A DNA stretch of 64,000 bases from a virus (IMGVR_UViG_3300031957_002411:71791-135790); one strand, 5' to 3'; numbered from the stretch's first letter, positions 1 to 64,000 are shown. A program made the numbers and translations. The notes: generated by a model not told the origin, from the letters alone.

Positions 1-2150
1 CTTCTACCCACTGTATTTTTAGCTGTGATGATTCCATAAACTTCAGCCCCATCACCGTCATCACCATATCCAGCTGTTGATGAAAAAGCACCTATGGCAT
101 GAGCGGTTTGCTTGATTGCACCCGGATGATGATTATAAAGATCATAAGCAACAGTTGTGTAACCTCCACCTGTCGGCTCTCCGACATATGGATTACCTCT
201 GGTTAGAGCATCCCCTAATCCCATGTTTGCCGGAATTGGAACCACGGGTGGAAAAGGTATGATAATCTCTGTCCTGCCTGCATATTCATTTCTCATCCTA
301 CGAAATTGTCTTGGTCCGTAAGTAAGATTAGGTGCGCCTTCATATGGCTTTTGCGAGTCCGGCCCTTCAGTTGATAAGTCATCCATAGCAGCCATCGCAC
401 TTGTCAAGGCTGTAAATTGAACTTTAGAAGGGTTCAACGGCGGTAGACTATTTGTCGCTCCGTTTTCAAAATATCTATAATTATAATGCCCACCATTAAG
501 TACATTAGTAAAGTCATTATTATTTACAGCTAGAGCAATATCATAATAACTTTCAACTGGTGATTCAAAAGAATTAACAGCTATTTCAGCAGGAATTTGT
601 CTTCTATCACGTACATCATTTAGATTAGAAGCAGCTACACCCACAGCCGTTTCTACAGCAGCAGTTGCAGATGTAACTTGTTTTATAGCTCCAGCATCAT
701 CTGCTACAAAAGTTTTTCTATGACCGTTAGGAAACACCGGCCCCCAAAAGAATGGATATTCACTGTTAAGGTAAAATCCCTCAAATTGACCCGTACTGAC
801 CTGTATGTTAGGTGGAGGTAATGACAAATTAATAGCTATATAATCAGCACCCAATTTATATTGATCAAAAATACTACTTTGAATTATTCTACTGTTAATA
901 GTAAAGTTGCTTGCATCAATATATGTTGGAGCCTCTGAAAAATTTGGATTACCTTTCTGATAATATCTACTTCTTACAGTCTCTTCAATGTCTAAAAATC
1001 CCAAAGGTCCAAAAGCTCGGTGTTGAGCATTCTCTTCATAGTCATTCATAAAATACGTTGCGGCACTAGCTATGAACTTAGCAAACTGCCAATTGGATCT
1101 AATAACATTTTCTTCAGGAACTGGCTCTGGCTTTTCTCCCATATCGCCAACAATCCATTCGCCACCAATCCAATGACAAAAAACTCTTTCCCCAGCGGCA
1201 TATTCTCTTGGACCTCTATTTATAACTCTAATTTTTTCTGGTGTTACATTTCCATCACAGTCAACCATATTAGGTCCAAACATATGTGGATTTCCTTGCT
1301 CAATAGAAAGAGGCATGGCTAAAGCACTAGTATATCCTGATTCATTTTTAGAATTACTCGTATCATAATAACTACTAGAACTAATCGAATCAGCTTGATC
1401 ACTAGTCAGCTCATTAGCATTAATGTCAGCAGAGTCTAGAGCTTCTAATAACTTAGCTATCAGGCTGGATGGATACTCCCAAGTACCAGTGGTTTGATCA
1501 TAGTAAAATCTAGTTGGAGCAACAACAGCATCGCCGGGACGAACATCATCGCTAGGCTTACTTTGTTTGTAGTTTCCCATGCCAGCATTTCTAGTAGCCG
1601 ACAAGGAATAAGGAGTGCCAGCTGGAGTTTTTGGAACATCAGCAAAAACAGGTACACCTTGGTTTGCAATTACTCTCTCTCTTTTTAATTGTCCAGCATC
1701 TCCAATTCTTACTGTAAATGTGCCAGTGGTTGCACTTTCCTCTAAAGAATTTTGTATCTGTCTTATCTTTCTTAGTTGCGCTGGTGGCTGATCTGTGTCT
1801 GTGTCATCAATATTATCTTCATACCATAGAAGAATATTTTCTAATTCACTAATACTTATACTGGCATCTTCATATTTTTTAGTTGAATTATTAAATCTTT
1901 GATATTCAAAATTACCAACTCCACCGACTGCACTCATAATACCTTCTAAAGTAAAATCTGATATAGCTTCATAGCCATTATCTGTTAAGCCAGTATTTAT
2001 GTTTTGTTGATGAAATGTATTTCCTTGTATCGTGTCTAAATCAAACAAAGTAAATGATGCAAGACCACCCCAAGTAAGTGCTTCATTATCAGTCGTAAAA
2101 ACGTGTTGTGCTTTTTTGTTAGCTTGAAATTGTCCTCTAAACAGCGCCAT
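1..2150 (-). CDS. Large putative virion/tail-tip protein, 3' end runs off the window (not in ORF track)
   Basis: Manual translation from ATG at 2150 (GGAGG 5 nt upstream, overlapping the upstream gene end) reads MALFRGQFQANKKAQHVF... with no stop to base 1; same strand as the tail cluster. Confidence 0.8.
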   Translation of the reverse strand, partial: MALFRGQFQANKKAQHVFTTDNEALTWGGLASFTLFDLDTIQGNTFHQQNINTGLTDNGYEAISDFTLEGIMSAVGGVGNFEYQRFNNSTKKYEDASISISELENILLWYEDNIDDTDTDQPPAQLRKIRQIQNSLEESATTGTFTVRIGDAGQLKRERVIANQGVPVFADVPKTPAGTPYSLSATRNAGMGNYKQSKPSDDVRPGDAVVAPTRFYYDQTTGTWEYPSSLIAKLLEALDSADINANELTSDQADSISSSSYYDTSNSKNESGYTSALAMPLSIEQGNPHMFGPNMVDCDGNVTPEKIRVINRGPREYAAGERVFCHWIGGEWIVGDMGEKPEPVPEENVIRSNWQFAKFIASAATYFMNDYEENAQHRAFGPLGFLDIEETVRSRYYQKGNPNFSEAPTYIDASNFTINSRIIQSSIFDQYKLGADYIAINLSLPPPNIQVSTGQFEGFYLNSEYPFFWGPVFPNGHRKTFVADDAGAIKQVTSATAAVETAVGVAASNLNDVRDRRQIPAEIAVNSFESPVESYYDIALAVNNNDFTNVLNGGHYNYRYFENGATNSLPPLNPSKVQFTALTSAMAAMDDLSTEGPDSQKPYEGAPNLTYGPRQFRRMRNEYAGRTEIIIPFPPVVPIPANMGLGDALTRGNPYVGEPTGGGYTTVAYDLYNHHPGAIKQTAHAIGAFSSTAGYGDDGDGAEVYGIITAKNTVGR

Positions 2151-5100
2151 CATTTCCTCCTTTATTTTGAGATTGTCCCCAAGTTGCAATTTTTGAACTT
2201 GGTATACCATCTTCTTTAAAATATAAATCCCTAGATGCTCTTTGACTTGGCATCTCTTGTGATGTCATATTGGGATGTCCCGGTTCTAAAGATGTGGGAA
2301 CTCTACCTTGCCCCACTGTGTTTGAAGCAGTATTGTATCCTGCCTGATTCATAAGCCCAAAATTTCCTTGAAATTCCTGAGCTGCGTCATTTAGCTGCTC
2401 ATCTGAAAGTATTGATCCTTTAACTTCAACATTCGTTGAATTAACAATATTACTACTATTTCCAAAATTATCTGGACCGGCCTGAAAACCTCCCGGCCTG
2501 TAGTTCTCTAATTGTGGCATGATAGTAATTATTTCATGTCTTGGTGCATTTCTAGAAGATTGGTCTCCCCCACCAGCAGAATTAATTGACCTTAAAGCAC
2601 CTCCTAGAGAATTATAAAGAGCGGTTATGTTTACGTTGCCAGACTGTCCTTTACCAAAGCCTTTTCTCAGCTGTGCATTTCTCTCGTCTTGAATTCTTTG
2701 CTGCTGCCTTGTTATTCTTGCAATATTTCCTTCTCTTTGTTTTTGTAATTTTCCAAACTTCATTGTGTATAAAGAAAGTTGATATTCTGTATTAATTCCA
2801 TTTGCTCCAACATTAACAGTAATATTAGATACCAAAGGACCATTTGCAGAAATAGCTCTACCTAGAAAAACACCACCGAAAGGAACACCAGCAACCTGAA
2901 ATGCACCGCGACCAGATGTTAATAAAGCTCCAGTTGTTAATCCAGCTTTAATGTTTCCAGCTGCATTCATGCCAGCGTATCCATTAAAGTTCCAAGGCGC
3001 TAAATTTTCGTCCTGACTAAATTCTATTTTTCCTCCACCATTTTGAGTTGCCCAAGGTCCATAAGTCCTGTCTCTGGATAAGAATGGGATAGCCACAACG
3101 TCTGGATAAACCGGAGAACCGGGAACGAATTGCTTACTTACTTCAGTGAAACCTTGATTTTCTCTTACCTTATTTATAGCTTGAATAAGACCTTCGCCCA
3201 AAGGTGGAGTTGCGTATTCTCTTGTTAAATTAGTTGGTGTGCCTCTAAGGGCTGGTCTATTAAAACCACATAAACCTCTCACAACATCTGCTCCAAGAAA
3301 ATGCTTTATAAGTAAAGTATTACCAGCTTGCAGTGGGCCATCTCTAAGTCTAGAATCTATAGATGGTTCTGCCCTATTAGGCAAAGTTATCAAACAGTAA
3401 ATATGATTTGTATCTGGGAAAAATACAGTAATACCATTTTCAGTAGTAGCGTCATAGTGAACGACATCACATGCAGCACCAGCTCTCTGCAATGGGATTG
3501 GCTGTGCATATGAATATCCAATTGCATTCTCATATTCACAAGTATCAGGATTAAATATTTTCTTTTCAGGAGATATGGTCCAATTAAAATTAACATGTTG
3601 CCCATAAACTTTAAGTTTTTGCTGTGAAGTTTGGGGAGCCATATAAAATTCTTCATCCACAGTGGCTTTTACAAAAGCTACTTGTGCTGCTAAATTACTA
3701 CCCGGAGCTAGAGCCTCTTGCCCATCACTTAAATTATCCAAACTATAGCTAAGATCAGGAACTGAAAAGCCAGCCTGATTAACTTGAAGACTAATTGTAT
3801 CTGGACTAAATGATTTAAATAACAAATGTTGAGAATGATCAAATCTAACGTATGCAGATGTTCTGTTGTTTCCAAGATCAAATAATGTAAAATCTGCTGG
3901 AGCCAAACCTTGGAAGATATGCAAAGCTTGATCTCCATCTCCACCATTATTGTTTAATAAGTCAGACTCATAATAACCACCTTGAGTCGATGGAGTATAG
4001 TTAAATTCAAACTGCTTAGTAAGTGGGTTAAAATTATGTTCCAATGCTCCTACATAATCACCCGCATCTCCTAAAATTGCATCTTGCACATCAGGTCTTT
4101 GATATCCACCTGTAGTAATGTTTCTAGGTGGAAAACCAAAAGGTCCATTTGCAATATTTCCTCTATTATCTCTCGTTATAGTTTTATCATAGTATAGATT
4201 AACTTTTTGAGGAACTTTAACCAAAAACTTTTTACCTAAACACTCTTCAGCTACGCCTTTAACAAAATCAAAAACTTTTTTAGCATTTTCAAATCCTTGT
4301 TTTTCTAATGTTTGTGACACGCGAATGACATTTGCTAGTCTTCCTCTCTTATTTTGATTTACACGTTTCAATCCTTTTATCAAACGTTCCTTTTCTATAG
4401 TTGACAAGTCAGTTCCGAGTTGGTCTTCTAAAGTGCCATCTTTAATATCTTCAATAATCATTCCCATAGTTTCTGCTTCTTGTTCAACAGCTTGAACAGC
4501 AGCATTACCAATAGATAGTGCAGAAGATGATGGCAAACCTATTGCCGTAGCTCTACCATAATATAGAGGATATCCATAATTAGGATTACAACCTACATTG
4601 CTTCCGTCGTTGGGCCAAACAGATCTGGGAACAGTAACTGCATAATTATTAGAAATTCTAGGATGATGTTGAACTGCTAGGCCAATTGGAGGTGTTGCCT
4701 GAAGCGCTGCTCCTTCTTCTACATCATTTGCTTCAGTACTTTCCATATAAACATTATCATAATCAATTAAAAATTCTGACCACCTTTTAAAACCAGCTAA
4801 AGCAGATCTAAGCTCTAACTCAGTTGTCACATAGAAATTTCCAACGCCTATAGCATTTAAAGAAGTGGCATCTAACATAATCTGTTGATATGCTCCAATA
4901 CCCTTCGGTAAAGCAACAATTTTTGAATTTTTAGAATCAGCACCTACTTTTCTAGGAAGTGTTCCAAAGTAAGGTAGGATCTGATACGATAGCGATTCTT
5001 CTAAAGTGTACCTTTTTGCCCAAGCTGGATTTCTATCAGAATAACCATGAAAATAATACATCTCTACTTCATTAGCGCCAACGACAAATTTATCGGTAGT

Positions 5101-6294
5101 AACAGTAGTTAATTCTTTTCCAAGACTTTTTGACGTTATATTGGTTCCTGTTGGAAGTGCATCTAGGTAATCTTGAAGTGCGTTAGCGCTTTGAGCTTGT
5201 GATCTATCTATTCCATCAACCCTTATTATGCCATGTAAAGCACCATCGCCAGTTTGATTAGCGAATCTTTGTTCTAAAAAGTTAGATGCAGGGTGATTAG
5301 TTATGGGCAACAGGGTAACAAACAGTTCTGTATTTGAAACCTCACAAACTTCTAAACATAAATCAAGCAAAGTCATTTGATCATAATCAATAAAATATAA
5401 ATCATCTAATGCTGGCAGTCCAGAAAGGTCTACCATGTAATTATAGCCTCTAAACTTTATAAATCCCCCAAAACCAGCTTCATCATAAAGTGCAGGAATA
5501 TCTCCAAAAAAACCTGTAAGAGCATTGATTGCCTGAACAACTCTGAAGAATGGTATACCTTGTGGGCATCTCCTAGAAAAACCAGTGCCTGTTATTGGAA
5601 AACCTTTAACTCCACCTCCAAATTCTAGAGATTGTTGGACATTAAGAGCTAGTTCTCCGAACATATCACTTCCACCCGGAAAAAGACTCTTTGTGAAAAG
5701 ACCAAATGGTAGAAAATCGTCAGGCGTATTAAACTCTAAAAATCCGTATATATTAAGTAAATTATCGTTATTAAATGTAGAGCCAGCATAACTATTTAAA
5801 ATAAGAGAAACATTCGATAAAACTTCTCTGGGGTCTGTTAACTGACAAGAAATACTTGGATTACCACCAATGTCTCTCGACTCGTTAATAGCCTGTAGAA
5901 TACCGCCAAAACAAAAATGATTGTTACCACCAGCAACTTCATTTCCATAGATATTATTAAATACATTTATGTATGAAGTTGGTATATCGCTTTGCTTGTC
6001 ACCAAATAAGAAGAAAAGAGGAGCGCCCGGACTTGGTGGATCAAAATTATCACCTACTAACACTTCGCCAGTAACTGGATCTTCATGTTCAAAATATTCA
6101 TCAGGAGTTAAGTTTACACTAAGAGTAGATGGACTATCACCAAAGCCTGCTGTGCAAGTAAAATCCTTAATCGTTGTGTTTAAAAAAGTTTGTTGTTCAT
6201 AAGCTGGCACGAGCGTGGTAGATGGTTGAAAATACTTTTTAAGTTTTTCACCATTTCCAGTGTTACCATCACTTCCTCTAAATAAACTAGACAT
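2137..6294 (-). CDS. Large virion structural protein (1385 aa), putative tail-tip/hub component
   Basis: Long ORF downstream of tape measure; N-terminal 'GFGDSPSTLSVNL...FGGILQ' and C-terminal 'ITVNVGANGINTEYQL' fit hub-like proteins; function inferred from synteny. Confidence 0.55.
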   Translation of the reverse strand: MSSLFRGSDGNTGNGEKLKKYFQPSTTLVPAYEQQTFLNTTIKDFTCTAGFGDSPSTLSVNLTPDEYFEHEDPVTGEVLVGDNFDPPSPGAPLFFLFGDKQSDIPTSYINVFNNIYGNEVAGGNNHFCFGGILQAINESRDIGGNPSISCQLTDPREVLSNVSLILNSYAGSTFNNDNLLNIYGFLEFNTPDDFLPFGLFTKSLFPGGSDMFGELALNVQQSLEFGGGVKGFPITGTGFSRRCPQGIPFFRVVQAINALTGFFGDIPALYDEAGFGGFIKFRGYNYMVDLSGLPALDDLYFIDYDQMTLLDLCLEVCEVSNTELFVTLLPITNHPASNFLEQRFANQTGDGALHGIIRVDGIDRSQAQSANALQDYLDALPTGTNITSKSLGKELTTVTTDKFVVGANEVEMYYFHGYSDRNPAWAKRYTLEESLSYQILPYFGTLPRKVGADSKNSKIVALPKGIGAYQQIMLDATSLNAIGVGNFYVTTELELRSALAGFKRWSEFLIDYDNVYMESTEANDVEEGAALQATPPIGLAVQHHPRISNNYAVTVPRSVWPNDGSNVGCNPNYGYPLYYGRATAIGLPSSSALSIGNAAVQAVEQEAETMGMIIEDIKDGTLEDQLGTDLSTIEKERLIKGLKRVNQNKRGRLANVIRVSQTLEKQGFENAKKVFDFVKGVAEECLGKKFLVKVPQKVNLYYDKTITRDNRGNIANGPFGFPPRNITTGGYQRPDVQDAILGDAGDYVGALEHNFNPLTKQFEFNYTPSTQGGYYESDLLNNNGGDGDQALHIFQGLAPADFTLFDLGNNRTSAYVRFDHSQHLLFKSFSPDTISLQVNQAGFSVPDLSYSLDNLSDGQEALAPGSNLAAQVAFVKATVDEEFYMAPQTSQQKLKVYGQHVNFNWTISPEKKIFNPDTCEYENAIGYSYAQPIPLQRAGAACDVVHYDATTENGITVFFPDTNHIYCLITLPNRAEPSIDSRLRDGPLQAGNTLLIKHFLGADVVRGLCGFNRPALRGTPTNLTREYATPPLGEGLIQAINKVRENQGFTEVSKQFVPGSPVYPDVVAIPFLSRDRTYGPWATQNGGGKIEFSQDENLAPWNFNGYAGMNAAGNIKAGLTTGALLTSGRGAFQVAGVPFGGVFLGRAISANGPLVSNITVNVGANGINTEYQLSLYTMKFGKLQKQREGNIARITRQQQRIQDERNAQLRKGFGKGQSGNVNITALYNSLGGALRSINSAGGGDQSSRNAPRHEIITIMPQLENYRPGGFQAGPDNFGNSSNIVNSTNVEVKGSILSDEQLNDAAQEFQGNFGLMNQAGYNTASNTVGQGRVPTSLEPGHPNMTSQEMPSQRASRDLYFKEDGIPSSKIATWGQSQNKGGNDGAV

Positions 6295-6628
6295 TTTTAT
6301 CGCTCCTTAATTTATATCCTACAGTTCCTTCGTTTGTAGGAAAAATACCAAGTACAGCATTTGACGTTGCTGAAGCTGGCCCACGATTGGTTGATATTGC
6401 GCTAACTTCAGTAACTACACCACCAATTACTTCGTGAGCAGCAAGTAATCCGTAATACGAGCTGTTTGCTTCACCAGAACTAACTATACCATCATCAAAA
6501 ATATTAGTGCCTTTAAAACCACCGTTTAAACCTCTGTTGTATCTGCTATTTACACTGTGTGCAGGATCATCAAAATAATTACCTTTTGATGGATAAGCTA
6601 AAAGACCGCTTGGGCTAGGTAATGACAT
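6287..6628 (-). CDS. Hypothetical small virion protein (113 aa)
   Basis: ORF fills the gap between two structural genes and overlaps the downstream start. Confidence 0.65.
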   Translation of the reverse strand: MSLPSPSGLLAYPSKGNYFDDPAHSVNSRYNRGLNGGFKGTNIFDDGIVSSGEANSSYYGLLAAHEVIGGVVTEVSAISTNRGPASATSNAVLGIFPTNEGTVGYKLRSDKNV

Positions 6629-6639
6629 AATTATACACC

Positions 6640-8106
6640 TTAATCAGATAATTCATAAGTCCAACTACAGTTCAAGCTATAAGCGCCTGTTTTTGGATTC
6701 CAAGTTTCTTGAGGAGCATTCACAAAGTATTTCCTTACATTACTTTCTTGTGATGGAGATAAATCATTTACTATTCTTGATATTTCAGTAGCAAAAGGCG
6801 CAACTAAACTGGGCTTGGTTAGAAGTAAGTCAGATCTACTATCACCATAACCAAGTCTGCTAGGATCAACTACGAACTCGATACTTAAACTTCTAGTAAA
6901 TTCAGTTCTAGTTCCCATGCCCTGAAGTATAGGTCCAGTACCTCTACCTATAATTGGTATCACACTAAATACATCTCCGGGGTACGTATCATTGATAGTA
7001 ATATTTTCAGTTAATACTCCATCAAAAATATTAACTGGTCTATTGTCAAAACTTATGTTATAACTAACAGTACCCTCATCAGGATTAAATGCTGCACTAA
7101 CTGATTTTGGTTGACTATTCATGCTGTGTTCTGTAGCACCGTTCGCCCTTGTGTACAAATGAGAAGCAGTGCCAAAATCGCCATTATTAGACAAACTTAG
7201 CCATTCAGTTCTAGCATTATCATCTGCATTACTACCTGTGCCATCAGTTGTTGTGTCAAATCCACGTATGTTTCCATCTATAGAAACTTCAGTAAATCCT
7301 CCTGTACTAGAAGATGTATTTACAGTAAAGGACTCATGATGCTTGTTGCCAGAAGGTCCAATAAGCCAAGTATCTGAAATAGTATAACTACCAGCAGCTA
7401 CATCAATACTTTGTGACCTTCTATGTTTATAAGAAGCATAGCCTTCTAGTTCTAGTAGACCAGCTTCTAAACCACCGTCTGGATAAGCAGCAGCAGAAGT
7501 AGCATCATAACCCGCATTGGTAAGATATGTTTTAGCGTTGTACCATGCCGCACATGAACCAGCAGGATCACCAGTAGTAGAATCATCTACATCAGCATTT
7601 TCTCTGCCAACCGCAGTAACGTTTCTCGTCACTGTGTAATACTTTATATTTTCCCCATAAGTATTATCTTGTTCTACACTGTAATCTTCGCCAAAAGATT
7701 CTATTTTACCTGCACCACCATCACCACAAGCTTCAGCGGTAGCGTCTCTACTATAAGCTATTAGATTTACTGTGTAGGGTGCGTGGTTAATGTATACACC
7801 CTCTCCAAAACTTATATCCAAAAGTCTACATTGAAATTCTTGATTTCCAACTTCTAGCTTTACCCACTCTTTATCAACAAAGTGACTTTCAATACCCTGC
7901 TGCGAACTAAGTATAACATTTAATCTAGAAGAAGGGACTTCTGCTTCATCTGAGCCTCCACCAGATATATCAACAACAAAACCAGTTAATGTTATATTAT
8001 ATACTTTAGTAAACCTAGCCGTTTTATTTCTGTCTTGGGATACAGATATGCTGACAAACGGTGCTGGTATTATGTCGCTACCTTCAACTTTTACTACTGA
8101 TGCCAT
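6640..8106 (-). CDS. Putative tail structural protein (488 aa; distal-tail/baseplate-like, beta-rich)
   Basis: Internally repeated beta-rich segments ('ESFGEDYSV', 'ESFTVNTS', 'ENITINDT'; 'GSYTIS', 'GTVSYN', 'GAYSLN'); position after tape measure. Confidence 0.5.
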   Translation of the reverse strand: MASVVKVEGSDIIPAPFVSISVSQDRNKTARFTKVYNITLTGFVVDISGGGSDEAEVPSSRLNVILSSQQGIESHFVDKEWVKLEVGNQEFQCRLLDISFGEGVYINHAPYTVNLIAYSRDATAEACGDGGAGKIESFGEDYSVEQDNTYGENIKYYTVTRNVTAVGRENADVDDSTTGDPAGSCAAWYNAKTYLTNAGYDATSAAAYPDGGLEAGLLELEGYASYKHRRSQSIDVAAGSYTISDTWLIGPSGNKHHESFTVNTSSSTGGFTEVSIDGNIRGFDTTTDGTGSNADDNARTEWLSLSNNGDFGTASHLYTRANGATEHSMNSQPKSVSAAFNPDEGTVSYNISFDNRPVNIFDGVLTENITINDTYPGDVFSVIPIIGRGTGPILQGMGTRTEFTRSLSIEFVVDPSRLGYGDSRSDLLLTKPSLVAPFATEISRIVNDLSPSQESNVRKYFVNAPQETWNPKTGAYSLNCSWTYELSD

Positions 8107-8127
8107 GATTATTTCCTTTGTATGCTA

Positions 8128-11100
8128 TTATGGACTTGGCGTTGTCGTAACACCACTAGAATATAAATTAAAACCAGATCCAGAGAATACTCCAGAAACC
8201 ATATCTGGAATGTTGCTAGCATATAGTCCCAATCCACTACTTAATACACGCCCTTCAGCTACTTCTGCGAATAAATTCATGGAACCACTAGCTACTGGAG
8301 GTCTTCCACTGGTGTATAGAGTGAAGTTTCTATTATCAATTGGAACTCCTCTGAACCTTTGTCCTGTTATTTCTTTTATAAATGGTCTGTGGACAACAAA
8401 GCCTCTTTGTGAAGGATCTTGACCAGATACTTCTAAGAATATCTCTCCCTCATTATTTGTATACAAAACTCCACTTGTTTCATGCTCTGTATTTAATCCA
8501 CCGCTATTGTGAACTTCAAGATATATAAAATCACTAACGTTAGATGTTTGAGATCTATCTATGCCAGAATCACTATATATTCTAGCTTGTAAGAATATTC
8601 CGGTGTTGGCAGTTGTCTGGTCTGGGACTCTCAATATACCATCACTAACATACGCAGCGCCAGCGTCTAGCCCCATCGTAAATGTTGTATGATTACCACT
8701 AGTCGCAAACTTATGATGAGGAGATCCTACAGCAAATATGTAATCACTATCTGATGTCTTATCTCTAGAGACAGACAAAGCTTTACCAAAGTAATCATTT
8801 TCAGATCCAGATGCAGATACTGTCTTTTGCAATCTAGAATTGTAACCCTGTGGTACGAGTTTCTGTACCAGCTGCCAATCTTTAGTTCTGCTATCCCAAT
8901 CACTTACTGCGTCTTCATAGACAAAAACTGCTCCATTATTAAGAACAGCTGTTACTCCACTGCCACCTAGAGCATACTCATGCCTTACGCCCGACTCACC
9001 CATGTCATATATATTTCTTTCAGGTATATCAATAGAAGCAGAGAACGCTTTATGATTAAATGCTCCACTTGCTTCACCTCCCCTAGAGAATATCATTTCC
9101 TCAAAATTAGGGAAGTCATGCCCCGGCGCTCCAACAGCAAGTACATCATCACGGAAATCAACTGAATAACCAAATTGATCAGTTACTCTAGTAAGATGAT
9201 CTAGCTCTCCAGAAGTGTAAGCGTGATTACCCAAATGCAAAGAACCAGATGCAAGCTCTACATCAAATATATCTTGACCAACATTAATACTCGTAGGTCT
9301 AAACTTACGAACTACGTTCCAACTCTTACTACTTCCACCAACTACACCGTAATCACTCAAGGTTCTAGTTCCACGCTCGTACAAGAATGCAGAACCAGCA
9401 CCACCTCCATAGCTAGTAATCGTTCCAGATATTGCTTCGTATCTAGGCGTGTTACCAGAAACAGCAGTCCAAGTAGTTGGAGTTTCTGAAGAGAAAGCAG
9501 CAAAAGGTGAACCAACAACAAGTTTATTATCACGTATAGCTACAGAGTATCCAAACAAATCACCCGGATATCCAGAAGGTAATTTGTCAAAATCAAGATA
9601 ATCATAACCTTTATCTTTGAGTAGTTGTGGCATCTGCCCATAGAATGCATCAGCATACATAGTGCCATCTATAATTCCACTAAACTTAGCAGTTCCCCCG
9701 TAGATATATTGTTCTTGATCAAATGATGCAATTTGTGCTTTTTTAAGAGCAGGTACTTGTTCGGGGCGAGGAGGAAGATCTGTTGGCAATATATACAATG
9801 GACTTTCACCAATATCAATATCTAAAATAGTAATAACATTTCCATTTCTTTCTGCTGCTGGATCAACATCATCCATGAAATTATTCATCTGTAATCCTGA
9901 AGTTGGAGTAGTTCCATCTCCAGCGAACCTAATCATTAACCCAGAATTACCAGTGGAGTTAAAGAGTTTTTGAGGACTAGATTGAACAGGGGCTTTGATT
10001 CTTGATATCACATTGTAGGAATTGCCCTGATTTTCATCTGGGAAAACAGTGTCTGGATATAAACTATTTAGAAAATCAGCAACAGTGTCATGTATAACTC
10101 CATTTTCATTAGCAATCCTACTACCCTGAATTAGACTAGCATCAGTCAAAACAGTAATCCTAGACTTATCAACGCCAACATCAAAAGGTCTTTGGTGATA
10201 TACTTCTTGGGCTGCTACAACTGGACCGTCATCAATTAAACCATCAGGATTTCTTTCAATAAATATTCCAGAACACTCAGTAGATGGACAGTATTTCATG
10301 CTATTTGTGCTGACAGGTCTTGATTCAGTGACTGTCGTAACTACTTCTGGAGTTCCCGGTATAATAATTTCTCTTTCACCAACCTTAACTGGAACTGGTG
10401 TAAGTTTTACATCAGAAGGTAGTAAAGCTCCAGAAATTCCAACAATACGTGTTGTAGATGGATTGAAGCTTAATGATTGAGCCTGTTCTAAAGTATAGTT
10501 AATCTTATTTGCATCCATGTAAATGGTAATTTCATTAACATCAATAGCAGTAGTACCATCTCCACTTGGGATATAAATATTTATTGATTCATGATTTACT
10601 GACCCATCAAACTGAAACTCTCTTTGTCTTGGAGTAAATGCGTTAATATCATACTTTTGCTGCTCAGATCTAGTCTTATGTATACGAGCGCCAATAAAGT
10701 CATTAGCAACAGTTCTAAATTCATTGTGTTGAGGATTGCCCGGAATATGAATAACGTCTTTTATTTCTACATTTGAACCACTTGCTTGTGCGCCATATCT
10801 TCTATCGCAATTACTAATTAAGAAATTGGTTTGTAATTTTTCATTAAAGTTTGCAGATATAGTATCAACGAATACTCTATAACCAGAACCAGCTAGAACA
10901 GGGAATGTTACGGAGGCAACACCTGTCTTCAAATATGGCACATCAATTATTTCAATGAAGTCATCAGTTATATTATGTATATCATTACTGTTTCTACTTT
11001 GTGAACTAAGTAAAGCAGTGCCTCCAGATCTTATATCAACGCAAACTAAAGAACCTAAAGGAATATCTCGAATCTCAGCAATAGTATTATTGCTAATCCT

Positions 11101-14100
11101 TCCATATGCATTTTTTAATTCAATAGAACCTTTCAAATCTGAGTATGCAAACATTTCAGTAGACGGAGTGGTGCTTCCCTGTAGCGTAACTCCATTTGGA
11201 AGTCTAAAGTCTGTTACATCTGCGTACTTACCTCTAGCTTCTAATAATAAAGGTTTAATATTTATACCTAAACTATTTGCAATTTTCTCAACAGCTCGTA
11301 TCCTATCAATACTAACTGATGATTCATTGCTACTACTACGACCTAAAGTAATATATAATTTTTTATTATTTGTTGAAAGCCATTCTTTAATAAATCCCAT
11401 CTCTCTGTTAAACACTGTATCACTTATGGGATCACCATTATCGTCTAGCAGTGTCGGATTAGCAATCCAAGCAGCTTGATAATGATCGTTGTCTACATAA
11501 AATTTAAATGTTGTAATAGTATCTAATTTTCCGTCAGAAGGTATAGAGGCTTCAAGTAAAGCATCTAAGATAGACTCTTCTCTAGCTTCAAAGAATGAGT
11601 CAGTTCCTGTCCAATCAGCAATGAAAGCGAAGTCTTTTAGTCTCTCTGTTTCACTTCCAACCTCGTAAAGAAGATTGTCATAGAATAAAACATGTCTATC
11701 GTCACGACCACTAAATATAAATGATCTTAGCTCTGTCTCAGTAGTGCCAATTAATATTACCTCTGACGAGCTTTCTGCATATTTTTCTTTAGCAGTTATT
11801 ACCAAAGGCTGGATATTAACAGATGACCTCTTCTGTTCTTTTTCTGGATTGGATTCCCCTCTTAGAATATTAGTTTTATTAAACGATTGATCTGGAGTAG
11901 TTATAAATTTACTAGGACTTGAAGTAGGCTGTATATTTAAATTAATACGCTTGTAATTATTTGAGTCAGCTGACCAGTAAAAAGCAGCCTCTTCAAAGGG
12001 ATCATCTCCAAACACATCTTCAGATATAATTTCAGTACCCATTATATCTTCAATAATTATTTCATCTGGTGTAGCTGGTGTCACCTTCTCAAAACTAACA
12101 TGTTCTGAAGCCACCATCAGAGGAATTGGCTCATAATTTATTAAAGTAGGAAATACTGGACAATCACCTTCACCAAGGCAACATCCATAATCAAGTTCAT
12201 TAACAGTTCCAAACGCAAAAGCTAGATTAACTGGATATATGATAACTCCAAGACCTCTTGGGTCTTCACAAAAGTCATTCCATTCTGCTCTAAGGTCTCC
12301 ACCGTGTTGAGGTATCATATTACATCTACTGTTTAGATCTGCATAACTTGGAAAATCTCCTATTTCTGGAATGCCAAGAATATTCTTTCTTTCTTCACAA
12401 GTATATGCTTCGTATATACCGGGGTAATTTAGTTTTATATCACCCACGCCTGATGCGTAAAGATCAGTACTAAGAACATAAGTTGATGTAGTATTTCTAG
12501 GAACAAAGGATGGTATTACATTTGGTTCATTTTCATTGAATTCTTGGTCATCAAGTCTATTCGACCCAATCATAGATTCAAACGAATTTCTAGCAGGAAC
12601 AATCGTCATTCTAGAATCTAATCGTTGAAGAATCTTATTTATTATTGCAGTGCCTTCTGCGTAAATCCCATTACCTTCAAATCTAGGATCATCAGCGACA
12701 AGAACTAAATGTCTATCACCAAGACCCAACCAATCTTGTATGTTGTCTAAAACTTCATCACTTAGTGCATCTATTTCTGGAGTTATTATAAATGCTAATC
12801 CTGCGTCATTAGGAATGTCAACTTCACTCTCTGGCAGTCTAGTAAATGTTTTGGAATTTGAAGCAAAAATCTGCGACATGTGATCAAACAGATTAGCACC
12901 TTGTGATTCAATATTTACAGATCTATGTTTGTTACCAAACAAAGTAAACTCTACAGCTTTATTGTTGTGCGGATAGTATCTTCTAGATTCAAAAACAGTT
13001 ACAGAACCAGCATTAACACTATTGTACCATTGACTTTTAATATGTGTTACGTGATTGTAGTTAGTTTGTGGCCTCCACCATAGATCAATTAATCTAAGTG
13101 GATCGCCAGTACCTATGTCGTCATGTAAAACGCTATCAGTTGGCGCACCAGCTGCTACTATACTACCATCCTCGTTAACTGCAACACTGTAGCCTAGCCT
13201 TGGAGTAGGAGCAAACTTATTAAACAACCAGCTCCATTCACCTCCCGGTTTTATTTCTGAATACTTATATTCTTTTATTAAATCATAACAATGTATATTA
13301 TTATCTCTACGTAACTGCAATTTACCACTTGGTGTTAATTCATCATACACAGCATTGTCAGCAACACTATTACTACCTGCCTCGCTTTGAAGACTTTGCC
13401 ACCTTCTAAGCATGGTTCTCAAGTATCCCGTTGGATTGTCATTAGACCCAACATCAGAAAGCCAACTACCCACATAAGGTCTTGGATCTACGTAATTTTT
13501 TTGCCATATTTGAACTGCTTCATTAATATAAGGAGAGCCAATAGCAATAACATTTGCATCATCACTAATTGCAACAGCGTGTCCAAATCTATCTACCGTA
13601 TTATTATTTAATGTTGTTGGAGAATAAATCTCATCTATGATATTCCATCCAGAAACTCCATCATTATTTTCTTCTTCAAAAACAACAACTACACCACCAC
13701 TAGGTGGAGCTACATTGAATGTAGCAGCATCAACGTCGAAGTTACCTATAAAGTTAGCAAACAATTCAAAATCTCTAGAATTTTTCATTCTATCTAAATC
13801 TAAAGTTTGACGCAACAATTCATTGGAAAGATCTATCCACCTTTCTCCTCCAAGCTCTCTATTTGTAAACTCAGTTGTAGCTCCAGATCTAGGAGTTCCA
13901 CCTATGTCTGTCACACCACTAGCAAGAGAGTATTCTGCATACCAATCTTTAAATCTATCGAATGAAGCACCTAGTTTTCCTGCTCCCATAGAAAAGCTAT
14001 CATCAATAATAGCAGAAACAATTACAGGTATATTATTGTTTGGTTTTGTTGCATCATACTTGAATACGCCACTCTCTGCACCGTGGAAGATTTGTTTTAG

Positions 14101-17100
14101 TTGTTCAAGCATTTTGTCATCTGTAGCTTGCCATCCACCAGTTTGATTGTTATCAGTTCGTTTGTGATTATTAATCTCAAACTTGAACACTGTTCCATCT
14201 GCTTCTGGATCTATAAATTCGTTAGGATCTGCATTAGCGTCATCCAAAACAGGCTCAACTACAATAATCTTAGGATCTATTTTAACAGCAGGATCACAAT
14301 AGAACTTATATAGTAAATCATGTTCTTCAATGACAGATAGAACATCACGCCATGTTTGCGTAATAGGATGTCCACCCGGACCACGGAATGTGCGCTCTTG
14401 CACAAATGGAGATGTAAAGACAAACAGGGCTACTTGTAAAGAATCTGGAACTGGGTCATCAAATCTTCTAGACCACTTACCGTTTGGCGCACCTGCAACA
14501 ATAATAGGACTGTTTCCAGAGCTAGACATGTCTAATGAATATCCTAGATTTCTACCTTCTTGGTTAAGCGTCCAGTTAGTCTGTATAGCAGCGAATGGAA
14601 GATCCCTCTGATTGGCTGTCCCTTCATTCAATCTAGTAATGACGGATCTTGTCTTGCTATCTCTTCTCATTCCCTCTGGATAAGCCAGTTCTGTTACTAG
14701 AGAGAATCCAGATTTATCATCTTGCTCAGACCAATCAAAGCCGGTAGGTGCAGGATTTCTTTTGTACACAAATACTGAACCAGCTTCTCCAAGAGAATAC
14801 GATCCAGTGAAATCGTGTACTTCACGATATGGCGCACCCACAAGTAAGTAGTTGCCCTTTGCTTTAACGGATGCTCCATATTCGTCACTGTAATCTCGAC
14901 CAGAAGCTTCAGGAGTACTAACAACGCCAGAAGCTCCAGATATACCATCAGCAATTAACTTGATACCAGAGAAATTAACTTCATCATTAAACCCATACTC
15001 TATGCTCATTGATGCTGGAACACTTTTTCTGTCAGTGCCTCCAGACTTACCAAATATAGTCATTTCATAAGGAGAGTCAGGCACAAGTCCAGTATATTTT
15101 CTGATTCCATAGAAGTGACCACTGTATCCTACATCTGTTTTAAAGCCACTAGTAGCTAGATTAGTATACAATCGTTTAGGTCTAAATATTCCAGCTTCTA
15201 CACAATCATCACCAAATGTTTCTCCGTGGATAGTAATTGGAGTCTCAGTTGCTCTTTCAAAATTGAAGTCACAGCTGCCAAATGCTGTCAAATCAACACC
15301 ACGTATTTCATCATTGGCTTCTAAATATGAATAATCAGTTTCATTTGCTAGAATACCTGTTCCAACATTTTCATTAGTCCAGTTGATGAAGTTGGAAGCA
15401 TTGTCTGTATTCGCCAAGAATGCGTAACTCATAGTTACAAGGTTTAGATTAGAAACTCCAGAAGGCACAACTCTAGAACCAATTACAAACAGAGGCATTT
15501 GATCTATATTTGTATCTTGTACTGGCTGTACTGTATTCTCAGTATACAGATTCATTAACTGTGTATCTGTAGTAGGATCTGGAATTGTACCATGTACGAA
15601 TAAAGATTGTTGTTGATCTGTTTCGATCACGCCATCAGAGAATGAAAATAAACCTATACTACCAGATGGTGGCAGTGGTGTGATGTCCGTAGTGACAAAT
15701 AAATTCATCTCAGAACGAGCATCCAACTCTATCTTACCACCAACAAAAAGACTAATAGCAGGATTATGAGTTTGTATATGTGGCTCATGACCAAATAATT
15801 CACCAATAGAACCAAAAGAATTTAGACTTGGATCAAATGTTATACTTCCCTCGATGGTGCTAGTCACTAATGTCAAAGGTGGAATACTACCATTTATAGG
15901 ATCGAGCGATACAATATTTGTACCAGAAGTGTAAAGATTAGCACTTCCACTAGCTACAGGAACAGCTTCACCGCTTGTGTATAGATTAAAGTTTCCAGAG
16001 TCTATGACATGACTATTTACAAAGAACTCTATAGCTTGATTACGAATAGTGCGACCGTCAACATAGAAAGTAAATCCAGATTCAGGGATTATTATTCCAG
16101 AAGCCAAAGCCTCTTCAGCTCTAAGATTTACAGCATGTAATTTAAGATTAGATCTAAATGATGTGCCAGATGGATATGCTAAGTCATACTGAACAAACAT
16201 TTCATCTAAATCAAAATTGTAATATGCTTCAGTCTTTTCTCTATCAATTACATCGCTGTTGAAGTCAGCCCAAGGTTCTGAGTTGTCAATAAAATCTTCA
16301 TAAGTGAAAGTACTGCTCAACTTTTGCCAGCAACCACTCTGCTCTAAGTAGTGTGCCTTACGATTTACTAAGCCATAATTACTTCTTTCAAGCTCACTGG
16401 TGTCGTTATATTGTGGCGCATAAAGGCTAACAATTAACTTAGGACCAGTTGTTCCATCTGACCATGTAACATTATTATCAATGTCATGTTCCATTATGGT
16501 GTCAACAACTAATCCTCTTTGTGTAAAATCGTAACCTCTCGGTAAAGATTTAGATATTCTAGGTGTGACTGCGTAAAATCTATCACTATTGTCATCTCTT
16601 GGCACACTAAGATTAAATCTTAACATGTCATTTTCTATCTGAGAATGATAAGCTAAACCTGATACATTTATAGAGCCACTTGGTAAAGCAGTATCAGTCC
16701 TTTGAGTATAACCACTACCATCATGAGATAGGTTAAAGATAACAAAATCCTTGCCTACTCTTGTTGTAAATCTATCAAACTCATGATTAAATTGACAAAT
16801 CTTAAAGTCACCCAAGTGCCACTTTTCAGTTTCATCGTTTACATATTCCCAGAAATTGTATTGTCGTTTATCGTAAGTAAGACTGCCACTATCAAATGGT
16901 ACTTTAAGAGTCCTGAAGTAACCAGAGGCAGAGGTTTGCTGCATTACTCTAGATTGCTCAGACGGAATCAATCCTTGAACAATATTAGCACCACTAGCAT
17001 TAAATCCACCTAAACCTATGTCTGTTATAAATGCGTTAATACCTATACCAGAACCATAAGAGTGACCAGCAATGATGTCGCTATTGCCTGATTGCATGAC

Positions 17101-20013
17101 AAAGGTATTAGATCTTGCTCTAAATATATTATCTCTAGAGGAATCATCATCAGTATATAATTTAAGATAACGACTATCATTATCATTATAAGTTAGTAGT
17201 ACGCTAAGTGGATAACTATACTTACTATACAATTTTGTATCAAAGACAGAGTTAATACTACCATCAGTGGCTCTAGCATATCCAGCAAGATATCCACCAC
17301 TGTAACCAAGAGCAAATTCAAGTTCTTCTCCACTATCCCATTTGGATAACAGCACCCCAGAATCCCAAAGGTTGTAAGAGCTTCCACTAATACTTATGTC
17401 AGGAGAAAATCTAACATAGGCCGAGAAACCTCCAGAAACTGGGATGCCGCTTCCAAAATTAATATTACCATCTACTCCAGATACTCTAATAGCTTTATTG
17501 AATGAATCAGAGATTCTACCTTTAAGTTCATGGTCTGATTGCACCCAATCAAGAGTTTTATATGATCGTTGCGAAGTATCAAAAATGCCACTACTGTTAA
17601 ATCTAAGACCAATGTTTTCTACTATGCTGGCGTTTGCGTCAGAGTTAAAGAAACCACTAGCTGCCGCAGCAGCAAAAGCACCTATTGGGTTAGACAAAAC
17701 AAAATTATCTTGAACGCGAGTGAAATCATAGAAGCCACTCATGAACGGAGTTTCTAGTTCTGGATTATAAAATCCATAGCCAAACTGAACTGGGTTGAAT
17801 GGACCATTTACAATCTCACCATCAACGCCTCTCCATCTTCTTGAATAATTTGTTTTAAGTGTTGATTCTTTATCTAATTCTTTATATCCATGAGGTATAT
17901 TTTCTATCAAAGATGAATCTACAACTGTGATGTCTGAATTAATGTTTGTTGGAAAATCAGAAGAACCTGAAGGTAGAGCAAAGAACTCTGATCTGTGGAA
18001 TGGCCTATTGTTATCTTGATGACCAACAACATGGAGAGGGAAAGCGTTGGAAGGCTTATAAGTAAATGATAAATATGCATGTGCAATTGCAGCGCCGCTG
18101 GGGAATGGGAATATATCAAGATATAAATGTTCAAAGTAACTACTATCATTGTATGTAGTACTAGCACCTAGATCAACATCATCTTCATATATTTTTAGAG
18201 GTATTGTATACTCTGCAAATTCTGTGCTATTTATAACAGGGCTTGTTGGAAGAGAATAATGATCACCACCTTCATTGTTAGTTCCAGATGTTGCGAAGTA
18301 ACTAAACTTATCAGAGAAAGTTTCTGTAGATATTCCAAGATCGTCAATCCCACCAAACCCAGACTCAACTGGCATTACACCAATGCCAGAAGGATGCTCA
18401 CCAGAAGCATTCTGTAGGAATCCACCTATCTTTGGAGTTATGTGGAAAAGTTTGTCATCGCTATATCCCACAACGTCTACAACAAAATCTCTAGTTCCAA
18501 TTGCTTTTTTAGCTATTATCTTAAGTTCTATATCTTCTATTTGGAAGAAAGAATCTACTTCAGCAAAGTTTTTGCTTTGAGCTGTTTTCAACCCAAATCC
18601 AAACTGTCTGTCAAATTCACCATCTCTCAAGCCAAAGACAGAAGTTGGTGGTTCATGACCAAACTTTAATTTAAGTTTACCTGAGTCAGCAACGTCAGAT
18701 GTCGATACTAACTCAATAAATCTACCTTGATCGCTTGACCTTAAGGATTGAGTAATTTCATTCTCAACCTCATAATTAAATACATTACTATCATTCTTCC
18801 AAACTGAATTTTCACCAGATGGGTAAATAGTAGTATCATAATTGTAAGCTAATACTTGAGATGGTAATATCTCTCTTACTGAACGTAATCCTGTTTCTTG
18901 TGATTTTATGTATACTCCAAGATCGCCATTATCTATAATTCCAGACACACCTAAAGCACCACCGCTTGCCATGATTTCTATGGCTGCTATATTCAAAGTA
19001 TCATGAACATTTACGCCAGTTGGAATGCAGCTCTGGTCGTAGCCAATACTAAAGCCTTCAGTGAATGAGTCGTCATCTGGTCTGCATTGTACATCTATAT
19101 CTAAATTTAATGTATAACCATTACTCATATTGAGTATGGGATAATTAGCGTTAGATGTTAGCAACTTTGCATTATTAGTTTCAGCTTCAGATATATATGT
19201 TACATAATTTTTGTAATCACTATTGTCAGTATCAGCGTCACCTATGATATCAAAATCTTTATACTTAGTAATGAGATTGCCAGAGGGATCTTCTAATCTA
19301 AGATTTGAAAGTGTGTACTTTGGTGGCACATTAGAAGAAGATGAATTGAGTGGCGCTATAGCTCTAATAATTAAGAAGCTATCACGCATAGCAGGATATG
19401 GAGGATCTACAAAACATTTGAATTTAAATGTTGTTTGTTCAGAAAGATCTCCACTTATAGCGATATTTTGGTTTTCATTTGCTACCAAGAAACTTTGTTT
19501 GAAATTGCCGGTAAATACACCTTCGTCAATATAATCTATTTTACTATCAGTATCTGTAATATCGGTGTGATTAAGAGTTTTAATAATAGTATTATTACCA
19601 CTATCAAGAATTAAATCACCACTGGGATATATCTTTTTAGTAGATATAAAATCATCTAAGCTTAATAGAGAACTATAATTACCTGCAAGTTTATCGACCG
19701 TGCCAGTTTTAATACTACCTGTACCAATAGTACGAGCTATAATGTTTCCTTCAATTAAATCAATAGTAGCATTAACAAATGCGTTTTTAGATGTATTGTC
19801 TGTTGGTTGTGCGCTTATTGATAGAGATGGCTTTTTTATACTTGATATGCTTTCAAATCTATGTATAAAACTATGAAAAGTTGTAGAACCTAATAAGGAT
19901 GTTTCTGTATTCAAATTTGTTAGCGCATTACCTTGAACAGATATCCCAGACAATAGCTTACTAGAGCCAGAAGGTCTACCTGTCATTTTAGCGCTGCAAA
20001 AAAAATCACTCAT
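8128..20013 (-). CDS. Giant 3961-aa adhesin-like virion protein with LamG-like segment and seven FG-GAP beta-propeller blades
   Basis: Blades YGASVKAKGNYLLVGAP, LGYSLDMS..IVAGAP, FGHAVAISDDANVIAIGSP, LGYSVAVNEDGSIVAAGAP, FGYSVAIRDNKLVVGSP, FGYSVDFRDDVLAVGAP, FGKALSVS..FAVGSP; LamG-like 'FSAYVRF...LLSKWD...EFALGY'; directly follows tape measure. Confidence 0.7.
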   Translation of the reverse strand: MSDFFCSAKMTGRPSGSSKLLSGISVQGNALTNLNTETSLLGSTTFHSFIHRFESISSIKKPSLSISAQPTDNTSKNAFVNATIDLIEGNIIARTIGTGSIKTGTVDKLAGNYSSLLSLDDFISTKKIYPSGDLILDSGNNTIIKTLNHTDITDTDSKIDYIDEGVFTGNFKQSFLVANENQNIAISGDLSEQTTFKFKCFVDPPYPAMRDSFLIIRAIAPLNSSSSNVPPKYTLSNLRLEDPSGNLITKYKDFDIIGDADTDNSDYKNYVTYISEAETNNAKLLTSNANYPILNMSNGYTLNLDIDVQCRPDDDSFTEGFSIGYDQSCIPTGVNVHDTLNIAAIEIMASGGALGVSGIIDNGDLGVYIKSQETGLRSVREILPSQVLAYNYDTTIYPSGENSVWKNDSNVFNYEVENEITQSLRSSDQGRFIELVSTSDVADSGKLKLKFGHEPPTSVFGLRDGEFDRQFGFGLKTAQSKNFAEVDSFFQIEDIELKIIAKKAIGTRDFVVDVVGYSDDKLFHITPKIGGFLQNASGEHPSGIGVMPVESGFGGIDDLGISTETFSDKFSYFATSGTNNEGGDHYSLPTSPVINSTEFAEYTIPLKIYEDDVDLGASTTYNDSSYFEHLYLDIFPFPSGAAIAHAYLSFTYKPSNAFPLHVVGHQDNNRPFHRSEFFALPSGSSDFPTNINSDITVVDSSLIENIPHGYKELDKESTLKTNYSRRWRGVDGEIVNGPFNPVQFGYGFYNPELETPFMSGFYDFTRVQDNFVLSNPIGAFAAAAASGFFNSDANASIVENIGLRFNSSGIFDTSQRSYKTLDWVQSDHELKGRISDSFNKAIRVSGVDGNINFGSGIPVSGGFSAYVRFSPDISISGSSYNLWDSGVLLSKWDSGEELEFALGYSGGYLAGYARATDGSINSVFDTKLYSKYSYPLSVLLTYNDNDSRYLKLYTDDDSSRDNIFRARSNTFVMQSGNSDIIAGHSYGSGIGINAFITDIGLGGFNASGANIVQGLIPSEQSRVMQQTSASGYFRTLKVPFDSGSLTYDKRQYNFWEYVNDETEKWHLGDFKICQFNHEFDRFTTRVGKDFVIFNLSHDGSGYTQRTDTALPSGSINVSGLAYHSQIENDMLRFNLSVPRDDNSDRFYAVTPRISKSLPRGYDFTQRGLVVDTIMEHDIDNNVTWSDGTTGPKLIVSLYAPQYNDTSELERSNYGLVNRKAHYLEQSGCWQKLSSTFTYEDFIDNSEPWADFNSDVIDREKTEAYYNFDLDEMFVQYDLAYPSGTSFRSNLKLHAVNLRAEEALASGIIIPESGFTFYVDGRTIRNQAIEFFVNSHVIDSGNFNLYTSGEAVPVASGSANLYTSGTNIVSLDPINGSIPPLTLVTSTIEGSITFDPSLNSFGSIGELFGHEPHIQTHNPAISLFVGGKIELDARSEMNLFVTTDITPLPPSGSIGLFSFSDGVIETDQQQSLFVHGTIPDPTTDTQLMNLYTENTVQPVQDTNIDQMPLFVIGSRVVPSGVSNLNLVTMSYAFLANTDNASNFINWTNENVGTGILANETDYSYLEANDEIRGVDLTAFGSCDFNFERATETPITIHGETFGDDCVEAGIFRPKRLYTNLATSGFKTDVGYSGHFYGIRKYTGLVPDSPYEMTIFGKSGGTDRKSVPASMSIEYGFNDEVNFSGIKLIADGISGASGVVSTPEASGRDYSDEYGASVKAKGNYLLVGAPYREVHDFTGSYSLGEAGSVFVYKRNPAPTGFDWSEQDDKSGFSLVTELAYPEGMRRDSKTRSVITRLNEGTANQRDLPFAAIQTNWTLNQEGRNLGYSLDMSSSGNSPIIVAGAPNGKWSRRFDDPVPDSLQVALFVFTSPFVQERTFRGPGGHPITQTWRDVLSVIEEHDLLYKFYCDPAVKIDPKIIVVEPVLDDANADPNEFIDPEADGTVFKFEINNHKRTDNNQTGGWQATDDKMLEQLKQIFHGAESGVFKYDATKPNNNIPVIVSAIIDDSFSMGAGKLGASFDRFKDWYAEYSLASGVTDIGGTPRSGATTEFTNRELGGERWIDLSNELLRQTLDLDRMKNSRDFELFANFIGNFDVDAATFNVAPPSGGVVVVFEEENNDGVSGWNIIDEIYSPTTLNNNTVDRFGHAVAISDDANVIAIGSPYINEAVQIWQKNYVDPRPYVGSWLSDVGSNDNPTGYLRTMLRRWQSLQSEAGSNSVADNAVYDELTPSGKLQLRRDNNIHCYDLIKEYKYSEIKPGGEWSWLFNKFAPTPRLGYSVAVNEDGSIVAAGAPTDSVLHDDIGTGDPLRLIDLWWRPQTNYNHVTHIKSQWYNSVNAGSVTVFESRRYYPHNNKAVEFTLFGNKHRSVNIESQGANLFDHMSQIFASNSKTFTRLPESEVDIPNDAGLAFIITPEIDALSDEVLDNIQDWLGLGDRHLVLVADDPRFEGNGIYAEGTAIINKILQRLDSRMTIVPARNSFESMIGSNRLDDQEFNENEPNVIPSFVPRNTTSTYVLSTDLYASGVGDIKLNYPGIYEAYTCEERKNILGIPEIGDFPSYADLNSRCNMIPQHGGDLRAEWNDFCEDPRGLGVIIYPVNLAFAFGTVNELDYGCCLGEGDCPVFPTLINYEPIPLMVASEHVSFEKVTPATPDEIIIEDIMGTEIISEDVFGDDPFEEAAFYWSADSNNYKRINLNIQPTSSPSKFITTPDQSFNKTNILRGESNPEKEQKRSSVNIQPLVITAKEKYAESSSEVILIGTTETELRSFIFSGRDDRHVLFYDNLLYEVGSETERLKDFAFIADWTGTDSFFEAREESILDALLEASIPSDGKLDTITTFKFYVDNDHYQAAWIANPTLLDDNGDPISDTVFNREMGFIKEWLSTNNKKLYITLGRSSSNESSVSIDRIRAVEKIANSLGINIKPLLLEARGKYADVTDFRLPNGVTLQGSTTPSTEMFAYSDLKGSIELKNAYGRISNNTIAEIRDIPLGSLVCVDIRSGGTALLSSQSRNSNDIHNITDDFIEIIDVPYLKTGVASVTFPVLAGSGYRVFVDTISANFNEKLQTNFLISNCDRRYGAQASGSNVEIKDVIHIPGNPQHNEFRTVANDFIGARIHKTRSEQQKYDINAFTPRQREFQFDGSVNHESINIYIPSGDGTTAIDVNEITIYMDANKINYTLEQAQSLSFNPSTTRIVGISGALLPSDVKLTPVPVKVGEREIIIPGTPEVVTTVTESRPVSTNSMKYCPSTECSGIFIERNPDGLIDDGPVVAAQEVYHQRPFDVGVDKSRITVLTDASLIQGSRIANENGVIHDTVADFLNSLYPDTVFPDENQGNSYNVISRIKAPVQSSPQKLFNSTGNSGLMIRFAGDGTTPTSGLQMNNFMDDVDPAAERNGNVITILDIDIGESPLYILPTDLPPRPEQVPALKKAQIASFDQEQYIYGGTAKFSGIIDGTMYADAFYGQMPQLLKDKGYDYLDFDKLPSGYPGDLFGYSVAIRDNKLVVGSPFAAFSSETPTTWTAVSGNTPRYEAISGTITSYGGGAGSAFLYERGTRTLSDYGVVGGSSKSWNVVRKFRPTSINVGQDIFDVELASGSLHLGNHAYTSGELDHLTRVTDQFGYSVDFRDDVLAVGAPGHDFPNFEEMIFSRGGEASGAFNHKAFSASIDIPERNIYDMGESGVRHEYALGGSGVTAVLNNGAVFVYEDAVSDWDSRTKDWQLVQKLVPQGYNSRLQKTVSASGSENDYFGKALSVSRDKTSDSDYIFAVGSPHHKFATSGNHTTFTMGLDAGAAYVSDGILRVPDQTTANTGIFLQARIYSDSGIDRSQTSNVSDFIYLEVHNSGGLNTEHETSGVLYTNNEGEIFLEVSGQDPSQRGFVVHRPFIKEITGQRFRGVPIDNRNFTLYTSGRPPVASGSMNLFAEVAEGRVLSSGLGLYASNIPDMVSGVFSGSGFNLYSSGVTTTPSP

Positions 20014-20015
20014 TT

Positions 20016-23000
20016 TTATACTACCATACCGTCCCGTGTTAGTGATCCATCAGGACCAACGCTGTATTCACCAATAGCGTCTGAAACGTATTGCATAATA
20101 TCGTTCTTAAGATTAGCAGTTAGATTATTTATAAATGAAGTGCCAGTTAGATTGACATTAATATTAGTTGTATCTAGTTTAATTTGGAATTGTGTATTTT
20201 GTAGGTTAGAAATATTATTAGCAAGTTGTGTGTTAAAATCTCTAAGTGAAGCGCTGAATGAATTTAGGACTTCTGGGCTTACGCCCATTCCACCACCTCC
20301 ACCAGCTACTGGATTTTTACTGCCCTCATGTAGATATTGAACTTGTCCTCCTCTAGACATACCCTTGGCTGTGCTTCCTCCGCTATTCATAGATTGTAAT
20401 ATTGAAAGGTTATTACCACGTTGCACAGCAGATCTACGAACAACAAACTCGCCCGGAGTCAACATGGCAGGAACAGTATCAGTACCCTTTGGTACAAACA
20501 TTCCTTTGCTAGCATAAACCATTCCACCTTTTGCAAAACCTGCTGCTGCTAATCTTTCTTTAACAGCTTCTAATTGTGTTTCAGCTGCTTGCATTTGAAG
20601 GTTGGCAGCATCAAGCATCCTTGCCGCAGAATCAGCTTCAAGTTGAGCTGTTTCTGGTAGAGTTTGAGCTAATGCAATAATTTCTTGATTTATTGCATTT
20701 TCTTCGTCTGTTGTTCCAGCTATGACTCCAGCTTGATCAGCCATTCCAAAGCGAGATAAAGCACCAGCAGCAGCATTTTCAAGCACTCCACCACTACCGC
20801 CGATCTGTTGACCAAATACAGTCTGTACTCCAGCATTCTGCATGTTTTGTAAGTTTTGCACAGCGCCACCCATGCCAGCCATTCCGAAAGATGACATCAA
20901 ATTTTGATCACCAAGGGCAGCTGCGGCAGTAGCTCCTTGAGTTGCACGACTCTTAAAGAATTCTTCAAAATCACCAGATATTAAAGATTCTAGACCTTTC
21001 TTTTCTTCAGCATTTCTAGCTTTAATTAATTCAAGTTCTCTCTGTTTTTCACTAATAAGTGCGCGGGTAAGATCAGCCTGTTCTTTTATAGCTGCGTTGA
21101 GACGATCTTGTTCGCCTTGCATCGCAGTGCCTTCCATTCTACCAATATCACCACCGCCAGCAACATTAAGTCTTGTTCCTTGTATTCTATTTGCTCTTGC
21201 TGTAATTTCATTATTTCTTTGACGTATTTCACCGGCACTACCAGTTCTCAACTGAGTTAAACCAAGGTTGGAAGTACGGGCATTAGATTGTGCTATCAAA
21301 CTTTGTTGACGCTGTTGTGAGGTTACAGCTGGCCCACCAGCTTTAGCAATAATTTCAGCAGCTTCCAATTGTACCGCAATAACCTTAGCATTAGCATCAG
21401 CTAACTGATTCTCCAAAGCAATTCTCTTCTTGAGAATGCTAGCCATCTTTTGTTCAATTTCAGCAGATTTTTTTATAGCCTCTTGAAATTCTTTTAAAGA
21501 CTCTTCTCCAAATTGATCAACAAGTTTCTGTAAAACACTGAAATCACCCCTATTCAATGCGTCTATATCACCTTGCTCTAGGTCAGCAGTAGATATCAAG
21601 GATTTTAGATTGTCAATCTGTGTATCAGACATTATACCTTGCATCTGCTGTCCTATTTGATCAGCAAAGGCTTGTTTTAATTCTTGTGGATTCAGAGGGC
21701 CGTCTTTTGCAGGATCAAAACTTTTCTTTAAGTTTTCAATCACACTCGGAACTGCTGCTTGTGCTGCGTTAATTCCTGTAGTAGATTCTTTAAACTTATC
21801 AATTTGATCAGCACTAGCTCCAAGATTTTCTAAGGCTCTAGCACCTGTCTGGACAGCGCCAGCAAAAACGGCAGGGTCTAAGGCTGCACCCGCAGCAGTT
21901 AGACCAGCTTGTAAAGTACCCAAAGCATTCTCAATACTACTATTATCACCTAAATCTTCAAAATTACCTAAATTGTTTAGTGCGACGATAGAAGCGTCAG
22001 CAGCGGCATTTACATTTGTAAGTCCAAGATTTAATAATTCAAATTGTTTTCTAGCTCTTTCTACATCTTTTTGTATACTATCAAAAATATCTTCTAAACT
22101 AACGCCAGCTCTATCAAACGCTGCACGTAATGCTGGATCTAAACTAGCAAAAAATCCTTGAAAGTCACCACCAGAAGCTGCCATAGCTCTTGCTTGAGCT
22201 TGAACAGCAGGCATTGCTATCTTAGTTACATCTTGATCTCTAGCTTCTTGAGCTTTTCTCTCTTCTCTTCTGACTGTGGCGGTGGTTTTTTCCATTCCAA
22301 GCATCTGTCTTATTTGACCCGGAACACCACCAAGAAAACCAAACATAGAGTCACCACCACTTGAACTTCTCTCTGATGCCGTTACTGCCTCTTTTCCTCT
22401 TCTATTAGCTTCACTAGCAGATTCAGCAGCTGCGATGGCTGGTTCCAAAAATTCTGCTATAGAAATATTACCTTTGGTATATTCTTGGGCTGCTTTAGCT
22501 GCGTCTTCATGAGCCTGAGCTAGTGCTTTTGCAGTAGCAGCTGCCTGTGCCTGAGCAGCAGCTTGAGTTTTAGCAACTTCAATACTAGGCTTTAAGACTT
22601 GAGCTATCAATAATCCAAAAGCAGCGCCTATAGCAGCGCCAATTGGACCACCAAGTAAAAAGCCAAGAACAGCGCCGCCGCCTGCACCAGCTGCCTGAAT
22701 ACCCACTGAATCAAATCCAGCACCCTCCACAGCGGCTCGCTCTGCCGCTGCAACATTACCGTCTTCTATGGCATATGTTAGCCTTTCAGTGACTCCATTT
22801 AATTTTTTCAATAATCCAACAAAAAGATACATACCAGCGGCAGCAATCGCTGCTGCGCCAAATGCTTGTGTAACACTGCCAACAGCTGCACCAAGCTTTC
22901 CAAACTTGTCGCCTAATACGGTAAAACCTTGTCCCTGCTTCAATGGACCCATTCTTTCCTGAATGCCAGCCATTTTTCCGAATTTAGATGTGCCTAATCT

Positions 23001-25391
23001 ATCACCAAAATTTATACCCATTTGTTGACCGATATTAGTAAATGCCGATTTGCCTTCTCCCCCAAACAAGGCAAACATGCTGGAAACATTTGCTGCCTTA
23101 GCAAGTTCAGTAAGTCCTGTAGCAGCTGCTGTAATTGTAGTTCCAAATTCTAGAATCGAACTAGTATTTCTCATGAAAGCGCTGGTATTCTCATCAATAA
23201 CTGGCATCAAAGCTTGTATAGAACCCAAAGCTAGAGTAAGACCTAAAGCACCGCTGATTCCTCCTTCTGCTTCACCACCATTCTTAAATCTTTGTACCTT
23301 ACCGCCTGTAGCATATCTATTGATTTTTTTAAGATTACCATAACCAAAAGCTTCAGCAGATTTTCTATTTACAACAAATTCACCGGGAGTAAGAAGTGCT
23401 GGAACTGTGTCCGTACCAGCGCCACTAATGCCTCCACCTTTATTTCTTCTTGCGTATCTACCAGTAACGTTTGAGGGGCTAAGAGGAGATTTACCATGAT
23501 CAATTAGATATCTACCAAAACCCCCAGATGTACCAGTAATTTGATCTAACAACATCTCTTCTGTTGTTTTGTTAGATGTAAGATATTGCTTATACTGATA
23601 CGTACCCCTATTAGCAGCGTTACGAGCTGTTTTAGACGATGTTACTAGCGTGCTAGAAGGAATCTTAACTCCTCTACCAGCACCAGAACCTTTAGCCTTG
23701 GGAAATTCTTGTTCAGGGTTCAATGACTGTAATGCTGATAGTCTGGACTCAGCTACCCGACTAGGCTTTCCTTTGGTTTCATAAGCGTCATAACCTGCGG
23801 GTCTAAATGTTGCTCTGAATTTTTTCCCAGTAGGCGCGACCATTGCGCTAAACGTATCTCCATCATCCATTTTTATGCTTCGTTTATCTAGGCTAGCTAA
23901 TTCTGCCATGCCGCCTGCTTTATATTTATTAATACTAGATAAATTTTTAGCACCAAAAGCTTGTACAGCGCTTTTACGAATTACAAACTCTCCCGGCGTA
24001 AGCATAGCTGGCACAGTATCAGAGTTTCCAGTACCGGGAACTGTACCTCCTCTATTCATACCTAAAGCTCCCTTAATACCACCAAATGCGCCTCCAAGAC
24101 CCTTAGCGATCTTAATAGTAGCGAAAGCTGCGATAAGTGGAATTAATGGCTTGATAGCATCAGCGACTTTCAAAAATGCACTAGCAATGTTTAAAGCAGA
24201 ATTAGCTATAAATTGAAAGCTTTTAGTTCCAGTTATTTCTCTTATTAGAGCAACAAATTCTTCTTTAGTTCTAGAAATTCTTACAGCTAAAGATAGTTGC
24301 GCAGTGGCAGCATCGTTAGCCAATGAATCAGATCCAGCAATAGCAACATTCAAAGCGTCTTGCGCTGTAGAAAACTGTTGAATTAATGGAATGACTTTAC
24401 CAATTTGTCTAAACCCACCAAGTTCTTCAGCAATTTTTATAAAACTTAAATCACCAGCCTCAAGCCCAGAAAGAGCTTGACTTAATCTTTTAATAGCTTC
24501 AAAAGGTCCAACAAATTTACCATCTAAATCAGTAAGTTCAACACCAAATTGTTTTAAAAATTCTATAGTTTTTGGTCTTTGTATTCTCGTAAAGATAGTA
24601 CGTAAACCAGTAGCAATACTTTCTGCTGACTCTCGGGTTGTAGCCCTAACACTAGTGAACAGCGCTATAAGTTCATTTAAATCACCACCAGCAGCTTTAA
24701 ACACACCTCCAGTACGACGAATAACAGCAATCAAGTCACCTGCTTCAACAGCGAACTGACCAGCAACAGCATTTATAGCACCAAGCTGCGCTTCTAACGC
24801 TGCTGCTCCTTGCTTAAACTGATTGAAGATAGCAATAGCACCTTCAGCAGTTTGAGCAATATCGTCAAACGTAGGAGCTAAAGTGGTACGAGCTAAAGAA
24901 TCTAAAGCAACTTTTGTTTCTCTTGCGTCAAGACCTGCCTGAGAAAGAATTCTAGATACATTAATTAAAGAAGTCGAAGATGCACCAAAAGCAGTGGAAA
25001 GACGAGTGATCTCACTTGTCAGACCCCTTAGCTCAGTAACAGTCTTTCCAGTAACCTGTACAACTTTAATTAATTCTCTTTCAAAATCAATTGCTTCTTT
25101 TATAGCGTTACTAAGAGTACTAGTAAATAACGTGACAGCGCGAGTGGCAATAGCTAATCCAGCATACCTTCTTATGGAGGTCTGCAATGTTTTGCCAAGA
25201 CCACTAGCAGCTTGAGATGCTTGATTAGTGGCCTTAGTTATATTTTGGATTTGTTTCTGTGTTTGACTGCCACCCTGAACGTTTACATTAACATTCACAC
25301 CTTTAAGTTGTTGTTGTATTTGATTAACAACTTGTCTGGCGTTTTTTGGCGCTTGTAGTTGTACTTGTGCAGTTAATACAAATTTAGACAT
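20016..25391 (-). CDS. Tail tape measure protein (1791 aa)
   Basis: N-terminal TP901-type TMP core ('AIDFERELIKVVQVTG...ITRLSTAFG...LSQAGL'); Ala/Gln/Gly-rich helical body; hydrophobic GAAIG segment; three DTVPA(M/L)LTPGEF motifs; downstream of tail tube. Confidence 0.9.
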   Translation of the reverse strand: MSKFVLTAQVQLQAPKNARQVVNQIQQQLKGVNVNVNVQGGSQTQKQIQNITKATNQASQAASGLGKTLQTSIRRYAGLAIATRAVTLFTSTLSNAIKEAIDFERELIKVVQVTGKTVTELRGLTSEITRLSTAFGASSTSLINVSRILSQAGLDARETKVALDSLARTTLAPTFDDIAQTAEGAIAIFNQFKQGAAALEAQLGAINAVAGQFAVEAGDLIAVIRRTGGVFKAAGGDLNELIALFTSVRATTRESAESIATGLRTIFTRIQRPKTIEFLKQFGVELTDLDGKFVGPFEAIKRLSQALSGLEAGDLSFIKIAEELGGFRQIGKVIPLIQQFSTAQDALNVAIAGSDSLANDAATAQLSLAVRISRTKEEFVALIREITGTKSFQFIANSALNIASAFLKVADAIKPLIPLIAAFATIKIAKGLGGAFGGIKGALGMNRGGTVPGTGNSDTVPAMLTPGEFVIRKSAVQAFGAKNLSSINKYKAGGMAELASLDKRSIKMDDGDTFSAMVAPTGKKFRATFRPAGYDAYETKGKPSRVAESRLSALQSLNPEQEFPKAKGSGAGRGVKIPSSTLVTSSKTARNAANRGTYQYKQYLTSNKTTEEMLLDQITGTSGGFGRYLIDHGKSPLSPSNVTGRYARRNKGGGISGAGTDTVPALLTPGEFVVNRKSAEAFGYGNLKKINRYATGGKVQRFKNGGEAEGGISGALGLTLALGSIQALMPVIDENTSAFMRNTSSILEFGTTITAAATGLTELAKAANVSSMFALFGGEGKSAFTNIGQQMGINFGDRLGTSKFGKMAGIQERMGPLKQGQGFTVLGDKFGKLGAAVGSVTQAFGAAAIAAAGMYLFVGLLKKLNGVTERLTYAIEDGNVAAAERAAVEGAGFDSVGIQAAGAGGGAVLGFLLGGPIGAAIGAAFGLLIAQVLKPSIEVAKTQAAAQAQAAATAKALAQAHEDAAKAAQEYTKGNISIAEFLEPAIAAAESASEANRRGKEAVTASERSSSGGDSMFGFLGGVPGQIRQMLGMEKTTATVRREERKAQEARDQDVTKIAMPAVQAQARAMAASGGDFQGFFASLDPALRAAFDRAGVSLEDIFDSIQKDVERARKQFELLNLGLTNVNAAADASIVALNNLGNFEDLGDNSSIENALGTLQAGLTAAGAALDPAVFAGAVQTGARALENLGASADQIDKFKESTTGINAAQAAVPSVIENLKKSFDPAKDGPLNPQELKQAFADQIGQQMQGIMSDTQIDNLKSLISTADLEQGDIDALNRGDFSVLQKLVDQFGEESLKEFQEAIKKSAEIEQKMASILKKRIALENQLADANAKVIAVQLEAAEIIAKAGGPAVTSQQRQQSLIAQSNARTSNLGLTQLRTGSAGEIRQRNNEITARANRIQGTRLNVAGGGDIGRMEGTAMQGEQDRLNAAIKEQADLTRALISEKQRELELIKARNAEEKKGLESLISGDFEEFFKSRATQGATAAAALGDQNLMSSFGMAGMGGAVQNLQNMQNAGVQTVFGQQIGGSGGVLENAAAGALSRFGMADQAGVIAGTTDEENAINQEIIALAQTLPETAQLEADSAARMLDAANLQMQAAETQLEAVKERLAAAGFAKGGMVYASKGMFVPKGTDTVPAMLTPGEFVVRRSAVQRGNNLSILQSMNSGGSTAKGMSRGGQVQYLHEGSKNPVAGGGGGMGVSPEVLNSFSASLRDFNTQLANNISNLQNTQFQIKLDTTNINVNLTGTSFINNLTANLKNDIMQYVSDAIGEYSVGPDGSLTRDGMVV

Positions 25392-25424
25392 ATTATCTCT
25401 CTATTTCTGCACACTGTCCAAATA

Positions 25425-26267
25425 CTATCCGTCCGTTTTAGTCTTAGTTTTGGTTTTAGTAGAAGTTGTTTTAGGTTCTTCGTCTATATATTTTGCAACG
25501 GTAATATACCTACCATTTTCATCTAGTAAATTACCGTCAATATCAATCCTATCTCCATCTTCATTTATATAATAGCCATCAGAATTGATAAGCCTTCCTT
25601 GTAAATCTACAGTCTGGCCTTTATCATTAATTAAAGCTCCATCTTCATTTGTAAAATGATGCTTATTTAAGAACTTGTTTTCTGGCAGCGCTTTCTCGAA
25701 ATCATTGTCCAAAGAATACATCATTTCAGCCATTGCAGAAGCAGCAGCAAATGCAATCTCATCATCAGCTCTTTCCTCGTATTCTTCTAGTGTTTTATAC
25801 ACTTTTTCTCCATTTTCATAGTAAGTGCAACAAGCTACAAGATAGTCAAATCTAGCATTATCAGATAAAGCTTCAGCAGTATTTCCCTCTAGTCCTAACC
25901 TTTCAGAGATCAAATCTCTAAGATCTATTCTTTTTTGTCTTATTTTTATGGCGAGATCTTTACCTTGACTAGCCCTGATTTTAGCTGTTTTACCATTTCC
26001 AAGGGCTAATTCTTTTTCTAAATCTGCGATCTCTTGCTGAAGATCTGATTCTGTTTTATCTTTTTTGCTAGTCCAAATTCCACGTTTTTCCATGAAAGCT
26101 TTTAACTCTTTTTTGGTCATGATGCCATCTTCTATGCATTCTGTCCAAACTTTAGCAGCAACCCTTCCAGCCTTAGTGCTAACTGCTCCGCTGGGTCTTT
26201 TAACTAGAACTTTGACTTTTTTACCGTCTACTTCTATCTCAACACTCTTTTCTTTAATTTGTCCCAT
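25425..26267 (-). CDS. Putative tail assembly chaperone-like protein (280 aa)
   Basis: Charged helical protein immediately upstream of tape measure; C-terminal ~7-aa (I/V)(N/D)xxG repeats; GGAGG RBS. Confidence 0.5.
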   Translation of the reverse strand: MGQIKEKSVEIEVDGKKVKVLVKRPSGAVSTKAGRVAAKVWTECIEDGIMTKKELKAFMEKRGIWTSKKDKTESDLQQEIADLEKELALGNGKTAKIRASQGKDLAIKIRQKRIDLRDLISERLGLEGNTAEALSDNARFDYLVACCTYYENGEKVYKTLEEYEERADDEIAFAAASAMAEMMYSLDNDFEKALPENKFLNKHHFTNEDGALINDKGQTVDLQGRLINSDGYYINEDGDRIDIDGNLLDENGRYITVAKYIDEEPKTTSTKTKTKTKTDG

Positions 26268-26268
26268 T

Positions 26269-26628
26269 TTAATCCTCCTTTTTAGATTTTACCATTGGAA
26301 TTTTAACAGAATATCTAAGCCATTGAATGTCATACTGAGATAGTTCAGCATCAATGTTCCTAGCTTGATTATTACCCTTATCTAGTATTTCAGATCTAAC
26401 TTTTTGATATAGATTTTGCATAATCGCTTTATCGTTTTCTGAGACATCATCATTGTCCCACAAAAAACTAAAATTTTCCTCTATGCTGCTCAAAGCGCCA
26501 ATCATAGTAGTTTGAATTTTTTTCTTTAATATTTTAGATAATCTATCTCTAGAATCTTCTTTGAACTTTTGTTCTCTAGCTGTTTTGTAGTTTATATTAC
26601 CCTGTTGTATTTTTTTAAAATCATCCAT
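26269..26628 (-). CDS. Hypothetical protein (119 aa)
   Basis: Tightly packed ORF overlapping the upstream gene. Confidence 0.75.
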   Translation of the reverse strand: MDDFKKIQQGNINYKTAREQKFKEDSRDRLSKILKKKIQTTMIGALSSIEENFSFLWDNDDVSENDKAIMQNLYQKVRSEILDKGNNQARNIDAELSQYDIQWLRYSVKIPMVKSKKED

Positions 26629-27670
26629 TTTTATTTTTTATCCTTTCCATTGCTTTCTTAGTAGCTTCTAGTTTTAAATCCTTTTGTACGTCAGGCAGGT
26701 TAATATGTTCTATCGGAGTACCTTTATCAACTTGAGATAGAGCATTAGATCTAGCCTTTCTTTTTATTACAGCTTCAGTATCATTATATTTTTCTATACT
26801 TTCTATTTGTTGTTTATCATTCTTGCCCATCAAAAATACTTCCTGCTTATTAGCATTATTTCCTAGCTTTTTATCAATATCTTCTTTTTCTTTATCGGCT
26901 TTAGCCTTTCTGTGTTGAACTATAAACCATCCATCCAATAGATCTTCATCTTCTATAACAAAACTAGGTGGACAATCTGGAGATTCATAAACACTATCAT
27001 ATGTTTGAGACCACATGAGTAATGTTTTTTGGCATATGTTTAATTCATCATTGTAAAACAATTTAACATCACACTTCTTTGAAGAATTCCAAAGAGAAGA
27101 CCAAGGCTCATTCGTAGCCAGATCTCTAAGTTCTCTTGATGGAGTAGAAGCAGCTTGCCATAAAACCATAGCTCTGTCCAAAGACAAACCATTATCGTTG
27201 TCATACTTATAAAGTTTATCATCTTTGTAAGAACAGTTTCTAATCATCCAAGAAACTTTCTCAGTTTGAGCTAAACCTTCACAGCTATTTTCGTAGTAAG
27301 AAGTTTTTTTTAGTATCAATTTTTGTGATTCCGATTCTGCTTTCCTTAAATATAATCTAATTTTATTATATTTCTTTTTTTCGTGACGATTCTCATACAT
27401 CGCTACTTTAAACTTTTCTATTTCCTCAGTAAATAATTTTATTCTTCCCTCTTCCGTTCCAGACCATATATTTTTTTCTATCAACCATTCCATGATTTGA
27501 TCGTGTGTTTTAAAACCATCTGTAACAGCTTCTTCGTAAGCTTTATTGTACACATAGCATGACTCAACGCATTGATCAATAGTAAGTGGATTAACAATTA
27601 TGTTTTCTGGTAGAAATACTTTGCCAGTTCTAAGTTTATAAATTAAAAACTCCCGCTCATGGTGCTTCAT
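26621..27670 (-). CDS. Putative tail assembly chaperone-like protein (349 aa), paralog of 25425-26267
   Basis: Lies between tail tube and TMP; shares 'DG..T.......K..IW' and 'N(S/T)xE(G/A)L...C(S/T)Y' blocks with the 280-aa protein. Confidence 0.45.
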   Translation of the reverse strand: MKHHEREFLIYKLRTGKVFLPENIIVNPLTIDQCVESCYVYNKAYEEAVTDGFKTHDQIMEWLIEKNIWSGTEEGRIKLFTEEIEKFKVAMYENRHEKKKYNKIRLYLRKAESESQKLILKKTSYYENSCEGLAQTEKVSWMIRNCSYKDDKLYKYDNDNGLSLDRAMVLWQAASTPSRELRDLATNEPWSSLWNSSKKCDVKLFYNDELNICQKTLLMWSQTYDSVYESPDCPPSFVIEDEDLLDGWFIVQHRKAKADKEKEDIDKKLGNNANKQEVFLMGKNDKQQIESIEKYNDTEAVIKRKARSNALSQVDKGTPIEHINLPDVQKDLKLEATKKAMERIKNKNG

Positions 27671-27718
27671 TACAAAACCTCACTTACGGGAGTTCATAGA
27701 GTTGTTTCCTTTATAATC

Positions 27719-27740
27719 CTGAATTAAACTGTTAATTCAG
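27719..27740. other. Perfect 9-bp hairpin right after the 107-aa gene
   Basis: CTGAATTAA-ACTG-TTAATTCAG; no U tract, so a processing or stability element is more likely than a classic terminator. Confidence 0.5.
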
Positions 27741-28064
27741 TTATTCATTCTCAACGTCAAGGAGTCCGAGGTTGAGATTGAGGTCAAACGTAAATGTATA
27801 CGTTCTGACCAATGTGCTACCACTTAGAGACTGAGTTTTAGCAGTTCTAACTTGAGTAGCATCACCACTATTAACCACTTGGTGAAAATGTTCACAAAGG
27901 TTGAACATTACTTCTGAACCGTCTGCTCCACTAATGTCACCACTAGCCATGTTTCCACCGAAAGCAGCTCCACCAGCTACTAGGACATGAGCCAATTGGT
28001 GTCCAGAAGCAGCTGACTGAAACAAACCACTAGGGGCTGTAAAAAGATCTATTTTTCTACCCAT
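27741..28064 (-). CDS. Small virion protein (107 aa)
   Basis: AGGAG RBS; follows tail tube; six Ser-Gly dipeptides. Confidence 0.7.
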   Translation of the reverse strand: MGRKIDLFTAPSGLFQSAASGHQLAHVLVAGGAAFGGNMASGDISGADGSEVMFNLCEHFHQVVNSGDATQVRTAKTQSLSGSTLVRTYTFTFDLNLNLGLLDVENE

Positions 28065-28093
28065 TGTAAAAATCTCCTATGTTTATATAAGTG

Positions 28094-28996
28094 TTATGTA
28101 GAGGATGCTGTGAAACTATTATAAGCAACCACATTGTAAGTAACAGTGGCATTGCCTCCACCGGCATCGCCCCCACCAAATTGGATTCCAGTAACTCTTG
28201 CGTCTGGTATGCTATAGCTATGCGTTAGCAGTCCACCAGCGTTTGCGCTAACAGAATAAGTCGCTCCTGAAGTTACATCTGTTGCCGTTCCATCATTAAA
28301 GATAAGGCTATCAGTTACTGTAGCGTCAGTAGCATTATAAACAAACTCAGCGGTTGACTCAACTGGGAAGCTTGCTGCTCTATAATAAGGTGTCTTTTGA
28401 CCAAGCTGGAGCAAATCTTCTCTACCAAAGTCAATTGAGAATGTACAGCTTTGGAAATGATTTCCAGCGGGAGCCGCGCTTACGGTAACGTCTTTTCTTT
28501 GAACTACTGGTCCATCTGTATCAACAGTCATAGCGTGAGTAACTGGAGTACTCCAATCCTTTGCGTTACCAACTAGAGTAATCGACTCTGTACTTGGTCC
28601 CTCAAGATTGAAATTTACACTGTAATTACTCAAATACAGGCCGGTGCATTTTACAGAAGCTGTAGCGGAACCAGCTACGCCAATGCTACCACCAGCAGCT
28701 GGCTGGAATGCGTCATCATATACGCTGATTTCTGCTGTTTTTCTGGCAGCAGCGATTGTAGCCAAAGAAGAGCCAAACATAGAATACATGTTTCCTGTAT
28801 TACCATCTAGCACTCTTTCGATTGAAATTTCTACATCTGGAATTCCTTCGAGATTTTCGTAGATCTCGATCTGTCCTAGCTGGAATACCTGATCAAAAGC
28901 AAAATTGGTGTTTAGTCCAACTGACTGTACGCCCGTCAGGACGTTACCACCTAAGCTTACAGATTGACAGGCATAGAATATTCTATTACTAGCCAT
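28094..28996 (-). CDS. Major tail tube protein (300 aa)
   Basis: 'GVQSVGLNTNFAFDQVFQLGQIEIYENLEGIPDVEISIERVLDG' with a second related half ('FGREDLLQLGQ'); AGGAG RBS; own upstream GTGTATA motif; synteny between terminator protein and TMP. Confidence 0.7.
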   Translation of the reverse strand: MASNRIFYACQSVSLGGNVLTGVQSVGLNTNFAFDQVFQLGQIEIYENLEGIPDVEISIERVLDGNTGNMYSMFGSSLATIAAARKTAEISVYDDAFQPAAGGSIGVAGSATASVKCTGLYLSNYSVNFNLEGPSTESITLVGNAKDWSTPVTHAMTVDTDGPVVQRKDVTVSAAPAGNHFQSCTFSIDFGREDLLQLGQKTPYYRAASFPVESTAEFVYNATDATVTDSLIFNDGTATDVTSGATYSVSANAGGLLTHSYSIPDARVTGIQFGGGDAGGGNATVTYNVVAYNSFTASST

Positions 28997-29039
28997 GTTC
29001 GTTTACTCCTATCATGATATAAAGGAAACTCTAACTACA

Positions 29040-29046
29040 TATACAC
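29040..29046 (-). promoter_or_regulatory. Putative late promoter motif GTGTATA (tail tube)
   Basis: Intergenic TTTTTGTGTATATG, 44 nt upstream of the ATG; one of six exact intergenic copies. Confidence 0.65.
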
Positions 29047-29053
29047 AAAAACG

Positions 29054-30016
29054 CTAGATATTCGTATTTATAGTCTCTAGCGTAGATCTTACAATTCCAG
29101 CATAAAACCTAGAATTTATCAATTCCATGCCCTGAACCACAGAATTTGTAAACATGGCATCTTTACCTGAATTATAATCATTAACTATGTCTGGATATCT
29201 TAAAGCTCCAGAAACTGGAACGCCCTTATAATCTAGGGGAAAAGCGCCACTTGAAGCTAAAGTATCATTATCAAATAATGCAAAAACCTTGTCATTTTGG
29301 AATGACACGATATCCACTAATTTGTTTCTAGTCATCTCATCTTCTGCTATACAGTGAAATAGCACATCTGTTCTAACGTACTGACCTCCACCAAGCTGAT
29401 ATCCTCGAAAAGTCCTGCGTGGAACAACTTCTATTGCTATAGCTGGAAGTTGGACTTTGAGTTCAGCAGGCAACGTAAAATCGCTATTACTAGAGCTATT
29501 TACATCTAACGACCTATATTGTATTTCTCTGAGCCAAGGTAAGGAATTAGCATATATAACATTAATATATTTATAACTATGTTCAACTTGTACATTGCTC
29601 GTCGTAGGTATAGCGGAATCAAAAACTACTCTGCCATTGAAATAATCTATATAATGAGCGTAAGTACCTTCTCCGCTTGTGGGGTGAAAGGTGTCATCTA
29701 CATATACTCCAGATATTCCGGGGTGAGCATGATCTGTTCCTACAATTGGGGCTGTCATGCCAGAAGGAGCAATTCCACTCTGCCAAACCCAGTTTTTTCT
29801 AAATCCTTCCCAAGCCCTACCAGATGCAAAACTTTGACTTTTTGAAAGAGTAAGTTTGCTGTAATCTGTGCCAGCGTTTGAAGTTTCACCCTTGGTTGTA
29901 TTAAAATAATTACCTTTTTCTAACAAGCCCCAATCAAAGAACTCAATTAGATTATCTTGTAATTCATTATTTAGTGTAGTTTCAAATACTGTGCTGAAAC
30001 CTTTTAAATAGCTCAC
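29054..30016 (-). CDS. Putative tail terminator/completion protein (320 aa)
   Basis: 'QLPAIAIEVVPRRTFRGYQLGGG...DVLFHCIAED...RNKLVDI' is typical of terminator-fold proteins; immediately upstream of tube gene. Confidence 0.55.
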   Translation of the reverse strand: MSYLKGFSTVFETTLNNELQDNLIEFFDWGLLEKGNYFNTTKGETSNAGTDYSKLTLSKSQSFASGRAWEGFRKNWVWQSGIAPSGMTAPIVGTDHAHPGISGVYVDDTFHPTSGEGTYAHYIDYFNGRVVFDSAIPTTSNVQVEHSYKYINVIYANSLPWLREIQYRSLDVNSSSNSDFTLPAELKVQLPAIAIEVVPRRTFRGYQLGGGQYVRTDVLFHCIAEDEMTRNKLVDIVSFQNDKVFALFDNDTLASSGAFPLDYKGVPVSGALRYPDIVNDYNSGKDAMFTNSVVQGMELINSRFYAGIVRSTLETINTNI

Positions 30017-30630
30017 CGTAATATATCCTCTATTATCTTGGTTAGAAAAATATCTGTCTGACGAGTTACAATAGATCTAGTTATAAAATTGTCATCTGGA
30101 ACTCCAGCAAATGCTGGGGGAACTCTAAAAGATCCACCCTTCTCCATAGTCCCTAATCCAGTTCTACCGAGACCACTTTCTGGTGAATAATCGTAACCTA
30201 CCACAATAATTCTATCCCCAAACTCTAACAGCCATCTCAGCCAGTGTAAAACGCCACCATCTATAACCGTATTCCCAGTGGATAGAGAAAGAAGATTCGC
30301 AAAGTTAGAAGGTTGAACATATATTTCTATGTCGCCTTTTAATTTAGCATTGTATTTTGTTACATTAACTTTTACAGAACTTTCTACTGCGCTAACTATA
30401 TCTTCTACAGCAGAAACAGGATCAAGTACACCTAAAGCTCCCTGAAGATATCCACCTCTTAATTCTATCATTTCATAACTATTATTTATTTGTATTCCTA
30501 CATATTCCTTAATCTTCCTTTCTAATGTAGCTTTTGCGTTTGATAGCTTCTTATTTAAATGTTCTGCTATGGCAGCATTGATGTCTGCTTCTATATCTTT
30601 TACGCTGTCTACTAACTTTAAAGTAATCAT
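30013..30630 (-). CDS. Putative neck/tail-completion protein
   Basis: Start refined to ATG at 30630 (TAATG coupling with upstream stop); 'WLRWLLEFG...GVPDDNFITRSI' C-terminus; neck-region synteny. Confidence 0.5.
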   Translation of the reverse strand: MITLKLVDSVKDIEADINAAIAEHLNKKLSNAKATLERKIKEYVGIQINNSYEMIELRGGYLQGALGVLDPVSAVEDIVSAVESSVKVNVTKYNAKLKGDIEIYVQPSNFANLLSLSTGNTVIDGGVLHWLRWLLEFGDRIIVVGYDYSPESGLGRTGLGTMEKGGSFRVPPAFAGVPDDNFITRSIVTRQTDIFLTKIIEDILR

Positions 30631-31112
30631 TATGCTCGTTTCCACATGATAGCAAAATAACGGTCTTGTTTAAGTCCCAAAGGTATGTGTTCGCCATTTC
30701 TGACAAACCTTTGTTCTTTGACATCTTTAATTCCTGAATGTACTATCAACTCTTTAGCTCTCAAAACATTTGCAAGATTTGACATTAAGCCTATGGTTTG
30801 AATTGATCCGTCAGGTATTTGTATGGCATCAGTAATTCCTGTCCATTGTTTTTTGTCCCAATAAACTTTTAGTTTTATATCGGTTAATACTTCAGTTTCT
30901 ACAATTGTGACAGTGCCTCTATCTCTGTCTCCACCGCCTCTTCTGTGATCATTGATAGTGTTCACATCGGGCAAGTTGTTATCTGGATTATATACTATTT
31001 TTTCTTTTTTCTCAATAGAAACTAATTGACATGTGACACCAAAGATGTCAAACGTAGAATCTATAACTTCAAAGTATTTATCAAATACAGATTGTGGTAC
31101 ATTAATTGCCAT
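30630..31112 (-). CDS. Putative head closure/stopper protein (160 aa)
   Basis: Size and position in the neck module. Confidence 0.45.
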   Translation of the reverse strand: MAINVPQSVFDKYFEVIDSTFDIFGVTCQLVSIEKKEKIVYNPDNNLPDVNTINDHRRGGGDRDRGTVTIVETEVLTDIKLKVYWDKKQWTGITDAIQIPDGSIQTIGLMSNLANVLRAKELIVHSGIKDVKEQRFVRNGEHIPLGLKQDRYFAIMWKRA

Positions 31113-31115
31113 AAA

Positions 31116-33152
31116 TCACCATACAGTTAGTGCCGCTCTTTTCCACATATATCCAGATGGTGCAGAGCCGCTAGGTACAAAAGCATAAATATAATTTGAG
31201 TCAAAGACAAGATCACCAGAGTTTCCGGGTGTGTAAGAACTAGTTGCTGGTGTTTTATTGTATGGAATTGTTTGAACTTGTATTTGACCAGACATTGCCG
31301 CATGATTCTGACAGTTATACCATAAAACACTTGGTGCATTTTGAGGTACGGTAAATCTAAGTATACCATTACCTATACCATTATTATAGACACCGCTATC
31401 TTCAGTTAGTGCTACGCCAGAAACGCCTTCATAATCCCCAGCTTTAGGCTCTGTAGTAATGAAGAATGTATGAGTGCCTACATTTAAATTAAAATCATAA
31501 GTCATACCTCTATATAATTTTAATGCAGGATCGTCTACATTTTGAAAACCCATACCATTGAAACGGTAAGCTGAAGATCCATTGTTAGTAACGTTAAATG
31601 TATTGATAGCTGGAAGACCGCCACTTCCTAAAATTTCTACACCTTGTATAGTACCTGAAGAATTGAGATTTTGAGTATTCAACGTATCGCTAGTATTATC
31701 AAACACAAAAGAAAAATTTGTATCAATCCCAACTGCACCACTATCTGCAATACTAGCTACAAATGGAACACCACTTAGATTTGGTTCAAGATTAAATCCT
31801 TTAACGTCAGGACCGGCGATTTTATGCTTACCAAGTTGAACCAAGATAGAACCGTTGCTGGAATGTGACCGGATGACAAAACCAATCGGTACTCTGTAAT
31901 CTGGAAGTGATGGCATAGCATTTCCAGAACTTGTCACCAAAGCGCCAGAGGTTGATGGTGATAAAAATAGCTCATCAGCCGTATTAAAGTTTGAAGTGTC
32001 TAAATTTCTAATTACGCCATCAGTATTAACATAACCGAAAGAATTATGTGAAATATCATGAGCTGTTAATCCAATAACATTTGAAAGAAATTCACCACTT
32101 CCTATTGCTTCGTCTATTTCAGGAGCCTCGTTATTATGAGAACCTATTATTCTTACTGCATTACCTTTAGATATAGTAAATCCAGTATTATTTCTAACTC
32201 TCATCAATAAATCTCTACCAATGTGCTGCCTAATAGAAGACTCATCATTGTAGACAACTAGAGAGTGAAGATCTGCATCATACCATACTAAACCCTCACC
32301 ATGAGAAGGATAATCTGCTTCAGCTTTTAATGTCATGTGCATAACGTCAGGATCGCAAATGCCACTAACAACATTAATCTTATTATTCAGTATACCAGAC
32401 GCTTGATCTAAGAACGGATAATCATCTTTAGCTAAGGCTCTAAAATTTGGATAATCAGTACAGTCTCCACAACCACTTGGTGGACCAGCAAAAACAGTTC
32501 CTTCGTTTTGTTGTTTTAGCCAGAAATATTGATTAACCACCCCACTAAGTTCTATGACCGCTTCAATGTTAGAGTCACCTAAAAGATTTTTATTAAAAGG
32601 ATCTGTTTGAGAGCCACTAGGAAAGAGAACTCCAGAAGTTCCAACAATTATACCAGAGCTTCTAATTGAAGATTCAAACTCGCTACCTCCAACATCTATT
32701 GCATACTGAGGAGTTGATGTATTTATACCGAGTCTATTATTAGATCTATCCCATATAAAATTGCTATTGTAATCTAAAGTATGAGCAGATCCCCAAATAG
32801 CCACACCGCTGTCTTGCGCAACATTAAGATCATCTAACCCAGAACCGCTTAGTATAGCATGAGTAGCAGGATATGTGGAGTAAATTTCTTTTATTCCAGC
32901 GCTAAAGCTAACTTTATTATCACTGTTTGAACTTCTTAACGGATGTCTGACGATGCCAGTATGGTAAGTGCCAGACCCAACCTCATAGTCAACACCATCG
33001 GTCACTGCATAGAATAACCTATCTCCACTAGTGTAGATGGAGCTAAAACTAGAGAATCCATTAGGAGGCCCAGACAGAGTAAAGTCATTAGTACCTTCAG
33101 TATACGTAAGTTCCTTTACTCTATCATATAAATTAATACGAGAGTCTGGCAT
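31116..33152 (-). CDS. Fibre-like virion protein (678 aa) with C-terminal cupredoxin-like C-x2-H-x2-M motif
   Basis: N-terminal 'DRVKE...FTLSG...YEVGSGT' phage structural motif; 'WDRSNNRLGINTSTPQYAIDVGG' fibre repeat; 'LRFTVPQNAPSVLWYNCQNHAAMSG'. Confidence 0.6.
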   Translation of the reverse strand: MPDSRINLYDRVKELTYTEGTNDFTLSGPPNGFSSFSSIYTSGDRLFYAVTDGVDYEVGSGTYHTGIVRHPLRSSNSDNKVSFSAGIKEIYSTYPATHAILSGSGLDDLNVAQDSGVAIWGSAHTLDYNSNFIWDRSNNRLGINTSTPQYAIDVGGSEFESSIRSSGIIVGTSGVLFPSGSQTDPFNKNLLGDSNIEAVIELSGVVNQYFWLKQQNEGTVFAGPPSGCGDCTDYPNFRALAKDDYPFLDQASGILNNKINVVSGICDPDVMHMTLKAEADYPSHGEGLVWYDADLHSLVVYNDESSIRQHIGRDLLMRVRNNTGFTISKGNAVRIIGSHNNEAPEIDEAIGSGEFLSNVIGLTAHDISHNSFGYVNTDGVIRNLDTSNFNTADELFLSPSTSGALVTSSGNAMPSLPDYRVPIGFVIRSHSSNGSILVQLGKHKIAGPDVKGFNLEPNLSGVPFVASIADSGAVGIDTNFSFVFDNTSDTLNTQNLNSSGTIQGVEILGSGGLPAINTFNVTNNGSSAYRFNGMGFQNVDDPALKLYRGMTYDFNLNVGTHTFFITTEPKAGDYEGVSGVALTEDSGVYNNGIGNGILRFTVPQNAPSVLWYNCQNHAAMSGQIQVQTIPYNKTPATSSYTPGNSGDLVFDSNYIYAFVPSGSAPSGYMWKRAALTVW

Positions 33153-33164
33153 GTTATACCCTTA

Positions 33165-34223
33165 TTATGTAAAGTTCGTAATAGTAACAGAAGCTTCTGG
33201 TACAACTCCACTTTGATGTCCAAATATGACGACATCATTAACTCTTGAATTAACGAATTCACCATTGTCATTTCTAACAGCTAAAGTAAAGAAGTCAGAA
33301 TTTCTAACGACTACAGCTGGTGTAACCAAGTCCATACTTTGTGGTCCAGAATTAGAAGTAGTACCATTTGCATGAGCAACTACCGTGTAATCGGTAGATC
33401 CATCTGCTACTAGTCCAGACTTAAAGTATATCTTATAAGTTCCAGCACCACTAGCCTCAATTGCTGACACATTGTAAGCACTATTAACAGTGATACCGCT
33501 AAGACCACTATCACTCAAAGAACCATTGAGGTAAGCTGCTCCGTTGAAACTAATCCAAGCCAACGCAGTACTTTTAGCAGTGTGTAGAGTTGATTTGTCA
33601 TAGTCAAACTCAAACTGAGAGTAAGTAGTATCAGTTCCACCGTAATTTCCACTACCAACATGAATTATTTCGCCATACTTGCCAGTGTCTGGGTTCGTTG
33701 TTTCAAAACCCAAACCGTGATTATTAAATGTGATTCCAAGATCTACTAAACCTTTGTTACCACTGCAATTAATCCAACCTTGATTATTACCAATCAAAGT
33801 ATTGTCGATATTATTATAGATATCACCTAGACCTATATTGCCAAGAAATGTTCTCACGCCGCTAGTTGGAACATAAGCGTCATGATCATCCCCAGTTAGA
33901 CCAGCTAAACCGCTATGCTGAATCTCTCCAACACCTCTAAACGGTATAGTTTGTATCTTGTTAGCTTCTGAATATCCAGATGTATCAGAGGTGTCAAATT
34001 TGACTCCACTTTCTGCGACTATTCGTGCAGCAAAGATAACAGATTGATTATTACCATTAATCTTATGAGTCTGGAAGTCTCCACTAGCTACTATTGGAAC
34101 AATAGAGTCAACTGTATCAACCATATTGTTTCTAATATCAGCAGCAGAGATTGATCCAGCGTTATTGTCAGCTATGTCAGTATTTATGCTACTAACTAGA
34201 TCGCTAGCGTTTTGAATTGCCAT
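33165..34223 (-). CDS. Fibre-like virion protein (352 aa)
   Basis: C-terminal 'AKSTALAWISFNG...SAYNVSAIEASGAGTYKIYF' fibre-tip-like motif; GGGAG RBS. Confidence 0.55.
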   Translation of the reverse strand: MAIQNASDLVSSINTDIADNNAGSISAADIRNNMVDTVDSIVPIVASGDFQTHKINGNNQSVIFAARIVAESGVKFDTSDTSGYSEANKIQTIPFRGVGEIQHSGLAGLTGDDHDAYVPTSGVRTFLGNIGLGDIYNNIDNTLIGNNQGWINCSGNKGLVDLGITFNNHGLGFETTNPDTGKYGEIIHVGSGNYGGTDTTYSQFEFDYDKSTLHTAKSTALAWISFNGAAYLNGSLSDSGLSGITVNSAYNVSAIEASGAGTYKIYFKSGLVADGSTDYTVVAHANGTTSNSGPQSMDLVTPAVVVRNSDFFTLAVRNDNGEFVNSRVNDVVIFGHQSGVVPEASVTITNFT

Positions 34224-34237
34224 TTTCTATTCTCCCT

Positions 34238-34759
34238 TTAGTAACCGAAGTATCCACCTCTAAAATCGTAATTATTATGAGTCCTAGTAACGAAATCACT
34301 ACCCGGACTGTAAGGACCAAGTATAGCTTGACCCGCTAGACTTCCACCAGCAACATAATCGTATGTGAGCTGATCGTATTTTTCGCACAAATCTTTGTAT
34401 AATACATTTAACGTATTTGCGACACCTCTCAAGTCTATTGCAGAAGGTCCGTCCTTAATTGATATCGCATTGGAAGCCTCTGATCTAACTTCACTGCCAA
34501 TTATTACACAGGCAGTTTTTAGCGTAGTTAAATTTATAAAAGCATTATCTTTTGTGTCAGTATCTGTAGGATCAGGTGTCAATGTAGATTGTTCGACATT
34601 AACAACGTAATCATTGTCAAAATCCATGTCTTGAGAAACAAGTTGTGCAGCCACTAGTATTGTTGTCTCTAATCTAGAAACAGAGTACTTATAATTAGTT
34701 TGGTCTACGTCATTTATCATATGACGAACCATAGTTGAAATTTGACCTTGCCAAGACAT
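34238..34759 (-). CDS. Putative head-tail adaptor protein (173 aa)
   Basis: Helical 'MVRHMINDVD...YS..RL' start and 'ISIKDGPSAID' hairpin fit adaptor proteins; position at start of neck module. Confidence 0.5.
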   Translation of the reverse strand: MSWQGQISTMVRHMINDVDQTNYKYSVSRLETTILVAAQLVSQDMDFDNDYVVNVEQSTLTPDPTDTDTKDNAFINLTTLKTACVIIGSEVRSEASNAISIKDGPSAIDLRGVANTLNVLYKDLCEKYDQLTYDYVAGGSLAGQAILGPYSPGSDFVTRTHNNYDFRGGYFGY

Positions 34760-34767
34760 ATTTGCAC

Positions 34768-35076
34768 CTACAGATTATAGTTTGTTTTAAAATTGTAAAT
34801 ATCAGTATAGAAAGTTCCGCTAGTAGGGATTACTATTTTAGCTTGAAGTTTGTAGTGTCCAGCTTCGTCCAAATCTCCAGAAACAGTGTCGTAATACATT
34901 TTGCCATCAGTGCCATCTCCAGTGAGAACGCCACTACGAACGATAACTTCATCGTCTGGTTTTCTGAAAATAACGTCTTTTGTAGTAGCTCCAGATATAT
35001 TGATACCACTACCGCCCTCTTGTATGGTAATGGAAAATCTAGTGCCAATATTGCCAACATGTATTTCGCTAGGCAT
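34768..35076 (-). CDS. Small Ig-like virion protein resembling the BppU N-terminal domain (102 aa)
   Basis: 'INISGAT...FRKPD...DGTDGKMYYDTVSGDLDEAGHYKLQAKI' pattern; GAGG RBS. Confidence 0.55.
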   Translation of the reverse strand: MPSEIHVGNIGTRFSITIQEGGSGINISGATTKDVIFRKPDDEVIVRSGVLTGDGTDGKMYYDTVSGDLDEAGHYKLQAKIVIPTSGTFYTDIYNFKTNYNL

Positions 35077-35079
35077 ATT

Positions 35080-35142
35080 TTACCTCAATAAAGTTACTTC
35101 TTGAGTCTTGACTATTATTAATGTTATTTCTACAGTTTTCAT
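35080..35142 (-). CDS. Putative 20-aa micropeptide MKTVEITLIIVKTQEVTLLR (below ORF-track cutoff)
   Basis: First ORF after the GTGTATA motif at 35179; GAGAG upstream; stop 3 nt before the next ATG. Confidence 0.4.
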   Translation of the reverse strand: MKTVEITLIIVKTQEVTLLR

Positions 35143-35178
35143 GTAATTCTCTCATTTTAAGGCATTTATACAATAATA

Positions 35179-35185
35179 TATACAC
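35179..35185 (-). promoter_or_regulatory. Putative late promoter motif GTGTATA (neck module)
   Basis: Intergenic CGGTGTATATAT just after the stop of 35189-35482. Confidence 0.6.
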
Positions 35186-35188
35186 CGA

Positions 35189-35482
35189 TTAATCGCAGGA
35201 ACAAGGTCTAACCGTGAAAGTGAAAAGTGCCGATGCTGCATCTTGTCTCCCGTACTTATCTTTTGCTAGCACTCTAGCGCGAATACGACCACCATTAGAA
35301 GGTAGCGACGAAAATCCATTATAGTAAATACCACTACCATCTAACACAAAACTTTGATTATTAGAATACGCTGGATCAAGCTCAAAAACTACATGGTCAT
35401 CCCGAGTGCCTTCACAAAAAGTTGTTAAATCTACGTAAAGATAACCTAGAAGTTGTTGTTGACCATAATTAGGACAGCTCAT
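35189..35482 (-). CDS. Hypothetical protein (97 aa), Ig-like with terminal Cys residues
   Basis: AGGAG RBS; 'IRARVLAKDKYGRQDAASALFTFTV' beta pattern. Confidence 0.65.
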   Translation of the reverse strand: MSCPNYGQQQLLGYLYVDLTTFCEGTRDDHVVFELDPAYSNNQSFVLDGSGIYYNGFSSLPSNGGRIRARVLAKDKYGRQDAASALFTFTVRPCSCD

Positions 35483-35483
35483 A

Positions 35484-36113
35484 TTATACTCCTACTTTTT
35501 TAGCTCTGCTAATTGCTAACTTTAATATTTTTTTAGCTCCAAATCTTAAGAATGGTAAACGTCTTTTTTTAGCCTCTTCCTCAAGCCAATCTAGTATAAT
35601 TTTTTGATTTTCTTCACACCACTCAATTCCCTTTTTATCCATAACTTTCGCTTTTTGATTACAACTGCAATTGGGAGTTGCCCTAATTCCTATGTAAGAC
35701 AGTAGTTTTTTAAGCTCAGTCCCAACGCCGCTAGAAGACTCGTCTTCTTTAGGAAGATTTGGAGGTTTTGCTGGAAATTCTACATGAGAATCTTTTATTT
35801 TATTATCTACATCAGCATATTCTTGAGAATTCTCTCCATACTTATCAGCTATAAAATTTCTTTGGAAAATATTGACAGCTTCCTCATTTCCCACAATTGA
35901 CATATCATTTGGTATACTATCATCTCCATCAAATAATTTTGGAGGATATACCGGATTCTCTGTATCCACTGTCCATACAGGACCGTCCATGTCAACAATA
36001 CAAGCTGACGAGGACTCAATAGTTACAGCATATTTTCCACACAATTTACAAAATTCCATTCTATCCATTTTTCTATACATGTTAATACCCTTTCTTTTTA
36101 AATTAATATCCAA
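35484..36113 (-). CDS. Hypothetical protein (209 aa) with C-terminal 'GTELKKLL..GI..TPNCSCN..A..MD..G..WC' domain
   Basis: Intact ORF; start may be the internal Met after AAGGG (MYRKMD). Confidence 0.7.
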   Translation of the reverse strand: MDINLKRKGINMYRKMDRMEFCKLCGKYAVTIESSSACIVDMDGPVWTVDTENPVYPPKLFDGDDSIPNDMSIVGNEEAVNIFQRNFIADKYGENSQEYADVDNKIKDSHVEFPAKPPNLPKEDESSSGVGTELKKLLSYIGIRATPNCSCNQKAKVMDKKGIEWCEENQKIILDWLEEEAKKRRLPFLRFGAKKILKLAISRAKKVGV

Positions 36114-39100
36114 CCTTCACCAAACGCTTGTTCGCAATCATAATTACTCAAATACCCCGGTTCGTCTCCACATCCATCAAAATAACCCGGATCACCACTC
36201 CCATCGTAATCTCCTTTCATACAACTTGGAGTGCTGCACTGACAACCATCATACGCTGGACCAATATTGTCATCACATGCTTCACACATGGTTTGTCCAG
36301 CATCCACTGCATCTTTTACGGATTGAGGCCAGCAACATTCGCGCGGTCCATAATAATCATTGTGAACATCGGTAGCAGTCGTCCACCCCCCACAATCTCT
36401 TTCACAATCAAAATCATAATTATAGAAATGTCCCCCGAAGTTGGCATCACATGCTTCATCAGTATCGCCCCCAGAAGCGCTTCCGGGCTGACTGATTGAT
36501 GGGCAGCCACAATATTCATCACTTGTACTATAACTCAAAGTCCATAAAGGAGGACCAGAAGGGCAAGCTGATGTACTAATAACAGTTCCAAAACTTACGC
36601 TAGCGGCAGTGCAATTTGTGCAGTTTCCACCAATTTGCCAGCCATCACAAGCTACCCCATCATAAGATTGACCACCAGCCTTAGCGTTACATAAAAAGAA
36701 TTTTTGATAATATGGTGCATCAGGACCATTATTACCAACAACTTTAGTAGCACTCCAGCTACAAGTTTCACTTTCATAAGCCCATTGATGTCTTGCGCTA
36801 TCAGCTGTACAATTTGCAAAAGGACCAAAGAATCCACTCCCGTCCCAACTTCCCTGTTCGTTATCATCACAGCCACATGAAACACCACTACATTCATCAT
36901 CAGGTGGATCGAAAGCTGTTGTGGTTGGTCCCGCTGTTGTTGCTGCTGCTGTTGTGGTTGTTGCTGCCGCTGTGGTTGATGTTGTTGGCGCTGCTGTTGT
37001 TGATGTTGTTGGTGCTGCTGTTGTTGATGTTGTTGGCGCTGCTGTTGTGGTTGTTGCTGCTCCTGTTGTGGTTGCTGCTCCTGTTGTTGATGTTGTTGGC
37101 GCTGCTGTGGTTGTTGTTGGTGTCGGTGTTGTTGATGTTTCTGTTGTTGATGTTCCTGTCGTTGACGTTGACGTTGATGTTGAAGTTGATGTTGAAGTTG
37201 ATGTTGAAGTTGATGTTGAAGTTGATGTTGAAGTTGATGTTGGTGCTTCCGTTGTAGTTGGCGCTAATGTTGTTGTTGGTGCTTCTGTGCTTGTTGGTGG
37301 TGGTGTTCCCATAGTTGAGCAGGGCTTATAACTAGTTAAGCAAGAAATATAAGCTAAAACACCAGTGTTTTCTCCCCTTCTTGTGATGGCAACTTCAATT
37401 ACCTCATATACAGGTGTAGGAGGATAACTTTCAAAATAGATACCATTCCATTTAAAACACATTCCGGGGAAAGCAGGTTGATCAGGACATTCTGGAGGTG
37501 CAGGGCATAATGAACCTGCTGGACAAGACCAATCAATAATGCACCCATTGCTATCTCTTATGGGGTCAGGAGCTATTGCAGATCCAATAACTCCAGTTCT
37601 TGGATCGCACTCTTCAAAACAACCGGGTTGATCAGGTACTGGAGGACATGGGGCGCGAGTTGTAACAGGTGGCGGGGTAGTAGGAGGAGAAGGATCAAGA
37701 CAGGGATCACCGTCTGGACATGTACAATTTTTTGGGCAACCTCTATTATCAAAAGTATATTCCCCTTCATTCCATCTATTTGCTGATTCATCATAACAAT
37801 ATTGCATTGGAACTAAACCGCATGGAACCGTAGGGTCTTGAGGAGGGCTACCATCTGGACAAGTATAACCTATTATACATCTACGTCCTTCATCACCAAA
37901 AACTGGACCATATATAGGATCAGCTTGCACTATATCCCCATTTTCGTCAACACAAGTTTCCACTGGTATATCTCGGCAATGTGGAGGTTGTGGCCTTGGA
38001 GGTTCTGGATCTTCACCAGTAGGGCAATCTTTAAATCCAATCACACATAGATTTTTATCAAGTATGGGGTCTGCTGGAGTCCATAGACCTGTTAAGGGAT
38101 CGTAGCAATACTCCCACTCATCTACATCGTCACTGCAAGGATTAGGTGCTGGGTCCGGTGGATCGCCATCTTCACATAGAAATCCAATAATACAGCCTGT
38201 CCCCTCATTTATTACAGGTGTAGCTGGAGTCCAACTATTTGTAGTTGGGTCATAGCAATACTGCTGATCTATTGGTCTACATTCTGGAGGAGGTGGTACG
38301 GGATCGTTATCTTCATCTATACAATTTTGATCAGTTATACATCCTGTAACTTGATCTATTTCTGGAGTAGCGGGAAAAATTTCACCTGTTTCGGGATCAT
38401 AACAATACTCTTGCAATACATTGTCTTGACAACCTTCTGGTGGATCTACCGGAGGGCTTCCATCTGGGCATGTGTAACCAGTGACACATCCTTGTTCATC
38501 CAGTGTTGGTGTTGCAGGAGTCTTGAAACCATCTTCGTCCACACAGTACTTTGTCTCTATTTCGCAAGGCGATGGAGGCAATGGAGGAAACGGATCTTCT
38601 GGATCTCCATCATCATCTCTGTCTTCGCAAATTTGATCAATTATACATCCGTTTGAATCCAAAACTGGAGTTGCAAAATATATCTCGTTTGTTGTTGAGT
38701 CCAAACAGTAATGTTGTAAAACAGTAGGACAATCATCTGAAGGATCTCTAGGAGGGCCTCCATCTGTGCAGAAAAAGCCAGTAATACATCCTCTTTCGTC
38801 CACTCTCGGTGTTGCAGGAACTTCGTTTCCATTTTCATCTAAACATACTTTCATAGGAAAAGTAGGACATGGAGTAGGTGGAAATGGAGTATCTGGTTCA
38901 CCATCGCCATCCCTATCTTCACAAGTGGGATCAGTTGGACATCCATCCGGCCCTACTGCTGAATCTGGGATATATATTTCACCTGTTGTTGGGTCTTGGC
39001 AGTATGTCTGTAATATAATAGGACAATCACCATCTGGATCTCTAGGAGGGCTTGGTTCAGGACAAGTATATCCAGTAATACAACCTCTATAGTCTGTTAT

Positions 39101-41569
39101 AGGTGTTGCAGGAATTTCTTTTCCATTTATGTCAAAGCATATTTTGACTTCAACATCTTCACACGGACTAGGTGGAAACGGGCCATCAGGATTGCCATCG
39201 CCATCCCTGTCTTCACAAGTTCCTTGAACTGGACATCCGTTTTCGTCCAACCTTGAAGTTGGTAGATATATTTCACCAGTTGTTTTGTCGTAACAATACT
39301 GCTGTGCCCAGCGCCCATCTGGAGACGGACAGGAATCTGGTGGGTCAATTGGAGTGCCTCCATCCACACATCTATAGTCTACAACACAGCCGGTAACAGA
39401 GTCTACTACGGGTAATGCAGGAACTTTAGTTCCATTGCTTAAGATGCATATTTGCTTCTGAATGTCCTGACACGGAATAGGTGGAAACGGGCCATCAGGA
39501 TTGCCATCGCCATCCCTGTCTTCACAAGTTCCTTGAACTGGACATCCATCTGGACCGATTGCTAAATCTGGAATATATATCTGACCCGTTGTTGGGTCAT
39601 AACAATATTGTTGTAAAATTACAGGACAGTTATCATCTGGATCTCTAGGAGGGCTTGCGTCTGGACAAAAGTAGCCAACAACGCATCCATTATCTATTAT
39701 AGGTGTTGCTGGAATTTCATTGCCATCTACATCAAGACATATTTTTATTTCAATGTCATCACATGGAATGGGTGGAATCGGAATTTCTGGATCACCGTCA
39801 CCGTCTCTATCTTCGCAAATCCCTTCGGTGGGACATCCATCTGGGCCTATTTGTGGAGCAGCAAAATATAATTCACCTGTTACTGGGTCTAAGCAGTATT
39901 TTTGAAGAATAATAGGACATTCATCTGGAGGATCTACAGGAGGACCAGCTGGACATGTATAACCAGTAACACAACCATTTGAATCTACTGTGGGTATTGC
40001 TGGAATTTCATTTCCATTTTCATCCAAACATATTTTAATTTCAACGTCATCACATGGATGAGGTGGAAACGGATTATCAAGACGACATTCAAAATCAATA
40101 ACACAACCATCTTCATTAAGAACTGGAATGCCGGGGACTATATTGCCATCATCGTCAAAACAGTATTTAGTATCAATGTCATCACACTCTGGAGGCACAG
40201 GATCTGTAGGAGGTGGAAATGGACCAAAATCACCGTCATCACATTCAAAATCAATAGCACAACCAAAGTAAGGTGAGTTGGGATCTGTGTCTCTCACCGG
40301 CCTTGCATGATAAAAACTTCCATCTGGACCTTTACAAAGAACATCTATAGGTATATCAGGACAATGTGGAGGTTGGACAGGGCCAGTAGTTCTTGTTGTT
40401 GTTGTAACTTCAGAAGTAGTAGTCACAACTGGTGGTTCTTCTGGATCTGGAGGTCTACATGGATCACCAACCAAAGGCACGCGACCAAATAACCTTAATG
40501 TATAAGAGTAATCACTATATAGTGCAAAAGTGCGTCCATAAGCAGTTACATTTGCAAAGAAAGCTACTTTTATTATTTCTTCATTAAAATTACTTAATAT
40601 AAATGTATCCAAATACGGATAGTTATTTAAAGGGGAGGTAGTAGGTATATTTATTGTTTTAAACGCTCGCCATGTACCTTGACCTCTGCCATCCAATCTG
40701 TAAAAAGTGATTCCGTCAATCTTACAAGTATCGCAACCGCCGTAATTTGGATTAGTTATTCTTACCCTATTAGAATTACAGTAAGGTGGTACTGGAGTAT
40801 AACTTAGGTCTTCTGCAATTAAGGGTGTTGAAGGTGGGTTTTTATCATTACAAACCACGCCGTTGCCAACTTTCTGAATCTTTATACTTTCAATCAAAGA
40901 AGGGCAACAAGCAAGATGATTATCGTCGCAAATGCTTTCTACTTTTAATATCACAAAAGAATTTTGCAAGTCTATGCTTTTATCTATTATATCACAAGAC
41001 TGAAATTCTATATTATCTAACCTTCCAAATTCACCATCATAAGAAAAACTCTTAGTGGCTATTACAGATTGATCTGGTGATAAAATACTAAATTGTAAGT
41101 TTTTAGCAAGAAGTAGTTTATCAGATACTTCAGTGTCAAATAATTCAGATGCTGTTAACTTAATGTTATTAGGCTTTAGTTCAGAGCCATGAGAAAAATC
41201 TACAGATGCAGAGGAGAACAGTTGATTTTTAGAATTAACAGATACTTCATTTTTATGTATGAAATTTCCAGAAGCAACATTATTTATAGTAACTGTTAAA
41301 TCTGTTCCTGAAGGCAGGGCTATTTCACCACAAGTACATCTAGAGTCATCACTTCTAAGATTGTACCTTATGTTGTTATCTTTTAAAGAGAGATAACCAC
41401 GATACATGCATTGATCAACAAAATATCTTTCTGGATTTACAACATACTTTCTCTTGCTTGCGTGGGGATCTACAGTGGTTGTAGTTGTAGAAGTTGTTGT
41501 AACAGTTTGGTATTTAAGGAAAGGATCTGCTGGTGGATCGCACCTTTTCCGTTGTGGGTGAATTCCCAT
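36098..41569 (-). CDS. 1823-aa Cys/Pro/Asp-repeat protein with mucin-like Thr/Ser stalk and Cys-rich C-terminal domain
   Basis: Alternating ~48-aa 4-Cys units; CEDRDGDG motifs; (ST)n and TTTAAP tracts; AGGAA RBS. Confidence 0.85.
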   Translation of the reverse strand: MGIHPQRKRCDPPADPFLKYQTVTTTSTTTTTVDPHASKRKYVVNPERYFVDQCMYRGYLSLKDNNIRYNLRSDDSRCTCGEIALPSGTDLTVTINNVASGNFIHKNEVSVNSKNQLFSSASVDFSHGSELKPNNIKLTASELFDTEVSDKLLLAKNLQFSILSPDQSVIATKSFSYDGEFGRLDNIEFQSCDIIDKSIDLQNSFVILKVESICDDNHLACCPSLIESIKIQKVGNGVVCNDKNPPSTPLIAEDLSYTPVPPYCNSNRVRITNPNYGGCDTCKIDGITFYRLDGRGQGTWRAFKTINIPTTSPLNNYPYLDTFILSNFNEEIIKVAFFANVTAYGRTFALYSDYSYTLRLFGRVPLVGDPCRPPDPEEPPVVTTTSEVTTTTRTTGPVQPPHCPDIPIDVLCKGPDGSFYHARPVRDTDPNSPYFGCAIDFECDDGDFGPFPPPTDPVPPECDDIDTKYCFDDDGNIVPGIPVLNEDGCVIDFECRLDNPFPPHPCDDVEIKICLDENGNEIPAIPTVDSNGCVTGYTCPAGPPVDPPDECPIILQKYCLDPVTGELYFAAPQIGPDGCPTEGICEDRDGDGDPEIPIPPIPCDDIEIKICLDVDGNEIPATPIIDNGCVVGYFCPDASPPRDPDDNCPVILQQYCYDPTTGQIYIPDLAIGPDGCPVQGTCEDRDGDGNPDGPFPPIPCQDIQKQICILSNGTKVPALPVVDSVTGCVVDYRCVDGGTPIDPPDSCPSPDGRWAQQYCYDKTTGEIYLPTSRLDENGCPVQGTCEDRDGDGNPDGPFPPSPCEDVEVKICFDINGKEIPATPITDYRGCITGYTCPEPSPPRDPDGDCPIILQTYCQDPTTGEIYIPDSAVGPDGCPTDPTCEDRDGDGEPDTPFPPTPCPTFPMKVCLDENGNEVPATPRVDERGCITGFFCTDGGPPRDPSDDCPTVLQHYCLDSTTNEIYFATPVLDSNGCIIDQICEDRDDDGDPEDPFPPLPPSPCEIETKYCVDEDGFKTPATPTLDEQGCVTGYTCPDGSPPVDPPEGCQDNVLQEYCYDPETGEIFPATPEIDQVTGCITDQNCIDEDNDPVPPPPECRPIDQQYCYDPTTNSWTPATPVINEGTGCIIGFLCEDGDPPDPAPNPCSDDVDEWEYCYDPLTGLWTPADPILDKNLCVIGFKDCPTGEDPEPPRPQPPHCRDIPVETCVDENGDIVQADPIYGPVFGDEGRRCIIGYTCPDGSPPQDPTVPCGLVPMQYCYDESANRWNEGEYTFDNRGCPKNCTCPDGDPCLDPSPPTTPPPVTTRAPCPPVPDQPGCFEECDPRTGVIGSAIAPDPIRDSNGCIIDWSCPAGSLCPAPPECPDQPAFPGMCFKWNGIYFESYPPTPVYEVIEVAITRRGENTGVLAYISCLTSYKPCSTMGTPPPTSTEAPTTTLAPTTTEAPTSTSTSTSTSTSTSTSTSTSTSTSTSTTGTSTTETSTTPTPTTTTAAPTTSTTGAATTTGAATTTTAAPTTSTTAAPTTSTTAAPTTSTTAAATTTTAAATTAGPTTTAFDPPDDECSGVSCGCDDNEQGSWDGSGFFGPFANCTADSARHQWAYESETCSWSATKVVGNNGPDAPYYQKFFLCNAKAGGQSYDGVACDGWQIGGNCTNCTAASVSFGTVISTSACPSGPPLWTLSYSTSDEYCGCPSISQPGSASGGDTDEACDANFGGHFYNYDFDCERDCGGWTTATDVHNDYYGPRECCWPQSVKDAVDAGQTMCEACDDNIGPAYDGCQCSTPSCMKGDYDGSGDPGYFDGCGDEPGYLSNYDCEQAFGEGWILI
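36920..37300 (-). repeat. Tandem repeats encoding the Thr/Ser/Ala stalk
   Basis: 12-bp GATGTTGAAGTT array (~37165-37240) and ~24-bp units encoding TTTAAPTTS. Confidence 0.85.
39169..39547. repeat. Identical 70-bp direct repeat pair within the Cys-repeat gene
   Basis: 39169-39238 equals 39478-39547 (TAGGTGGAAACGGGCCATCAGG...GGACATCC), offset 309 bp. Confidence 0.85.
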
Positions 41570-41580
41570 AAAATATTCCT

Positions 41581-44500
41581 TTACTTACAACAGCTACCGC
41601 AAGCTATATCTTCATTATTAATAAAAATAGGTCTATATTGTGAATTTATATTTAAGGCTACAACAAAGTCCCCAGATGATATGTGTAAATTTTTATCTCT
41701 ATTGACAATGTATATTCTTTCATTGCTAGGTTCTATTTCTAAAATTCCACTTGTGGGTGAACCATAAGAACTAGGTGTAGCTATACCTGTCTTCATGAAA
41801 CCTTCTACCGCAAAAGGAACCATTCCAGAAAGTGTTGGTAGAGCATTGGTTTCTACAGAAGTACCATCCCTGAACCTAACAGCACCAAGTAACTTAAGAT
41901 CTCCAGATAGAGAAGCGAAAGGTCTAGCAATACTAGGAGCTTCAAAACTAGGAGCAAACTCAACCCCAGACATTTCTGGAGCAGAGTGATCAAAAGTCAT
42001 AAGATCATGAGAGCCGTGAAGACCGCTACCAGTAAATCTAAGATGAAGATCATAAGGAACTCTATAAGAATCTTTAATTTCTGTTTCTATCATGTCATGC
42101 GTAAACTTTAGATACTCAGTCCTAGTAGGATCTTCAGCCATCAAAGTCGCACCCTTCGCAGTCATAGCATAGCTACCATGTAATCCACTAACGGTAATAT
42201 CATTATTATTTCCAATTTGGAAACCATTATCACCTATGGCTGGAAGATTATTACCTATAGAAATTACATTCATGTTGGCAGCATTTGAACTAATATTACT
42301 ACCAAGGAATATATTACCACTTCCAACTGACAAGGTATTTACATTGTTATTTCCAAGGATTGTATTGCCAGAAGCTAGAGTAAAACCGTTAGCAGAATTG
42401 TGTCCAACAACAATATTGCCAGAACCTATTGCGCTAGACTTGGAGGAGCTGCTACCAATCACTGTGTTTCCAGAACCTGTAGCAATCCCTTCTGCTGACC
42501 TAAAGCCAACAGCGACATTGTTAGAGCCAGTTAAAATACCACTCAAAGCTCCATAACCATAGGCAGTATTTCTAACACCAGAGATAGCAGATCTATTAAG
42601 AGGAGAAAGTATACCAGCAAAGGTATTACCACTGTCCATAGTGTCTGTGAACACTAAGTTATCTTGTGAATCAAATCTACTTCTTGTTACAGTTGCTATG
42701 TTTCCACTACTATCTAAGAACTGAAGCTTTTGAGATCTATTAGGTATAAAATCATATTTTACATAAAGTCTACCAAAACCACTATCGTATATTGGATTGA
42801 TAGTAAGGTTATCATCCATAACTTCATGCATCTTGATCACACCGCTTGGATGACCAGATCCACCAATAGTTAATAATTCACTAAGCTCTCCAACCCCACT
42901 AGAGCAAATGCCAACATAGCCACTTTCTGATATAGCTGTAGCCATTACACCGCTAGTAGTTTGATAGATTGTTATACTACCAAGCTTATCGACAGAATCA
43001 TACTTTACTTCTAGCCCATCCGATACGCAATTGTTTCCTGTAAGTAATTGCAAAGCACTGCTAACGTCACCAGCGTTTTCAGCAGTAATTCTTGCTTCTG
43101 CATTAGTGTCAGATCTAACGTTAAATATTGTCGCTGGAGTAAGTGAAAATCCAGCACCCTCATGATCAAAATTATTTATACCAAAAACACCCTTATCACT
43201 AGCGCTATTCGGTTTTTTCATTAACATGAAATGATTAGTAGAATATGAATCATTGTCATATGAACTAAATACTAGTCTATCGGTATTCAAACCTTCAGAG
43301 TCAAGAGTTTGATCATCAACATAAGTTATTTCAAATCCCTGTAAGAAATCCTTAAGATTTTCTCCAGAATTTAAAACTTTGTTACCAGTTAAAAATCTTT
43401 GGATAACATTGATGTCCCCAGACTCTGGAGCGGCGATGGTAAAGATGTAGTCGTTATTAACACCAGAATTTGCTAATAAATTAAAATCACCAAGTCCAGC
43501 GTAATCACCACTATTGTCTACAATGTTTTCTTTAGCTATGAATGCTCTGCCACTCTCCAAGAATAAACCTTTACATTCATTGAACAAAGGTCCATATCCA
43601 TAATGTAATAAAGATACATTTCCGCTATCTAGAACTCTACCAGTTTTAACATGGCATCCACTGCCCATATGCAAGCTAATATTACTATTCCAACTAGACC
43701 TAGTATAAAGAGTGTCTTCGTCTAGGCAGTCTGCTAGAAGTGGATCTAAGCTAGTGCTTGGCTTGAAGATAAATTCATATTCTCTAAACTCAGCTGGAGA
43801 AGTACCACTTCCTCTAGCTATAAATCCAGCGCCTTCTAGTTCAGCATCTGTAAGATAGCCCTGTGGGTGATTTGTCTCAGGATCGAACAAAACATTAAAA
43901 TTAATACCACTGACTGTACCGCCATCAATCGTATCGAAAGTGCCACTAGAAGCTAAATGTATAGTTTTAGTGAGGTAATGGCTTTGCTGAGTTGCTACAA
44001 AGGATTCTAACTCAGTAATACCGCTAACAGTAAGATTATTACCAATGTGTACATTTGAAGATATATTGGCGTTTTTAGTCCACAGGTCTTTCCATTCGTG
44101 ATGACCATATCCTAGATCGTATGTTTGAGATGTGCCAAACGGAACGAAGTCTCCAGAAGAAATTAAATATGGATCATAATCAAAAAACTGGGTGATTAAG
44201 GATTCGCTAGATATAAGGGCAGAACCACTCATGACTACACCATGAGACAAATATAGTTTATCCCAATAGTAAGATGAGTGACCAAGATTAAAATCACGAT
44301 CCATAGAAGGAGATATATTACCGCTTGTCTGTAATGTTCCTACTTCCTTGCTATGAAGACCTCTAGTTCCAACACCCAAAATTAAATTATTATTTGTTAG
44401 ATCGCCATAAACAAGCGGCGTTAAGCCTGTACCTTCAGGATTTGAACAAACGAAACTATGATCGACGGCGTGTGAGCCAATGTACAATTTATAGTCTGTA

Positions 44501-45012
44501 CCTGTTGCAGCATAATATCCAGCTCCTTGCCCTATTGCTATGTTCCAATTGCCATTCTTGTTTCTGCTTAAAGAGTGAGAACCTACGCCTACATTGCCAT
44601 AACCATTAATATTTCCAGTTAAAGCATGTCTACCAATCGCAGCATTCTCTACGCCATATATATTACAAGATAAAGCACTGGCTCCTAAAGCTGTATTACC
44701 ACTACCTTGATAACTAGAATACAAAGCTTGGTAGCCAACAGCTGTGTCGTCTGTAGTTGTGTAATTAGGAAGGTCTAGCTTATCTAAAGCCTCTAAGCCT
44801 ATCTTTACACTTCTTGTGCTAGGTGTAGAGAAATTATTAGAAATTAAATCAGCTATCGTTAAATTTAATTCAGGATCAAGTAGGTTATTGACAGAATCAA
44901 TAATGTCTATTAAATTATGACGAATATCGTGTGGAGAAATTTGACCAGTAATATTATCATTAATTTCAGAGTTTATATTCTCTGTTATCTGACTCTTGGA
45001 CAGGTTAGCCAT
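41581..45012 (-). CDS. Fibre protein (1143 aa) with two beta-roll (YadA-head-like) repeat blocks
   Basis: 14-aa periodic NTALGASAL/NAAIGRHAL/NVGVGSHSL/NIAIGQGAG and NTAYG/NVAVG/NTVIG/NIVVG/NTILG/NIFLG. Confidence 0.75.
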   Translation of the reverse strand: MANLSKSQITENINSEINDNITGQISPHDIRHNLIDIIDSVNNLLDPELNLTIADLISNNFSTPSTRSVKIGLEALDKLDLPNYTTTDDTAVGYQALYSSYQGSGNTALGASALSCNIYGVENAAIGRHALTGNINGYGNVGVGSHSLSRNKNGNWNIAIGQGAGYYAATGTDYKLYIGSHAVDHSFVCSNPEGTGLTPLVYGDLTNNNLILGVGTRGLHSKEVGTLQTSGNISPSMDRDFNLGHSSYYWDKLYLSHGVVMSGSALISSESLITQFFDYDPYLISSGDFVPFGTSQTYDLGYGHHEWKDLWTKNANISSNVHIGNNLTVSGITELESFVATQQSHYLTKTIHLASSGTFDTIDGGTVSGINFNVLFDPETNHPQGYLTDAELEGAGFIARGSGTSPAEFREYEFIFKPSTSLDPLLADCLDEDTLYTRSSWNSNISLHMGSGCHVKTGRVLDSGNVSLLHYGYGPLFNECKGLFLESGRAFIAKENIVDNSGDYAGLGDFNLLANSGVNNDYIFTIAAPESGDINVIQRFLTGNKVLNSGENLKDFLQGFEITYVDDQTLDSEGLNTDRLVFSSYDNDSYSTNHFMLMKKPNSASDKGVFGINNFDHEGAGFSLTPATIFNVRSDTNAEARITAENAGDVSSALQLLTGNNCVSDGLEVKYDSVDKLGSITIYQTTSGVMATAISESGYVGICSSGVGELSELLTIGGSGHPSGVIKMHEVMDDNLTINPIYDSGFGRLYVKYDFIPNRSQKLQFLDSSGNIATVTRSRFDSQDNLVFTDTMDSGNTFAGILSPLNRSAISGVRNTAYGYGALSGILTGSNNVAVGFRSAEGIATGSGNTVIGSSSSKSSAIGSGNIVVGHNSANGFTLASGNTILGNNNVNTLSVGSGNIFLGSNISSNAANMNVISIGNNLPAIGDNGFQIGNNNDITVSGLHGSYAMTAKGATLMAEDPTRTEYLKFTHDMIETEIKDSYRVPYDLHLRFTGSGLHGSHDLMTFDHSAPEMSGVEFAPSFEAPSIARPFASLSGDLKLLGAVRFRDGTSVETNALPTLSGMVPFAVEGFMKTGIATPSSYGSPTSGILEIEPSNERIYIVNRDKNLHISSGDFVVALNINSQYRPIFINNEDIACGSCCK

Positions 45013-45039
45013 AGTTATTGGTCTCTCTGGTATATTATA

Positions 45040-45732
45040 TTATTTAAGGCTAATTTCTAAAGAATTTGAATCAAACTTTATTGTATCTCCAGTGTATACG
45101 AATCTTGGGTTTTCTAAAGTCGCAGACATGAGAATGTTCCCAGCGCCATATGTAGCACTATCCAGCACAGCTATGCCAGAAACCCATCCCCAATCTGTAA
45201 CAGCAGACTGAAAAACGATTTGATTTTTATTTTTAATAAAACCATTTCCTTCATATTCTCTATAGCTAGGATCTGTTGAGCCATAATCACCAGAAACAAC
45301 AACGCCATCTGGACCAAAAAACTGTACACCCGGAAAAATAGTTTCAAATGTAAAAGTACTGGCTGATGGTGAACCAGCTGTAGAAGCAGCAACAGCGGTT
45401 GGAGAATCTAGATATAATGGATAAAAGTATCCACTATGATTAGGAATATCGCTATTTACTTGGAATGCAGTACTGTTATCAGTACCTACCAAGTTCCATA
45501 CGCCACTACCACTAGAAGACGAACCAAGGTCTATTCTACTGTAATTGGTAGATACATGGTTTAGACCTCTCATAGCTCCCGAAGGAAGCTCATCAATCGT
45601 AGCCCCTGTGTCAGTGTCCTTTGGCGGTGCAGCAGTCAAAGCAACGGATAAAGAGGTGGGAGGGGTAAAAGTTTCTCCAAAAAATATGTGAGAAAGTATT
45701 CCTGATTCAAGGTAATCAGATAGTGCAGCCAT
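45040..45732 (-). CDS. Virion structural protein (230 aa) of the 'SDYLE..IL.H.F...WG.V...A..D....GN.L' family
   Basis: Recognisable conserved N- and C-terminal motifs with a central insertion; AGGAG RBS; follows MCP. Confidence 0.6.
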   Translation of the reverse strand: MAALSDYLESGILSHIFFGETFTPPTSLSVALTAAPPKDTDTGATIDELPSGAMRGLNHVSTNYSRIDLGSSSSGSGVWNLVGTDNSTAFQVNSDIPNHSGYFYPLYLDSPTAVAASTAGSPSASTFTFETIFPGVQFFGPDGVVVSGDYGSTDPSYREYEGNGFIKNKNQIVFQSAVTDWGWVSGIAVLDSATYGAGNILMSATLENPRFVYTGDTIKFDSNSLEISLK

Positions 45733-45778
45733 TTTATTCTCCTAAGAAAAAGAGTCCTGACAGTTCGATCTAATGGTA

Positions 45779-45785
45779 TATACAC
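45779..45785 (-). promoter_or_regulatory. Putative late promoter motif GTGTATA directly after the MCP terminator
   Basis: TTTTTTCGTGTATATAC on the minus strand, 47 nt upstream of the ATG at 45732. Confidence 0.65.
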
Positions 45786-45786
45786 G

Positions 45787-45821
45787 AAAAAAGCCACCCC
45801 CAGCGAATGAAGGTGGCTTTT
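45787..45821 (-). terminator. Rho-independent terminator after the major capsid gene
   Basis: Minus strand GCCACCTTCA-TTCGC-TGGGGGTGGC (10-bp stem with two G-U pairs) followed by TTTTTT. Confidence 0.85.
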
Positions 45822-45842
45822 CTAGTTTATGGCTATAAACAA

Positions 45843-46850
45843 TTAGAATGAGCCAAGAATCACTCTACGATTGTCTAGAACGCCAAATCCAAGCTCTGCA
45901 AAGCCATAGTAGCCAGCTCTTTGCTGACGATGGAGAGTTGGGTCTTCAAAGACCTGCAACTGCTCCTTAACGGGCATTACGAAGCTGTCATTGCTAGACT
46001 GATCAAGACCAACAACCAATTCAAGGTCACTAGTCTGAACAGCGCCACTGAGTTCTCCAGTGAAGAATGTTTGATATTCTTGACCTTCACCAAGCTCGTC
46101 CAGATCTGTAAGGTTAACACCAAAGATTCTGGTAATTGGAGCGCCACCTTCTGGAGCGGTATAGATCTCACGACGAGTAACTTCGTCAACTTGATCCAAT
46201 CCCCAGCTACGGACATCTTCCAAAGCTTCTGGAGAGACATAGAGATCAGTAAGGCGACCACGCCCAGCTGAAGCACTATTTCCACCAGAGTTTCGACGCA
46301 TAACAGTTTGCATGAGAGAAACAAGTCTCTTGCTGAATAGTCCAGCAGTTGCATCACCGTCAAAGACAAGGATGTTACGGTCAACGCCAGCGGCGAGGAG
46401 AGTGTGCCATCCATCATCATTCATCTTCTTGGTAAAACCAGCTTCCATGACTTGCATGGCGCGACCAACAACGTCCCAACGAGCGTCACGGGCATATCGG
46501 AGAAGATAATCAACCGATGATGCAATGGCGTAAGTTGGAATCATGACGTAATCGCCTTCTACTGAACGCTCTGGTATTCTACCATGACCGGGATTAGTGT
46601 AAGCTACATGCTCACCTTCAAGTCCGGGGCTGATAAGATCAAGAGGAAATTCAGTTGTTGAGCCAGCTTCTACATTAATGGTTTCAAAAATGTTACCAAG
46701 AATGTTTCCAACAAGGACACCCTTGCGGAGTGGAAGCTCAAGTGCTTTAGCGAATTCTCGCTGTGCAGCTTGGGCTACGTTTACATCTGCATCTCCTGAT
46801 TTCTTCAGAAGACCGATGAATTCATCACTAGGTCTTTCATTAATAGGCAT
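45843..46850 (-). CDS. Major capsid protein (335 aa, HK97-like fold inferred)
   Basis: Start refined to ATG at 46850 (AAAAGGAG RBS); portal-protease-decoration-MCP synteny; 'FEDPTLHRQQRAGYYGFAELGFGVLD' C-terminus; followed by terminator. Confidence 0.85.
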   Translation of the reverse strand: MPINERPSDEFIGLLKKSGDADVNVAQAAQREFAKALELPLRKGVLVGNILGNIFETINVEAGSTTEFPLDLISPGLEGEHVAYTNPGHGRIPERSVEGDYVMIPTYAIASSVDYLLRYARDARWDVVGRAMQVMEAGFTKKMNDDGWHTLLAAGVDRNILVFDGDATAGLFSKRLVSLMQTVMRRNSGGNSASAGRGRLTDLYVSPEALEDVRSWGLDQVDEVTRREIYTAPEGGAPITRIFGVNLTDLDELGEGQEYQTFFTGELSGAVQTSDLELVVGLDQSSNDSFVMPVKEQLQVFEDPTLHRQQRAGYYGFAELGFGVLDNRRVILGSF

Positions 46851-46875
46851 GTGTTTTTCTCCTTTTTGTATTATA

Positions 46876-47364
46876 TTAGTTAGCGCCAAAGTTAGGCAAG
46901 TTGACTTCGACCTTTACATATCCGTCTTCATCCTTACTTGAAAGGAATCGACCGATAGCAAGATTACCAGAAGCAGCAGCTGTTGCAGCGTCAGTTCTGA
47001 TGTTACCAGCGGTAGCTGAGTCAGCGTAAGCAACCTTGCCAGCAACTGGAGTACCAGTGATGCTGTTGGTTACAACGTAACCCTTACGAAGAACAGTAAC
47101 CTTACCACCCTTTTGCACTTCATCTTTGTGCTGATTCAAGTGGGTTCTTGTGAGATCCTTATTAACTACATCGTTAAGAAGGATACCAACAGGTACATCT
47201 GTAGCAGTTACCTGCTTGTACTTCACAAGGTTAACACCTTGATCCATAGCAGCACCCGATCCAGCCGTATCATGTACAACAACACCACCGCGAGTTGCGG
47301 TTCCATCATTGTAGAAAAAACTGATATCTGTCTGGAGTTCTAATCTATCTGATTTTAGAGCCAT
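46876..47364 (-). CDS. Capsid decoration/cement protein (162 aa)
   Basis: Between scaffold and MCP; 'GGKVTVLRKGYVVTN...G..AY....G...IGRFLSSKDEDGYVKVEVNL'; AAAAGGAG RBS. Confidence 0.65.
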   Translation of the reverse strand: MALKSDRLELQTDISFFYNDGTATRGGVVVHDTAGSGAAMDQGVNLVKYKQVTATDVPVGILLNDVVNKDLTRTHLNQHKDEVQKGGKVTVLRKGYVVTNSITGTPVAGKVAYADSATAGNIRTDAATAAASGNLAIGRFLSSKDEDGYVKVEVNLPNFGAN

Positions 47365-47382
47365 GTTAAATTCTCCTTTTAA

Positions 47383-48840
47383 TTATTTGCTAAGTACGTT
47401 GTTTTCAAGCCATTCAGCGACACTCGCTCTTGTGGCTTCAAGTTCGTCGGTTTCGTCAGAAGCATCGACAAGAGTAGCTTCAGAAGTTTCGACATCTTCC
47501 AATGCCTCTTCAGCTGCAACTTCAGCTTCAGCTTCTTCAACTTCAGCTTCTGCTTCTTCTGATCCCATTGAAGGTTTCTTAGGAACAGTAGCTTCTTCTT
47601 TATCTTCTGGTTTCACTGCGCCCTTCTTCTTCTTCATTTCCTCTACATCTTTTACAGCTGCGAGGATAGCTTCAAAAGCAGTATCGTCGAAATCTTCGTA
47701 AGAAGCGACAGCTTCATCAGCTGCTTCAGCGTCATATCCAATTTCGATGAGAGAAGCCTTTCGTTTTTCTGTGGCTTCCTTCTTCTTCATCTTGCGAAGT
47801 TCTTCCATCTTTTCCTTCATATCAGCTTCAACCTTTTCGGCTTCTGCTTGAAGTTCTGCGATGGTAGCATCCTTAGAAGCAATAGAATCTTCAAGAGCTT
47901 TAAGTTCTGCTCCTTGTTTTTCCATTCTCTTCTTCATTTCTGCTTCTTCTTCTTCTTTCTTCTTCTTTACTGTAGCCCTTTCAGTTTCAAGGGCTTCATT
48001 TGCAGATGCTAGCTCACTACGAACTTCAGCAAGCTGCTGTTCTAAAACACTGGTATCACTCATATCTGAGCCTCCTAAAGTTAATAAATCACTACTAATT
48101 GAACTAGCCCTGCTAGCGTCCAAAATTACACTTCTGGGATTAGCGGGTTTGGCAACCAAACCTTTACCCGAAAAAGAAATGTCTCGTAAAGAGCGTCCAA
48201 CCTTTTTACCCTCATACTCTCCTGTACCACCATACGCTCTTAAATGTTTTGTAAGGAAGGCCGAACCTTCGTTTCTCTCTAGTATAGATGCGGTTCCTTT
48301 TGCCTCGTCATAGAGGGAATAATCGAAACCAGCGAAAAGACATTCCATAGATACAAACCATTTGCCTTCTTCGATTTCAGCAATGATTTGATTCATGCGT
48401 TGTCTATTCTCTGCTTCAGTCCAACTATTATAAAGAACTGCCTCTGTAATAATGTCGAATTCTTTGGGAGCTTCATCAGCTTCTACCTTGTCACCGTCTC
48501 TATTAATAACATAACTACCAGTGATATGACCAATAATATCATTCTCATTATGCATCAAATTGAATTGTTTGTCTTCTGGCGTATTACGTGCTGCCCATGT
48601 TGCATCAGCTGTAAAGACATCATCGTTTTTGTTCCAGCCCGTGGACACCAAAACTGCCTTAATATAATATAAATCAACCTGCTTTGGATTAGCACTTTCT
48701 GCAAGAACTTTATCCGCAAAAGCTACAGCGTCTTCATCTCCCACTTTGCAGAGAGTTGCAGGCGCACAATAAGCCACACTTGCACTAGCTTGTACAAGAT
48801 CGGCAATACCATCAGATATTTCTTGTGGATATATTTTCAT
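47383..48840 (-). CDS. Prohead protease fused to coiled-coil scaffold
   Basis: N-terminal 'WNKNDDVF...FNLMH...IIGH...VSMEC...FSGKGLVAKPANP' protease-like domain plus acidic/Lys coiled coil; GAGGAG RBS before ATG at 48840. Confidence 0.8.
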   Translation of the reverse strand: MKIYPQEISDGIADLVQASASVAYCAPATLCKVGDEDAVAFADKVLAESANPKQVDLYYIKAVLVSTGWNKNDDVFTADATWAARNTPEDKQFNLMHNENDIIGHITGSYVINRDGDKVEADEAPKEFDIITEAVLYNSWTEAENRQRMNQIIAEIEEGKWFVSMECLFAGFDYSLYDEAKGTASILERNEGSAFLTKHLRAYGGTGEYEGKKVGRSLRDISFSGKGLVAKPANPRSVILDASRASSISSDLLTLGGSDMSDTSVLEQQLAEVRSELASANEALETERATVKKKKEEEEAEMKKRMEKQGAELKALEDSIASKDATIAELQAEAEKVEADMKEKMEELRKMKKKEATEKRKASLIEIGYDAEAADEAVASYEDFDDTAFEAILAAVKDVEEMKKKKGAVKPEDKEEATVPKKPSMGSEEAEAEVEEAEAEVAAEEALEDVETSEATLVDASDETDELEATRASVAEWLENNVLSK

Positions 48841-48859
48841 TATCACTCCTCATCAACAT

Positions 48860-48866
48860 TATACAC
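48860..48866 (-). promoter_or_regulatory. Putative late promoter motif GTGTATA(AT) (head operon)
   Basis: TTTTGTGTATAATG, 20 nt upstream of the protease start. Confidence 0.7.
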
Positions 48867-48884
48867 AAAATACAAAAATTTCCG

Positions 48885-50897
48885 CTAATAGACCATTTTG
48901 TGTTCAATATAAGAACCTATCACATGTTTTCTGTAAGTATCTATGTTCATACTCTCAATGTTAATATTCTTATCTTTTAGGTCTTCTGCAAAAGTTTTTG
49001 GCATTTTTACGTTAGAATTTAAGGAGTTAAATATAGTTGTTTCAGATACCTCATCCCCAATATTAAAATTGGTGAATACGTCTAGTTTTAGCTGTTCTAG
49101 ATCATTAAATTGACCTTTAGTTAATTGACGTAAATTTTTCTTTTTATTAACATTTAGAAAAGCCTTTGTAATCACATCAGAAACTTTGGCCCAAGATTCT
49201 TCAGCATACACAAACGCTTCAGCAACAGAGGGTGTAGATTGTGGTTTTTGTGTTCGTTTTTTTCTAGGACCATCATCTTGTTTGAATAAAGGTCTTCCCC
49301 CGTCTACGTTGACATCAGTATTCTTGTCATCTGGAGAAGGCGGTAAATCTACAGGCTTAGATGGCTTATTATCCATTTCTGATGGTTTTGGAGGTGGATG
49401 GAAAGGACCAGCTTTTTCTGGACCAATAGTGTCTCTCTTACTAAGCTCTCGTTTGATCCTAATGTTTTCAACTTGAGGTATTTCTTTAAATCTTTGCAGA
49501 AGTGTCTCATGACTGATAATGTCTCTATCTGCAAGCTGAATAAGCAAATTCTTTTCAGCAGCCTCGTCAGACAAAGACATTTGATCAAATTGTATGTGAG
49601 CTTTGTATCGAAAGCCCATAGCCTTTCTTACAATCTCAAGTTCTTTTTCCCAGAACCTTATGAGAATATCTCTACCGTATTGCAATCTTTCAACCAAAGT
49701 TTTTAGAGAGATAAAATTATTTGTAAATCCACCACCATTATTAGCCATACCCGTCAGTGTAGGTGGAACGCCAAGACCCGCATATATACTGTTAAGAACA
49801 GAAGTATACTTTTCAGAACCAAGAAACTTATGGACATCAGTGCTAGACTCCATGAAAGATAATTCTGGACCCCAAACTAATTCCATTGTTCCACCGCCAA
49901 CATTGCTAGATAGTATATCTCGTAATTTATTAATTGCGGCTTTGTTGGGAAGTATCTTGTGATCTAAGCTACCTAAAGTCCACAATCTTATGTTTGATAT
50001 AGCTCCATCGAGAGCAGACAAGTCAGCTAACCTCATCTTTTCTAGCATAATGATATCATCTAGTATGGCGTAAATCATAGGATTTGCCCATTGTCTCCAA
50101 TCGTCTTTCTTGTAGTGGAACATACAGATACGATCTGGATCTAGAGGAATGTCTTTATCACCTCTTTTTAGGCTCTGCTTGACAGGAACTGGTAGAGTTT
50201 CAAGAACATTATTTGGAATATCACCAGCGCTAAACTTATCAAAGAATGAATGTGTGGTAATTGTATAATTTTTAATACCCATAAATAAAGACAGATTTCC
50301 ATCTTTATTTTTTACAGTCAATGGATTGAAAAAATTATATCTCCAAGGTATTTCATTTTTTTTAGGGTCTGGTACTTCGACTTTAATATCGGAAGACAGA
50401 GCTTTCATGTAATTGCTAAGTTGAGGAGTAACATTAGCGTAACTTCTATAAATGATAACATTTCCAGTTTTATAAAGATTATTTAAAAATCTTTCTGATC
50501 TTTCCTTACCGTTCACATTGCGAAACCATTGTTGATAGAACTTTTCAACACTCTTGTCTCTGTGAACTATATGAATGCCCTGACTTCCGAAATCTCCCAT
50601 CAAATCAATGATATTACGAATAATTCCAACTTTTTCATATGCGTCCATGCACATTTTAATAATCCTACGCTGCTGATTAGGCACAGCCTCATCTGGTCTA
50701 AATGCATAGTAATCGTTAGCGTTAAATCCGGGCCTAACTGAGCGATTGGGTTCAATATCTATAAAGTGTCTGTAATGACTGCCTTGAGATTTACCAAGAC
50801 CAGCGTAAGAATCAACAGTGTCTGAGAATTTAGAAAAAGCCTCCGCTTTACCAGCAGAGTCTCCTTCAGACCAAGTAAACATTTCACTATCACTCAT
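48885..50897 (-). CDS. Portal protein (670 aa)
   Basis: Directly downstream of TerL; 'GIIRNIIDLMGDF', 'IYAGLGVPPTL', 'ADRDIISHETL' portal-like motifs. Confidence 0.85.
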   Translation of the reverse strand: MSDSEMFTWSEGDSAGKAEAFSKFSDTVDSYAGLGKSQGSHYRHFIDIEPNRSVRPGFNANDYYAFRPDEAVPNQQRRIIKMCMDAYEKVGIIRNIIDLMGDFGSQGIHIVHRDKSVEKFYQQWFRNVNGKERSERFLNNLYKTGNVIIYRSYANVTPQLSNYMKALSSDIKVEVPDPKKNEIPWRYNFFNPLTVKNKDGNLSLFMGIKNYTITTHSFFDKFSAGDIPNNVLETLPVPVKQSLKRGDKDIPLDPDRICMFHYKKDDWRQWANPMIYAILDDIIMLEKMRLADLSALDGAISNIRLWTLGSLDHKILPNKAAINKLRDILSSNVGGGTMELVWGPELSFMESSTDVHKFLGSEKYTSVLNSIYAGLGVPPTLTGMANNGGGFTNNFISLKTLVERLQYGRDILIRFWEKELEIVRKAMGFRYKAHIQFDQMSLSDEAAEKNLLIQLADRDIISHETLLQRFKEIPQVENIRIKRELSKRDTIGPEKAGPFHPPPKPSEMDNKPSKPVDLPPSPDDKNTDVNVDGGRPLFKQDDGPRKKRTQKPQSTPSVAEAFVYAEESWAKVSDVITKAFLNVNKKKNLRQLTKGQFNDLEQLKLDVFTNFNIGDEVSETTIFNSLNSNVKMPKTFAEDLKDKNINIESMNIDTYRKHVIGSYIEHKMVY

Positions 50898-50935
50898 AAT
50901 TTAACCTCAATCGGATTGTAATTGGATTATACTTA

Positions 50936-52912
50936 TCAATACACATTTTTCATGTTATCAGCGAACCAACTAGGTCCATTGTACAGCTTTTCATCGGTTT
51001 TTTGTTTATGACCACCAGTTGCGAAACCACCATAAAATTCATATTCAGCTTGTGTAGGAGTTCTCTGTAAAACTCTAGCAGACATGTTAGCCATTAGAAG
51101 TGCAGAGTATCTATCTTTACGCATTTTACTCTTTCTGCCAGTTCCCACAACGACCTGTGGGGTATCCCATCTATCTCTGCCTGAAGTTGTTTGTGTCATC
51201 TGTATCATAGAAAGTTCATCTTTCAACTCTTCTATGTCTAGAACGCACTCTTCTAGAGTATCAAACATTCTAGCCTTAGTATTATCCTCATGTTCTGATA
51301 TTGTAAAAGTCAAAGGATCGAAAGCTGGAAACAGTAAAGCTTTATCTTCAAAGTCTTTTCTAAGACCGTGATTCGCTTCTGACAGCCAATCATACTTAGC
51401 GAACTGGCACATTTCCAATATGTGTAACCCTCTCTCTCCGTCTGTATCTTTTTCTTTATTGTCGTCTATGACAGGCCAGATTGGTATTTCACCGTCTTTA
51501 ATTTTATCATTATCATGAAGAGACTCCATTACAGCAACGCCACCACCTTGAGCATCCATAGCTATATGTATACATGGAAATAGTTTCATCAAGTCTCTAA
51601 TTTTTCTAGCGCAGTAGGAGTAAAAATCAGATTCTGAAGAATAACCTTTCTTAACTTTTTCTTTATGTTCAGACCTAGTTGTAGTCCAGCAGTGAACAAT
51701 TCTTCTATGGTTTGCATTTACCTCTAGTACTACAATGCTAAAATTATCTACTTCAGATGCTGGGTCAACTCCAAATATATATTTTTTATCTTTATCACCC
51801 ATAAGCACTGCTTCAAAATTTATGACATCTCCATTAGAATTTTTTATTTCGTCCTCTTGACCAACAACACAAGATTCTATAAGTGATCGTTTAAAAAATC
51901 CTTGGCTATCCCGTGTAAAGCAAGCTCCATATTCCATTTGATAAATACCAGTGTGGACGGTTGCTTTTGATCTAGCAACTTGGTCTGCATCCATGAATCC
52001 TTTAGGTAAAAGTTCATACGGCACACGTATAATTGAATACTGAGTCCAATCAAAATTTTCTGGAGGGTCTTCGCCAAAAACCTCTCTTAACTTAGATAGC
52101 TCACCTCGACTTTTTATAATAGATTTCCATTTTTTCCAATAAGTTGCAAAATGATTAAAATCATAATAAGCTGTTCCTGATAAAACAATCTGATTATCTT
52201 TTTTAACTTCTTGTATTTCGCTGTTCAGTTCAATTCCCAGTTCTTTAGCCTTTTCTTCAGCAGCCATACGTTTTACATTTTCTACTGGGTTAGAGCTAAC
52301 AGCTGCAAAACCAGCTACAACATTTTCAAATATTTCTCTAGGTATAGACGCAAATTCGTCAGCGATAATGTCATTAGCACGTTGACCTCTGATCTTTTGT
52401 CCATCACCAAGAGGTAGGCAAGTGACTGTACTATCATTTAATCGTAACGTACATCTATCAGTATCTCTTCTTGGTCCACTATCCCCATCGCATATATCTC
52501 TTAACATAGGAGAGTTTCGCCATATTGTTTCCATGTATTCAAACAAAACCTTAGACTGTCTGAATGCAGCACCAACAATTACAATCTTACGTTGTGGCAA
52601 TATTAAAGCCCTTAATATAGCATATAAAGAAAGCATGAAAGACTTACCAAAACCTCGACTAGCAATTAACATTGGAAATTTACGTTCCCATACTTCTTTA
52701 AGAACAAGACTTTGAGATGGCAATAATTGGATATTTAGTATGTGATGACAAAAGAATGATAAATATTCTGGCTTAGTCATCAACCAAGCTAAGTGTAGAT
52801 TGAAATCATCGCTTTGAATATTTAACACGCTCATTGGATTAAATAAATCTGATTCTACAGAATCTAATCCTAGCCACGCTTCGTCAATTTTTTTTAGTTT
52901 AGCTTCTGCCAT
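50936..52912 (-). CDS. terL: Terminase large subunit
   Basis: Walker A 'ASRGFGKS', 'RGQRAN' and Walker B 'IIADEF', motif III 'LSGT', nuclease 'FGVDPAS' and 'KDRYSA'. Confidence 0.93.
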   Translation of the reverse strand: MAEAKLKKIDEAWLGLDSVESDLFNPMSVLNIQSDDFNLHLAWLMTKPEYLSFFCHHILNIQLLPSQSLVLKEVWERKFPMLIASRGFGKSFMLSLYAILRALILPQRKIVIVGAAFRQSKVLFEYMETIWRNSPMLRDICDGDSGPRRDTDRCTLRLNDSTVTCLPLGDGQKIRGQRANDIIADEFASIPREIFENVVAGFAAVSSNPVENVKRMAAEEKAKELGIELNSEIQEVKKDNQIVLSGTAYYDFNHFATYWKKWKSIIKSRGELSKLREVFGEDPPENFDWTQYSIIRVPYELLPKGFMDADQVARSKATVHTGIYQMEYGACFTRDSQGFFKRSLIESCVVGQEDEIKNSNGDVINFEAVLMGDKDKKYIFGVDPASEVDNFSIVVLEVNANHRRIVHCWTTTRSEHKEKVKKGYSSESDFYSYCARKIRDLMKLFPCIHIAMDAQGGGVAVMESLHDNDKIKDGEIPIWPVIDDNKEKDTDGERGLHILEMCQFAKYDWLSEANHGLRKDFEDKALLFPAFDPLTFTISEHEDNTKARMFDTLEECVLDIEELKDELSMIQMTQTTSGRDRWDTPQVVVGTGRKSKMRKDRYSALLMANMSARVLQRTPTQAEYEFYGGFATGGHKQKTDEKLYNGPSWFADNMKNVY

Positions 52913-53541
52913 GAGTCTATAATCCTATCTGCAAAACCATAGTGTACAGCGTCTTCTGCATTTAAATACCAATCTCCAGATTTTAATTTTCTTAACAAGA
53001 ATGTTTTCACTTTTTCCACATCTGGACTACTACCATATTTTTCTTTAAAGAATTTACCACCTATGCAACTTTGTGCATATATATCTATCATCATATCACA
53101 TATATATTTTTCGTACTTAACCCAATTTTGAACACTTAGGTATTCTCCGCTAGCTCCTGTAGATCCATAATGAGACATAAAATAAGTGTTTGGTGTTATA
53201 AGTCGTCTGTCAGCTGCTTGAAATATTATACTACTCATAGACTCTGCTTGACCATAAGCTATAATTGTAACATGACATCTTGACATTTGTATAGCATCAT
53301 AAATTGCCATACCATCCGACCATTCTCCACCAACACTCTGCATGTGTATCATTATTGGTTTGTCAGACTTTATTTCTAAAGCCCTAATGTTTTTAAGAAA
53401 ATTGTTTGACATCTTATATTCTACACCCGGATTGTCTTCATCATTAGTTCCGTAGTAGTTGTGCAAGAATATCTCTCTTGTGTCTATATTTGCTCCGTAG
53501 TTATGAAGATCATACAACAGGTCTTTATCTGCGTTGTTCAT
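52894..53541 (-). CDS. clpP: ClpP-like serine protease
   Basis: 'SVGGEWSDGMAIYDAI', catalytic Ser in 'AESMS', His in 'FMSH', 'DWYLNAEDAVHYGFADRI'. Confidence 0.85.
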   Translation of the reverse strand: MNNADKDLLYDLHNYGANIDTREIFLHNYYGTNDEDNPGVEYKMSNNFLKNIRALEIKSDKPIMIHMQSVGGEWSDGMAIYDAIQMSRCHVTIIAYGQAESMSSIIFQAADRRLITPNTYFMSHYGSTGASGEYLSVQNWVKYEKYICDMMIDIYAQSCIGGKFFKEKYGSSPDVEKVKTFLLRKLKSGDWYLNAEDAVHYGFADRIIDSWQKLN

Positions 53542-54041
53542 GTCTTCCTCCCTATAGTATACATTTCATTAATCCTTTTGAAAATACTACTTACAGCTAA
53601 AAATGCTGTCCGTTTATCACCACAAAATAAAACATGTACATTATTATACAATTCAAATTCTACTAAACATTTTAACATATATCTTCCCGTTATTTTAACA
53701 GAAGCTTTGTTTTTAATTGGTATCCTTGTTTCTTCTGGAAACTTAAGTAAATCATCTAAAGAAAATTCTAACACCAAAAACTTAAATGGAAAACTTTCCA
53801 TCCTAGCTATCTCATTCATAAAGGTTCGTTTTTTAGAACCTAAGTTTATTGCTAACTCTTCTACACATCCTTTTCTTTCAACACATATCTTGTCTTCTAG
53901 TCCTTGAATAGAATAATCACCAGTATCTAGCTTTTGATCAACCATACCAGCGCAGGTATTAAACTTGCTAAAATAATATCCGTCTTGCTCACGGGTATCT
54001 TTAATAACTGTAAAGTCAGGAGCCTTTTTGTATTTTGCCAT
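53538..54041 (-). CDS. ERCC4-domain nuclease
   Basis: 'DTREQ', 'LDTGDYSI', 'VERKG..EL' motifs. Confidence 0.85.
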   Translation of the reverse strand: MAKYKKAPDFTVIKDTREQDGYYFSKFNTCAGMVDQKLDTGDYSIQGLEDKICVERKGCVEELAINLGSKKRTFMNEIARMESFPFKFLVLEFSLDDLLKFPEETRIPIKNKASVKITGRYMLKCLVEFELYNNVHVLFCGDKRTAFLAVSSIFKRINEMYTIGRKT

Positions 54042-54297
54042 TATTTATTTCTCTGAATAATGTTTCGTAGTGGGTTTCTTTTCCTGTTATATTTTTATGA
54101 CATTTCTTACACAGTGTTATTCCATTAGACGGTTCATACCTTAGAGAAGAAGCGCCAGCCCAAGTTTGTATATGATGTACGTTTAAGTTCTTTTTCGATT
54201 TGCAGTTTGGCATTTGACATTTGAATTTATCTCTTTTTAAAACGTCTATTCTAAATTTTTTATAATTTGGATCATTATAGTCTCTTCTCATAAGCAC
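54016..54297 (-). CDS. HNH endonuclease (possibly packaging-associated)
   Basis: 'RDKFKCQMPNC...VHHI...NGITLCKKCH'. Confidence 0.85.
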   Translation of the reverse strand: MLMRRDYNDPNYKKFRIDVLKRDKFKCQMPNCKSKKNLNVHHIQTWAGASSLRYEPSNGITLCKKCHKNITGKETHYETLFREINNGKIQKGS

Positions 54298-54536
54298 TCT
54301 ACTTTGTCTATTCTCATAAGCCTTCTTACTTTTCTACAAAATATTCTAGTTTCTATGTCATTGCTTTGTCTAATTAAAGACCTCATTAATCTTATCATTA
54401 TCTCATAACATGCTTGATCTGCATTTTCTGATTCTAGTATGTAAAGTAAAAAAGGTGAGTTAAATTCACGCAGACCGTATCTGTCCAGTTTTGGATATAA
54501 ATCTACTAAGTCTAGTGATACTCTATAGTTTGGCAT
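54288..54536 (-). CDS. Hypothetical protein (82 aa)
   Basis: Overlap-coupled with both neighbours. Confidence 0.65.
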   Translation of the reverse strand: MPNYRVSLDLVDLYPKLDRYGLREFNSPFLLYILESENADQACYEIMIRLMRSLIRQSNDIETRIFCRKVRRLMRIDKVECL

Positions 54537-55509
54537 TGATCATTAATTTTATTAAACCTTGTAGGTCGTGCTTTGGTTTCCATCCAAGAACATTATTTGC
54601 CTTACTGCAATCACCTCTTAGATAATCTACTTCACATGGTCTGAAGAATTCAGGGTCTATAACTACATAATCCCTCCAGTTAGGAATGTTTACATAATCA
54701 AAAGACATATTTAAAAAATCTTCTATAGTATGTGTAGTGCCAGTGCATATAACGTAATCATCAGCTTGTTCTTGTTGTAACATCATCCACATAGCTTCCA
54801 CGTAATCTCCAGCATATCCCCAATCTCTAAAAGCTTTTAAATTACCTAATCTTAATTTAGGAAAATCTTTTGATTTTCCACTTTTTAAGAAATCACAAAT
54901 CCATTTAATTATTTTCTGCGTGACAAAGTTCTCACCCCTTCTTGGTCCTTCGTGATTAAATAGAATACCAGCACTAGCGTGAATGTTGTAAGCGTCCCTA
55001 AATAGACGAACGCTGTAATGAGCAGCGCACTTGCTGATTGCATAAGGTGAGTTAGGCATGAATTTAGTTTGTTCATTTTGGTATTTACCTCCATTATCAT
55101 CAACGTCGTAAGAACTACCAAACATCTCGCTAGAGGATGCTTGATAAAATTTAATATGGTTCATTTTCAAATCTACCAAGGACTGTAGAAGGTTTAGGCA
55201 ACCTTTACCAGTTATATCCCATGTTAGTCCCGGCTGCTTAAAAGAACTTGCTACATGCGACTGTGCTGCTAAATTATAGACTTCATCTACATTATCGTTA
55301 TCTTTAAATACATTCATGACACTACTGGTATCGGTAATGTCTCCCTCGACTAATTTGAATTTATCATTACGAGACAGATGACTAATTCGTTCCGTAGTGT
55401 CTACGCTACATCTTCTAGACACTCCAACAACTTCATAATTTTTCTCAAGAAGTAAGTCCGCTAGATGGCTTCCGTCTTGACCAGTAATTCCTGTTATGAT
55501 TGCTTTCAT
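54523..55509 (-). CDS. gmd: GDP-mannose 4,6-dehydratase
   Basis: 'ITGITGQDGSHLA', 'YNLAAQSHV', 'YQASSSEMFG', 'SPYAISK', 'LFNHEGPRRGENFVTQKI', 'RDWGYAGDYVEAMW'. Confidence 0.95.
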   Translation of the reverse strand: MKAIITGITGQDGSHLADLLLEKNYEVVGVSRRCSVDTTERISHLSRNDKFKLVEGDITDTSSVMNVFKDNDNVDEVYNLAAQSHVASSFKQPGLTWDITGKGCLNLLQSLVDLKMNHIKFYQASSSEMFGSSYDVDDNGGKYQNEQTKFMPNSPYAISKCAAHYSVRLFRDAYNIHASAGILFNHEGPRRGENFVTQKIIKWICDFLKSGKSKDFPKLRLGNLKAFRDWGYAGDYVEAMWMMLQQEQADDYVICTGTTHTIEDFLNMSFDYVNIPNWRDYVVIDPEFFRPCEVDYLRGDCSKANNVLGWKPKHDLQGLIKLMINAKL

Positions 55510-55518
55510 TTTTAGTCC

Positions 55519-56256
55519 TTAATAAATACTTGATATATGTAACTTATTTTCCTCATGTAGAATTTTGTGTTTGTAATGCTTACTTTGCTTGCCATGCCAA
55601 GATGCCATAGCTATGTGAACACAGATAGTATCTTTAGATTTGTGCTTATTGGTGTTAAAGTAATTATACCCAGAATCTACAAAAGCGCCCTTTGCTTCTA
55701 AACATTTTATTAGAGTTGATTGTGGGAAATTTTTTTGCTTATTATCATTACAGCCAGCCCAAGACATTAATCCACCCGTATAAAACTGTGGCGTGGGTCT
55801 AAAATTGCCCTTGCAATTAACAAATATAGATTCAGATATTTCTGAGCTGCCCTGCTCCATTCCAAATATACCATTAGTAATCCACTGAGCGCCGGGGACG
55901 GGTATTGTGAGGAAAAGCCTCTTCTCGAATATCTCGTCGGGGAATGGCTTGTAGGCAAGTATGTCGCTATCTACATACAGACCGCCAAACTTGCTGACAA
56001 TGGCTAGTCGATATATATCAGACATAAATACATTAGCTTTATTAGAATTTTCTGGAAATCGTGATTTAAGTATATTTATACCCCGTAGCGCATTTTCGCT
56101 GATTACTGCATTTAAATAGTCTATATCGTCATACGTCCATAGTTTATGTTCCATCGAAGGATTCATGGATCTCATCTTCTTGATGCATTCAACAACCGTT
56201 TCAGGCATCAGCTTGCTTCTATCAAGCCATATTTGATGTATAATTTTTGGTATCAT
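55519..56256 (-). CDS. Glycosyltransferase, GT32/OCH1-like DxD family
   Basis: 'MIPKIIHQIW', 'SDIYRL.....GGLYVDSD', 'H....SW'. Confidence 0.85.
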   Translation of the reverse strand: MIPKIIHQIWLDRSKLMPETVVECIKKMRSMNPSMEHKLWTYDDIDYLNAVISENALRGINILKSRFPENSNKANVFMSDIYRLAIVSKFGGLYVDSDILAYKPFPDEIFEKRLFLTIPVPGAQWITNGIFGMEQGSSEISESIFVNCKGNFRPTPQFYTGGLMSWAGCNDNKQKNFPQSTLIKCLEAKGAFVDSGYNYFNTNKHKSKDTICVHIAMASWHGKQSKHYKHKILHEENKLHISSIY

Positions 56257-56903
56257 TGGATGATATCCTTGTATCTGCCTTTTTGATGAAATCTTTTCAC
56301 CTTATGATTTCTTATAGTAGAAAAATCGTCTAGTTGAAAAGTATATTCCCTTGATGTAACATATGGTTTACTCTTATCGCCAAAGTGTGTTAATGTGTGA
56401 TCTAGGCTTCTGTATAGGTGATCTTTTCTTGTAAGAGTCCAAATAAGTTGATGTCTCCACAGTGTTAGATTTTTAAGTATAAGAAATTGATTACAGTATG
56501 GCTTTTGTTTTACTCTTATCAAGTTTATAGTTTTATCATCTTCTTTATTCATATCTTCTGCGCTTCTTTTCTTCTCTGAACAATAATGATGGAAAGATAA
56601 AATGTCAAAATCAGTTTCATCTATCTGAGGTTTTAATGTAGGTAGATCTGTTAGCAGCTGCCTTCTAAAAACCACATCGTCCTCACATATTGCCACAGTC
56701 TCTTGTTTTTTCTTGATAGCTGTATAAATTACATTCAGCCAACTTAATTTATTACCATCAGTTCCTTTACTTCTTTTGATTGCTGGGTATCTCTTAAACT
56801 CAGAGTTCATTCCTTTAAATTGTTTTGTGACACTCTCTAGCCTGTCTTCTCTCTCGTCTAAATTAACCACATATATCTCATCTACTAAATCATTGAGATT
56901 CAT
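56253..56903 (-). CDS. Glycosyltransferase, GT25-like
   Basis: 'IYVVNLDEREDRL...KRYPAI...ICEDDV'. Confidence 0.75.
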   Translation of the reverse strand: MNLNDLVDEIYVVNLDEREDRLESVTKQFKGMNSEFKRYPAIKRSKGTDGNKLSWLNVIYTAIKKKQETVAICEDDVVFRRQLLTDLPTLKPQIDETDFDILSFHHYCSEKKRSAEDMNKEDDKTINLIRVKQKPYCNQFLILKNLTLWRHQLIWTLTRKDHLYRSLDHTLTHFGDKSKPYVTSREYTFQLDDFSTIRNHKVKRFHQKGRYKDIIQ

Positions 56904-57511
56904 CTTTCGTACCCAAACAATTCAAAATCTTCTTTGTATAGATTATAAACTATATCTTTAGTTTTCTGATTATACATGTCCATAGGATTTATATTTTTGG
57001 TGCTAATTGTTTTTGAATATTTATACTTTACTTTTATTCCAATCTCTTCCGCTTCATTGTTGAGATTCTCTTGTCTTAGTATATGATCTACTTTATAACT
57101 CTCTAAGTTTGTGTAAAAATGTTGTGGAGAGAAATGACTGACAGAATACCCTCTCCTTAGATTGTGGTTTATACTTGATTCTAAATGTCCAGCAACAAAA
57201 TCCTCGAATGTGTGTTTTTTAGATTTCCCATTATAATAGTAACATGAAAGTATACGTTCGTAAGGTCTTCTGACAGTGGTTATTGTTTGGTACTTATCAA
57301 ATGGGATATCTAATATTTTATATAAACGTAGATCCGCATGTTGTAGATAAATTTTATACTCTTTATCCAATCCGAACATTATGTCTCTATCTGCTACTTT
57401 TGCTATTAATTTTTTATCAGGTAAATAAGTATCTCTTAACGTATGTTCTAAAGAAGTTCCTCCTGTCTTGCCGGGATGTAATAATATTATTTTTTTATTT
57501 TCTATTTTCAT
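56900..57511 (-). CDS. Sulfotransferase (Sulfotransfer_2/carbohydrate sulfotransferase-like)
   Basis: 5'-PSB 'HPGKTGGTS', 3'-PB 'VRRPYERILSCY', C-terminal 'YKEDFELFGY'. Confidence 0.85.
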   Translation of the reverse strand: MKIENKKIILLHPGKTGGTSLEHTLRDTYLPDKKLIAKVADRDIMFGLDKEYKIYLQHADLRLYKILDIPFDKYQTITTVRRPYERILSCYYYNGKSKKHTFEDFVAGHLESSINHNLRRGYSVSHFSPQHFYTNLESYKVDHILRQENLNNEAEEIGIKVKYKYSKTISTKNINPMDMYNQKTKDIVYNLYKEDFELFGYER

Positions 57512-57605
57512 TCTTGTTTACTAACCTATAGAATAGATAACAAACGCTTAAATCTACTAAAAGAACAACAGACCAACAAATAAGTATGCTAGGCAATTGC
57601 TGCAT
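57495..57605 (-). CDS. Putative 36-aa single-TM protein MQQLPSILICWSVVLLVDLSVCYLFYRLVNKNENRK (not in track)
   Basis: AGGAGGAGG RBS; fills the only gap in the glycan block and overlaps both neighbours. Confidence 0.55.
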   Translation of the reverse strand: MQQLPSILICWSVVLLVDLSVCYLFYRLVNKNENRK

Positions 57606-58239
57606 TTATACCCTCCTCCTTGCATATGTTGTAGTAGTCATCAGTAAAAGCCCCTTTCCTACAAGCTTCAAGATACCAAGGTGGTTCTTGTGCTGCGTAA
57701 AATATTCTATGTTGTACAGATTGATTTAATCTTTCTGATCCATTAACTTCAAACTCCCACGGTGTTTCATTTTCTTTAAAACATTTATACATAAAGTTCA
57801 CATTCCACAAAGACGCTTGCATAGATAGTGTGTATAGACTATACTGTTGTAATCGGAATATATTATTGACAACGTGTGCAGGACTATACAGTTGACTATC
57901 TTCATGTATGCCAAATCTATCTGCTTGCCATTCCTCAAATAAATTATAGTATTTTTGAAATGTGTTGTAATCAATTTTATTTCTAAAAAAGTAATCATCT
58001 TGCAACCATAGTATATTGTCTGCATTTATTAAGTCTAATGCCCTTTTCACTCCATAGGTAAAATCTGGATTACCTACCTTAATAGTTTCTATGCCATTAA
58101 GCATTGGGTCAGCTTCTTGTGTAATTATATATTTCTTTACGTCAATTTCTCTGTCCCAGTATTTATGAAACAAGTAACTAAACCTATTCCATAGATAATG
58201 ATATTTATCACAAGATCCAATTAATATTGCAAAGTCCAT
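57589..58239 (-). CDS. Putative glycosyltransferase (GT-A-like, 216 aa)
   Basis: 'SCDKY..LW', 'WLQDDYF', 'QASLWN', 'TPWEFE' motifs; within the glycan block. Confidence 0.55.
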   Translation of the reverse strand: MDFAILIGSCDKYHYLWNRFSYLFHKYWDREIDVKKYIITQEADPMLNGIETIKVGNPDFTYGVKRALDLINADNILWLQDDYFFRNKIDYNTFQKYYNLFEEWQADRFGIHEDSQLYSPAHVVNNIFRLQQYSLYTLSMQASLWNVNFMYKCFKENETPWEFEVNGSERLNQSVQHRIFYAAQEPPWYLEACRKGAFTDDYYNICKEEGINAAIA

Positions 58240-59024
58240 TAGTCCACCACAGTGTCTGGGGTTAAGAAAGGTTGGTCAACAGTCCCGTCTTCATATTGAT
58301 GTAGGGTAGATAGCCTCTCGCCTTCTTTAATCATTGCCAATCTCATTTTTTCCATCTCTATTCCATATTGTTTCATGAGGTCTGGATCTTGCATCATAGA
58401 AGCAACCCAGCTGGTAAAACTTTGTTTACTATCCTCAAGCCTCTTAATTCGCTGCTCACGGGTTCCTTTCATTTCCTTGAGCATAGAACTCTTCTTGGCC
58501 TGTAACTCCCTGTAATCACGATTTAGGCTCTCCTGCGCTGCCCTGAGTGAAGCGACCTGTCTTTCTAAGTTAATAATGTTATCATGGTCTTGTTGATCTT
58601 TGTCAAGACTTCTTTCTTCTCGTATCAAAGCATCATAACTATTAATCTGTTCAATGTTTTCTTTGTTGCCTTTTAAACATCTATTCATAAGTATTTCTAA
58701 TTTAATAACATCTACTACTTGTATTTCTTCTGTGGGAAATACATCATCCTTAAACTGGGAAATAATCTTAGACCAATGATATTTAAATAGTTGTAATTCA
58801 TCAAAAGTAAATTGGGCTTCTAGCTCTATCCAATAAGGGCGATCTTCAAGGGAGTACGCTGCTACCTCAACTTTAGATAAGCCAACCTTTAGTTCGTTCT
58901 TAACAAAGTCATTTATAGCATCAAAACTTCTGTCAAGCTTTTTAGCTATATCTTCAACGGTCATACTTTGTATGAGATTTGTAATAGTGCGTTTTTCTTG
59001 CTTAGAGAGTCTACCCGTTTTCAT
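58239..59024 (-). CDS. HTH plus coiled-coil protein (261 aa), candidate terminase small subunit
   Basis: N-terminal 'MTVEDIAKKLDRSFDAI' HTH; long coiled coil; near start of late operon; TerS role is inference. Confidence 0.4.
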   Translation of the reverse strand: MKTGRLSKQEKRTITNLIQSMTVEDIAKKLDRSFDAINDFVKNELKVGLSKVEVAAYSLEDRPYWIELEAQFTFDELQLFKYHWSKIISQFKDDVFPTEEIQVVDVIKLEILMNRCLKGNKENIEQINSYDALIREERSLDKDQQDHDNIINLERQVASLRAAQESLNRDYRELQAKKSSMLKEMKGTREQRIKRLEDSKQSFTSWVASMMQDPDLMKQYGIEMEKMRLAMIKEGERLSTLHQYEDGTVDQPFLTPDTVVD

Positions 59025-59502
59025 CTATGATTCCTTTTATAACTTCAATAATATGTTCACGGCGTTTTTTAGATATATATACGTCACTTAATATTTTTAA
59101 GTAATCAGCCCTATATTCAGAAGGTAAGTGTTCATCTATTAATGATTGTAAAGTATTAAAATCAATTTTACGATCTAAGTTATCATCACATTCTTCAGCT
59201 ATGGAAGATTCAAAGGTAAGTTGTTTGGGGCATAATACATTACGTTTATTTTCATCTTGTCCAACAAAGAAATTATCTCTAACAAAATTTTTAAGTCTAT
59301 TAGATAGATTGACAGATAGGAAGTTCTCTAAGGGGCGTTTTTGGTCATAACGATCAAGTGCGTCCATACATATAATAAAAGCCTCCTGTTTTATGTCATC
59401 CACATCATATCCGTGGAAAGCATATTTAGGGGCTATCCTTCCGACAACAAGTTCTATTTTTTCTATGACCTCTTCTCTGGTCATATTCTTAGGTATATTC
59501 AT
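59011..59502 (-). CDS. Phage sigma-like factor (sigma70 region 2, no evident region 4)
   Basis: 'IAPKY...DVDDIKQEAFIICMDALDRYD..RPLENFL...LSNRLKNFVRD'; only ~163 aa. Confidence 0.75.
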   Translation of the reverse strand: MNIPKNMTREEVIEKIELVVGRIAPKYAFHGYDVDDIKQEAFIICMDALDRYDQKRPLENFLSVNLSNRLKNFVRDNFFVGQDENKRNVLCPKQLTFESSIAEECDDNLDRKIDFNTLQSLIDEHLPSEYRADYLKILSDVYISKKRREHIIEVIKGIIDENG

Positions 59503-60031
59503 TAAGCCTTTCCGCAAGTTGCTCGAAAGTTAAAGAACGTATTTCACCATTTACACAGGCTAATATAGAATCATTCTCAAGCTGAACTACTTGGGGAAAA
59601 CCGTTAGAATTAGAATACACAATAGAATGAGGTTCTACAACTAAGTATTCAAATATATTTTGTGGGACATAGTTATTTGCAATGTATGTATTATCTACTT
59701 CAAAAAATTCAAGTGGGCCATCGTGGAAAATAGGTTTATAATTTTCTTCCCAATAAAAAGGTTCATCTCTAACTAAAATGAAACCATCTTTATCTTTAAC
59801 TAAATGACCAATACCTCTTTCTGCTCTCTCTAATCCGTCTCTTTTGCATATAGAAGATAGTTGGTAAAAGAATTTATCTTTAAGAGTTACCACATCAATA
59901 AAATCTAGGTATTGATCTTTATCACTTACCTTGATCGCATCACCGCCTAATAGTCGCACATTAGAAGTTTGAGGTATAGTCTGAAAGGTCTCAGTTGCGA
60001 CTTGGCTTGGTATCTTCAGTTTCCTGTTCAT
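59489..60031 (-). CDS. Hypothetical protein (180 aa)
   Basis: Intact ORF overlapping both neighbours. Confidence 0.65.
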   Translation of the reverse strand: MNRKLKIPSQVATETFQTIPQTSNVRLLGGDAIKVSDKDQYLDFIDVVTLKDKFFYQLSSICKRDGLERAERGIGHLVKDKDGFILVRDEPFYWEENYKPIFHDGPLEFFEVDNTYIANNYVPQNIFEYLVVEPHSIVYSNSNGFPQVVQLENDSILACVNGEIRSLTFEQLAERLNEYT

Positions 60032-60146
60032 CTAATAGTTCCTGTAGTGGGCGATCCTTTTGGGCCAAATCTTTCATGAGCTGTTCACGCAATCCGGCTG
60101 TAGCTCTACAATCTAATTGGCAATCTAATTGTTCTTTATCATTCAT
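59991..60146 (-). CDS. Hypothetical protein (51 aa), first gene of late cluster
   Basis: AGGAG RBS before ATG at 60146 (MNDKEQ...); the track start at 60173 lies on the promoter motif. Confidence 0.6.
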   Translation of the reverse strand: MNDKEQLDCQLDCRATAGLREQLMKDLAQKDRPLQELLDEQETEDTKPSRN

Positions 60147-60166
60147 ATTGTTTCTCCTATCATCAT

Positions 60167-60173
60167 TATACAC
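60167..60173 (-). promoter_or_regulatory. Putative late promoter motif GTGTATA(AT) heading the late cluster
   Basis: AAAGCGTGTATAATG, 21 nt upstream of the ATG. Confidence 0.7.
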
Positions 60174-60269
60174 GCTTTATAACAAAAATACCAACCTGAT
60201 GCAGCAACAAGGGGCGATGTTGGAGGATTGGGTAATACATATTATTTGGATATTTAAATCGTGAATGAA

Positions 60270-60590
60270 CCACCGCCCCCTTTTTGGGGGGGGAGCGGCA
60301 AAGCAGCTGCGAAGATAAAACCCCCCTATAGAGGTATAGAAGCATGTATTGTCTTATAATGAGACAGAATAGCGCTATAGCTGCAAAATATACTGTACAG
60401 ACTTACACTGTGTAGCAAAATGCAATGCAAAATGCTACACTATGTAGCAAAATGCAAACCGTGTTTTATAATGAGAATACAAAAAAGCCTATAAAACAAG
60501 TATAAAAAGTTTTTTAGAGTTTGGCACGCCGATTGCATATATATATAGCTATAAGAAAGAAAGTTTTTAACCCTTAAAGAAAGTTTTTAT
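60270..60590. repeat. Repeat-rich non-coding strand-switch region (candidate genome end, pac site or origin)
   Basis: 22-bp TACACT(G/A)TGTAGCAAAATGCAA x2 (60404, 60436); GCAAAAT x4; TTATAATGAGA x2; AAAGAAAGTTTTTA x2; C5-T5-G8 hairpin. Confidence 0.6.
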
Positions 60591-60591
60591 C

Positions 60592-60771
60592 ATGTCAAAC
60601 AATTTTGAAATCTATTACGTTACCGATTGCTGTGGATCATACGTTCACTCGGATGCTCAGATCTGCCCTGATTGCCTTGAGCATTGCGAAGTTATTGAGG
60701 AGCGTGTCGATTTTGACGATTCAGAATCGGTACACTTTCAGGCATCGCTTGATTTTTACGGGGCAGGCTAA
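60592..60771 (+). CDS. Small zinc-ribbon-like protein (59 aa, not in track)
   Basis: MSNNFEIYYVTDCCGSYVHSDAQICPDCLEHCEV...; CC..CxxCxEHC motif. Confidence 0.7.
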   Translation: MSNNFEIYYVTDCCGSYVHSDAQICPDCLEHCEVIEERVDFDDSESVHFQASLDFYGAG

Positions 60772-60837
60772 TGCTGCTCTTTCAATCTGTCGATATATAT
60801 ATTAGACTCAGGTATTCACTCACTAGGAAACAATACA

Positions 60838-61281
60838 ATGCGACGCAAAAAAGCACTTTCCTCAAAATTCCGTCAAATGGTAATTACCCGCGACAATGGC
60901 AGATGCCGTGCTTGTGGTATCGGTGACGTTGATAGTCTCGAATGCGATCATATCGTGCCAGAGTCGCAAGGCGGGCAAGATACACTAGGAAACATGCAAA
61001 TCCTGTGCCATACGTGCAACAATCGCAAGGGTAAAACGAACATCGGAGAATTGCCAGTACGCCCCCCTGTGGAGGGGTTCGGTGATTACAGTGAGGTTAT
61101 GCAAGCTAGGCAAGATTTCCTGATTATGGTAAATGACGCAAGGCAGGCAGAGATCGACGATCTGGCAAAACAGGTAAAACAGTGGAGACAGGCAGGCACG
61201 AAGGGTTGGGTAATTCGCAACCGACTAGGCAAGATAACCACAGCAGGCAAAGCAGAGAAGATACTGAAGATGAGCAACTAG
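60838..61281 (+). CDS. HNH endonuclease (147 aa)
   Basis: 'RDNGRCRACG...ECDHIVPESQGG...NMQILCHTCNNRKG'. Confidence 0.9.
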   Translation: MRRKKALSSKFRQMVITRDNGRCRACGIGDVDSLECDHIVPESQGGQDTLGNMQILCHTCNNRKGKTNIGELPVRPPVEGFGDYSEVMQARQDFLIMVNDARQAEIDDLAKQVKQWRQAGTKGWVIRNRLGKITTAGKAEKILKMSN

Positions 61282-61295
61282 GGCAAGCGGGGTGT

Positions 61296-61365
61296 CCTAC
61301 GCGATCCCCTCCCATACAGGTAGTATAGGGGGTCTGCGTAGGATGGGGTGTGTATCACCCCATCC
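61296..61365 (+). other. Two adjacent, slightly overlapping GC-rich hairpins
   Basis: CCTACGC..GATCCCCT...AGGGGGTC.GCGTAGG, then perfect GGATGGGGTG-TGTAT-CACCCCATCC. Confidence 0.6.
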
Positions 61366-61368
61366 GGC

Positions 61369-61420
61369 AGGATCATAGGTAAATAGTCAGTCAGCAGCGG
61401 TCAGCGGTCAGCGGTCAGCG
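61369..61420 (+). repeat. Intergenic module copy 1: AGGATCATAGGTAAATAGTCAGTCAGC plus (GGTCAGC)x3
   Basis: 26/27 identity with 63739-63765. Confidence 0.8.
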
Positions 61421-61431
61421 AAAAAATATAC

Positions 61432-61460
61432 TTGACAGATTAAAGTTTAGATTGTAGAAT
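61432..61460 (+). promoter_or_regulatory. Sigma70-type promoter
   Basis: TTGACA-17 nt-TAGAAT, followed by GTCGATATA and AAGGAGG RBS. Confidence 0.75.
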
Positions 61461-61488
61461 GTCGATATACTTAATAAGGAGGAAAGTT

Positions 61489-61581
61489 ATGAGAGAATCA
61501 GACCAAGAATTGCTATTGATTGTTGTTGTGTTGTGTGTTATAGTTGTATCAGTGTTCAGCAGTTACACCCCGTGCATTTAA
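61489..61581 (+). CDS. 30-aa single-TM peptide (not in track)
   Basis: AAGGAGG RBS; MRESDQELLLIVVVLCVIVVSVFSSYTPCI. Confidence 0.65.
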   Translation: MRESDQELLLIVVVLCVIVVSVFSSYTPCI

Positions 61582-61591
61582 GGAGAATAGA

Positions 61592-61726
61592 ATGTACAAT
61601 TTTGAATACTTTGCAGAGTTGGAATCATACGAAGCACGATCAGAATATGAGGAGTGGTTGGACGAGCAAGAAGATGAAATGGTAAGATTGCACGAACAGG
61701 AAATGTCGCCGGAGGTAGTAGAATGA
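61592..61726 (+). CDS. Very acidic small protein (44 aa)
   Basis: AAGGAG RBS before ATG at 61592; MYNFEYFAELESYEARSEYEEWLDEQEDE... Confidence 0.7.
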   Translation: MYNFEYFAELESYEARSEYEEWLDEQEDEMVRLHEQEMSPEVVE

Positions 61727-61881
61727 ACGAATACAACGAACGATCTTTATATGATGTGCTTGACAAGTTCACCACAGATAAGTTACAATGCTATTTGTTG
61801 GCCTGTCAAGAATACAAGTATGATGACGAGGTACGTGTAGCCGCCAACATTTTACGAGTACGATTTATCAACGGAGAATAA
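61723..61881 (+). CDS. Hypothetical protein (52 aa, not in track)
   Basis: GGAGG RBS; ATGA overlap; MNEYNERSLYDVLDKF... Confidence 0.65.
   Translation: MNEYNERSLYDVLDKFTTDKLQCYLLACQEYKYDDEVRVAANILRVRFINGE
61760..61789 (+). promoter_or_regulatory. Possible internal sigma70 promoter
   Basis: TTGACA-18 nt-TACAAT inside the small ORF. Confidence 0.35.
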
Positions 61882-61883
61882 TC

Positions 61884-62090
61884 ATGAGCATTTTTGACAG
61901 TCCAGAATTTGACAGCATCCTAGCAGGTATCGTTTATGACAGTCGGGTACAGTCGCCTGATTGTGACGTTATCGAATCTATCGAAGTAGACGAGTGGGAA
62001 GATGACGGACAGCCAACCCACTACGAAGAATGTCAAGACTTATACGGCGGCGATGATTACGATGATCAATGGATTATAGAGGAGTTCTAA
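61884..62090 (+). CDS. Very acidic small protein (68 aa)
   Basis: GGAG RBS; 'DEWEDDGQPTHYEECQDLYGGDDYDD'. Confidence 0.75.
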   Translation: MSIFDSPEFDSILAGIVYDSRVQSPDCDVIESIEVDEWEDDGQPTHYEECQDLYGGDDYDDQWIIEEF

Positions 62091-62091
62091 T

Positions 62092-62280
62092 ATGGGATTA
62101 ATTGAATTAGATTTTCAGTCTATCGTTATAGGATATATGATAGGCGTGGCGTTGATGTGGTCAATTTGTGAAACGTTCTATGGAGAGAACAATGAACAGA
62201 GAACAGAAACGGATTCTAAAAATACTCGGCCTCGCTATGATCGCAGGTATCATATGCTGTACGGTGATCCACCTGAATGA
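62092..62280 (+). CDS. Small protein with N-terminal TM segment (62 aa)
   Basis: GAGGAG RBS; hydrophobic 'IVIGYMIGVALMWSI'. Confidence 0.6.
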   Translation: MGLIELDFQSIVIGYMIGVALMWSICETFYGENNEQRTETDSKNTRPRYDRRYHMLYGDPPE

Positions 62281-62329
62281 ATGTCCACCAAAAACTCCTT
62301 GCTTTGATTTACCCCAATCCCCCTCATAG
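62192..62329 (+). CDS. 45-aa TM/signal-like peptide overlapping the previous ORF (not in track)
   Basis: GGAGAG RBS; MNREQKRILKILGLAMIAGIICCTVIHL... Confidence 0.5.
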   Translation: MNREQKRILKILGLAMIAGIICCTVIHLNECPPKTPCFDLPQSPS

Positions 62330-62354
62330 GGGGTGCGGGGCGCGCAAATCGCGT

Positions 62355-62381
62355 GTAAGTCCTTTGTCAGTATAGACTTAC
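62355..62381. promoter_or_regulatory. Operator-like inverted repeat TAAGTC-N13-GACTTA, copy 1
   Basis: GTAAGTC-ctttgtcagtata-GACTTAC, preceded by GCGGGGCGCGC. Confidence 0.6.
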
Positions 62382-62450
62382 GTTTTTTTCTATAATTATA
62401 TAAAGTATATCATATGGAATGTCGATATATACTATATAAGGAGAAAAACT

Positions 62451-62627
62451 ATGTTTACAACAATTATGATATTGAGTATGTTCTGTGGTTATGAAGGTTA
62501 CGATAATGGCAAGTTATACGTTGGTATTTATACCCCTAAATGTGAGTATGGATACGTGATAAAAAATAATGAGATTTATCTTGACAGCGTATATGAGAAA
62601 GACTACAATATAAAACATAAGGAGTAA
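62451..62627 (+). CDS. Hypothetical protein (58 aa, not in track)
   Basis: AAGGAG RBS; MFTTIMILSMFCGYEGYDNG... Confidence 0.65.
   Translation: MFTTIMILSMFCGYEGYDNGKLYVGIYTPKCEYGYVIKNNEIYLDSVYEKDYNIKHKE
62581..62609 (+). promoter_or_regulatory. Sigma70-type promoter
   Basis: TTGACA-17 nt-TACAAT upstream of AAGGAG and ORF 62632. Confidence 0.55.
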
Positions 62628-62631
62628 GCAA

Positions 62632-62814
62632 ATGAAAAACCGAGATTATTACAACTGTGTCTTTCCTGAAAAACGTCCACGAAGTGTCTGGGTTGTTTAT
62701 GACACCCACGGCAGTAAGATCGGAGAAGTTGCCGCCATGTCAGAAACTGAGGCGAGACAAAAGGTAGCACAACATGTTATAGTACCGTTCAGACTTTCAC
62801 ACATTGAGGAGTAA
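62632..62814 (+). CDS. Hypothetical protein (60 aa)
   Basis: AAGGAG RBS; 'IGEVAAMSETEARQK' motif common in small phage proteins. Confidence 0.7.
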   Translation: MKNRDYYNCVFPEKRPRSVWVVYDTHGSKIGEVAAMSETEARQKVAQHVIVPFRLSHIEE

Positions 62815-62816
62815 TC

Positions 62817-63170
62817 ATGCAAGTTAAAACTAAAGTAAATCCACTGAAACTAAATGAAACACGATTTGAACACGAAGCACACAAGCAAGGTCGATATATC
62901 AAGCGGTACTATTTCAGCAACGGGCTTGGTGCTAGTGTCGCATGTCACAGTGGTACTTATGGCGGTCACGCTGGATATTTTGAGGTTGCTATTCTTCAGT
63001 ATCCTATCGGCACAGACGGAGAGATCACGGCTGAACTGATTTACGACACGGAAATCAATAAGCATCTTGGCTGTGTGGATGTGATTGGGTGGCTTGACTT
63101 CGGCGGTGTAGACGCTATACTAAAACAGATCAGGAACTACAACACAGGAGAATATTGCTATGACAAATAA
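62817..63170 (+). CDS. Hypothetical phage protein (117 aa)
   Basis: GAGGAG RBS; 'FSNGLGASV....TYGG..GYFEVAIL...DVIGWL' motif. Confidence 0.75.
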   Translation: MQVKTKVNPLKLNETRFEHEAHKQGRYIKRYYFSNGLGASVACHSGTYGGHAGYFEVAILQYPIGTDGEITAELIYDTEINKHLGCVDVIGWLDFGGVDAILKQIRNYNTGEYCYDK

Positions 63171-63480
63171 AGAATACAACGGATGGTATAACTATGAAAC
63201 TTGGATGGTAAATCTGTGGATGGACAACGATCAAGGATCGCATGAGATGTGGCGAGAACATGCCAGAGATTCCATTGATGCAGACGAAGGAACCAACTGG
63301 TTTTATTTTGAAGATAGACTGAAAGAATATCTTGAAATGATCCATGATGATGTGGATAATGGCATACCGTGTGGGTTGGTTCACGATTTGTTAGGTGCTG
63401 CGATCTCTGAAGTAAACACGCGAGAGATTGCCATGTCATGGATTGAAAACGAACTCGAAAATGCGGAGATTACAGAATGA
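63160..63480 (+). CDS. Acidic hypothetical phage protein (106 aa)
   Basis: AGGAG RBS; 'YNGWYNYETWMVNLWMDND' motif, 'EVNTREIA'. Confidence 0.75.
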   Translation: MTNKEYNGWYNYETWMVNLWMDNDQGSHEMWREHARDSIDADEGTNWFYFEDRLKEYLEMIHDDVDNGIPCGLVHDLLGAAISEVNTREIAMSWIENELENAEITE

Positions 63481-63740
63481 ACGGATACGAATTACTAGCA
63501 CAATTTGAAAAAGAGATCAAAGAATGTTTCACTGTACCTAATCACTGGCTACCGTTAGAATTTCAAGATCAGAGAACCGATTGTGTTTCGCTCGCAGACG
63601 TAGAGCGAAAGTGTGACGAGAGAGACCGCTGCACGTTGTCAAGTTTTGAAGAGGAATCTATTGAACGTGCAAAGCGTGTGCAGATCTACAGAGAACAGAT
63701 CGAGCGGGGAAGGGAGATAGAGTATCTCCCAATCCGCTAG
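63477..63740 (+). CDS. Hypothetical protein (87 aa)
   Basis: GGAG RBS; ATGA overlap. Confidence 0.7.
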   Translation: MNGYELLAQFEKEIKECFTVPNHWLPLEFQDQRTDCVSLADVERKCDERDRCTLSSFEEESIERAKRVQIYREQIERGREIEYLPIR

Positions 63741-63809
63741 GATCATAAGTAAATAGTCAGTCAGCGGGGCGCGCCGGTCAGCGCTAAGTCTATATCTGAT
63801 AAGGACTTA
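63739..63809 (+). repeat. Intergenic module copy 2 plus operator-like TAAGTC-N13-GACTTA copy 2
   Basis: AGGATCATAAGTAAATAGTCAGTCAGC-GGGGCGCGC-CGGTCAGCG-C-TAAGTC-tatatctgataag-GACTTA. Confidence 0.75.
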
Positions 63810-63827
63810 AAAAATATTAAATAATTG

Positions 63828-63855
63828 TTGACATATGGACGATATACTGTATAGT
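63828..63855 (+). promoter_or_regulatory. Sigma70-type promoter with GACGATATA in the spacer
   Basis: TTGACA-16 nt-TATAGT; AAGGAG RBS downstream. Confidence 0.6.
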
Positions 63856-63873
63856 AGAGAAAAGGAGACAATC

Positions 63874-63999
63874 ATGTTTACAGAACAAGAGAAATTAGAA
63901 ATCACTATTGACGGCCTTCGTAATGGTGATATATTTATGAATGAAGATGGTATTCCAGTTGATGAGTGTGGCGACCCTATATTTGAGGATGACCAATGA
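63874..63999 (+). CDS. Acidic small protein (41 aa, not in track)
   Basis: AAGGAG RBS; MFTEQEKLEITIDGLRNGD...FEDDQ. Confidence 0.65.
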   Translation: MFTEQEKLEITIDGLRNGDIFMNEDGIPVDECGDPIFEDDQ

Positions 64000-64000
64000 A

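Follow-up and report, generated by a model that had tools for sequence, protein, structure and literature searches.

A cysteine-rich modular protein in the structural module of an uncultured marine phage as a possible distal segment of an accessory fibre

Introduction

Phage fibres are normally cysteine-poor, trimeric β-structures. What role could be played by an 1823-residue protein with 121 cysteines that is encoded among the structural genes of a tailed phage? We address this question for P0001, encoded in a 64,000-nucleotide stretch of viral DNA (the window; IMGVR_UViG_3300031957_002411:71791-135790) from a 135.8-kb genome. With its 121 cysteines, calcium-type loops and mucin-like stalk, such a string of beads would represent another design for a long appendage, and it raises the question of how a particle assembled in the cytoplasm gains dozens of disulfides. 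The initial annotation, made from the sequence alone, had described the protein as 'eukaryote-style'. No eukaryotic family matches P0001; this label holds as an architectural analogy only. The reading that we favour, at a probability of roughly one half, is that the virions of this uncultured marine tailed phage bear an accessory fibre made in segments, with P0001 as the distal one.

Results

P0001 lies in a block of structural genes

P0001 is a real, conserved ORF within the structural module (Table 1). Upstream of it lie the genes for a protease, a terminase, a cement protein, a putative capsid protein, a protein with a GP4 gp80-type fibre domain and the 1143-aa fibre-like protein P0002; the tape measure gene lies downstream. 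The cement protein matches the Pam3 gp6/E217 gp24 family, and the capsid protein has no match among 50,697 GenBank phage records. The phage lineage is very common yet uncultured, known from hundreds of viral contigs, and the window was found in seawater or marine metagenomes (18 runs from 7 studies, possibly including the source sample). Such a setting is oxic and rich in Ca2+. The initial annotation had placed the gene between fibre and neck genes. Fibre-like genes do adjoin P0001, but the next five genes (encoding 209, 97, 102, 173 and 352 aa) have either no significant family match or weak fibre- or baseplate-like matches only.

Cysteine makes up 6.6% of P0001, beside 12.6% proline, 10.5% threonine and 10.4% aspartate. 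This share is far above that of other structural proteins, and the mean over the other 147 ORFs of the same genome is 1.43%. The count of 121 agrees with the more than 100 cysteines expected at first inspection, and the apparent lack of a signal peptide was upheld as well (maximum Kyte-Doolittle mean over 15 residues of –0.1 within the first 75 aa). The protein is modular: an N-terminal peptide and a module of ~175 aa are followed by an array of 19 modules, a mucin-like spacer and a Cys-rich C-terminal domain.

Searches of PHROGs for fibre and virion families returned 0 matches to full-length P0001 at E up to 1 and none to its N- and C-terminal pieces at E up to 0.05, and no Pfam fibre family matches P0001. 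The missing family match would suit a protein that is not part of the virion but is released at lysis or acts inside the cell, for instance as a metal sink, a decoy or a matrix protein. We find this hardly credible: the gene is tightly packed in a structural operon, starting 11 nt past the point where the upstream fibre gene stops and overlapping the next ORF by 16 nt, and its product has no signal peptide and a modular, fibre-like layout.

Table 1. Features of P0001 and adjoining ORFs, with positions counted from the first nucleotide of the window.
Feature	Positions	Strand	Remarks
P0001, whole ORF, 1823 aa	36098..41569	(-)	ATG start; single ORF
N-terminal docking peptide (proposed), aa 1-75	41345..41569	(-)	Conserved Gly2, Cys10, Pro16, poly-Thr stretch, Cys54 (15-sequence alignment A6)
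Lineage-specific N-terminal core module, aa 71-245	40835..41359	(-)	Alignment A4; iterated HMM
Second N-terminal region, aa 246-398	40376..40834	(-)	Ends in Thr-rich linker; no family match
19 four-Cys modules with Pro-rich linkers, aa 399-1361	37487..40375	(-)	81 Cys, 166 Pro, 131 Asp
CEDRDGDG motif 1, aa 585-592	39794..39817	(-)	DxDxDG-type loop between units 4 and 5
CEDRDGDG motif 2, aa 682-689	39503..39526	(-)	
CEDRDGDG motif 3, aa 785-792	39194..39217	(-)	
CEDRDGDG motif 4, aa 883-890	38900..38923	(-)	
Variant CEDRDDDG, aa 981-988	38606..38629	(-)	Canonical form there in orthologue fragment P0006
Small domain, aa 1362-1420	37310..37486	(-)	Possible 20th unit with insertion, judged by eye
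Mucin-like Thr/Ser/Ala/Pro tract, aa 1421-1555	36905..37309	(-)	135 aa; tandem DNA repeats, period 6 to 24
Cys/Gly/Asp-rich C-terminal domain, aa 1556-1823	36101..36904	(-)	24 Cys, 37 Gly, 29 Asp; presumed distal ligand-binding tip
Downstream 209-aa ORF	35484..36113	(-)	Start overlaps P0001 end by 16 nt
Upstream 1143-aa fibre-like protein P0002	41581..45012	(-)	PHROG virion structural / tail spike matches

The repeat array is built from a candidate new fold

The central array of P0001 comprises 19 repeat units of 44–59 aa, each with the spacing C-x7..12-C-x18..26-C-x5..6-C. Across an alignment of all units, the four cysteines are the sole invariant columns (19/19). The initial annotation had counted about 20 units of two alternating sub-types. 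This number is fair, because a degenerate stretch at ~aa 1361–1417 resembles, by eye, a twentieth unit carrying an insertion; the alternation is clear in units 3–12 but looser in later ones. The 70 nt at 39169-39238 are repeated exactly at a distance of 309 nt, and because short-read contigs break there, the copy number of one double unit lacks an independent check. Comparisons between double units gave dN/dS values of 0.13–0.81, at most 0.5 in 16 of the 19 that were computable (dS 0.7–2.6); by this measure, the repeat copies are old and under purifying selection. Orthologue fragments keep the cysteines of the array at 23/23, 25/25 (at 70% identity) and 10/10 positions.

AlphaFold2, given unit 6 and the alignment of 19 paralogues, predicted a β-hairpin core with a pLDDT of 85.3. 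The repeat appears to be new, as had been supposed: neither Pfam nor PHROGs holds a match, and among PDB sequences the only similarity is an 11-residue C-Y-D-P-x-T motif shared with designer Kelch proteins, at 7.8 bits per stretch. A profile search, of the kind that the initial annotation had asked for in viral metagenomes, was run against 1.84 billion representative proteins and matched only 3 near-identical fragments. Scanning the whole of P0001 against Pfam at E up to 1 listed only Kelch_1 and SWIM (E 0.8). The Kelch repeat (PF01344) was rejected, as its match (E 0.29) spans 15 residues and scores 11.1 bits where the cut-off is 20.1, and none of the known small disulfide-rich domains (EGF, F1, TNFR-CRD, granulin and others) matched as a Pfam family at E up to 1. 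Zinc ribbons and zinc knuckles were also set aside: two CxxC (or CxxH) knuckles are absent, and all 19 units have C-x7..12-C and C-x5..6-C. With the 52-residue unit model, which has little power, Foldseek against the PDB gave a best E of 2.5, with EGFR, fibronectin F1 and DR6 appearing only at E 4 to 6, and a VIA wide comparison of this low-power model gave a best Z of 2.6. The four-Cys module, for which the domain and structure libraries searched hold no relative, is a candidate new fold family and might serve as a small, stable scaffold.

The four exact CEDRDGDG motifs and the single variant that had been reported are all present, as CEDRDDDG in the latter case (Table 1). The five D.D.DG sites (aa 587, 684, 787, 885 and 983) each lie between the fourth Cys of one unit and the first of the next. 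A D-x-D-x-D-G-x-x-D loop flanked by Cys defines the calcium loop motif of thrombospondin type-3 repeats, and such a Cys-flanked loop is present in P0001. The thrombospondin type-3 family itself (PF02412, TSP_3) gave no profile match to P0001 even at E up to 1. From the motif, Ca2+ binding by these loops is plausible.

Disulfides or metal sites could stabilise the modules

Stabilisation of the repeat by disulfides or metal is plausible from its cysteine pattern. A thiol oxidase, proposed as a check in the initial annotation, was sought in 131 ORFs scanned with Pfam and none was found. Among them, the only redox candidate has a thioredoxin fold, a WCSPC site and a hydrophobic segment at its N-terminus; this protein looks exported from its sequence and adjoins periplasmic-type genes. 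Two points count against the disulfide reading: the phage assembles in the cytoplasm, which is reducing, and the scan revealed no cytoplasmic oxidase.

The same two points would fit modules that act as sites for Zn2+ or another thiophilic metal, with one ion each, stabilising the rod in the reducing cytoplasm. The presence of four invariant cysteines in every unit and the faint Pfam match to the SWIM zinc finger (E 0.8) also lean this way. However, the spacing of the units is unlike the CxxC knuckles of zinc ribbons, His partners are absent, and the Pro-rich, acidic context with Ca-type loops, together with an oxic marine habitat, resembles that of extracellular disulfide modules. Virion disulfides also have a precedent in the freshwater cyanophage Pam3, whose tail fibres are held on the baseplate by disulfides and come off with DTT (PMC9942802). 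We consider metal-filled modules unlikely.

The N-terminal module marks a variable slot

An iterated HMM found the N-terminal module, which spans the first 245 aa of P0001, in 15 of 80 related loci; its core has no match in Pfam or PDB. All 14 aligned sequences, including that of the window, share an invariant C-x-C-G near the module start and S-x-C near its end (~165 columns, A4), and a Cys eight residues past that of S-x-C is kept in at least 90% of rows (C152). Slot occupancy was counted over the 10 of the 80 loci that cover both flanks: the slot is empty in six (75–102 nt), holds Cys-rich genes with the same N-terminal module in three and unrelated genes in one. Other relatives fill it with different Cys-rich, poly-Thr proteins. 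Gene content across these loci indicates that the slot is hypervariable and dispensable in its lineage. The downstream 209-aa ORF has tblastn matches in 5 of the 80 loci, all five among the 15 that bear the module, a distribution by which it travels with the P0001 cassette. Across the lineage, the slot holds many different orphan Cys-rich modules. Adhesin domains may abound in this unexplored source, which may also help to study how phages of poorly cultured bacteria recognise their hosts.

Receptor-binding proteins classically combine an N-terminus that is conserved with a distal part that varies. P0001 fits this layout, and its flanking genes have weak tail-fibre or baseplate PHROG matches; it might then be the primary receptor-binding tail fibre, essential for infection, with slot variation reflecting host switching. 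An essential role sits poorly with a slot that is geneless in 6 of 10 fully covered relatives. Receptor-binding proteins are, moreover, usually encoded downstream of the tape measure, and it is there that this genome encodes candidate tail-tip proteins of 3961, 1385 and 1160 aa. We judge this role very unlikely for P0001.

P0001 and the upstream fibre co-vary at their adjoining ends

The C-terminus of P0002 is a C-x2-CC-x cluster (tail alignment A5). The upstream protein has two or more cysteines among its final 12 residues in 11 of the 15 module-bearing loci, versus 0 of 24 loci without the module, the latter being those with more than 2.5 kb downstream. Among 40 distinct pairs of tail and N-terminus, both motifs are present in 14 and neither in 25, with the tail motif by itself in 1 and the N-terminal motif by itself in 0; these patterns were set post hoc, and the counts ignore the kinship of the loci. 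The co-varying parts are the last ~10 residues of the upstream fibre and the first ~20 of the slot protein, and different tail types pair with different N-terminal types. In four module-bearing loci without the Cys tail (L027, L029, L037 and L039), the module gene lies two genes further downstream.

This co-variation is why we assign P0001 to the distal end of an accessory fibre built in segments: from the paired sequences, P0001 is probably an adhesin that attaches to the tip of the fibre protein encoded next to it. Only about 50 nt or less separate the two sites, so that a single recombination block, co-inherited without contact between the proteins, could give the same co-variation. The pairing of tail and N-terminus provides a concrete, testable rule for cassette exchange.

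P0001 might instead be an independent fibre decorating the head or neck, with its N-terminal module directly on the capsid or collar, and serve as a general adhesin to particles or to mucus-like matter, as has been proposed for Hoc-type decorations. The gene cluster comes directly after the cement and putative capsid genes and before likely connector genes, the slot is dispensable, and the four loci named above lack the Cys tail and have the module gene apart from the 1143-aa homologue, all of which would suit such a decoration. The co-variation (14 both, 25 neither, 1 discordant) suits an end-to-end joint better, and no capsid-decoration family in Pfam or PHROGs matches P0001. A separate decoration fibre therefore seems to us rather improbable.

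The distal part combines a mucin-like tract and a Cys-rich domain

A long Cys-free Thr/Ser/Pro tract, the mark of a mucin-like PTS domain, is present in P0001 at aa 1421–1555, with 67 T, 20 S (87/135 T or S), 23 A, 14 P and 0 C. Its measured length of 135 aa bears out the ~125 aa first estimated. P0001 is the only ORF of this genome with a 30-aa segment of at least 60% T+S. The genome encodes many glycosyltransferases (Pfam scan), and O-glycosylation of the tract by these enzymes is plausible from sequence. The gene adjacent to that of P0001 could not be recognised as a glycosyltransferase gene. The predicted Cys/Gly/Asp-rich tip follows with the composition given in Table 1, and its cysteines are kept at 17/18 and 14/15 positions in two orthologue fragments of 61–64% identity.

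Discussion

As the distal segment of an accessory fibre, P0001 would dock with its N-terminal peptide on the C-terminal Cys cluster of the 1143-aa fibre, the two proteins being joined by a disulfide between them or by a metal site that they share. The four-Cys modules would form small β-hairpin beads with two internal disulfides each, made once the particle is in oxic seawater, and Pro-rich linkers and Ca2+-loaded DxDxDG loops would turn the array into a semi-rigid rod of, by rough estimate, about 100 nm. The Thr/Ser tract would act as a flexible spacer, probably O-glycosylated. The C-terminal domain would bind a ligand, either at the surface of the host or on particles, and P0001 would therefore extend reach or host range while being non-essential for assembly.

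A bolder and doubtful extension of this model treats the slot as a hypervariable site for matrix-like adhesins of orphan Cys-rich folds, in a globally common uncultured lineage that probably infects Planctomycetota or Verrucomicrobiota. P0001 would be a ~100 nm rod of a new four-Cys fold that matures only after lysis, by oxidative locking (at least 38 disulfides) and Ca2+ loading. It would bear a phage-made O-glycan brush and be clipped to its carrier fibre via an intermolecular Cys cluster, as a disulfide knot or zinc clasp. Such a redox- and ion-triggered 'unfolding antenna' would have no described phage counterpart.

The long tail fibre of T4 (gp34-gp37) is a segmented phage fibre. The podophage A1002 is described as having chain-like fibres of two proteins (PMC13730344). 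The P0001 locus is reminiscent of both systems in its side-by-side genes, proteins proposed to join end to end, conserved proximal and variable distal part. Whereas the joint of P0001 is read from co-variation only and its junction is Cys-rich, the difference also extends to the segment itself, which consists of small Cys modules and a mucin-like tract rather than trimeric β-helix or coiled-coil folds. Pam3 is likewise an aquatic phage, in which Cys clusters and intermolecular disulfides hold the fibres to the baseplate wedge. Pam3 has a few Cys at one interface (PMC9942802), whereas most of the 121 Cys of P0001 lie inside repeated modules; no homology was found between Pam3 fibres and P0001.

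Outside phages, thrombospondin type-3 repeats come to mind as extracellular, acidic and repeat-rich proteins with a Cys-bracketed D-x-D-x-D-G-x-x-D loop. However, P0001 has a single loop per double unit and no contiguous wire of loops. With the arrays of animal matrix proteins (EGF, fibronectin F1, TNFR, furin-like) and mucin PTS domains, P0001 shares a beads-on-a-string layout, Cys modules of 35–50 aa, Pro-rich linkers and a Thr/Ser-rich stalk. The likeness is one of analogy, as these arrays have no sequence match to P0001 and differ in Cys spacing.

Freeman et al. are said to have found, in 2023, that mycobacteriophage virions are glycosylated at the C-termini of capsid and tail-tube proteins. 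Like these phages, the phage of P0001 encodes glycosyltransferases, with which it may modify the structural proteins that it makes. Whereas capsid and tail-tube C-termini are the targets in mycobacteriophages, the candidate target in P0001 is its 135-aa mucin-like tract.

Modular anatomy of the cysteine-rich protein P0001

The initial annotation had placed a Cys-rich repeat protein between fibre and neck genes, and the open reading frame of P0001, its repeat units, its Thr/Ser tract and its tip were all confirmed from the sequence. The protein is built of distinct modules and contains 121 Cys (6.6%), 230 Pro, 191 Thr and 190 Asp residues. Cys averages 1.43% in the remaining 147 ORFs called in the 135,790-bp genome, and makes up 0–1% of the other structural proteins. 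Delimited by Cys position, 19 back-to-back units of the pattern C-x7..12-C-x18..26-C-x5..6-C occupy aa 399–1361, and by eye aa 1361–1417 resemble a 20th unit bearing an insertion. The four Cys are the sole invariant columns when all 19 units of P0001 are aligned (19/19). Frequent features are an Asp past the second Cys, a central Pro-Ala-x-Pro, a Gly ahead of the third Cys and a Pro-Pro linker. CEDRDGDG occurs exactly four times, with one CEDRDDDG variant, in the places originally reported. The Thr/Ser/Ala tract (aa 1421–1555; 67 T, 20 S, 23 A, 14 P) is devoid of Cys, and the C-terminal 268 aa contain 24. No hydrophobic stretch was found at the N-terminus.

The source record is a 135.8 kb virus. 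On the minus strand of the window, the genes begin with an ERCC4 nuclease, a ClpP-type prohead protease, the large terminase, a 670-aa probable portal and a 487-aa protein. A cement protein of the E217 gp24 / Pam3 gp6 family and a 348-aa putative capsid protein follow, then a 230-aa protein with a GP4 gp80-type fibre domain, the fibre-like 1143-aa protein P0002, and P0001 itself. Past P0001 lie several small ORFs and further fibre-like proteins, then genes likely to encode connector and tail components. The description of the downstream genes as neck genes was the only part of the initial observation that could not be confirmed. The order ends with a tape measure of 1791 aa and three giant proteins (3961, 1385 and 1160 aa). 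The 3961-aa protein, which comes after the tape measure, carries FG-GAP repeats; the 1385-aa and 1160-aa proteins that precede it gave no family match. Replication genes are found in the rest of the genome, as is an unusually large complement of genes for sugar nucleotides and glycosyltransferases.

Coordinates of P0001, its neighbours and other features of the source genome and related loci (L001–L004, other pieces of the same genome, C1; L056, a related phage)
Feature	Location	Strand	Remarks
3961-aa protein	window 8128-20013	-	
352-aa downstream protein	window 33165-34223	-	
209-aa ORF	window 35484-36113	-	overlaps the end of P0001 by 16 nt
P0001 ORF	window 36098-41569	-	1823 aa, uninterrupted, ATG start, 11 nt past the stop of the upstream gene
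P0002, fibre-like protein	window 41581-45012	-	1143 aa
Putative capsid protein	window 45843-46889	-	348 aa
Glycan gene complement, very large	window 54523-57511; L001:4925-14561; L003:5177-19856; L004:5655-9411		
tRNA-Arg(TCT)	L001:472-543		outside window
Thioredoxin-fold gene, PSCyt1/PSCyt2/PSD1 gene, DUF1501 gene, in a row	L001:586-4570		one genome end
tmRNA	L001:4570-4910		outside window; full-length; Rfam RF00023, 116.6 bits; tag peptide ends ALAA
Adjoining ORFs, each beginning with an Mtd_N domain	L002:6922-8130; L002:8135-8599		
Slot protein of related phage	L056:15946-18306		786 aa

The four-Cys unit is constrained and has few detectable relatives

Pairwise comparison of seven double units gave dS values of 0.70–2.64, with two comparisons saturated, and dN/dS values of 0.13–0.81, at or below 0.5 in 16 of the 19 computable pairs. 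The copies of the array are thus old and maintained by selection at the protein level, rather than products of recent slippage. The Cys residues are constrained across strains as well. In orthologue fragments from other assemblies all array Cys are kept (23/23 at 96% identity, 25/25 at 70% and 10/10 at 93%), and two further fragments retain 17/18 and 14/15 of the tip Cys at 70% identity. In a diverged strain from one 454-type run, the best 40 of 56 differences touch 33 codons, 8 synonymously and 25 not, with no Cys affected. This pattern, in which surface residues would vary freely and Cys would not, is only a hint because it derives from single contigs at a depth of 3–4.

Without an alignment, AlphaFold2 predicted units 3–7 at a pLDDT of only 54, too low to be used. 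Supplying the 19 paralogous units as the alignment gave a pLDDT of 85.3 and a pTM of 0.57 for unit 6, in which the model places a β-hairpin across the Y-C-Y-D-P-x-T-G turn, with short bridges in other parts. Structure searches with the 52-aa unit model turned up no known fold: the best E-values were 2.5 (Foldseek, PDB) and 0.76 (BFVD), and VIA wide returned three chains at Z ≥2, the best at 2.6. For a model of 52 residues, such silence would not amount to proof of a new fold.

Sequence searches were similarly sparse. At E ≤1, Pfam returned nothing for P0001 except Kelch_1 (11.1 bits against a cut-off of 20.1) and SWIM (E 0.8), and PHROGs gave no family for it. A HMMER profile of the unit, run against 1,835,955,588 representative proteins, gave 9 matches at E ≤0.001. 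The three strong ones are 157–305-aa fragments of near-identical or 70%-identical orthologues, and the weak ones are unrelated repeat proteins. One weak match (E 2.4e-6), the lipoprotein-like protein P0010 with D-x-N-G-C...G-Y-x-C repeats and no informative Pfam family, is possibly a distant analogue. Among PDB sequences the profile retrieved only designer Kelch and ‘Cake’ proteins, through an 11–15-residue turn motif scoring 2.5–7.8 bits per stretch. These scores are summed over identical designed repeats, and we do not take the match for homology.

With aa 400–1420 as query, a word-indexed search across 5.8 billion proteins found no match among 8000 scored candidates of 1002–3191 aa. The N-terminal 398 aa retrieved two near-identical fragments, one of them chimeric, and the C-terminal 268 aa two fragments at 61–64% identity. 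No pattern match to P0001 emerged from IMG/VR, the 31 pattern matches among metagenome contigs included no relative, and blastn of the gene against GenBank phages gave no match. The ESM Atlas contains the P0001 sequence itself and offered neither a usable feature match nor a model. Resemblance by eye of the C-terminal domain to parts of proteins from two related loci (L052 and L035) was dismissed (BLASTP E 0.48 and 9.5; nothing with phmmer). A 269-aa protein from a 1,036-bp contig, P0014, fuses the first ~165 aa of P0001 (93% identity) to an RNA polymerase Rpb1-type domain and is most likely an assembly chimera. We found no paper describing a protein of this kind. Our analysis supports the earlier proposal of a long appendage with a new repeat domain. 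The “eukaryote-style” label is to be read as an analogy only.

P0001 occupies an optional, hypervariable slot

The comparison used the 80 best capsid-matched loci, all oriented with the capsid gene on the plus strand. By tblastn, 78 of them carry the gp80-like protein and 71 the 1143-aa protein. Eight loci matched the N-terminal 398 aa of P0001, at 23–29% identity, and none matched the repeat array, the middle piece or the C-terminal domain. The unit profile likewise gave no significant match in six-frame translations of the 80 loci (best E 0.027) and matched none of five related full records. With an iterated HMM of aa 71–245, the N-terminal module was found in 15 of the 80 loci, as 13 distinct sequences, and lies in each case downstream of the 1143-aa homologue. 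Its C-x-C-G and S-x-C motifs are invariant, and at least 90% of rows retain a Cys eight residues further on; Pfam and the PDB gave no match to the module.

The slot between the 1143-aa homologue and the next conserved gene was surveyed in the 10 of 80 loci that hold both the homologue’s end and that gene. The other 70 lacked a 1143-aa match (10), or had its C-terminal end (22) or the downstream flank (38) outside the locus. The slot is optional and its content variable: it is empty in six loci (75–102 nt), holds 3.1–5.3 kb of module-bearing genes with 4.3–8.5% Cys in three, and unrelated Cys-poor genes in one. The slot proteins examined from other loci are mosaics in which poly-Thr or (Thr-Ser)n strings are combined with differing Cys-rich pieces. 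The slot protein from L056 has 67 Cys and an intein-like Hint segment at aa ~215–356, which matches four Hint-type Pfam families at E-values of 1e-5 to 7e-4, all under the cut-offs.

Taken together, the survey and the homology searches identify the P0001 gene as an optional cassette at a hypervariable position, and the 19-fold array as peculiar to its phage and closest kin. This cassette within a very common uncultured lineage, its lineage-specific N-terminal module and the tail-to-N-terminus pairing described below are new relative to the initial annotation. On this reading P0001 would be an accessory fibre or adhesin of the phage, made from an orphan module.

The 209-aa ORF that follows P0001 has homologues of its C-terminal half in five of the 80 loci, all five of them module-bearing, and may encode an assembly factor or a part of the cassette. 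Further downstream, the 352-aa protein has a tblastn match of 36–48% identity inside the 1143-aa homologue ORF of related loci; the 352-aa and 1143-aa proteins thus appear to share a homologous segment. This suggests that a related fibre gene family may lie on both sides of the slot.

The tail of the upstream fibre co-varies with the slot protein

In the window, the last residues of the 1143-aa protein form a C-x2-C-C-x cluster. At least two Cys among the last 12 residues are found in 11 of 15 module-bearing loci, compared with 0 of 24 module-less loci with more than 2.5 kb downstream. In the four module-bearing loci lacking the Cys tail, two other genes intervene between the two proteins. Each tail type has its own partner. 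Cys-cluster tails are followed by a protein beginning M-G-x-P...C...P-x-x-P-[FY]-x-x-Y and then a Thr-rich string, S-C-S-G-x-x tails by one beginning M-T-x-C-C-x-C, and H-I-D-G-type tails by one beginning M-A-F-V-L-x-D-R-V-K-E; yet another tail type accompanies the empty slot. In the alignment of 15 tails C139 and C142 are invariant, and in that of the 15 N-termini Cys54 is invariant and Cys10 present in at least 90% of rows.

Counted over 47 rows (46 loci and the window), 40 distinct tail/N-terminus pairs scored for two patterns comprised 14 with both, 25 with neither, one with the tail only and none with the N-terminus only; by eye the discordant pair, L009, belongs to the same type. Fisher’s test gave p 6e-10, a value to be read with the patterns having been picked after viewing the data, the related loci being non-independent and the two sites lying ~50 nt apart. 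Joint inheritance, with no contact between the proteins, could also account for the pattern. We regard the co-variation as moderate evidence that the slot protein docks, through its N-terminus, onto the C-terminus of the 1143-aa fibre, and such a pairing would point to a segmented fibre. The long tail fibre of T4 is segmented and joined end to end. The podophage A1002 has segmented, two-protein chain-like fibres that are built in this manner (PMC13730344).

A putative disulfide-stabilised rod

In the architecture that we propose, each unit would form a small β-hairpin bead closed by two local disulfides. With 12–17-residue Pro-rich linkers and five Cys-bracketed D-x-D-x-D-G-x-x-D loops, the 963-aa array could form a semi-rigid rod in Ca2+-rich seawater. 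The Thr/Ser tract would provide a flexible spacer that probably carries glycans, and the Cys-rich domain at the C-terminus would act as the binding tip. The disulfide, Ca2+ and glycan readings are reasonable as proposals.

Oxidation would necessarily take place after lysis, or metal binding would take its place. A thiol oxidase or Dsb-like gene, suggested earlier as a check, did not turn up: Pfam scans of 40 + 91 ORFs (≥60 aa) yielded a single thioredoxin-fold gene. Its product has a hydrophobic N-terminus and a WCSPC site and adjoins periplasmic-type genes, and it probably does not act on substrates in the cytoplasm. Disulfides that hold fibres in the virion are known from the freshwater cyanophage Pam3 (PMC9942802). 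That the units of P0001 bind metal instead of forming disulfides seems to us improbable, and disulfides are the reading we favour.

At the DNA level, the Thr/Ser tract consists of tandem repeats with periods of 6 to 24 nt, and no ORF of the genome other than P0001 reaches 60% Thr+Ser over a 30-aa window. In the diverged strain (sequencing run X19), a contig joint at window 36942–37092 skips 149 nt and inserts 14 within the tract, a net in-frame change of –135 nt or 45 codons; this deletion is weakly supported because the depth is 3.6 and the shorter side spans 28 nt. The glycan genes encode GT1, GT2, GT8 and GT25 transferases, FkbM and other methyltransferases, a DegT aminotransferase, epimerases/dehydratases, a KDO8P-synthase-like enzyme, a cytidylyltransferase and a sulfotransferase. 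Family-2 glycosyltransferases are found in four of five related long records, with several in the source genome. Three GT2 genes, tested for resemblance to a ppGalNAc-transferase, gave no PDB sequence match at E ≤0.01, and no link to the Thr/Ser tract was established among the family-2 genes. The neighbouring gene of P0001 does not encode a recognisable transferase.

Lineage and host

The putative capsid protein has at least 596 relatives in IMG/VR, the best 80 at 84–95% identity, but a search of 50,697 GenBank phage records gave none. The lineage, though common, is undescribed. The P0001 gene occurs near-verbatim in 18 seawater or marine runs from seven studies, some of which may be the source or duplicate filings; no RNA run carrying it was among the matches listed. 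Two adjoining ORFs elsewhere in the genome each begin with a major tropism determinant N-terminal domain (Mtd_N), and no reverse transcriptase was seen in the Pfam scans. The DUF1501 gene stands at one end of the genome together with the tRNA-Arg, the thioredoxin-fold gene, the PSCyt1/PSCyt2/PSD1 gene and the tmRNA. A related complete 174-kb record (L165, L166) carries two DUF1501 genes mid-genome, and these genes are therefore phage-borne. The nearest cellular homologues of the DUF1501 gene, at best 43–45% identical, belong to Planctomycetota and Chthoniobacteraceae (Verrucomicrobiota), which gives only a hint that the host may be found in the Planctomycetota/Verrucomicrobiota group.
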